The notes below the pieces were generated by a model. That model was not told the DNA's origin, searched no databases, and was given only the letters and a program-made list of their open reading frames with translations. A program made the translations under genes and the position numbers. A DNA stretch of 32,116 nt from a virus. Taxonomy: Duplodnaviria; Caudoviricetes. The first letter of the stretch is position 1. Every line of letters starts with the position of its first letter. This document shows positions 1-32,116 of this stretch, one piece after another. The DNA lies in the IMG/VR virus record IMGVR_UViG_3300023180_009605, positions 1 to 32,116 of that record, one strand, 5' to 3'.

Positions 1-951
1 ACCATAAAGATTTAGTGCCAATTCACTCGGATCAGGTGCTATATCATCATCTAAAGCAAAAGAATTTCCACTTCCAAATCTAATAGTTGTACTGAATGTT
101 GTTGGTGAGACATTGGCGACGTATCTTCTTGGTGCTGGTATCATTTCTAGTGTTTTAGAAACAAGATCATAATCTTCCACACTTTTATTATCAATAGCTT
201 CAAATACTGTATCTTGACTCAAAGACTCAACTTCGTAGTATCTATTATTATCAGAGTCATACACACTTAATATCGAAGAGACGTCGGTATTACCTAATAC
301 TATTTCTCTGAACGGCACGTGAACATCTGGAATATTGAAGCTTTCGACTTCTTCAACTCCTGATATCACTTCGGCATTGACAGAAACTTTCCATGATGAA
401 GGCTTTGAAGTTGTCGAATCATTCTCATTTACTTCTATTGAAGCATAAAGATTTCCGTCAGGCTTTATTTTTCCAAAGTCAATATCTTCTAGTAAGTTAA
501 AAACAATTCCTGATTCAGACAAAAACGTTGTACCTTCTAGAACATGAGGCAGTGCACTAGTTTTTGGTCTATGAGCTGTTTCTCCATTTGTATCAACAAA
601 AGTCTCGCTCGGGACTATCATTGATATTGTTACAGATGTTGAAGCCGGAGATGCACCCACTACTTTCACACCTGCATTTCTTAAGTGTGTAATGATATTT
701 TCAAACTCTACGGCGCGAGTTGGATCCAATTCTCTGAACTGATGATCTAGATAATAAGACATGGTATCACCCACCGATGCGGCCATATCTACTAGCAAGC
801 CGGCAACAGAAGGTTCTGAAAAATCTTTTATTCTGTCTGGAAAAAATATTTTTGCATGTTCTATTATTTGTTGGCGCAAAGACTCAAAATCCTTTGCCAA
901 ATAAGTCCGATTAGAACCTGCTCTTATTCTGTCTTTGATTCTTTTGGTCAT
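1..951 (-). CDS. T4 gp6-like baseplate wedge subunit (baseplate J family), 3'-truncated by the window edge; absent from the ORF track
   Basis: Manual translation from ATG at 951: MTKRIKDRIRAGSNRTYLAKDFESLRQQIIEHAKIFFPDRIKDFSEPSVAGLLVDMAASVGDTMSYYLDHQFRELD...TTIRFGSG...; the frame is open to base 1. The YLAKDF, DFSE.S.G...DM.A.VGD..SYY.D.Q..E and RFGSG motifs are typical of gp6/J wedge proteins, and it follows a gp25-like gene. Confidence 0.85.
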   Translation of the reverse strand, partial: MTKRIKDRIRAGSNRTYLAKDFESLRQQIIEHAKIFFPDRIKDFSEPSVAGLLVDMAASVGDTMSYYLDHQFRELDPTRAVEFENIITHLRNAGVKVVGASPASTSVTISMIVPSETFVDTNGETAHRPKTSALPHVLEGTTFLSESGIVFNLLEDIDFGKIKPDGNLYASIEVNENDSTTSKPSSWKVSVNAEVISGVEEVESFNIPDVHVPFREIVLGNTDVSSILSVYDSDNNRYYEVESLSQDTVFEAIDNKSVEDYDLVSKTLEMIPAPRRYVANVSPTTFSTTIRFGSGNSFALDDDIAPDPSELALNLYG

Positions 952-954
952 TCT

Positions 955-1443
955 TTATCCTGCTGCATATATCAATGCTTCAACTCTTTGATTAAAAACC
1001 CTTAGACTTGGGACTGAATACGTCACGCTTACACCTATTTGTGCCAAAGATCCATCTTCGCTAGGCTTGCTAAAAGTCTCAAATGTCTCTAAGTTGATGT
1101 AAGGCATATATTTCTCTGTTGATCTAGAAATTCTCCTCTGTGCTTCCGTGTCTATGGCCTCTGTACCTAAATCAAAAGCAAGAGAGAGAAGATTAGCTCC
1201 AAAGTCATAAAGCATTATCCTGTCTCCATGATTAGTAGCTAACATATTTCTAAAATTATCTCTTATTTGCTTAGACAAATCAGTATGCATTTCAAATAAG
1301 TCAGAGTGAGAAGTACTTAAACGAATCGGAGTCATTATCCCAATGGGTGTGTCGATTCCTCTGTTTTTATTTCTATTTTGTCTAGACTCCTCAGTTGTTC
1401 CCACAGACTTGAAATCATAAACTTTTCTTTCTTGATCAGCCAC
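955..1443 (-). CDS. gp25-like baseplate wedge / sheath initiator (GPW/gp25 family)
   Basis: Motif QIRDNFRNMLATNHGDRIMLYDFGANL...KYMPYI matches the gp25 family. The track start is 1497, but a GTG at 1443 preceded by AGAGGTG is the more likely start. Confidence 0.85.
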   Translation of the reverse strand: MADQERKVYDFKSVGTTEESRQNRNKNRGIDTPIGIMTPIRLSTSHSDLFEMHTDLSKQIRDNFRNMLATNHGDRIMLYDFGANLLSLAFDLGTEAIDTEAQRRISRSTEKYMPYINLETFETFSKPSEDGSLAQIGVSVTYSVPSLRVFNQRVEALIYAAG

Positions 1444-1459
1444 GTCAACACCTCTGCAA

Positions 1460-1467
1460 TAATTATG
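1460..1467 (-). promoter_or_regulatory. possible late-promoter -10-only element (CATAATTA) upstream of gp25/gp6
   Basis: CATAATTA lies about 16 nt before the GTG start, in the only large gap of the structural block. It loosely resembles the T4 late TATAAATA, and a gp55-like sigma is encoded nearby. Single instance only. Confidence 0.3.
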
Positions 1468-1559
1468 ACACTGCTCCAGTTTATTAGAGTTGATCACTCA
1501 CATGCAAATGAAATGTATGTAATTTTTAAAAAATGTGTAGGAGCCAGTAACCTGATCTA

Positions 1560-2108
1560 TTAGTCTTCGACGGGTGGAGATCCCCATTTTGTGTCTGGGA
1601 CTGGACTAGCAGAAGCAGCCAGGCCGACATATTTTCCTGTCTGAATCCATGAATCAAAGCGAGCTTCTGCGAGATCTGCTATTTGCTTTCCTACTGATTC
1701 CCCTTCTGGGTTTTCTTCGTTTGGCCCTTCTAGGGTCAAGCCCTTAAAGACCTCTGTTGCAGAATTATACGGACTGGATGGAGCTACGGCTGCAGTGGCA
1801 GGTAATGGAGTGTTGGACTTAGATACAACATCGGCGGCGGCTGCTGTGAGGGCGGCATCTAGTGCAGCAGGAAGCTGGGGAAGTGGGTCAGCGTCGGGTG
1901 GAAAAGCGGCTGTGAGGGTTTGAGTCAATAGTACTTCGGAGCCCTCAGATATTAGGCCGCCGGCGGTGGAAGGAGTAAGTGCATCTTTGAAAGCTGCTGC
2001 AAAAGCACCGCCCCACTTAGAAGCTACCGAAGCTCCGTCTGTTGGAAAACCTTCGAAGTCATCATAACCAGGGTCAATAAACTTTCGTAAGTCTGATGAT
2101 AGTCCCAC
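1560..2108 (-). CDS. hypothetical Ala/Pro-rich protein, probably virion/baseplate-associated
   Basis: 182-aa ORF coupled to the spike gene by a 1-nt overlap (TAGTG); lies between spike and gp25; visibly higher GC. Confidence 0.6.
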   Translation of the reverse strand: MGLSSDLRKFIDPGYDDFEGFPTDGASVASKWGGAFAAAFKDALTPSTAGGLISEGSEVLLTQTLTAAFPPDADPLPQLPAALDAALTAAAADVVSKSNTPLPATAAVAPSSPYNSATEVFKGLTLEGPNEENPEGESVGKQIADLAEARFDSWIQTGKYVGLAASASPVPDTKWGSPPVED

Positions 2109-3685
2109 TATTTTGTTTTTCCTATCTTGCTCTTCGCAGTATCCCAGTCCTCAGCTGAATTTTCTGTGGCACCCCCAACAGAATGAGTCGTAGTGTTTCC
2201 TGCGGAGCTTCCATGGATGTGATCATTAAATTTTGTCTCTAGAGCTTTTATCATCGTTATAAGTTTGTCACCTAGAAGAATAGACTCAGTGGCATCTCGA
2301 CCAAGAATGACTTGGGTTCCTTCGCCGTTTTGTCCGTCAGCATCTTCTCTTCCGTCACCGATGATAATCTTGGGGCCGTCGATCATAATAGAGCCATCAG
2401 GCTGTATCACGATAGTTGCTCTATCAGCGTCTCCTGCTCCCTCTTTGATTATCCTTATTGAACCATTAATTCCGTTGTCGGAGTCCTTACGTGCAATAAT
2501 TCTAACTTGATCTGATTTAAAGATTACAGCTGAACTTTCCGGAGTGGGAGCGACTACAGTTCCTGCTTCTGGTTGGTCTGGGTAGCTCAAACCAAATAGA
2601 GTGTCAGGATCTGTCTTCATTGACATGTAAATTCTAGAGGCATCATGCAAAAAATCAGGGTCACCCTCTGGAGCATCTGATTGTGCTGATCCTTCTGGAG
2701 CTTTTGTATTGTCTAGGCCTGGGTTTTTATCTGTTTCAAAACTGTCTCTAGTGTTCTTGATGATTCTAGGGCGTGTATCTGCTGGAGGAACATCAACATT
2801 AGCTTCAGAACCATTGTGAACTCGACCCCTCCCTACAACAATGTCGATGGCACCCATACCTTCCGAAAGACCTGTAGATGATGCTTGATCATTTTCAGGA
2901 AACACATTGCTTTTTTTAGGATCAGGCCTTGTCGCACTTCCATATCCTCTTTCAGTCCCTAATATAATGGATGCATTATTAGATCCTTGGAGAGTTAAGT
3001 CTCCTGGGCGTTTGGAAAGTCTTGGGATTGGTTCGTAAACAATTGCATTTACAAAATTAGTTTCTTTGACTGTTGTTTCATAAGAATTAATTTTAGGAAG
3101 AGTAAATAAATCCGGGTTTATTCCTTTTTTATCAAGTTGTTCTAATGTAACATTATCAAAATCTTCTAAATCAGTTTCTCTATTGTCTATATCTACTCCA
3201 TTAGGAAATCCTGGCACCAAGGAAATCACAGTATTTGGGTCGGGCAACTCATTTACACCTTGCTTTGTAGGCAATAATTTCCTGTCCCCATGTGTATAAT
3301 TGATATCTTCGACATGATCAGGTTCATGTATTCTAGAAACCCAAAAAACTTTTCCGTTTGACTCTTGAAATCCCCAGACTTGTTCTCCTGGTTTTACAGG
3401 TAACGAAAAATGAGAAGAAAAGAAAGGATACATAATGGAATTATTATTTTCTAACTTACCGCTCCCACCAGCTATTAACTTTCCGATCACAGAATTTCTT
3501 GGTGATATTAGATAAGATTCATATTCTGTGCCTTCAGTTTGAACAAAAAATTCTCTATTTTCAATAGTCTCTGCCCACTCCTTAGCCTTTTCCCTAGGAA
3601 AAGTTGTGTCACTTAGAACTTCTAGAACAACATATCTTCTAAATGCTCCAATCTTCGGTTCTCTTAGAGACTTATAAATACTCAT
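2108..3685 (-). CDS. baseplate central spike / hub protein (gp5/gpV/gp138-like)
   Basis: N-terminal OB-fold-type motif YPFFSSHFSLPVKPGEQVW, beta-rich repeats (GDLTLQGSNNASIILG, IVIQPDGSIMIDG), and C-terminal LGDKL...FNDHIHGS (HxH apex motif of P2 gpV / phi92 gp138-type spikes). Confidence 0.75.
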   Translation of the reverse strand: MSIYKSLREPKIGAFRRYVVLEVLSDTTFPREKAKEWAETIENREFFVQTEGTEYESYLISPRNSVIGKLIAGGSGKLENNNSIMYPFFSSHFSLPVKPGEQVWGFQESNGKVFWVSRIHEPDHVEDINYTHGDRKLLPTKQGVNELPDPNTVISLVPGFPNGVDIDNRETDLEDFDNVTLEQLDKKGINPDLFTLPKINSYETTVKETNFVNAIVYEPIPRLSKRPGDLTLQGSNNASIILGTERGYGSATRPDPKKSNVFPENDQASSTGLSEGMGAIDIVVGRGRVHNGSEANVDVPPADTRPRIIKNTRDSFETDKNPGLDNTKAPEGSAQSDAPEGDPDFLHDASRIYMSMKTDPDTLFGLSYPDQPEAGTVVAPTPESSAVIFKSDQVRIIARKDSDNGINGSIRIIKEGAGDADRATIVIQPDGSIMIDGPKIIIGDGREDADGQNGEGTQVILGRDATESILLGDKLITMIKALETKFNDHIHGSSAGNTTTHSVGGATENSAEDWDTAKSKIGKTK

Positions 3686-4062
3686 CAGTTGTCCATTATT
3701 TTGTCATACAGGTCGTCAGGGACAATTTTTTCTTCTTCTGACTGTGCTTTATTAACCAAGTCTGCTAGGCTCAAAATTTGATCATTAGACTTAGACATTC
3801 TTTCAAGATATTTTGACATTGTAGTTCCCATGGCAATGTGATCTGAAGCGCTATCTCCCATCGCTGTATAGGCTTCTGTAAAGAGTATTCCTGCTCTTTC
3901 TCTATCGCTTACTGCATTCTCATAAATTTCTTTCCAAAGAGATTTTCTTTTTTCATCAATCGAAGAAAGACCTGCAAGCATATCTCCAAAGTCTTTTACT
4001 TTCTGTTCTTTGTCTTTAACTTTCTCTAAAAGCCCTTTGATCTTGCCTTCGTTGCTTTTCAT
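3685..4062 (-). CDS. hypothetical alpha-helical/coiled-coil phage protein
   Basis: 125-aa ORF with AGAGGA RBS; TGATG-coupled to the spike gene; no recognisable catalytic motif. Confidence 0.6.
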   Translation of the reverse strand: MKSNEGKIKGLLEKVKDKEQKVKDFGDMLAGLSSIDEKRKSLWKEIYENAVSDRERAGILFTEAYTAMGDSASDHIAMGTTMSKYLERMSKSNDQILSLADLVNKAQSEEEKIVPDDLYDKIMDN

Positions 4063-4071
4063 GTTGTCCTC

Positions 4072-4800
4072 TTAGAATATATCGTACATGTCAGGTTTTT
4101 TAGACATGGCTCTGTAGTGACGCCTTATTACAGACATAGACTTAGAAAGATACTTTTTGTCTAGTCCACTGATCTCTCTTATGTATAAAAGAACTGCTCT
4201 TTTATTTAAAAGTTCTAGATCGTCAATTGACTTAAAAAGAGTTTCTATGGCGTGAAGACATTTAATCTCGTTTTCGTTTGTGAGCTTCACTCGCATGTCT
4301 TCTAGAAGAATCATTATTTCCTTTTTTGATTGTTCTTTAGCCATCAGCTCATCTGGAGGAGGAACGTAATCGTAGTCTTCAAAAATAACTTTTTGTGATG
4401 CAGACATTCCGTGTGGATCGTCTATGCTGACATGCCTGTTTCTCCTCTTGAGATGTTTTCTAGTGTTTATAATGAACCAATTTTTTGCAACAACATTAAA
4501 ATAAGAGAAAGCCTTAGTACCTCTGGATGGATCCCACTTATGAAGAGTCTCAAACATAAAAGAAACACAATCTACTTTTAGCTCATCAGAAGACATATAA
4601 GGAGACTTGAATCTGTATACAAATATTAGATTTTCAGCAAGTTTTTCAAATGCAGGTAAAATTTCTTTCTCATATATTACTTTCTTTTCTTCCGGGCACT
4701 CTTCATTACAGTACTTTACGATTGACTCTCCTGTCTCTTTTGTGAAATACATGTTTCTAGGAGTACCTGGTTTTCTTCTTATTTTTTTCTTACCCTTCAT
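4072..4800 (-). CDS. phage RNA polymerase sigma factor (T4 gp55-like / sigma70 region 2)
   Basis: Motifs YFTKET...AFEKLAENLI...Y.F...DCVSFM...KWDPSRGTKAFSYFNVVAKNWFI resemble sigma region 2 (FDP.RG.KFS.Y) and gp55 (FAYFT). Confidence 0.75.
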   Translation of the reverse strand: MKGKKKIRRKPGTPRNMYFTKETGESIVKYCNEECPEEKKVIYEKEILPAFEKLAENLIFVYRFKSPYMSSDELKVDCVSFMFETLHKWDPSRGTKAFSYFNVVAKNWFIINTRKHLKRRNRHVSIDDPHGMSASQKVIFEDYDYVPPPDELMAKEQSKKEIMILLEDMRVKLTNENEIKCLHAIETLFKSIDDLELLNKRAVLLYIREISGLDKKYLSKSMSVIRRHYRAMSKKPDMYDIF

Positions 4801-5098
4801 TTAGAACTTCTTCTTCCTCTTTTTGATTTTCTATCTTGTCGGTTAAATCGTATGCTACTGCCTCCAACGCGTCTCTAGTAGACTCGATATCTTTAAGAAC
4901 CTTTCTCACTTCAGGACTATCGTAAAAGAGAGGTCTACTTAAAATCTCAGAAATACTCATATGTTTTTCTTCTATCACTTCTAACGATTCTTGAAGAGAA
5001 TCTTGAACTCTAAGAACTGTTATTGCAAATCTCACACAGTAGTAAGTAGATACTACACTGTACAGAGAAAGCAACGTGATCAAAGTATAAACGAGCAT
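4790..5098 (-). CDS. hypothetical protein with N-terminal membrane anchor and coiled coil
   Basis: Hydrophobic N-terminus MLVYTLITLLSLYSVVSTYYCVRFAITVL followed by an acidic heptad region; TAATG coupling with the upstream GT. Confidence 0.6.
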   Translation of the reverse strand: MLVYTLITLLSLYSVVSTYYCVRFAITVLRVQDSLQESLEVIEEKHMSISEILSRPLFYDSPEVRKVLKDIESTRDALEAVAYDLTDKIENQKEEEEVLNEG

Positions 5099-6270
5099 TA
5101 GGACAAAAATTCTCCTAGGACTTCATCGTACCTTTCTATGATTTTATCGATGCTATAACCATCTCTTAATTTTCTACTCAAACCTTCAGCCCACTGAACG
5201 GGTAATGTACTTTTCTTATAGAAGTTTCTAATTTTATTTTTAAAGTCTTCTTCCTTGACTTCAGCCCACTTGGCTCCCGGGACAAATATATTATTGTCTA
5301 CTTTATTAGGATGTACTTCTTTTAAATCATAGTCAAAAGATATCCATTTTCCTAAATTTAAGAACTCAGTGTGAGCAGACCAATTAGTTGCTAAAACAGG
5401 AAGACCTGCTGTTGCCGCTTCCAAAAAAGGCAACCCGAATCCCTCACCTCTTGTTGCGGATATAAAGGCTTTTATTTTTCTAGATTTATACAAAGAAGTC
5501 ATGTCCTCGCGAGGCATTTCACCGTGTAAAAGATAAATTCTAGGAAAAGAATTATTTCCTAATTCCTCCTTGATCTTCTTGAGTAGTCTATCTGTAACAA
5601 TCTTATCGAGCTCTGTGTCTCTTCCTTTGTTAGTTTTGATTACTAACCCTACGTCTTTTTCGCCTCTGAACTCCTCAACAAACCATTTAATCAAGTAGAA
5701 AAGATTTTTTCTGTCTGTTTCAGGTTCGTTTCCCGTAAGAACTCCAACAGTTAAGAAATTAAAAGAAGTAGGCAAACTTTCTATTTCTTCTAGGGGATTT
5801 ATATTTTCTTCTACTAGCTCTTCATAGTATGATTCAGGAACAACTTCGATATCTGTTGTAGTTGACAAGCCATTAGACAAAAAAGTTTTTTTAGTAAATT
5901 CAGACGGAACTATTACTTTACTCATGTTCTGAACGTTTAAAGTTGTCCACGTAGGGTTACACGTCGTTGTTTCGACTCCGGCTGTCACCCCAACATTATA
6001 TAGACCTAAATTTGGATCCCATTCGTTTGGAAGTTGACACTGGATTGTTACGTCATATTTTTTATCCGGATTAAATCTACAGTCTTCCTGAATTTGTCCG
6101 ATTAGACCGCCCATGGTTTTTTGATTCAAATGCCATGGCGTATATCCCCAATTCAAAGGCTGAACGTCTATTTTCACATTTTTTGTTAGTAGGTATTTAT
6201 AAATCTGTCTTGTATGCTCACCATATCCAGACTTTGAAAAAACAGGCCCTCTTAACAGTACATTTTTCAT
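5098..6270 (-). CDS. glycosyltransferase, GT-B fold (GT4-like)
   Basis: N-terminal SGYGEH, RKN, and ATRGEGFGLPFLEAATAGLPVLATNWSAH (E-x7-E motif). Confidence 0.9.
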   Translation of the reverse strand: MKNVLLRGPVFSKSGYGEHTRQIYKYLLTKNVKIDVQPLNWGYTPWHLNQKTMGGLIGQIQEDCRFNPDKKYDVTIQCQLPNEWDPNLGLYNVGVTAGVETTTCNPTWTTLNVQNMSKVIVPSEFTKKTFLSNGLSTTTDIEVVPESYYEELVEENINPLEEIESLPTSFNFLTVGVLTGNEPETDRKNLFYLIKWFVEEFRGEKDVGLVIKTNKGRDTELDKIVTDRLLKKIKEELGNNSFPRIYLLHGEMPREDMTSLYKSRKIKAFISATRGEGFGLPFLEAATAGLPVLATNWSAHTEFLNLGKWISFDYDLKEVHPNKVDNNIFVPGAKWAEVKEEDFKNKIRNFYKKSTLPVQWAEGLSRKLRDGYSIDKIIERYDEVLGEFLS

Positions 6271-6271
6271 T

Positions 6272-7519
6272 TTATATTTCCTGTATTGTCCATCGCTTTT
6301 TGGGTTTTTCTTTAAAATCTAGAATTGCCTGCTCCATGGTTTTGTCCCAATCATCGATAGTTTTTTGAAAACCAAATTCAGAAAGTGCGTATTCTCTCGC
6401 TTTTCGTCCTAAGGCTTTTCTTTCTTCTCCTGGCATTTTATAAATCTTGTATATTGCTTCAGCTACATCATCTACACTAACATAATCTTCATAGATGTAA
6501 GGAACAGACTGTGATCCTACCAATGATTGACATGCAATTTCCAATGCAACTCCATTCTCAGATCCATCTCTATGATCGATAACTTGTCTAGTTAACCCAC
6601 CCGTCTTTGCTGCAATTATTGGGTTTCCGCAATTCATTGCCTCCAGAGTCGCTAGGCCAAATCCTTCTGCATATGAAATGTTTAAACAAGCATCTGCCAT
6701 ATTGTGAAGAACATTCATTTTATCAAAGTCAATTCTGTCGTTTGAGAATACAATTGATTTTTGAATATTGAGCATGTTCGAAGTCTCTAAAAGGTGAGGA
6801 CCTTCGACGTCTAAAGGATCAGTATGCATTAAAAGCTTAACTTTATCTTTCTCTTCATCAGAAAGTTTGTCCAAAAATATTTTCCAGGACCATAAAACGT
6901 CATTAGGTCTTTTCCTTCTAGCATTTCTGTTTACCCAAAAAAGAATAAAATCATCCTCAGATCCGGGACCTATTACGTTTCTTCTATATTCTTTTATTTG
7001 ATTCTCAGGAAGAGGGAAAAATATGTTTTCTGGGAGAGAATGTGGAATGAAGTTGGTCTTCTCCGGATATCTTTCACTAACCATCTTGTAAGTCATATGA
7101 GAATGACAGTTTATTAAATCAGTTGCTTCATAGACAGGCTTATTAAACTCAGGAAATGGGTAATTGTCCCAAACATGCCAATACACTATTGGACATACTT
7201 GTCTAACTTCATCCTCTATCTCGTAAAGCCAAGTGAAAAATCTAGGATCAGTAAAAATAAAAAGAGCGTCAGGTTTTTCTGAAACGAGTGTCTGGAGAAT
7301 CATATTTCGATCCCCAAATCCGTCTATAGGTTTTATTATGAAATCCGGATTGACTTGAACTATATCATAATTTGAGTGTTTTATTGCTGCTCCGAACTGT
7401 CTAAAAGTCCACTTACCCTTCTCTATCAATCCATTTAATAGAAATCGAGTTTGGCAACCGACTCCTGATGTACTTAGGGCATGATCTGATAAAACTAAAA
7501 CTTTGTATTTTTTATTCAT
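6272..7519 (-). CDS. glycosyltransferase, GT-B fold (GT4-like)
   Basis: LSDH...SGVG, NRNARRKR, and SYAEGFGLATLEAMNCGNPIIAAKTGGL. Confidence 0.9.
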   Translation of the reverse strand: MNKKYKVLVLSDHALSTSGVGCQTRFLLNGLIEKGKWTFRQFGAAIKHSNYDIVQVNPDFIIKPIDGFGDRNMILQTLVSEKPDALFIFTDPRFFTWLYEIEDEVRQVCPIVYWHVWDNYPFPEFNKPVYEATDLINCHSHMTYKMVSERYPEKTNFIPHSLPENIFFPLPENQIKEYRRNVIGPGSEDDFILFWVNRNARRKRPNDVLWSWKIFLDKLSDEEKDKVKLLMHTDPLDVEGPHLLETSNMLNIQKSIVFSNDRIDFDKMNVLHNMADACLNISYAEGFGLATLEAMNCGNPIIAAKTGGLTRQVIDHRDGSENGVALEIACQSLVGSQSVPYIYEDYVSVDDVAEAIYKIYKMPGEERKALGRKAREYALSEFGFQKTIDDWDKTMEQAILDFKEKPKKRWTIQEI

Positions 7520-7525
7520 GTTCGA

Positions 7526-7554
7526 ATATTACTTGATTTTTTTTCTTAGTAAAA
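7526..7554 (-). promoter_or_regulatory. sigma70-like promoter TTTTAC-N17-TAATAT, likely leaderless
   Basis: Sits in the 37-nt gap; the -10 box ends 6 nt before the ATG at 7519; same architecture recurs at 8450 and 19968. Confidence 0.55.
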
Positions 7555-7556
7555 AT

Positions 7557-8420
7557 TCATGTGCAGTGATGTGTATCTTTAAACTCACAAAACTTGCATG
7601 CCTCTCTATTTTTTAAAAGAAGACCTGATTTTATTCCTTTTATTACACTTCTTACCATTTTTTGAGATTTTTCCATCGAAGTTGGTCCTGCTGAAACATT
7701 TATCAACTGCACACTCTTTTCAATAGGTGTTTTCTTCTTTAATAGAACAAACCCACAAGATATATCCCTGCTTCTTAGTTCCATTTTTTCAGACCAAAAT
7801 GATTTGTATAACATCAGTTGGGCCTGCATAAGAAAGTCTTGTTGCTTTTCTCGAGACCATCCTCTTGGTGAAGATGTCTTCCAGTCTATGATCCACGCCT
7901 TCTTCTTTCCTTCTTTTTTAGAAAGTATAATAGCGTCTATGAATCCTTTAAACTTTTCACCGGAGACTCCTTTGATGTCCTCGTAAAGCTGGTGTTCTGC
8001 TTCTATAGACTTCCACTCTCCGAAATTTTCGTCCATGAAATCAGGAAGCCTTGTTAAACAGTTTTCAGCTGATTGTTTCCAGCTATCGACCTTATCATGT
8101 CTGTATTTCCAACCTTGCTTCTGTGCGTTTTCTGTTTGCTTCTTTATATATTGCTCAGAGTCGAAACCGTGTTCATCCCAGGCAGCTTGTATCTTGGCCT
8201 GGCAGCTGTTTATGTTCATCTCTCTGGTGTTGAGAAAGTCTTCGATTGCTTCATGTACTATTGTTCCATAATGAAGGTGCGGCGACTCTTCTTGAATTGA
8301 TAGCTTGTCTATGTGTACTAATTTGTGACGCCACGGGCACTCTTTCCACATTTTAGCTTCTGAGAACGATATGTGAGGTTTTCCGGTTGGAAGAAGGGGT
8401 AGTGAGTTTTCTTTATTCAA
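7557..8420 (-). CDS. PD-(D/E)XK nuclease, Cas4/AddB-like with Fe-S cluster
   Basis: HISFS...CPWR, GTIVHEAIE, E...KGFID...IIDWKT, QLMLY, and C-terminal CKFCEFKDTHHC (1+3 Cys arrangement). Confidence 0.85.
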   Translation of the reverse strand: MNKENSLPLLPTGKPHISFSEAKMWKECPWRHKLVHIDKLSIQEESPHLHYGTIVHEAIEDFLNTREMNINSCQAKIQAAWDEHGFDSEQYIKKQTENAQKQGWKYRHDKVDSWKQSAENCLTRLPDFMDENFGEWKSIEAEHQLYEDIKGVSGEKFKGFIDAIILSKKEGKKKAWIIDWKTSSPRGWSREKQQDFLMQAQLMLYKSFWSEKMELRSRDISCGFVLLKKKTPIEKSVQLINVSAGPTSMEKSQKMVRSVIKGIKSGLLLKNREACKFCEFKDTHHCT

Positions 8421-8449
8421 TTTTATCTCTCGTACAATTAATGCAATAA

Positions 8450-8478
8450 AATATAGGAAAACTAACTAAAAAGTTTAA
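8450..8478 (-). promoter_or_regulatory. sigma70-like promoter TTAAAC-N17-TATATT
   Basis: Located in the gap upstream of the nuclease TTG start, with an exact 17-nt spacer. Confidence 0.5.
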
Positions 8479-9416
8479 GAATCTAGTCCCCACCATTCTA
8501 GGGTTTTTTCGAGTCCATCCCAAAAAAGAACGCTTGGTTTGTACCCTAAGGTTTTTTGAGTTTCTGTGATATCCGCTTGAGTGTGCATGACATCTCCCAG
8601 TCTGAACGGAGCTTTTTGAATTTTTATGTCTGGCTTCTTTGCTTTTAAAAATTCTAGAATTTCATTGTTTGTAACTCTTTCGCCGCATGCTACATTCAAA
8701 CATTCTCCTCCGAATTTTTTCTTGGAATTCATGGAAAGGACATTTGCTTCCACAACATTATCGATGTAACACATGTCTCTTGACTGTTCACCCGTTCCGT
8801 CTTTTCTCAAAGGGAGATCGTTTTTAATCGCATGACACCAAGCAGACACTGCTGTTGAATAGGCAGATCCTCCAAATTGGCCCGGTCCAAACACATTAAA
8901 ATATCTGAGTGAAACCATATCCACATCATAAAGCTCAGTTGACATTTTTATGTAGTCTTCTATTGCGGACTTGTGCCAAGCGTAGGGTGACTTAGGATCT
9001 TTTTCGCAATCGACAGGTGTTGGCAAGACTTCTGCACCTCCGTAAACTGATGAAGATGAAGAGAATATAAGTCTTTTGACTTTGCCCAATACAGCACTAT
9101 GCACAAGCATCACAGACTTCATTACGTTATTTTCTGTTGTTTCAACTGGATTTTCAACTGAATATAAAACGCGTGGTACGGCAGCAATGTGAAAAACAAA
9201 GTCAAATTCAGATGACGCTACTCTCTCTAATATTTTAGGATCTGCATAACAGCTCTCAACATATTCTACCTCTTTGTTTCTTTCAACTATTTCTTTCCAA
9301 TCATCTCGGGAGGAAGAAAGATCGTCGACAACAACGATCTTGCAATCTTTTTTTAATCGCTCGACTAAATTTGACCCAATAAACCCAAGACCACCGGTGA
9401 TCAATACTTTTTTCAT
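8475..9416 (-). CDS. NAD-dependent nucleotide-sugar epimerase/dehydratase (extended SDR, WbpP/GalE-like)
   Basis: TGGLGFIGS, HIAA, SSSSVYG, YAWHK, LRYFNVFGP, and GTGEQSRD. Confidence 0.9.
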   Translation of the reverse strand: MKKVLITGGLGFIGSNLVERLKKDCKIVVVDDLSSSRDDWKEIVERNKEVEYVESCYADPKILERVASSEFDFVFHIAAVPRVLYSVENPVETTENNVMKSVMLVHSAVLGKVKRLIFSSSSSVYGGAEVLPTPVDCEKDPKSPYAWHKSAIEDYIKMSTELYDVDMVSLRYFNVFGPGQFGGSAYSTAVSAWCHAIKNDLPLRKDGTGEQSRDMCYIDNVVEANVLSMNSKKKFGGECLNVACGERVTNNEILEFLKAKKPDIKIQKAPFRLGDVMHTQADITETQKTLGYKPSVLFWDGLEKTLEWWGLDS

Positions 9417-9423
9417 TTTTCTC

Positions 9424-10314
9424 CTAATAAGAAAGAATCATATCTTCTAGACTACGTGTGGGTTTCCACCCTAAATCTTTTGTAGTTAGATTTATATCAG
9501 CTAAAGTTTCTCTGACCTCTGCGGGTCTTTCGTCGATTTTTTTGACATCTTTACCAATCATTCTAGCGACTTCGTTTATTGAATAATTTTTTCCGGATCC
9601 GACGTTGTATATGTTGAAACTATTTTTACTTTTTGATTTTGATGACAGGATATTGGCCTCGACTACATCGTCAATGTATGTGAAGTCTCTTCGCTGATCT
9701 CCATCTCCAACTACAGTCATGGGTTTTCCTTCCCTGCACTGACGTTTAAAAAGCCCTATCACCGGAGCGTATTGACCTTTCACAGGTTCTCTTGGTCCGT
9801 ATACATTAAAGTACCTCAGTACGTCTGTAGATAGTCCATAGTTCTGACTATACAACTTACATATTTGTTCACCCATCCACTTTGACATTGAATAAGGATT
9901 TAAACAATCAGTAGGCATATTCGGCAAGAAAGGTATTGGATTCTGGTGTCCATACAAGGAGCTTGTCCCTGAGTATATCACTTTCTTTACTCCGTTTTGT
10001 CTGGACCACTCTAAAACTCTTTGTGTTCCTACAACATTTACTTCGAAACAATTATTAGGAGATCCTATTGTAGGTTGTATTCTGCTTCTTGCTGCTAGGT
10101 GAAAAACAAATTTAGAATTTTCAAAAACTTGATGACAATCGCTTCGAAATATGTCGAGCTCGTGATATAAAGCTCTTCTGTTGTAGTAAAATTCTTCATT
10201 TTCTGGAGCAGAAAGATCATCTATTACATGAACTTCATAGCCTTCATTGACCAGCCTATCGACTATGTGACTTCCAATAAACCCACAACCACCAGTTACA
10301 ACAGCCTTAGTCAT
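9424..10314 (-). CDS. NAD-dependent nucleotide-sugar epimerase/dehydratase (extended SDR)
   Basis: TGGCGFIGS, HLAA, YSMSK, LRYFNVYGP, and GDGDQRRDFTY. Confidence 0.9.
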   Translation of the reverse strand: MTKAVVTGGCGFIGSHIVDRLVNEGYEVHVIDDLSAPENEEFYYNRRALYHELDIFRSDCHQVFENSKFVFHLAARSRIQPTIGSPNNCFEVNVVGTQRVLEWSRQNGVKKVIYSGTSSLYGHQNPIPFLPNMPTDCLNPYSMSKWMGEQICKLYSQNYGLSTDVLRYFNVYGPREPVKGQYAPVIGLFKRQCREGKPMTVVGDGDQRRDFTYIDDVVEANILSSKSKSKNSFNIYNVGSGKNYSINEVARMIGKDVKKIDERPAEVRETLADINLTTKDLGWKPTRSLEDMILSY

Positions 10315-11152
10315 CTGAAACTGCTCTTCCTTTCATTTTTTCCCAATCTTTATTAGTTCTAACTTTTTGGTTAAACTCTTGAATATTTTCTAGAAATTGG
10401 CAATCTACGTCACTTTGATTTCCAAAATATATCATCGCTGCCAAATCTTTAGGAAAACAGTGTCCGCCAAAACCTCGATCTCCGTCTGGGCCCGGCACTA
10501 AGAGATGCGTGTTTCCAATTCTTTTGTCATATAAAGCATACTCACAGACTTTATCGTAGTCGATATCTTGTGTCTGACATATGTCAAACATCTGATTGGC
10601 AAACGTAACTTTTGATGCCAAAAAGCAATTTGTAAAGTACTTTACCATCTCTGCTGTCTTAGATCCTGTTTTAACAATAGGAATATCCGGAAATGCTTTT
10701 TTAAACATCCTCTTAACATAACCAGTTGCAGGCCTAGGGCCACCAATTATAATTCTAGTTTGATTCTTAAAGTCTTCAAATGAATTAGCCTCTGTTAAAA
10801 ACTCAGGACTGAAACACACATCAAGTCTCGTTAAACTTGACATATTCTCTGTGGTTCCGGGGGGAACTGTAGATTTTATTACTAAGATAGGGCTTCTTTC
10901 CCTATTAACTTCATTTTCAATTTTTTCAATAGTCTTTTGAAGTATTCTAGTATCACAACTTCCTGACTTTCTCATTGGAGTCGGTACACACAAAAATATT
11001 ATATCCGAATTGTCAATCACTTCTTTGTGAGAATTTCTAGACTTTTTCTCTTCGATATCGTAAGTTAAAACTTCGTAAAACTTATCTAAACCCTCTCTTA
11101 TTGCTGATCCTACAAAACCTTGACCTATTATTCCTATCTTGTCTATGTTCAT
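10307..11152 (-). CDS. UDP-glucose/GDP-mannose 6-dehydrogenase family, short form
   Basis: GIIGQGFVG, CVPTP, IKSTVPPGTT, SPEFL, AEMVKY..N.FLA.KV.FAN, and catalytic GFGGHCFPKD. Confidence 0.9.
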   Translation of the reverse strand: MNIDKIGIIGQGFVGSAIREGLDKFYEVLTYDIEEKKSRNSHKEVIDNSDIIFLCVPTPMRKSGSCDTRILQKTIEKIENEVNRERSPILVIKSTVPPGTTENMSSLTRLDVCFSPEFLTEANSFEDFKNQTRIIIGGPRPATGYVKRMFKKAFPDIPIVKTGSKTAEMVKYFTNCFLASKVTFANQMFDICQTQDIDYDKVCEYALYDKRIGNTHLLVPGPDGDRGFGGHCFPKDLAAMIYFGNQSDVDCQFLENIQEFNQKVRTNKDWEKMKGRAVSDD

Positions 11153-11158
11153 AAAATT

Positions 11159-12004
11159 TTAACTTTCTCTTAAGTGACTATTCTCATTGATCATTTTTAA
11201 AAATACTTTGTGTGAATTTAACGCATCAATTCGGCCGTCTTCTAAAACAAAATACTCTAATTCTCCTAGAATTGATGACTTTTTTTCAACGTAAACATCT
11301 TTAACAATATTCTCGTGATTTTCAGACAAATAGTATTTTTTCACTGTTTGGTCTGAGAGGTTGCATTCTAGATTATAGTTCTTTTGCCTCACGTGAATCT
11401 TTCTATCTTTGTGAAAGGTCTCATTACTCCACATAAATCTAGCTATTTTATTTTTGTTGAATTTAATATTCATGGCAAAAGTATTTTGATTTCTAAAACA
11501 AGTCATGTCTTCTATTGAGATGTTTGGAAACATTTGGCATAGAAGATCTATGTCATGTATGCCTACGTCTATAAAAGAATTCACTTCTATTCTAGATACC
11601 GGAAGAGCGGAACATCTTATAAAGTCTATGCATAAGACATCTTCTTGATTCATCGATCTGTAAAGTGTTTGATAACTGGGATTGAATCTTTCAACCATTC
11701 CTACAGAAACTTTTTCGTCTTTTATAAGATCCAAGTCATCTAAGGACATGACACCCGGTTTTTCTACAAAAACTCTTCCTTTAAAAGAATTTCTAATTTT
11801 TTCCAAATACTCTCTATGATGTGATGTAGGTGTTGCAATTATAACATGAGTAAAGTCACTTATAGAGTCTAAGTCCAGAACACTTCTTTCTTTGTTTTCT
11901 AAAACAAATGGATCATAATATCTCCAGTGTACTTTCATTTGCTCTAGATACTTGGAGTGAAGCTTTCCCATGCTTCCGTACCCTATTATTAAAACTTTTT
12001 TCAA
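11159..12004 (-). CDS. Gfo/Idh/MocA oxidoreductase (WbpB/WlbA-like sugar 3-dehydrogenase)
   Basis: IIGYGSMG, IATPT..H, VEKP, G.VERFNP, and DVGIHDID. Confidence 0.85.
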   Translation of the reverse strand: MKKVLIIGYGSMGKLHSKYLEQMKVHWRYYDPFVLENKERSVLDLDSISDFTHVIIATPTSHHREYLEKIRNSFKGRVFVEKPGVMSLDDLDLIKDEKVSVGMVERFNPSYQTLYRSMNQEDVLCIDFIRCSALPVSRIEVNSFIDVGIHDIDLLCQMFPNISIEDMTCFRNQNTFAMNIKFNKNKIARFMWSNETFHKDRKIHVRQKNYNLECNLSDQTVKKYYLSENHENIVKDVYVEKKSSILGELEYFVLEDGRIDALNSHKVFLKMINENSHLRES

Positions 12005-12630
12005 TAGTTTTCTCCAGTTTCTTTTTCATACCACCAGACTGGATGAGTCAAAATGTACATTGATTTTTCGCTATTGATAAATTCGTGCATACAACCTTCT
12101 CTCCAACGGCAGCTGCTATCTGAAATATATTTAAATTCTGTTAGGAGTTTATCGTCGTAAGCATCTCCAACAATTCCTAATTTTTTTGTACCTTTCACGA
12201 ATTTATTACCAGTTCTAGAAGGCTCGTGTGGAGACACAACTTTAAAAGTTTCACTACCGTACTCAGCTCTGAGAAGTTCTAAAATTTTTTCAAATTTCTC
12301 AGAATTAATATCATCTCCCTCGTAGTGAAAACCAACTTCGTGGTCTAAGCTAAGAACATTCTCAATTATTTTTCTAGACTTTGAAGAAAAAATGTTGTAA
12401 TTTTTAGCTCTAATTCTAAAAAAATTACTGGATTTTATCCCAACAGAAGATTCAACTTCAATCATTTTCTGAATCAATTCGATATCATGATCAATATCGT
12501 GTCTCATAATCAGACTTTTTTGAAACTTCTTTCCTAGGAAAAATTCAGAAATTAAGAGAGACTCAAAGCCATTCTTAAGAAATTTTTCTAGAGTTTCTTC
12601 ATAGTGTTTTAAAGTAAAATCACAATTCAT
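12001..12630 (-). CDS. polysaccharide deacetylase-like (NodB/WbmS-like) protein
   Basis: MRHDID, HEVGFHYE, SPHEP, YISDS..W, and ILTHPVWW. Confidence 0.7.
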   Translation of the reverse strand: MNCDFTLKHYEETLEKFLKNGFESLLISEFFLGKKFQKSLIMRHDIDHDIELIQKMIEVESSVGIKSSNFFRIRAKNYNIFSSKSRKIIENVLSLDHEVGFHYEGDDINSEKFEKILELLRAEYGSETFKVVSPHEPSRTGNKFVKGTKKLGIVGDAYDDKLLTEFKYISDSSCRWREGCMHEFINSEKSMYILTHPVWWYEKETGENY

Positions 12631-13324
12631 CTAAGTGTTCTTTTCGAAAATTTTCTACTATACTCTCAAACCTTTTAAGAGAATTTTCTCCATGATGGCA
12701 TATAAAGTCTATAGCATTTATCTCATGAGGAAGAAGACCCAATGCTTTTGGATTTACCAAAATGCATTTATTCTGAAATTCTTTTTTCAAATACATCATT
12801 CCCCCTTCTCCTGTCAAATATATGCCTCCATTGTGTTTGTTCACTACTTCCTCTACTAAGTCTGACTTTCTTAAATTTTTAATTTGTCTATCGCTGGAAG
12901 AATAAAGTCTTTCTGTTTGTATCTTTAGAAGTTTATTTATCTGGCGGTTTATTAAAATATTTGCATTCGACAAGCTGCTTCCGGGTGTTATTTCTTTCTC
13001 TACATTTTTCCAAATTTCTTCTACAATTTTCTTACCTGGCAACTTGTTGGAAAGCATAGCAAAAGTTTTTGAAATTTTTTTATAGTCTCTTTCTGATCCT
13101 CCTATCCTGACTTGGTTGATCGGCAATGACGTGTCTATCTTTTTAACAGGTAGTGTTAAATAAGCATCATTGTTACCCGTTGAATAACGACACCTGTTGG
13201 TCCAGCCATTTTTTGAAAACTCGACGTGGTCAAAAACAATAAAAACGTCTGCTGCAGCCTCTTTAACCAGCGTAGGAAGCCATGGAAAAAAGTTAGGTTG
13301 GTGAATGCTTATTATTTTTTTCAT
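12620..13324 (-). CDS. WbqC-like family protein (putative amino-acyl/glycyl transferase for amino sugars)
   Basis: SIHQPNFFPW, DVFIVFDHVEF.K.GWTNR, LTLPV, and YLTGEGG..YL. Confidence 0.85.
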   Translation of the reverse strand: MKKIISIHQPNFFPWLPTLVKEAAADVFIVFDHVEFSKNGWTNRCRYSTGNNDAYLTLPVKKIDTSLPINQVRIGGSERDYKKISKTFAMLSNKLPGKKIVEEIWKNVEKEITPGSSLSNANILINRQINKLLKIQTERLYSSSDRQIKNLRKSDLVEEVVNKHNGGIYLTGEGGMMYLKKEFQNKCILVNPKALGLLPHEINAIDFICHHGENSLKRFESIVENFRKEHLDEL

Positions 13325-13337
13325 AGAAAAGTTTAAT

Positions 13338-14159
13338 TTATGTTTGATTTTTTATTTTTTCTGCAACGCTTTCGGCGACAGGACAGTTTCCAGTAATTCC
13401 TCTTTTCTTATAAGCAGGTTGTTCATACACTACGTTTGGATAGTGTCCTTGTTCAGGACCTCTAAGACCTAACTCTGCCTTTACACCCACCATGTGAAGC
13501 TTCATTTGTTCTAGTGCCATTAGACACAAAGGTTCAGCCAACCTAAAGTTAAACCCAACATACTCATGATTGTATTTACCAACCTGGCCTTGATCACATA
13601 TAGATCTTATCTTATCGCCGTCAAGCTTAGAGCCTTTTGGAATACAAATCATTCCCCCTTCAAAAGTTGAAATATTTTTTGTCTTGTAGAAAGAAAATGT
13701 TCCGCAGTCTGCTACCATTCCAGCATATTTTCTGCAAGAGCAATTAGTACAACTTTTACACTCAGCACCAAAAGCCTGCGCTGTATCTTCTATTACAACT
13801 AAGTTATGCTTCTTTGCTATCTCATTTATCCTGTCCATGCGACATACTCTTCCGTAAAGGTGGACAGGAATAATTGCTTTTGTTTTAGGGGTTATCGCAG
13901 CTTCTATTTTTTCTGGATCTAAAAGATATGTCACAGGGTCAATGTCTACAAAGACCGGAGTGCCTCCTGCTATTATTATTGCATTTGTTGTTGCAATAAA
14001 AGTAAACGGTGTTGTTATGACTTCATCGCCTGGTTTAAGATCCATTGACCACAAAGGTGCTATTAATGCTGATGTTCCATTATTGACGGCGATACAATCT
14101 TCTAGATCAAATCTTTCTTTAACATACTCTTCAAATATGCTTCTAACTACTGCAGGCAT
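13338..14159 (-). CDS. DegT/DnrJ/EryC1/StrS PLP aminotransferase (WbpE-like), shortened
   Basis: NNGTSAL, GDEVITTPFTFIAT, PVHLYG, IEDTAQAFG, SFYKTKNISTFEGGM, and GFNFRL. Confidence 0.9.
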   Translation of the reverse strand: MPAVVRSIFEEYVKERFDLEDCIAVNNGTSALIAPLWSMDLKPGDEVITTPFTFIATTNAIIIAGGTPVFVDIDPVTYLLDPEKIEAAITPKTKAIIPVHLYGRVCRMDRINEIAKKHNLVVIEDTAQAFGAECKSCTNCSCRKYAGMVADCGTFSFYKTKNISTFEGGMICIPKGSKLDGDKIRSICDQGQVGKYNHEYVGFNFRLAEPLCLMALEQMKLHMVGVKAELGLRGPEQGHYPNVVYEQPAYKKRGITGNCPVAESVAEKIKNQT

Positions 14160-14866
14160 TTATTTTTGTCCTTGTATTCTTCAAACTTTTTCATCAAATT
14201 TATCTCTAACTCAGGTGGTACAGACTTATAGTAGGTTCCCTTTGGTAATAGTTCTAACTTACTCTTACCATTGCCTTCAAGATACATTAACGACTCGATC
14301 ATTAACCTTTGTTCTAGGTTTTGTATTCTAATATGTAGATCAACTATGGTATCATCTTCATATATCTTTATGGTGTCTTGCATTATCATAAGACCCCTAT
14401 CAATATTTTTATCTATCAGGTGTGCAGTAACACCTTGTGGAATATCATCTAAGATTCCCCATTTAAGATTATCTAGTCCTCTATTTTGAGGTAATATACC
14501 CGGGTGCATATTGATAACCCCTATCTTAAAGTTGTCAAACGCTATTGGTTTGAGTATTCTAGCTCCTAGAATAACGCCTACATCAAGATCATACTGTTTT
14601 ACTAGCTCAGCTGTTTTTTCAGAATTGTGAACACCTACATGATAATCAATCTCATAGTAATTGGCTAAATCTGAAGGGTGCTTCAGATACAGGTCTTTTG
14701 GCCCAACACGCAATTTTGATTTATAAAAATTCAACTGTACAGGATCTGTAGCTATGATAAGCTCTGGCTTAAAACCAGATTCACACAGATTTCTAATTCC
14801 TTCCTGGGTTTTCCAATGTTCGAAATTGTATGCAAATACACCAACTCTAAGATTTCTTTTAGTCAT
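14147..14866 (-). CDS. N10-formyl-THF-dependent formyltransferase (sugar N-formyltransferase)
   Basis: INMHPGILP.NRG (HxxxLPxxxG signature) and GVTAHLIDKNIDRG. Confidence 0.85.
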   Translation of the reverse strand: MTKRNLRVGVFAYNFEHWKTQEGIRNLCESGFKPELIIATDPVQLNFYKSKLRVGPKDLYLKHPSDLANYYEIDYHVGVHNSEKTAELVKQYDLDVGVILGARILKPIAFDNFKIGVINMHPGILPQNRGLDNLKWGILDDIPQGVTAHLIDKNIDRGLMIMQDTIKIYEDDTIVDLHIRIQNLEQRLMIESLMYLEGNGKSKLELLPKGTYYKSVPPELEINLMKKFEEYKDKNKCLQ

Positions 14867-14870
14867 TTTC

Positions 14871-16064
14871 TTACCGTTTTTCTTTCATTAATCTTAGACA
14901 CTTCTGAAATATGTCATCGCATTTTTCTTCGAATGTTATTTGACTGTCAAAGTCGATGTCACTCGCTTTAGAGTTAATTGCTTTTTCTAAAGACTCACTA
15001 TAAGACTTTTTGTCTGTGTTATCAAACTCAATTATATAGTCTTTCCAAGCTTTAGGTAATGAAACTGTTTTTCCGTCTATCCCATTTATCAGGTCTTCAG
15101 ATAAACCGTGAACACATATGTTGTGACATGCAATAGATTCACCTACAGTTCTTGCGGGCCCTAAAGAAAGTTGCCAGGGAGGCTCCATAAAAGGATTCAT
15201 AATGCTTATTTTACAATGCGTTAAGAAGTCACACAAAAAGTCAGGATGAACATAATTTGAGTACAAAACACTTATGAATTTATCTTCTGCAGCTTTTCTA
15301 ATTCTATCTAGATAATTTTTGTCTTTCGAAGGGCCTAGTATGACCACCACGTAATCTTTTAAAAGATCTGCGTCTATATTCTCAAACCATTCAGCTTGTC
15401 CTTTCCACCAACAGACTGATCCTACAAATGCTATTATCTTCTTCTTTTCAAACCCTGGTTTGTTCATCAAAGTTTTTGATTGATCTGTAAACTTTCTTCC
15501 GGCAGGAGCATAAAAGTCATCATGAGAGAAAGCGTAATCTTCTCCAATCCCTATGCACTGCTTGTGATTATTTGTTTGAATGTTTACTAAATAATCACAA
15601 GATCTCAAGACATGTGGTATCACTGAGTTCATTCTGTTTATGGTGGAAGATCTCGTCAACATAAGATTATATTTTTCTAGAAAATAATCAGCAGGCTGAC
15701 TTACTGAGCTGTTATAGATGTTGTGAATGTATCCTTTTTGTCTTCTATCTAAATTACCCCTAGAGTCAAAATACCAAGTTTGAATTTTTGAATTTGGAAA
15801 AACTTTTGATGCGTAAAGAGGCATCTCTATTGCTTCCATTTCATATTTTAACATAGGAAAGTGAGAAAAGAGAATACTAATGTCTTCTTCAGACTTAAAA
15901 CCTGTCTCTTTAAAATTGATGTGGTGATCTATTTTTTCATAGTAATGATGGTTATTTTCTACCTTAAGAGGTAGAAAAACGTCTTTTTCTTTCCAGGCTT
16001 CGTGAACTAAAGGAAGCATATCTTTGATAATTTCTATTGTTTTTTTTGAGTCAAAACATATCAT
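14871..16064 (-). CDS. divergent GT-B glycosyltransferase-like protein
   Basis: C-terminal half IAFVGSVCWWKGQ...VILGP...PARTVGESIAC resembles the GT4 nucleotide-binding domain; the N-terminus is unrecognised. Confidence 0.55.
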   Translation of the reverse strand: MICFDSKKTIEIIKDMLPLVHEAWKEKDVFLPLKVENNHHYYEKIDHHINFKETGFKSEEDISILFSHFPMLKYEMEAIEMPLYASKVFPNSKIQTWYFDSRGNLDRRQKGYIHNIYNSSVSQPADYFLEKYNLMLTRSSTINRMNSVIPHVLRSCDYLVNIQTNNHKQCIGIGEDYAFSHDDFYAPAGRKFTDQSKTLMNKPGFEKKKIIAFVGSVCWWKGQAEWFENIDADLLKDYVVVILGPSKDKNYLDRIRKAAEDKFISVLYSNYVHPDFLCDFLTHCKISIMNPFMEPPWQLSLGPARTVGESIACHNICVHGLSEDLINGIDGKTVSLPKAWKDYIIEFDNTDKKSYSESLEKAINSKASDIDFDSQITFEEKCDDIFQKCLRLMKEKR

Positions 16065-16072
16065 GTGTTGCC

Positions 16073-16954
16073 TTATACTTCCCTCAAGAGTCTTTCTAAA
16101 TAATTTTTATAATCGTTAGAGCCGCAATTTTCAATAAAATTTATCAAAGTTTTCTTAGAAGTATAACCGCATCTGTAGGCGATTTCATGAATATTTCCAA
16201 TCATAAAGCCCTGCCTATTTTCGACGCTTCTTATAAAATTAGTAGCCTCAAAAAAGCTTTCAAACGTACCGGTGTCAAACCATGCGTGTCCTCTTCCAAG
16301 CTTCACTACATCTAAAGAATTTTCCTGTATGTACAAGTTGTTTAAGTCAGTTATTTCAAGCTCTTTTCTTTCTGATGGCCTTAGAGCTTTTGCTTTTTCA
16401 ATGCACGTATTGTCATACACGTAAAAACCTGTGACGGCCCAGTTTGTTTTTGGATCTTTAGGCTTTTCTTGTATTTGAATCACCTTTTTGTTTTCATCTA
16501 TCTCCAAAACTCCGTAGTCTTCAGGATTCTTGACCGGATAACCATAAACAACGGCGCCTGTTTTTTTCTTATTTACAGCTTCGATCCCTTCTTGGATATG
16601 TTCACTTAGCTCGTTACCATAGAATATGTTATCTCCTAATGCTAAACATACAGAGCTGTTTCCAATAAATTGCTCTCCTATCAAAAAAGACTCCGCTATC
16701 CCTCTAGGTGACTTTTGAACATCATATGATAACTTGATGCCTATTTCAGTGCCGTTACCTAAAAGACTTTGAAAAACTTCTTTATTTTTCTCATTTGTTA
16801 TTATTAGAACTTCTTTAATACCTGCCAACAGCATCATTGATAGTGGATAATATATCATAGGCTTGTTGTAAATGGGAAGCAACTGTTTTGAAATACAGGC
16901 AGTCATTGGATAAAGTCTTGATCCGGATCCTCCGGCTAAAATTATTCCTTTCAT
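16073..16954 (-). CDS. rmlA: glucose-1-phosphate thymidylyltransferase
   Basis: MKGIILAGGSGSRLYP, SKQLLPIYNKPMIYYPL, LGDNIFYG, EKP, R.ELEITD, and GRG.AW.DTGT. Confidence 0.97.
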   Translation of the reverse strand: MKGIILAGGSGSRLYPMTACISKQLLPIYNKPMIYYPLSMMLLAGIKEVLIITNEKNKEVFQSLLGNGTEIGIKLSYDVQKSPRGIAESFLIGEQFIGNSSVCLALGDNIFYGNELSEHIQEGIEAVNKKKTGAVVYGYPVKNPEDYGVLEIDENKKVIQIQEKPKDPKTNWAVTGFYVYDNTCIEKAKALRPSERKELEITDLNNLYIQENSLDVVKLGRGHAWFDTGTFESFFEATNFIRSVENRQGFMIGNIHEIAYRCGYTSKKTLINFIENCGSNDYKNYLERLLREV

Positions 16955-16958
16955 TATT

Positions 16959-17900
16959 TCACTTTCTATAAAATTCTAACGTTTCTAAAAGACAGACATC
17001 AAATTCACTTTGTTTTAGATTCAATATTTTTTTCATCTTATCGGATCTTATTGAATATCTTTTGTCATGACCTTTTCTGTCTTCTATAAACTTGACTTTT
17101 TCTTTCCAATCAAAGTCTAGATTTTTACAAATCTTTTTTATTATGTCAATATTGGTCATTTCATTGGAAAATGTTATATTGTAAGTTTCATTTAAAGAAG
17201 AGTTTAGCCACAAATTATAGATTACCCTAACGTTATCTTTGACGTACAACCAGTCTCTGATGTTTTTTCCATCTCCGTACACAGGGACTTTTTTGCCTTC
17301 AAATAAAGAGTTAAAAATAGTCGGAAGAAATTTTTCTTTATTTTGTCTTGGGCCAAAATTATTTGAAGGTCTGACAATTATGTATTCGATTTTGTGTGTG
17401 TTGGCATAAGCCCTTATAAGATGCTCAGAAGCTGCTTTTGTTGCAGAATATGGATTTTTAGGATCCAGTGAGTCTGACTCTAGAGAAGAACCTGCCTCAA
17501 TTGATCCATATACTTCATCTGTAGATATGTGAAATAATTTCACACTGTTTTCCTTACATACATTGAGAAGTGAAACTACACCATTGACGTTAGAATTAAT
17601 AAAAGGTGTCACATCCTTTATGGAATTGTCGACATGAGTTTCGGCAGCAAAATTAAAAATCCACTTGACTTGATTCTCTTTGCAAAGGCCGCTTATAAAT
17701 TCTTGGTCTCTAATGTCTTTTTCAAAAAACTTAAAATTTTTACTTCTTAAAGCATCAGATAAATTTTCCTTGTTTCCTGCATAAGTCATTGAGTCAATTC
17801 CTATGACTTCAATGCCCATTGATAAGAAAAGATCGACAGCATGACTTCCAATAAAGCCTGCACAGCCTGTAATGATTACTGTCTCTTTTTTAGAATTCAT
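16959..17900 (-). CDS. rmlB: dTDP-glucose 4,6-dehydratase
   Basis: TGCAGFIGS, TYAGN, NFAAETHVDNSI, HISTDEVYG, PYSATKA, SNNFGP.Q..EK, and DRKGHDKRY. Confidence 0.95.
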   Translation of the reverse strand: MNSKKETVIITGCAGFIGSHAVDLFLSMGIEVIGIDSMTYAGNKENLSDALRSKNFKFFEKDIRDQEFISGLCKENQVKWIFNFAAETHVDNSIKDVTPFINSNVNGVVSLLNVCKENSVKLFHISTDEVYGSIEAGSSLESDSLDPKNPYSATKAASEHLIRAYANTHKIEYIIVRPSNNFGPRQNKEKFLPTIFNSLFEGKKVPVYGDGKNIRDWLYVKDNVRVIYNLWLNSSLNETYNITFSNEMTNIDIIKKICKNLDFDWKEKVKFIEDRKGHDKRYSIRSDKMKKILNLKQSEFDVCLLETLEFYRK

Positions 17901-18834
17901 TAATTAGATTTCCTGACATTTTTACAGCTTCAATTATTTTCTTTACTTCATCTTCTGTTAGTTTTTCATGAAACGGAATCGAAACTGTTGTTTTTTCCTT
18001 TGATTCTGATAGGCTCATATCAGAGTTGCAAGAAGTTATTTTTTCATACGCTTTCATTTTATGAGCACAGTAGTAATGTATTCCAGTGGACACATTTTCT
18101 TTTTTCATCTTTTCAATAAAATCTTTTCTGTTCGTCACATCTATTCTATAGAGATGGTAGCTACTATTTTCATAACCAAATGCATCGTTATATCTACTTC
18201 TAATTTCTTCTAGTCTGCTGTTTTTTTCTTTAATTTTCTTAAAATTCTCAATTGCAATTTTCGCCTGAAATGACGATAAATACATTTTCCATCCTGGAAA
18301 CTTTAGATTTCTATTCCAGTTTTCTTGACTATAAGTCATACCATTTAGCGATGCTTCCCTAAACCAATTTATTTTTGATTCATCATTAGAAAAGATCATG
18401 CCTCCGTCTAAACTACCGATAGGCTTTGTTGGATAGAAACTGTAAAACATCAGATCTTCATCATTGCACTCTTTAGTAAATTGATTTTCAACTACTTTTT
18501 GAGCTGAGTCTACTATCTTGTAGTTTTCAAACGTGTGTAAAATGTAAGAATCTCCTACCCAATCAACGTCATTAATAAATTCAACTTTGTTCCCGGCATT
18601 TAAAGTTGCATTAACCACTACAGGAGGAATCATTGAAGGTATTTTAAAATTCTCTCCTTTTCCTAGACTGGCCAAGAATATTGCATTTGTTGCTGATGAT
18701 AGACCACACGCGTATTTCGCTCCAACAAATTCACAAAGCATATCTTCTAGCTCTTTAACGTGATAACTGTGCAGTGCATGACTGAATTCGCTGGTGTCTA
18801 TTTTGTAGTCGTTTATGTTAAAAAGTTGTATCAT
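17890..18834 (-). CDS. DegT-family PLP aminotransferase, divergent and internally shortened
   Basis: SSATNAI, IVDSAQ, YSFYPTKPIGSLDGGM, GWKMY, TGIHY, and VSIPFH. Confidence 0.8.
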   Translation of the reverse strand: MIQLFNINDYKIDTSEFSHALHSYHVKELEDMLCEFVGAKYACGLSSATNAIFLASLGKGENFKIPSMIPPVVVNATLNAGNKVEFINDVDWVGDSYILHTFENYKIVDSAQKVVENQFTKECNDEDLMFYSFYPTKPIGSLDGGMIFSNDESKINWFREASLNGMTYSQENWNRNLKFPGWKMYLSSFQAKIAIENFKKIKEKNSRLEEIRSRYNDAFGYENSSYHLYRIDVTNRKDFIEKMKKENVSTGIHYYCAHKMKAYEKITSCNSDMSLSESKEKTTVSIPFHEKLTEDEVKKIIEAVKMSGNLINEF

Positions 18835-19946
18835 TTTAAAATTTCCTTGAGGACATCACAAACATACTTGAGATCGTCATCAGTCATATTAGGAGATCCT
18901 GGCAAATTGATACCTCTAGAAGAAACATCGTATGCGTTTTTATTTAGTGCGCTGTATTTCTTCTCTTGGCTGAAGGCAGGTATCGAAGACAAAGGATAGA
19001 AAAAGGGTCTAACTGGTACATTTTTCTTCTCAGCTTCGCTTATAATACTGTGCTTATCTATGTTGTATTTTTTTCCAAAAACTACACCGGTGATCCACGC
19101 ACCGTTATAAACTTCCTCATTGTCTGTATTGAATATTGCATCAATATCTTTTAAATTTTCTTTATAGAAGTTCATATGATATCTTTTGATCCCTACTAAT
19201 TCTTCAATTCTTTCAAATTGAGCCAAACCTAAAGCTGCTTGCAAATTAAAGGGCATGAACTTGTAACCAACAATGTCATTGAAATAAGGCTTAGTTTCTG
19301 GTCCTCTTCCGTGGTCTCTTAGCTTGACACACTTTTCATACAAGAGATCGTCATCCAACAAAAGCATTCCGCCCTCACCTGTAGACATCGTTTTTGTGTT
19401 GTGAAAACTAAACGTAGAACCTATTCCAAAAGATCCAGCTCGCTTACCTTTGTATATAGACCCTAGAGCTTCTGCTGCGTCTTCGATAAGGTGTATATTT
19501 CTATCTTTACATATTTTTTCTATCGATGCCATCTCAGGCATATTACCAAACAAATCAACTGCTATCACAGCTTTAGTTTTATCTGTAATGCATTCTTCAA
19601 TGTTTTTTGATGTTATACACCAACTCACAGGATCGATGTCACAGAAGACTGGTTTCGCCCCGACATAAGTTACCGGTGAAGCTGATGCTATCCACGTGCA
19701 TTCCGGAACAATAACTTCGTCTTCTGGTCCTATGCCCAGACCCATTAGCAATAGGTGAAGTGCACTAGTGCAGTTAGTAGTCATCAAAGCATGCTTTCTG
19801 CCGTGATAAGACGCGAATCTTTTTTGTAACTCTTCGCAGTAGTAGTACTTTTTATCTCCGTACCATCCGTTCCAAAGAGCATCTAAGACGTATTTTTCTT
19901 CAAGCTTAGTTATGTGAGTCCCAGCAGCGTGTATATTTCTTTTCAT
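18831..19946 (-). CDS. DegT-family PLP aminotransferase (perosamine synthase/VioA-like)
   Basis: TNCTSALHL, DEVIVP..TWIAS, IEDAAEALG, FSFHNTKTMSTGEGGM, and RPFFYPLS; AGGAG RBS. Confidence 0.92.
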   Translation of the reverse strand: MKRNIHAAGTHITKLEEKYVLDALWNGWYGDKKYYYCEELQKRFASYHGRKHALMTTNCTSALHLLLMGLGIGPEDEVIVPECTWIASASPVTYVGAKPVFCDIDPVSWCITSKNIEECITDKTKAVIAVDLFGNMPEMASIEKICKDRNIHLIEDAAEALGSIYKGKRAGSFGIGSTFSFHNTKTMSTGEGGMLLLDDDLLYEKCVKLRDHGRGPETKPYFNDIVGYKFMPFNLQAALGLAQFERIEELVGIKRYHMNFYKENLKDIDAIFNTDNEEVYNGAWITGVVFGKKYNIDKHSIISEAEKKNVPVRPFFYPLSSIPAFSQEKKYSALNKNAYDVSSRGINLPGSPNMTDDDLKYVCDVLKEILK

Positions 19947-19967
19947 TTTTGAACTCCTAGACCTACA

Positions 19968-19996
19968 AATATATTTCTAAAACAAAAAGAGTATAA
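19968..19996 (-). promoter_or_regulatory. sigma70-like promoter TTATAC-N17-TATATT
   Basis: Located in the 59-nt gap, upstream of an AGGAG RBS and the ATG at 19946; third copy of the motif. Confidence 0.55.
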
Positions 19997-20005
19997 GGAT
20001 TGGAT

Positions 20006-20758
20006 CTATTCTTCGTATATATCGATATTAATGTAATATTTTTTTCCATTTAAAAAAAAGAAGCTAGATTCTTTTTTCGAAAAAGTTCTTCCTCTCATTA
20101 TGTTTATCAAGTCAAGAGCTTTGTATTTCTTTTCTAGATCTATTCTACTGTGTATTTCTATTTCTTTGCCATAATGAAAAGTGCTTTTTTCCGAATTTTG
20201 AGGAGTGCCGGCTATATTATCTTCTCTGATCTTGGGATACCACTCTTTGAAAAGTTCTATCATTTCTTCTAAAGACTTTTGATATAAACTTTCCCCGGTA
20301 GCTGTTATATCAAACTCAATCTTTTTCTGAGCTATGATTTTTCCATCGTCTATTCCGGAAGTTATATAATGAATAGAAACACCAAAATCATTTTCTTCAA
20401 CTATGGACCAATAATAAGGATGCTTTCCTCTAGATATCGGTAGAAAACTAGGGTGCAGATTGATAATGCCTTGGTTAACGCAAGATAAGGTCTCTTCCTT
20501 TATAATTTCAGGCCACCACAAAAGAAACACCTGCTCGATCTTCTTACGCTTTAATTCTTCTATAAATTCTCTAGAATTTGCACTAGTTCTTCTTAGACAA
20601 TGTATCCCCATGTCTTTCAGATCCTGTGTTATCTCTGATTCATATTTGTCGTTCTTAGATGTTATAGCTAAGTCTATAGGATATTCTGTGTCCTTGAGAT
20701 ACTTTACCAGATCTTTTCCAACATAGTTTGCAGCACAAATTGCAATTTTCTTTTTCAT
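20006..20758 (-). CDS. sugar N-formyltransferase (VioF/WbtJ/WlaRD-like)
   Basis: INLHPSFLP..RG.HP..WSI, GVSIH...GIDDG.II, and C-terminal IDL......DLIN..R..TF. Confidence 0.88.
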   Translation of the reverse strand: MKKKIAICAANYVGKDLVKYLKDTEYPIDLAITSKNDKYESEITQDLKDMGIHCLRRTSANSREFIEELKRKKIEQVFLLWWPEIIKEETLSCVNQGIINLHPSFLPISRGKHPYYWSIVEENDFGVSIHYITSGIDDGKIIAQKKIEFDITATGESLYQKSLEEMIELFKEWYPKIREDNIAGTPQNSEKSTFHYGKEIEIHSRIDLEKKYKALDLINIMRGRTFSKKESSFFFLNGKKYYINIDIYEE

Positions 20759-21414
20759 ATTTGTATGTCTTTATTGAATTTGGCTTTTGTTCTAGGTAAA
20801 TTCATCTGATCCTGTGATATTTTCGACCAATACATTACGCCTAGTGTCTTTCTAGACATACCCTTTGTGATTGTTCTTACACCGTGCCAAGAATTTCCGG
20901 AACATTTAAAAACATTCAACCGGTTAAACTTGTAGGGAAGCCTAGCTTCATTTTCTTTTCCATCATGAACAATCAAGTCGAAAGATTCATCATAAACCTC
21001 TGAAATACAAAGTACTGCGCTGTACTCTCTTTTCCAGTCTAAATTTATACCATGTATTTCAGCGTCTACATGCAATCCTAAATGACCTCCTTCACCGTTT
21101 TGGTTGGGTGTCAGCATCATTCCTCCTCCATAATGACTCATGTCTGGAAATGTAGAAGTTTTAAGTTCTTTAAAATATTCATCAGGATCAAAATTAAGGG
21201 CAATATAATCTAGCACTGCCAAAGACTCAGGAGTTGAAAGTCTTGGTATTTTAGAGCAGTACTGTACTTGACCTGAACTGCTTTGGTACTTAACCCATTC
21301 CTCATCCTTCATTTTTTCAAAGCTTTCTGACGCCGCTCTAACAAGAGATTTCGAGGGTATAAAGTCATCTATAGAAAGAGCAGGAAAAGGAACATCTATC
21401 TTATTTATTTTCAT
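20755..21414 (-). CDS. 2OG-Fe(II) oxygenase superfamily protein
   Basis: GGHLGLHVD (HxD), FNRL, SWHGV (distal His), and RKTL (2OG-binding Arg). Confidence 0.8.
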   Translation of the reverse strand: MKINKIDVPFPALSIDDFIPSKSLVRAASESFEKMKDEEWVKYQSSSGQVQYCSKIPRLSTPESLAVLDYIALNFDPDEYFKELKTSTFPDMSHYGGGMMLTPNQNGEGGHLGLHVDAEIHGINLDWKREYSAVLCISEVYDESFDLIVHDGKENEARLPYKFNRLNVFKCSGNSWHGVRTITKGMSRKTLGVMYWSKISQDQMNLPRTKAKFNKDIQI

Positions 21415-22133
21415 TTTTTCTCAAACACAAAATTTAACAATGTTTTAATTCTATTCTTCTCAGGATATTTTTTTAATCCTTCGAAAGACTTGTTGTTAGT
21501 AATATCCTGTGATATTTCTTTCTTTATGCATTTATAGCCTTTTGCTTCTATAGTCTTGATTAATTCAGCAGAGTTTATGAACCAGTAGGGTATTTTTTCA
21601 TCTCCCCAGTATTGATATGTTAAAAAAGTATTTATTGGTCCGGCGGCCGTATCACATAGAACTATTTTGTCGGGTTTTTTTTCACATATCTCTTCTAGAG
21701 TAGCCTTCCAGTCTTTAAAATACTGGAGTGCTGTTCTCACGTAGCAAAGGTCGATATCTTCTGTGCAGCTTGACAGCTCCTTGTAAAAGAAAAGCTCTTT
21801 GTGTTCTTTGTAAAAAGTTCTAGCAGAATCTACAACTTTAGGTACTTCAACTATGTTGTATTTTAGATTTTTGGTAGTTTGACTTCGAAGAGGATGGTAA
21901 GAAAGACCAAATCCTCCTCCTAAGTCTAAGATGATCACAGAGTTTTTTTCTATTTTTTCGATCTCGGATATAAGAAGTTTATTTCTTTCTTTTGATATTT
22001 CTATTTCGTCAGAAATGTTTCTTATTCTGGTTTTTTGCTTTTCGACCCAGTCACTATTATCGTAAGAACCAGCATCATTATCTTTTTTAGAATATGAATC
22101 TTGTACTTTACTTGACCAACCCTTGGAGTACAT
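21411..22133 (-). CDS. class I SAM-dependent methyltransferase (putative sugar methyltransferase)
   Basis: ILDLGGGFG (motif I), YNIVEV, TALQY, and IPYWFIN. Confidence 0.8.
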   Translation of the reverse strand: MYSKGWSSKVQDSYSKKDNDAGSYDNSDWVEKQKTRIRNISDEIEISKERNKLLISEIEKIEKNSVIILDLGGGFGLSYHPLRSQTTKNLKYNIVEVPKVVDSARTFYKEHKELFFYKELSSCTEDIDLCYVRTALQYFKDWKATLEEICEKKPDKIVLCDTAAGPINTFLTYQYWGDEKIPYWFINSAELIKTIEAKGYKCIKKEISQDITNNKSFEGLKKYPEKNRIKTLLNFVFEKK

Positions 22134-22551
22134 TCTCTTCTCTCTTTTTTTTCATTATTTCACAGTACTCAGACCAGTCCTCTATGTAGTCAGTCTTATC
22201 ATAGGGTGTATCTGCAATTACTAACAAGACCGTGTCGGGAGTCATGTATATTTGCTCATCCCAAATCAAGTTAGGGATAAAGAGCGCATCTGTAGGTCTA
22301 TTTAAAGTCCAGTCTCCGGCGTTTATGCCGTCTTTACATTTAACAAAACATTCTCCTTTGATGCATATCAGTATTTGATTTGTTTTAAAGTGAGAATGCT
22401 TACCTCTAGTCCTTCTATCTGGAACGTCAGACACATAAAATATTCTAGAAGGACTAATAGGTAGATCAGAAAACTCTATGGGAAACAAAGATCCTCTAAC
22501 GTCACTATGATCATTTATTTTAATTAGTCTTACATCACTTACTGAATGCAT
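22108..22551 (-). CDS. dTDP-6-deoxy-3,4-keto-hexulose isomerase (FdtA/QdtA/WxcM-like cupin)
   Basis: D.RGSL, RIFYV..VP...RGKHSH, L.IP.LIW, and VLLVIAD..Y...DYI. Confidence 0.9.
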   Translation of the reverse strand: MHSVSDVRLIKINDHSDVRGSLFPIEFSDLPISPSRIFYVSDVPDRRTRGKHSHFKTNQILICIKGECFVKCKDGINAGDWTLNRPTDALFIPNLIWDEQIYMTPDTVLLVIADTPYDKTDYIEDWSEYCEIMKKKREENVLQGLVK

Positions 22552-23212
22552 TTTTCTTTAACTCGTCGTAAAATTCTATGTCTGATTTGCAAATTTCTCT
22601 AAAAACCTCTCTAGTTTCTCTATCCCAAAAGTCATTAAATCTAATTGGATTTTCTTCTCTTAGAAATAAAATTCGGTCTGTTATTCCAGACTTTCCTTGT
22701 GCTTTTATTTTTTTGTCTATTAACTCAAGTTGACTTCTAGGTCTAGAAAAGTCTAAAACGTAGTCTACACCTAAGGAACCGTCAGATTCTTTTAGGTAAG
22801 ATTGATAGACATTTGGGTTAAACGCAGAATATTTAGCATCTATAACATTTTCTCTTAACCAAGTAACTAGACCTAGGTCGGATACATCACCTACCGATTC
22901 ACCTTTTACCATGGGTGCCCAATAATTTAAAACAAAATCTCTAAAATGTTCATGACTCAACCTGTGATTAATTTCTGGTATTCTTTTCTTTGATGTTAAT
23001 TGTTTATAAGTGGATGCAAATCTATCAAAAGGATCTCTTAAAAAACAAAACTTTGTAAAGGAGTCCCATTCAACGTCTTTGTGAAAAACTCTTAAATCAG
23101 GTATTCCGATGTGAGGATCACCGGATGGTGGTGCAAAAACACTCATACTTAATGCTGTACCAGCGGTTTTTGGAATATGTACGAATATCAAACCTTGCTC
23201 TTTAGATATCAT
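22535..23212 (-). CDS. sulfotransferase family 2 protein
   Basis: FVHIPKTAGT (5'-PSB) and FCFLRDPFDRFASTY (3'-PB). Confidence 0.85.
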   Translation of the reverse strand: MISKEQGLIFVHIPKTAGTALSMSVFAPPSGDPHIGIPDLRVFHKDVEWDSFTKFCFLRDPFDRFASTYKQLTSKKRIPEINHRLSHEHFRDFVLNYWAPMVKGESVGDVSDLGLVTWLRENVIDAKYSAFNPNVYQSYLKESDGSLGVDYVLDFSRPRSQLELIDKKIKAQGKSGITDRILFLREENPIRFNDFWDRETREVFREICKSDIEFYDELKKNAFSK

Positions 23213-23638
23213 CTATTTTTCCTCTGTTGCCCAAGTTTCACCAAAATGTCCTGGTTTAACTTTCCACTCATCACACGTTGAATATTCCTCTGTTAACGAA
23301 TAAAACATTATTGATTCATCTTGAAGCGCTTTGTATCCGTGCCAAACTCCAGGTGGGATCTCTAGAACTCTTGAGTTTTTGTCTGAAAGATATTCCCATT
23401 TTACTTCTGTTGTTCCATCTTCTTTCTCAAACCCTAGACCTACTTTAAAAGAACCTTTAATGCACACCCAATAATCTGTCTGTTTCTTGTGTCTATGCCA
23501 AGCGACAACATGATCTTTTGAATTTACATAAGAAATGTTTATCTGGCCTTGAACATTAGGAAAAGTCATAAAAATTCTTTGAGCTCTATCATCTTCGTGG
23601 TAGTTTAAAGAATGTTCTTTTTTAGTAGTATATTTCAT
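23213..23638 (-). CDS. RmlC-like cupin (dTDP-4-dehydrorhamnose 3,5-epimerase family)
   Basis: HEDDR, Q.NIS, AWHRHKKQTD, and LEIPPGVWHGYKAL. Confidence 0.8.
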   Translation of the reverse strand: MKYTTKKEHSLNYHEDDRAQRIFMTFPNVQGQINISYVNSKDHVVAWHRHKKQTDYWVCIKGSFKVGLGFEKEDGTTEVKWEYLSDKNSRVLEIPPGVWHGYKALQDESIMFYSLTEEYSTCDEWKVKPGHFGETWATEEK

Positions 23639-24338
23639 TCTTATGCTCCTCTATTAAATCTAAGATGCTTGTATCTGCTAGAATTTTTGCTTCTTCCCAG
23701 TCATACAAACAAGTCCCACCATGGATTTGCATTCCTTCCGACTGAACTTTTGACACCCAAGATATTGTGTATTCTTCTTTAGAATTTCTTAAATCATCAA
23801 TTCTATCAATTATCTCCAGCTTCTTTTCTTTCGTCACGTCTATTTGAAGATCTAAACATATGTCCTCAATTAATTTTTCTTTGTTATTTAAGATTTCATT
23901 AAAATGAATAATTCTCTTAGTAAGGAGTTTTGATTCTTCAATGTTTGACCATGTCTTAAAGATATTGATGTTTTGTTTTAGTATTTTTAGAATTTTTGAT
24001 TGATTTAATTTTAAACCTCTCTCTTTTTTAATAAGCATCCCGGCGGCGCATTGTCTTAATGGCCTGTATGAAATGTAAAGATGACTCTTTCGGCTGCATG
24101 CAAACCCCAGGTCTTTGAGTTGTTTTTCTTTAGGCTTTTCGTGGCATTTTATAATAGGGCATATGTTCGAGCCTATGGGTCCTCTTTTACATCCTAGATA
24201 TCTACTAGATCTTCCGGAGAAGTGTCCGTAGTGAATATCAGATTTTTGGTATTTCTCTTCTAACAAAAATCTTACTAGATTGTACAAGGCTGTTGAACCT
24301 GAGCTATATTGGCCTGCGGTTATGATGCAAGGTTTCAT
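23622..24338 (-). CDS. divergent sulfotransferase-like (P-loop) protein
   Basis: TAGQYSSGSTALYN (5'-PSB-like), IIKCH, and YISYR; the canonical RSGST is altered. Confidence 0.55.
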   Translation of the reverse strand: MKPCIITAGQYSSGSTALYNLVRFLLEEKYQKSDIHYGHFSGRSSRYLGCKRGPIGSNICPIIKCHEKPKEKQLKDLGFACSRKSHLYISYRPLRQCAAGMLIKKERGLKLNQSKILKILKQNINIFKTWSNIEESKLLTKRIIHFNEILNNKEKLIEDICLDLQIDVTKEKKLEIIDRIDDLRNSKEEYTISWVSKVQSEGMQIHGGTCLYDWEEAKILADTSILDLIEEHKNEIYY

Positions 24339-25519
24339 TATTTTACCTCGCTTACGAATGGAACATGTGTGATAAATACTCCTCCTCTTGACAGAAAGTC
24401 TTTTTCTTTTTTGACGATCTCGTCTTTAAAATTCCATGCCCCTAAGAAAGCTACGTCTACTGATTTATCGAATCCTTCAGTGTCGGAAACAACTGGAATC
24501 TTCGAACCTGGTGCATATTTTCCTTGTTTGTCAGGTGTGTTGTCTACGATGTATTCAATTAAATTTTCGTTAATATTACAATAGTTGAAGACAGTCGTTG
24601 ATTTTGAAGTAGCACCATAGCTTATTATTTTCTTTCCTTGATCTTTAAATGTTTTCAAGACTTTTAAAAGATCATCTTTGGATTTTTTTACTCTTTTGGC
24701 GAAAGCAACATAGGTCGCAAAGTCATTCAGATTCTCATAATCTTCATCTAAAAAAGCTTTCTCAACAGAAGGCTCTATTTCTCTTTGACTTTCTTTCTTT
24801 TTAGCATATATTCTATTTGATCCTCCGTGTATTTCTATATCTTCTACTTTAAAAATTTCTAAGCCGGCTTTTTCAAGTATTTTACTAAGTGAAGTCACAG
24901 AAAAAATATGTGCATGCTCGTCATATATCTGATCGTAGGAGTTTCTCTTTATCATTTGTAAGAGAGACGGATCTTCAAAAATAAAAACTCCCTCAGATTC
25001 TAAAACTTCTGATATATTTCTAAAAGCATCTTCGATTTCAGGAATATGACACATACAGTTAGCAGAAAAAATTAAGTCAAATTTTTCATTGTTTGACTTC
25101 ATCTCTTCTACCAAGTCTTTGTTCCAAAAATTATCATATGTTTTATAGCCTAATTTTCTGGTAATGTCTCCAAAATTAGTACATGGTTCAACAGACATAG
25201 CCTGCGTTGTTGTAAAGTTTTTAAGAAATACTCCATCATTACTGCCTATTTCTAAGACCTTGTCTGTTTGAAAGTTTTTCTTAATATTTTCTGCAGTATT
25301 TTTAAAATGCTCCCTCATAGTCTTAGATGCGGATGAAAGATAGACGTATTCATCGTTAAACATCATCTCTAAGTCAACAAATTTTTCTAATGAGACTAGC
25401 TTTGTTTCTTCATCAAAAACGACTTTGAGATCAAACAAGTATTCTTCTTCTTCTTTGCTTTTAGTAAACTTGTTTGCTATCGGCTGTTTTCCTAAGTCTA
25501 AAAATGTCTTTTTTGTCAT
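24338..25519 (-). CDS. NDP-hexose C3-methyltransferase family (TcaB9/NovU-like)
   Basis: FLDLG.QPIAN.F, VLEIGSNDG, YDQIYDEH, HGGS.R, YGA.SK, D.TP.KQG, and GAWNF. Confidence 0.9.
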   Translation of the reverse strand: MTKKTFLDLGKQPIANKFTKSKEEEEYLFDLKVVFDEETKLVSLEKFVDLEMMFNDEYVYLSSASKTMREHFKNTAENIKKNFQTDKVLEIGSNDGVFLKNFTTTQAMSVEPCTNFGDITRKLGYKTYDNFWNKDLVEEMKSNNEKFDLIFSANCMCHIPEIEDAFRNISEVLESEGVFIFEDPSLLQMIKRNSYDQIYDEHAHIFSVTSLSKILEKAGLEIFKVEDIEIHGGSNRIYAKKKESQREIEPSVEKAFLDEDYENLNDFATYVAFAKRVKKSKDDLLKVLKTFKDQGKKIISYGATSKSTTVFNYCNINENLIEYIVDNTPDKQGKYAPGSKIPVVSDTEGFDKSVDVAFLGAWNFKDEIVKKEKDFLSRGGVFITHVPFVSEVK

Positions 25520-25520
25520 C

Positions 25521-26585
25521 TTATCTCACTTTTTCTCCAAAGCCTATGTATCGTTTCACAATCACTTCGGTCCGAGTTTTCTCTTTAACGTCTTTCATTA
25601 TCTTAAGCCCTTCTTTCCATGTTTTGTTACCAAAATCTTTCTGAGCTTTCTTTTTCATTTCATTGCAAATTTCTGACCAGTTTATGATAAATTCTTCTGT
25701 TTCTGTATTGATGGCATACGGATATGATTCATCAATAAGCTCTCTATTGGCAGGGTCTAAAGAAGTTATTATGTTGGCATTACATGCAGCTGCTGTAGAA
25801 ACTTTTCCACCCGTCTTAGTTACCCATTGTTCATAAGGTAAATTAAGTTTTTCTTTTTTGCCTCTCAAAAGAGTCAAAGGTGATCTTACAGCATAGTGAC
25901 AACTATGCTTCAAAGGTGAATCATGACTTTCAATTTGCAACTGCGTATCGTAGTGACATCCTTCAGAAAATTCTTTCAAAAAAGTATTATATTTTTCTGA
26001 TGATGATTTTTTTGATGAAGAAGAGATTAGCTCTCTGAGGGGATGAAAATATCCGGACGTGTAGTCCCATTCATCCCTTAAACCTAGGTCTCCTTGACAC
26101 ATGTATCCTCTAGAATCTAGACTTCCACCAAAGTAAAGAGAGAAGTTTTTATGATTAAATTTATTAGACTTTTCTATAAAGATATCGTGATTCGCAGGTA
26201 TTACTTCAACATTTAAGCCTGGAAAATTATTTGACATTATTTTTTTAAATTCTTTGCTTCCTACTATCACTCCGGACAAGTGTTCTGCTCTGGATTTTAA
26301 AAACTCGCCTAAAGAAAATGATGTCATGTCACCAACGTAATAAAGAACAACACATTTGTTTTCCTTTAAAATCTCAGCAACTTGATGGTTTGGATTTTTT
26401 TTAAAGAATATGAGAAGGTCATTTTTATAGCTTCTTAAGTTTTCTAAGAGTTCATTGTATTCTAAGACATGCGACTCTTGTTCTAGAAAATTACTTGTGA
26501 CGTAGCAAGGCTGATAACAACCCATTGTTGCTCCTCCGCCGAATCGTTCGTACACATATACAATTCTTCTAAAACTACTTTTCAT
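25521..26585 (-). CDS. hypothetical protein, possibly divergent glycosyltransferase
   Basis: 354-aa ORF; segments IFFKK, YYVGD and TKTGGKVSTAAAC.ANII loosely resemble GT-B proteins; sits in the glycan cluster. Confidence 0.45.
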   Translation of the reverse strand: MKSSFRRIVYVYERFGGGATMGCYQPCYVTSNFLEQESHVLEYNELLENLRSYKNDLLIFFKKNPNHQVAEILKENKCVVLYYVGDMTSFSLGEFLKSRAEHLSGVIVGSKEFKKIMSNNFPGLNVEVIPANHDIFIEKSNKFNHKNFSLYFGGSLDSRGYMCQGDLGLRDEWDYTSGYFHPLRELISSSSKKSSSEKYNTFLKEFSEGCHYDTQLQIESHDSPLKHSCHYAVRSPLTLLRGKKEKLNLPYEQWVTKTGGKVSTAAACNANIITSLDPANRELIDESYPYAINTETEEFIINWSEICNEMKKKAQKDFGNKTWKEGLKIMKDVKEKTRTEVIVKRYIGFGEKVR

Positions 26586-27554
26586 CTACTGAACACCTAA
26601 CCTTTCCAAGGTTTGTTTCCAGTCTTTAAACTCAATAGACTTATCATCGATGTATGCCACAGCTCTCGGTTTTTCAGATGTTACTTTCGAAACGTATTGA
26701 GCTAGATCGTGTTTTTCTAGCCATTCCCAAACTAGCTCAATTCCGGTTTTTCCATTTACCAGACCTCTATCAGGCTTTGCCTTACATGTAAATACTATTA
26801 CCGAGTATTTTTCCGATAGATGTTTTAGAGCATCTCTTGCTCCTTCAACAGGATCATCGTAAATAGTTCCATCGTAATATCCTTTTGAACATTTGTGAAT
26901 CACTCCATCAAAATCAACACCTATGTTTATTTGTTCATCAGGATAACTGTGCTCTCTTATCTTTCCACCCTTCCAGTTGAGCTTTTCTAAGTCTTTGGGT
27001 GTATTTTTTCCAATAGGAGGACATTCTTTTCCGGATCCATGAGTTAGTTCATAAGTTAAAAGGAGAGTCAAGACTTCAGCAGTATGGTAATATTCTGCAC
27101 CTAACTCAATTACCGTTAAATTTGGTATTTTGACATTAAGTGGGCGACTAGAGATCATCGCGATTTTCATTCCTTGATCATTTGCCCACTGGAGTGCTTT
27201 TATCACATCTGTAGATGTTCCGGAAGACGAAACACCAAGAACTAGGGAATTTTCAAGCTGAAATTTTGTTCTGGTGCAAGTTCTTTGATTAAGCCATGTC
27301 ACCATCCACTGGTCAAATCCTACGTCATTGATTAGAGAGGTGGCAACAATTCCAGAACCTGGACACATTGCGTTTTTTGTTCCATTTGAAAGTCTAGTTA
27401 TATCGACTGCAGCGTGATCTGCAACTGCTAAGTTGCCTCCATGACCTAAGACAAATATTTCTCCAGAGCTGTTAAACTTTTCCTGAAGTTCTTTCCAGCT
27501 TTCACTATTTACTATACTGACAAATTTTTCGTCTAGATTTTCAAAGTTAAGCAT
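26586..27554 (-). CDS. SIS-domain sugar-phosphate isomerase (GmhA-like) fused to HAD phosphatase
   Basis: N-terminal GHGGNLAVADH and GVSSSGTS.DV..AL; C-terminal GVDFDGVIH (DxD), VFT, EKP..AYIDDK. The likely start is 27554 (GAGG upstream); the track start is 27569. Confidence 0.8.
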   Translation of the reverse strand: MLNFENLDEKFVSIVNSESWKELQEKFNSSGEIFVLGHGGNLAVADHAAVDITRLSNGTKNAMCPGSGIVATSLINDVGFDQWMVTWLNQRTCTRTKFQLENSLVLGVSSSGTSTDVIKALQWANDQGMKIAMISSRPLNVKIPNLTVIELGAEYYHTAEVLTLLLTYELTHGSGKECPPIGKNTPKDLEKLNWKGGKIREHSYPDEQINIGVDFDGVIHKCSKGYYDGTIYDDPVEGARDALKHLSEKYSVIVFTCKAKPDRGLVNGKTGIELVWEWLEKHDLAQYVSKVTSEKPRAVAYIDDKSIEFKDWKQTLERLGVQ

Positions 27555-28242
27555 TATCGTTTTCCTCATTCTTTTCTATCAAAGAAACTGTATCCATTCC
27601 GATGGCAATCATTCCGTAAGAATTGTATTTTTTAATTTGATTTTGTACATCTTTTGGTATATGAACAGCTCTTCTATTCTTAGGTATAAATTTTGCAAAT
27701 TTATCTAATGCTTCCTTGAATTCTTTGGTTTCAAAATTTCCAGGAGATCCTAAACTGGCGGAAAGATCATAAGGTCCGATAAGATAATAATCAAAGCAGC
27801 ATTTTGACAATTTTTCTATTTCTTCAATACCTTTTTTTGTCTCTATTTGTGCCACTAAAACTGGGGGCTCTTGTATAAGGCTTTTAAGACCCCACATGTT
27901 TTGTCTAACCAAACCCAGACCTCGATTTCCAGAATGTGTTGGGTAATTACAACGTTTTATAATTTTTTCAGCTCTTGAGACAGTTTCTATGGTTGAAAAA
28001 ATAACCCCATCGACGCCGGTGTCTAGACAGAGTCTTATTTTGTCTACAGTTGCTGTAGACAATCTTACAAAACATTTTTTATTTGAAAGTTTTATTACTT
28101 GTATGCATGAAACTAATGTTTCTGGATTAGGAAATCCATGCTCCATATCTAATACAACACCGTCAGAAGATCCTTGAGACATTATCTCTGATACGATAGG
28201 AGACGGTATTTGTTGCCACCTAAGTCTGATTTGATTCTGCAA
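27547..28242 (-). CDS. HpcH/HpaI class II pyruvate aldolase
   Basis: LDMEHG, VR, LDTG.DG, YP..G.RG, QIET..G, and IGPYDLS.SLG.PG. Confidence 0.9.
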   Translation of the reverse strand: MQNQIRLRWQQIPSPIVSEIMSQGSSDGVVLDMEHGFPNPETLVSCIQVIKLSNKKCFVRLSTATVDKIRLCLDTGVDGVIFSTIETVSRAEKIIKRCNYPTHSGNRGLGLVRQNMWGLKSLIQEPPVLVAQIETKKGIEEIEKLSKCCFDYYLIGPYDLSASLGSPGNFETKEFKEALDKFAKFIPKNRRAVHIPKDVQNQIKKYNSYGMIAIGMDTVSLIEKNEENDNA

Positions 28243-28873
28243 TTTTTTTTACTAAGCTCCAGTCTTCTTCAGTATCTATGTCCATACTTTCTATGAAGTC
28301 AGTTTTATAAAAGTAAGGATAAGAACCAACTCTCATATTTGTTTTCATAAAATTATCGGATTTAAATGCGTAAAAAAGTGAATTTTCTTCATATAGCTCA
28401 GGTAAGTCTTGTGTTTGCTGTAGGACTAAAGGATTGTGATTTGATGGGCAATAACCATAATCTTCTTTTCTCCAAAATCTACTTTGATGAACATTACATG
28501 AAACTATTGCGTCATATTTTTTTTGTGTAAGAGACTTTATTTCCTCTAGAGTCTCAGACTTTAAAAATGGGCTAGTTACGTGAACTTGACATATCCATTC
28601 GTTTTTTATATTGTTGCATATTAAAAAATTTCTAATCAAATCACAGACTGATACTTTGTCTCCTATCAGACTTTCTTCTCTTTTGTATGCTATTACGTTT
28701 TCATAATTACTGTTTAAGAATCCTAAAATTTCTAAGCTGTCTGTGTCTACAAAAACTTCAAAGTTCCTTAATTTATCAAAAAGTCTTTGATATAAAGGGA
28801 TACCTTCTAGGAGTCTAAAGTTTTTTCTTGGGACTCTCTGAGAGTTCTCTTTGATTGGAACAAATATCTTCAT
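28220..28873 (-). CDS. acylneuraminate/ulosonic acid cytidylyltransferase (NeuA/CMAS family)
   Basis: VPIKENSQRVPRKN, VDTDS, HVTSPF, QTQDLP..Y.EN, and DIDTEEDW. Confidence 0.88.
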   Translation of the reverse strand: MKIFVPIKENSQRVPRKNFRLLEGIPLYQRLFDKLRNFEVFVDTDSLEILGFLNSNYENVIAYKREESLIGDKVSVCDLIRNFLICNNIKNEWICQVHVTSPFLKSETLEEIKSLTQKKYDAIVSCNVHQSRFWRKEDYGYCPSNHNPLVLQQTQDLPELYEENSLFYAFKSDNFMKTNMRVGSYPYFYKTDFIESMDIDTEEDWSLVKKIAESNQT

Positions 28874-28879
28874 GAGAAG

Positions 28880-29611
28880 TTACATTTCCTTGAATTTTTC
28901 TCTGTCTAAATAATCCATTTTTAATATTTTGTCCAGGACTACATCTAATCTTACATTTTTAATTCTAGGCAAAGATTCCTTTGCAAATTTCCACATGTTT
29001 TTTTGAACGTGCCTTTTAGAATTAAAACACTGTAATGTAAATTCTTCCGGTGTTTTGTTCTGCTCTTTTTCAACACCTTCTTTTACTCCGTCGACAAAAC
29101 CGTCTAAATAAAAACTAAAACCGTAAATTGATAAATTCTTAGGCTCCATTCGAATTAAGTCATAAATTGCCATGTAACCTGTATTTGGTCTGCACTCTAC
29201 TTTAACAGCTAACTCATTATGAAAGTGATGGTCAACTAGTCTAACAGGTATTAGTTCATTTAAAGCTTTAACTTTTTCTAAGTCAATAAGATCATGAAAT
29301 CTTGTTTCATTTGAAAGACCCTTCATATTAGAAGAAGGAGGAACACATATATGCTTTATTCCCAATTCTTTTAAAAAATATGGGTCTATTTTTCCTGCAT
29401 TGGCCTGTTTTTCTATCATGCATGAATATAAAACATCAGTTCTAGAACCTACATTTTTCGAAAATTTTTCAACTGACTCATAAGATCTATTAATTCTAAC
29501 TACTACATCATGATCATCAATTTCAGATCCAAATTCGTGATTCATCATGTAGGCAGCCGGCCCTACTATAGCTACCTTTTTGTTTTTAATAAATTCTTTA
29601 AAATTATTCAT
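28880..29611 (-). CDS. GT29 sialyltransferase-like glycosyltransferase
   Basis: Sialylmotif L-like VAIVGP......GSEIDDHDVVVRIN.......KNVGSRT, motif S-like PNTGY.........LSIYGFSF, and a downstream His (KRHVQ). Confidence 0.75.
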   Translation of the reverse strand: MNNFKEFIKNKKVAIVGPAAYMMNHEFGSEIDDHDVVVRINRSYESVEKFSKNVGSRTDVLYSCMIEKQANAGKIDPYFLKELGIKHICVPPSSNMKGLSNETRFHDLIDLEKVKALNELIPVRLVDHHFHNELAVKVECRPNTGYMAIYDLIRMEPKNLSIYGFSFYLDGFVDGVKEGVEKEQNKTPEEFTLQCFNSKRHVQKNMWKFAKESLPRIKNVRLDVVLDKILKMDYLDREKFKEM

Positions 29612-29612
29612 T

Positions 29613-30347
29613 TCAGTATTTCATAAAGTTATTTTTGCAATATTCTAAAGCAGCTTCCATTGATTCAACTTCATAGGTGCCCTGGTTTATTCTATTGTCT
29701 GCATGCATGTGATATATTCTAGGCTTAAGATGTTCTTCACCAAACTCATGATGAAATCTATCTTGTTTCTCTCTGTTTGCAACGCTTCGGATGTTGTATT
29801 CAGGAGGTAAAACATACATCGAGACATCGCTGTTCCATACTGATATTCTAAAAGAAGGTTGATCCCATGGAACTACTCGATAATACTTGTAGAAATTTTC
29901 TCGCCACGCATCAAAAAGCTTCTCAATCTTTTCGTTCTTCTTGAAAGCGATAACGCCTGTATTGATTTCAGAAAAGGAATATGGGATCGATCCGTATTCT
30001 GGAATGCTTTCCTGAAATTTCTTTCTTTTTCTAGCAAGGTCGTGAACCAATGCCATATCATATTTTTCTAATATACCAAACAAATCATCTAGTGAATGAT
30101 TAATAATAGTATCAGTGTCTAAAAATATTGTCTGGTCATATGGTGTAAATTTGATATAGTCAATCTTGGGTCTTAGATGCCTAACTTCCATCAGCTGAAC
30201 ATTATCGACGTACTCACAGTCAAAAGGTTTATCTGTAAAAACTGTGATGTTGAGGTCTGGATTATATTTTTTTACTGACTCTGCAGAAAATCTTAACTCT
30301 TTCATGAAGCATTCACCAAATGCTATGTAAAGTATCCCTCTATTCAT
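29613..30347 (-). CDS. GT-A glycosyltransferase (GT8 / nucleotide-diphospho-sugar transferase-like)
   Basis: SAESVK, TIFLDTDT (DxD), EINTGVIAF, WDQPSFR, LPPEYN, and IYH. Confidence 0.85.
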   Translation of the reverse strand: MNRGILYIAFGECFMKELRFSAESVKKYNPDLNITVFTDKPFDCEYVDNVQLMEVRHLRPKIDYIKFTPYDQTIFLDTDTIINHSLDDLFGILEKYDMALVHDLARKRKKFQESIPEYGSIPYSFSEINTGVIAFKKNEKIEKLFDAWRENFYKYYRVVPWDQPSFRISVWNSDVSMYVLPPEYNIRSVANREKQDRFHHEFGEEHLKPRIYHMHADNRINQGTYEVESMEAALEYCKNNFMKY

Positions 30348-30348
30348 T

Positions 30349-31374
30349 TCATTCCTTTGTTATCTTTTCTAACTGGTTATACAATTTTTGTGCCCACTTA
30401 TGTGGGTTGTATTTTTCTTTAAAGTTCTCGTAGTATACTTCTGAAACTCTTTGTCTTTCTTTATGACAATTACTCAGCCTTCTTATCTCTTTTTCCCATG
30501 AATTTTCATCATGCGCAACACAATATTCTTGAGTACTTCCTAAGATTTCAAAACTACTAGGACTTAAGTCATGTATAACAGGAATTCCATGTTGATAAAA
30601 GACAAATGATCTTCCTGCATTAGTTTTGTTTTTCATCCTAATGATGTAATCAGTTTTTCCCCAACCTCTGTCTATATCTTCTATTTCACCTATTTGTGGT
30701 ATATAAAACTTCATGTCCGACACGTTGGGAACTATTCCTATATCACATGAATTTATTATCTTTGTCATGTTTTTTAAATCATAACCATGTGTTTCTATTT
30801 TTACACCACTCGGTCTACCAATCCTCCAATTGAAATTAGGATGACCGGTCACCACTACCAATGTTATGTCTATTTCTTTTGAAAGTTTTTCTAAGGCATT
30901 TTTAATAAATGGGTCAAATTTTGATAAGTGTGGGTAGTGACCGTGATAACAAATTCTTATGTTAGAATTTTTTTCATGCTTCTTGAGAGGTACATCTTCG
31001 AACTCTCTTTCGATAAGTGGATATATGAAAACATTGTCATAGCTTCTGAGTGACGTGTATTCTTCCAAGCTTCCTACAATGACAAAATCTATAAGTTCAT
31101 CTCTATAGTCACTATTGATGTTTATCACACCAAACAATGCATTGTCATTTATCTGCTTCACTTGACTTAAAAGCCTGTAACAACACTTGCCCATTATGAT
31201 TACGTCTGATTCTTTTAGTCTCTTGTCATCGGTTTTTGTTTTTCTTAAATCTAAAATTTCAGAATCAACGCTTATTTCTTTGAACGTCTTGCAAAGATCC
31301 CTAATCCAAATTCTATATGAACCTGTATTTTCGTCTGGGTTTGTTGTTACAAAAGTTATTTTCATTTTATTCAC
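30349..31374 (-). CDS. divergent GT-B glycosyltransferase
   Basis: TGSYRI, ICYHG, CDIGIVPN, and KNKTNAGR.......GIPVI.D. Confidence 0.7.
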   Translation of the reverse strand: MNKMKITFVTTNPDENTGSYRIWIRDLCKTFKEISVDSEILDLRKTKTDDKRLKESDVIIMGKCCYRLLSQVKQINDNALFGVININSDYRDELIDFVIVGSLEEYTSLRSYDNVFIYPLIEREFEDVPLKKHEKNSNIRICYHGHYPHLSKFDPFIKNALEKLSKEIDITLVVVTGHPNFNWRIGRPSGVKIETHGYDLKNMTKIINSCDIGIVPNVSDMKFYIPQIGEIEDIDRGWGKTDYIIRMKNKTNAGRSFVFYQHGIPVIHDLSPSSFEILGSTQEYCVAHDENSWEKEIRRLSNCHKERQRVSEVYYENFKEKYNPHKWAQKLYNQLEKITKE

Positions 31375-32116
31375 AGTACTTTTCTATGATTTGATAGACA
31401 TCATCGCAATATCTTTGATATGATGTGTGATATAATACGAATTCTCTAGGCGAATTTAGATTTTCTTTTCCAGAATGTTCAAAAAACCAATCTAGCTTTT
31501 CCATATAAGATGATGCAGCTTCTGGCTTTCTTACTAGATATTTTTCTGTCATGAAGTCAGTGTCTAGAACATGTAGCCTGGTATCATAGTGACTGGGTGT
31601 GTTGTGTGGTGAACCTATTACATGTGTATTACAGTAGAATGCTTCGTAATTTAATATTCCAGGACATTCATCCAAACTTAAATTAAGCATCACTTTTGTT
31701 CTAAGAAGACTTTCTAGAAACTCATTTTTTTGATAACTTCCGTAAGTTATTTCTTTGTAATTTATTTTTCTTTCATCTAAACCGAGAATGATATTTTTTC
31801 GAAAATCATCAAAATAGGTATCATATCTTCTTTTTTTTGAGTAAACTAGGCAGTCAATGTCTCTATCAGTTTCTTTTATATCTTCATCAAATATTTCCAG
31901 CCTCATACACTTATCTAAATGTGTAGAGAGATCTAATTTCTCTTTAGGTAAAAATTTCTTTACGTGTTGATTATAGAATTCAACCTGGTCTAACTGAATG
32001 TGAAACTTTGCCTTGTTGACAAGCCAATCATCCCATGCATCACTAATACCTATGTCAGGTTTGTCTAAAAGAACATTTGGACCTACTATGAATTTTTTAG
32101 TTTTGCCGAAGTGACT
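31367..32116 (-). CDS. glycosyltransferase-like protein, 5'-truncated by the window edge
   Basis: The frame stays open from the track start at 31906 to the window end (SHFGKTKKFIVGPNVLL...DKCMRLE). Motifs DCLVYSK.R, YGSY, and S.DE.PGI...EA are GT-B-like. Confidence 0.65.
   Translation of the reverse strand, partial: SHFGKTKKFIVGPNVLLDKPDIGISDAWDDWLVNKAKFHIQLDQVEFYNQHVKKFLPKEKLDLSTHLDKCMRLEIFDEDIKETDRDIDCLVYSKKRRYDTYFDDFRKNIILGLDERKINYKEITYGSYQKNEFLESLLRTKVMLNLSLDECPGILNYEAFYCNTHVIGSPHNTPSHYDTRLHVLDTDFMTEKYLVRKPEAASSYMEKLDWFFEHSGKENLNSPREFVLYHTSYQRYCDDVYQIIEKYCE

Follow-up and report, generated by a model that had tools for sequence, protein, structure and literature searches.

A cassette of four phage genes probably directs the synthesis of a CMP-activated ulosonate, an acidic sugar resembling sialic acid or Kdo, without PEP, and the attachment of this sugar by a GT29 transferase to a glycan built by the phage. 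In known nonulosonate routes, the skeleton is built by a PEP-dependent synthase. The window (the whole stretch of 32,116 nucleotides analysed) is a virus record, a fragment of a large uncultured myophage that is 14% complete according to CheckV; the phage origin of the locus had been missed in the sequence-only reading. The cassette lies inside its glycosylation island (5098..32116, minus strand, based on Pfam and PHROG scans), which encodes aminotransferases, formyl-, methyl- and sulfotransferases, epimerases and GT4s, and which is followed by genes for a late sigma factor and baseplate proteins with distant similarity to those of Immutovirus and Microcystis phage Mel-JY01. No cultured phage with the aldolase or the full SIS-HAD fusion was found in our copy of INPHARED, and neither of these genes is seen in the annotation of the Immutovirus immuto glycan region.

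The cassette consists of four adjacent, tightly packed and intact ORFs on the minus strand, and family and profile matches bear out their identification in the sequence-only reading as GT29-like, NeuA-like, HpcH and GmhA-like SIS-HAD genes. The HpcH ORF overlaps the neighbouring gene on both sides. Numerous related viruses share the cassette. The same gene order is found in 8 of 76 HpcH-centred viral loci (three of the eight are near-identical) and all four families occur together in 21 of 42 such loci that are non-redundant; the grouping is therefore not due to chance. That reading had also stated that NeuB and KdsA are missing from the window, which is correct (0 matches to PF03102 and PF00793); because the record is 14% complete, this absence holds for the window and not for the whole genome. 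A relative, G005, carries a near gene-for-gene orthologous island with both ends present and with one aldolase, one CMP-transferase and one GT29. Neither NeuB nor KdsA was found in its record, and KdsA (PF00793) was also not found in G001 or G002.

The proposed carbon-carbon bond-forming enzyme is a 231 aa HpcH/HpaI class II 2-oxo-acid aldolase (27547..28242, minus strand, TTG start; Pfam PF03328, E = 4.5e-15, 56 bits against a cut-off of 25). It scores far under every NCBIfam cut-off (87 bits versus 369 for HpaI), and its PDB matches are HpaI, GarL and YfaU. The catalytic set (D32, E34, H35, R60, Q132, E134 and D159) is intact, is invariant in 189-190 of 190 sequences, and agrees with that of AbHpaI in the available text of PMC8560999, in which condensation is favoured approximately 40-fold. 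Clade-specific residues H194 and P196 stand at AbHpaI G212 and L214. Described HpcH enzymes are catabolic and act best on small aldehydes; the phage gene has anabolic neighbours, and no gene for transport, a dehydratase or another catabolic function was found beside it.

The CMP-transferase gene (28220..28873, minus strand) encodes a 217 aa NeuA-like cytidylyltransferase (Pfam PF02348, CTP_transf_3, E = 1.3e-16). Its best solved relatives in PDB alignments are CMP-sialic acid synthetases; in our tree, it belongs to a separate, uncharacterised clade (NeuA-T) that is neither KdsB nor NeuA/PseF, and its KdsB score is 22.7 bits, where the cut-off is 193. The CTP-binding motif and the metal pair (NeuA Asp209/Asp211), with roles taken from the available part of a CMAS/NeuA study (PMC2901514), are kept, and S11, K17, N18, D198 and D200 are invariant; Lys (K8) stands at NeuA R12. 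The sugar site differs, the window protein having His98 and Thr154 in place of the Gln104/Arg165 pair (alignment A3). In NmCSS, Arg165 binds the carboxylate, as described in the same part of PMC2901514. Column counts show two extra invariant arginines in NeuA-T, R132 and R181, and our guess is that these replace Arg165.

PseF-like proteins dominated the matches of a genome scan with alignment A3, of which the top five only were informative; a NeuA-T motif scan used in its place gave an estimated 2300 prokaryotic stretches with the motif. The usual neighbours of NeuA-T in cells and giant viruses are a 2-hydroxyacid dehydrogenase and an SDR resembling aldose dehydrogenases, not an aldolase: HpcH is present in only 4 of 78 cellular loci, and NeuB is within 6 kb in 21 of the 78, 12 of these showing their own second NeuA. 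A lactonase accompanies the SDR route in 5 of 97 loci screened, three being seeds of the profile, and support for this step is therefore weak; an SDR motif regex matched 0 of 74.

The GT29 (sialyltransferase-like) protein is 243 aa in length (28880..29611, minus strand) and matches Pfam PF00777 (E = 1.2e-9; 38.4 bits against a cut-off of 23) over motif L, at residues 11-61 only. Sialylmotif L-, S- and VS-like stretches are present, the S- and VS-like stretches and His201 having been read by eye from alignment A4, and G17, P18, D35, R39, N143, G164 and H201 are invariant among 16 aligned relatives. From these motifs, the protein is predicted to transfer a CMP-ulosonate. Two GT-like genes lie just upstream (29613..31374, minus strand), one GT77/GT8-like (PF03407, E = 3.2e-6) and one GT4-like (PF13524, E = 0.0017); each matches a cluster seen in 10 loci just upstream of GT29, and both are candidate builders of the acceptor glycan.

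The fourth ORF (26586-27569) encodes a 327 aa SIS-HAD fusion, for which the AlphaFold model (pLDDT 87) has two domains and a low-confidence linker at residues 201-209. The N-terminal part is a GmhA-like SIS (phosphosugar isomerase) domain (27000..27569, minus strand; profile versus PDB GmhA, E = 1.7e-11). It is weak in Pfam and, despite an E value of 1.6e-8 to the GmhA NCBIfam, scores 34 bits against a family cut-off of 265. We take the GmhA site to be His61/Glu65/Gln172/His180 (with the register set by a canonical GmhA in locus L317). The phage site is H52, D56, E165 and Y173: His61 is kept and the other three of the four metal/catalytic positions are changed (E65D, Q172E and H180Y), with H52, D56 and E165 invariant in the same alignment. 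Sedoheptulose-7-P, which had been put forward as the GmhA-type substrate, is thus not a safe assignment. No heptose kinase or nucleotidyltransferase was found in the island. The C-terminal part (26586..26936, minus strand) is a HAD phosphatase domain (weak HAD-IIIA match; phrog_1238, E = 1.7e-15) with motifs I-IV (D219, D221, T261, K300 and D308-D309) in all 36 full-length rows of alignment A1, three having Ser for Thr. In several relatives (L068, L070-L075), this domain is a separate gene.

Co-occurrence with and without neuB/kdsA, surveyed in viral records that are all fragments (4-83% complete), favours the PEP-independent aldolase route. The 42 HpcH-centred viral loci include a CMP-transferase in 39 and a GT29 or MptE-like transferase in 32; NeuB is found in 3 and KdsA in 2. 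In an independent motif scan, 25 of 30 non-redundant viral NeuA-T loci have HpcH and none has NeuB or KdsA. Most phage NeuA-T + HpcH pairs form one tree clade, so these counts are not independent. At the level of whole records, 16 of 19 HpcH-positive records lack both NeuB and KdsA (the other three carry extra CMP-transferases). Counting the other way, none of the five families tested was found in 22 of the 31 records without HpcH. The same slot is filled elsewhere by unrelated pyruvate-type aldolases: a DmpG-like enzyme fused to a KdsB that scores above cut-off (L072, L076-L078) or a DHDPS-like enzyme (L005, L082). The association of NeuA-T with HpcH, the lack of NeuB and KdsA in these loci, and the filling of the slot by other aldolases together make a PEP-independent route likely.

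In such a route, the SIS domain would convert a host ketose phosphate to an aldose phosphate, HpcH would condense a 2-oxo acid with the aldose or aldose phosphate, and the HAD domain would remove the phosphate before or after the aldol step. NeuA-T would then activate the product with CTP, and GT29 would transfer the CMP-activated sugar to a glycan, probably one on the virion. This much of the earlier proposal, a PEP-independent CMP-ulosonate transferred by a GT29, is favoured by the survey; its named products and its certainty that pyruvate is the donor are not. The SDR and 2-hydroxyacid dehydrogenase genes that mostly adjoin cellular NeuA-T suggest 2-keto-aldonic (3-hydroxy) acids as products, making hydroxypyruvate a serious alternative donor. 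We give pyruvate (3-deoxy product) a little more than an even chance and hydroxypyruvate (3-hydroxy, 2-keto-aldonic product) a little less. Neu5Ac is most likely not what the cassette makes; plain Kdo or Kdn is also improbable, and the product is probably a sugar that has yet to be described. A broader idea, possible but doubtful, is that NeuA-T enzymes are widespread undescribed CMP-2-keto-aldonate synthetases, served by aldose oxidation (SDR, lactonase and 2-hydroxyacid dehydrogenase) in cells and giant viruses and by a hydroxypyruvate-HpcH reaction in phages. If so, the sugar coating the phage particle would be "sialic-like" and 3-hydroxylated, and the natural role of HpcH would be that of a biosynthetic hydroxypyruvate aldolase.

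The products originally named, Kdo, Kdn or a 10-carbon 3-deoxy ulosonate formed from pyruvate and an aldose derived from Ru5P, F6P or S7P, are possible but unsupported, and we regard them as unlikely (the 10-carbon sugar alone would be most improbable). GmhA-type stereochemistry on these three substrates would give arabino/manno aldoses, a true KdsB (above cut-off) is flanked by HpcH and SIS-HAD in L019, and no 2-hydroxyacid dehydrogenase that could supply hydroxypyruvate was found in the window. However, the window CMP-transferase is not KdsB and is outside the NeuA/PseF clades, its sugar-site residues are those of the members linked to SDR and 2-hydroxyacid dehydrogenase (a context that hints at 3-hydroxy ulosonates), and the SIS site is altered from GmhA at E65, Q172 and H180. 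A further alternative is that SIS-HAD and the CMP-transferase are the real unit, activating a neutral ketose or other non-aldol sugar (as a CMP-ketose), with HpcH as an accessory. All 29 SIS-HAD loci have a CMP-transferase nearby and only 16 have HpcH, so the fusion is not dedicated to the aldolase; in 12 of the 29, a CMP-transferase is present but nothing recognised as a C-C-forming enzyme lies within 7 kb, and the CMP-transferases adjoining SIS-HAD mostly lack Arg at the Arg165 position. This position is also Ser in PseF-type enzymes, however, and NeuA-T has its two further invariant arginines. The fixed partner of NeuA-T is HpcH, present in 13 of 13 SIS-HAD loci with NeuA-T, whereas SIS is absent from 10 of 25 viral NeuA-T + HpcH loci; the pairing of cellular NeuA-T with a 2-hydroxyacid dehydrogenase implies an alpha-keto acid. 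Neither CMP-ketoses nor the NeuA-T clade were found described in the literature covered (largely outside subscription journals and supplements), and the CMP donor is not named in the available part of a C. jejuni HS1 fructose study (PMC7901785). We consider a CMP-ketose quite improbable.

Counting against the aldolase route, the host could instead supply the ulosonate (Kdo, KDG or DAH) for NeuA-T and GT29, with HpcH only cleaving or recycling sugar acids. The HpcH/GarL enzymes described so far are catabolic and the incompleteness of the phage record fits this view, but HpcH is without catabolic companions, lies between anabolic genes and overlaps both, and the synthase slot is filled by three unrelated aldolase families. 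Moreover, since Gram-negative hosts produce CMP-Kdo themselves, a phage CMP-transferase for Kdo would be redundant. Supply by the host thus seems very improbable.

A PEP-independent aldolase route would be invisible to genome surveys that seek such sugars through neuB/kdsA. A family known as catabolic would thereby gain a biosynthetic function, and the route would suggest that phages, bacteria and giant viruses carry acidic sugars as yet unknown. With four small enzymes, the question is directly testable, and the enzymes could serve chemoenzymatic synthesis. An HpcH-based biosynthetic CMP-ulosonate route was not found in the literature within the same scope.

Among characterized enzymes, HpaI/HpcH, GarL, YfaU/RhmA and the hydroxyketoacid aldolase SwHKA share all catalytic and metal residues with the phage HpcH, which differs from them in its biosynthetic gene context and in having His/Pro in place of a cleft-lining Gly/Leu. 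Some class II aldolases of this type take hydroxypyruvate and aldoses in vitro, according to the available part of PMC7610986. Among solved structures, the nearest to the SIS domain are GmhA proteins, with which the domain shares the GxGG loop, His61 and the S-x-SG-x-S phosphate loop; the phage protein differs in E65D, Q172E and H180Y and in its fusion to HAD.

At the pathway level, Kdo and Kdn routes take their carbon skeleton from a PEP-dependent synthase in the available parts of PMC9614988 and PMC6200933, the latter describing the Prymnesium Kdn pathway used here for comparison. Kdn/Neu5Ac pathways (NeuB-type synthase, HAD, NeuA/CMAS and GT29) have the NeuA-fold CMP-transferase, the GT29 and a HAD step in common with the cassette, which differs in lacking NeuB and ManNAc genes, in the Gln104 to His and Arg165 to Thr changes, and in its separate clade. 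The cassette parallels the CMP-Kdo layout (KdsD-KdsA-KdsC-KdsB plus a transferase) in having an isomerase, an enzyme that forms the C-C bond, a HAD phosphatase, a CMP-transferase and a final transferase. The proteins in its first three positions are unrelated to their Kdo counterparts: a PEP-dependent KdsA is missing, a GmhA-like isomerase stands in for KdsD/KpsF, and the phosphatase is not KdsC-type. Its transferase, in addition, is a GT29. A CMP-Kdo version with a phosphatase-isomerase fusion is predicted for CroV/Fadolivirus in the available part of PMC9614988; like the cassette, it is virus-encoded and has its isomerase fused to a phosphatase.

All four genes of the cassette were found on the minus strand where the sequence-only reading had placed them: GT29 (28880..29611), CMP-transferase (28220..28873), HpcH aldolase (27547..28242) and SIS-HAD fusion (26586..27569). 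The last three overlap, and the GT29 gene ends 6 bases upstream. The fusion is modelled as two domains (pLDDT 87), with HAD motifs I-IV intact and GmhA, the sedoheptulose-7-phosphate isomerase, as the closest match of its SIS domain. With the register taken from a canonical GmhA in locus L317, SIS residues H52, D56, E165 and Y173 align with what we take to be the GmhA site (H61, E65, Q172 and H180); because H52, D56 and E165 are invariant in 41/41 rows, this site looks remodelled rather than dead. The aldolase carries His194 (184/190 sequences) and Pro or Val196 (186/190) where the class II aldolase AbHpaI has Gly and the cleft-lining Leu214, the latter presumably equivalent to L216 of YfaU. 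In the accessible text of one screen, YfaU L216A is among the variants that widen donor range (PMC7610986). Residues D32, E34, H35, R60, Q132, E134 and D159, kept in 189-190/190 sequences, are those described for AbHpaI in the available part of PMC8560999. The GT29 protein has motif L above the Pfam cut-off and, aligned with 15 relatives, S- and VS-like motifs and an invariant His201. Its presence does not imply sialic acid, since transfer of Kdo or Dha has been proposed for plant GT29 proteins (PMC5811610, accessible text).

The CMP-transferase retains the CTP motif and the metal aspartates. It has His98 and Thr154 where the Neisseria enzyme has Gln104 and Arg165; for the latter enzyme, according to the accessible text, docking pairs Arg165 with the carboxylate, and the R165A variant shows no activity (PMC2901514). 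In a FastTree analysis of 210 CMP-transferases (near-identical rows removed, midpoint root, weak support at many inner nodes), the enzymes with this His/Thr pair, termed NeuA-T, form a single clade (local support 0.93) separate from KdsB, NeuA and PseF. R132, S165 and R181, which lie outside the criteria used to select NeuA-T rows, are common to 87/87 of them (38 HpcH-linked and 49 SDR-linked). A lone NeuA-T gene also occurs amid small-phage head and tail genes in L401 and L405, with no synthase nearby.

Viral loci were counted after exclusion of near-identical rows and of loci flanked by less than 5 kb on at least one side. The 77 HpcH-centred loci were thus reduced to 52 non-redundant loci, 42 with full flanks, which contain CMP-transferase (39), NeuA-T (27), GT29 (27), SIS (26), MptE/DUF115-like transferase (14), 2-hydroxyacid dehydrogenase (10), NeuB (3) and KdsA (2); all four cassette families are present in 21/42, 18 of these 21 without NeuB or KdsA. 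A motif scan for viral NeuA-T gave 58 loci (2 without a matching ORF), 41 non-redundant and 30 with full flanks: HpcH is found in 25 and SIS in 15, with NeuB and KdsA in 0/30 each, although such counts overstate independence because most phage NeuA-T/HpcH pairs belong to one clade. In IMG/VR, 224 relatives of the SIS-HAD fusion were found and 80 of them retrieved; 63 fused loci yielded 38 non-redundant loci and 29 with full flanks. CMP-transferase is present in 29/29 of these and HpcH in only 16/29, with no recognised C-C-forming enzyme in 12/29, so the role of SIS-HAD is tied more widely to CMP-transferases than to the aldolase; where NeuA-T occurs in this set, HpcH accompanies it (13/13). 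The survey favours a pairing of NeuA-T with HpcH without NeuB or KdsA, but not a simple four-gene model tying SIS-HAD to the aldolase: in these viral loci HpcH is the fixed partner of NeuA-T, and SIS-HAD is optional. For 50 of the 80 retrieved loci, the search was extended to the whole record. HpcH was found in 19/50, with NeuB in 3 and KdsA in 2 of the 19; in the three HpcH-positive records with PEP-dependent synthases, further CMP-transferases adjoin those synthases. NeuB, KdsA, DHDPS-like and HMGL-like proteins were all absent from 22 of the 31 HpcH-negative records, all of them fragments.

Several islands vary on this arrangement. Between CMP-transferase and HpcH there is often a HAD-nucleotidyltransferase fusion, a small 'ISHRGN' protein and a GT2 (L008, L009, L011, L016, L017, L020, L023 and L024; e.g. 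L024:3751-5184), an insertion that may resemble KfoD/BcbE-type capsule genes. L010 and L063 each hold three CMP-transferases and three C-C-forming enzymes (HpcH, KdsA, NeuB) in a single island. Cupin, SDR, CMP-transferase (PNSQDL type) and SIS-HAD occur with no recognised C-C-forming enzyme in L033, L036, L038, L044, L163 and L165; in L043, L051, L062 and L067, a fumarylacetoacetate-hydrolase-family gene fills the synthase slot directly after SIS-HAD and CMP-transferase. Two archaeal-labelled MAGs include contigs (L083, L243) whose HpcH shares 47-49% identity with that of the phage; these could reflect either genuine transfer or viral sequence binned in error.

An estimated 2300 stretches of GTDB genomes carry the NeuA-T motif. 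Our sample (the first 120 matches, from 4 of 64 parts, Anaerolineae-rich; 80 with flanks) gave 78 cellular loci, 2 without a NeuA ORF being left out and redundant rows kept: 2-hydroxyacid dehydrogenase is found in 63, SDR in 53, MptE-like in 38, NeuB in 21, HpcH in 4 and KdsA in 0/78. In viruses, NeuA-T is fused to an aldose-dehydrogenase-like SDR in six loci (L374, L382, L409, L412, L420, L426), of which four carry a giant-virus MAG label. A 2-hydroxyacid dehydrogenase is close by in most of the six, and L426 additionally contains GT29 and genes for lactonase-like and MptE-like proteins. The closest PDB matches of the one SDR searched are aldose/glucose 1-dehydrogenases, and these families rank first or near first for two SDRs in NCBIfam, with scores under the cut-off and narrow leads. 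In 5/97 loci there is a lactonase in the vicinity. The simplest reading of the cellular module is aldose to aldonate to 2-keto-aldonate, an ulosonate with a 3-OH. The dehydrogenases form an SDR-linked clade and a mostly HpcH-linked one (including three HpcH-free loci), with PGDH the top family for both types.

For the phage cassette, an aldolase-based route through SIS, HpcH, HAD, NeuA-T and GT29 is the most likely reading, and we consider it probable. SIS would convert a ketose phosphate to an aldose phosphate, HpcH would condense the aldose with a 2-oxo acid, and HAD would remove phosphate before or after the aldol step; CMP activation would drag the reversible aldol reaction forward, and GT29 would transfer the activated sugar. 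Should the sugars made with HpcH-linked and SDR-linked NeuA-T be alike, hydroxypyruvate would be the aldol donor; in an in vitro screen, 19/571 class II aldolases accepted it (PMC7610986, accessible text). Speaking against this donor, no 2-hydroxyacid dehydrogenase was found within the window, and many phage loci contain HpcH, NeuA-T and a transferase only, a gene set better suited to abundant host pyruvate. Other aldolases occupy the same slot elsewhere, namely DHDPS-like proteins and a DmpG/HMGL-like domain fused to KdsB (above the NCBIfam cut-off), the latter adjoining the same HAD phosphatase in L072 and L076-L078 (e.g. L076:2871-4559); this fusion is a second candidate PEP-independent route, with Kdo itself possibly the product. 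In L019, KdsB above cut-off is flanked by HpcH and SIS-HAD.

The window, a linear virus record, is 32,116 bases long (14% complete by CheckV), with nearly all genes on the minus strand; that it belongs to a phage was not remarked on in the sequence-only reading. At one end are a late sigma factor and baseplate wedge genes, where the proteins share 27-32% identity with distant counterparts in Immutovirus and a Microcystis phage. The glycosylation island (5098-32116) encodes aminotransferases, formyl-, methyl- and sulfotransferases, epimerases and glycosyltransferases. Production of several N-formylated amino sugars by the phage is suggested by three DegT-type aminotransferases, a formyltransferase, WbqC and RmlA/RmlB-like genes (12001-19946) together with a second formyltransferase (20006-20758). 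Record G005 has an orthologous island, near gene-for-gene and with both boundaries, that holds only three further upstream genes beyond the window's end (two GT2, one cupin); neither NeuB nor KdsA was found in that record. Long structural-looking genes precede the island in G005 and in the closest relative, G002, which makes a virion glycan a plausible candidate acceptor for GT29. G002 also encodes the trio DUF444 (YeaH), SpoVR and PrkA (L432:5928-10371).

Judged by its sequence, the cassette is real and conserved. A literature search covering mostly the openings of abstracts, with subscription journals and supplements outside its scope, found no description of this route. The cassette would work similarly to the Kdo pathway, yet does not belong to it, nor to the nonulosonate pathway. 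In the accessible texts, KdsA is part of the predicted viral routes to Kdo (PMC9614988), and Kdn formation in algae draws on PEP (PMC6200933). New here is the link between aldolase and dehydrogenase/SDR modules through one CMP-transferase clade, NeuA-T.
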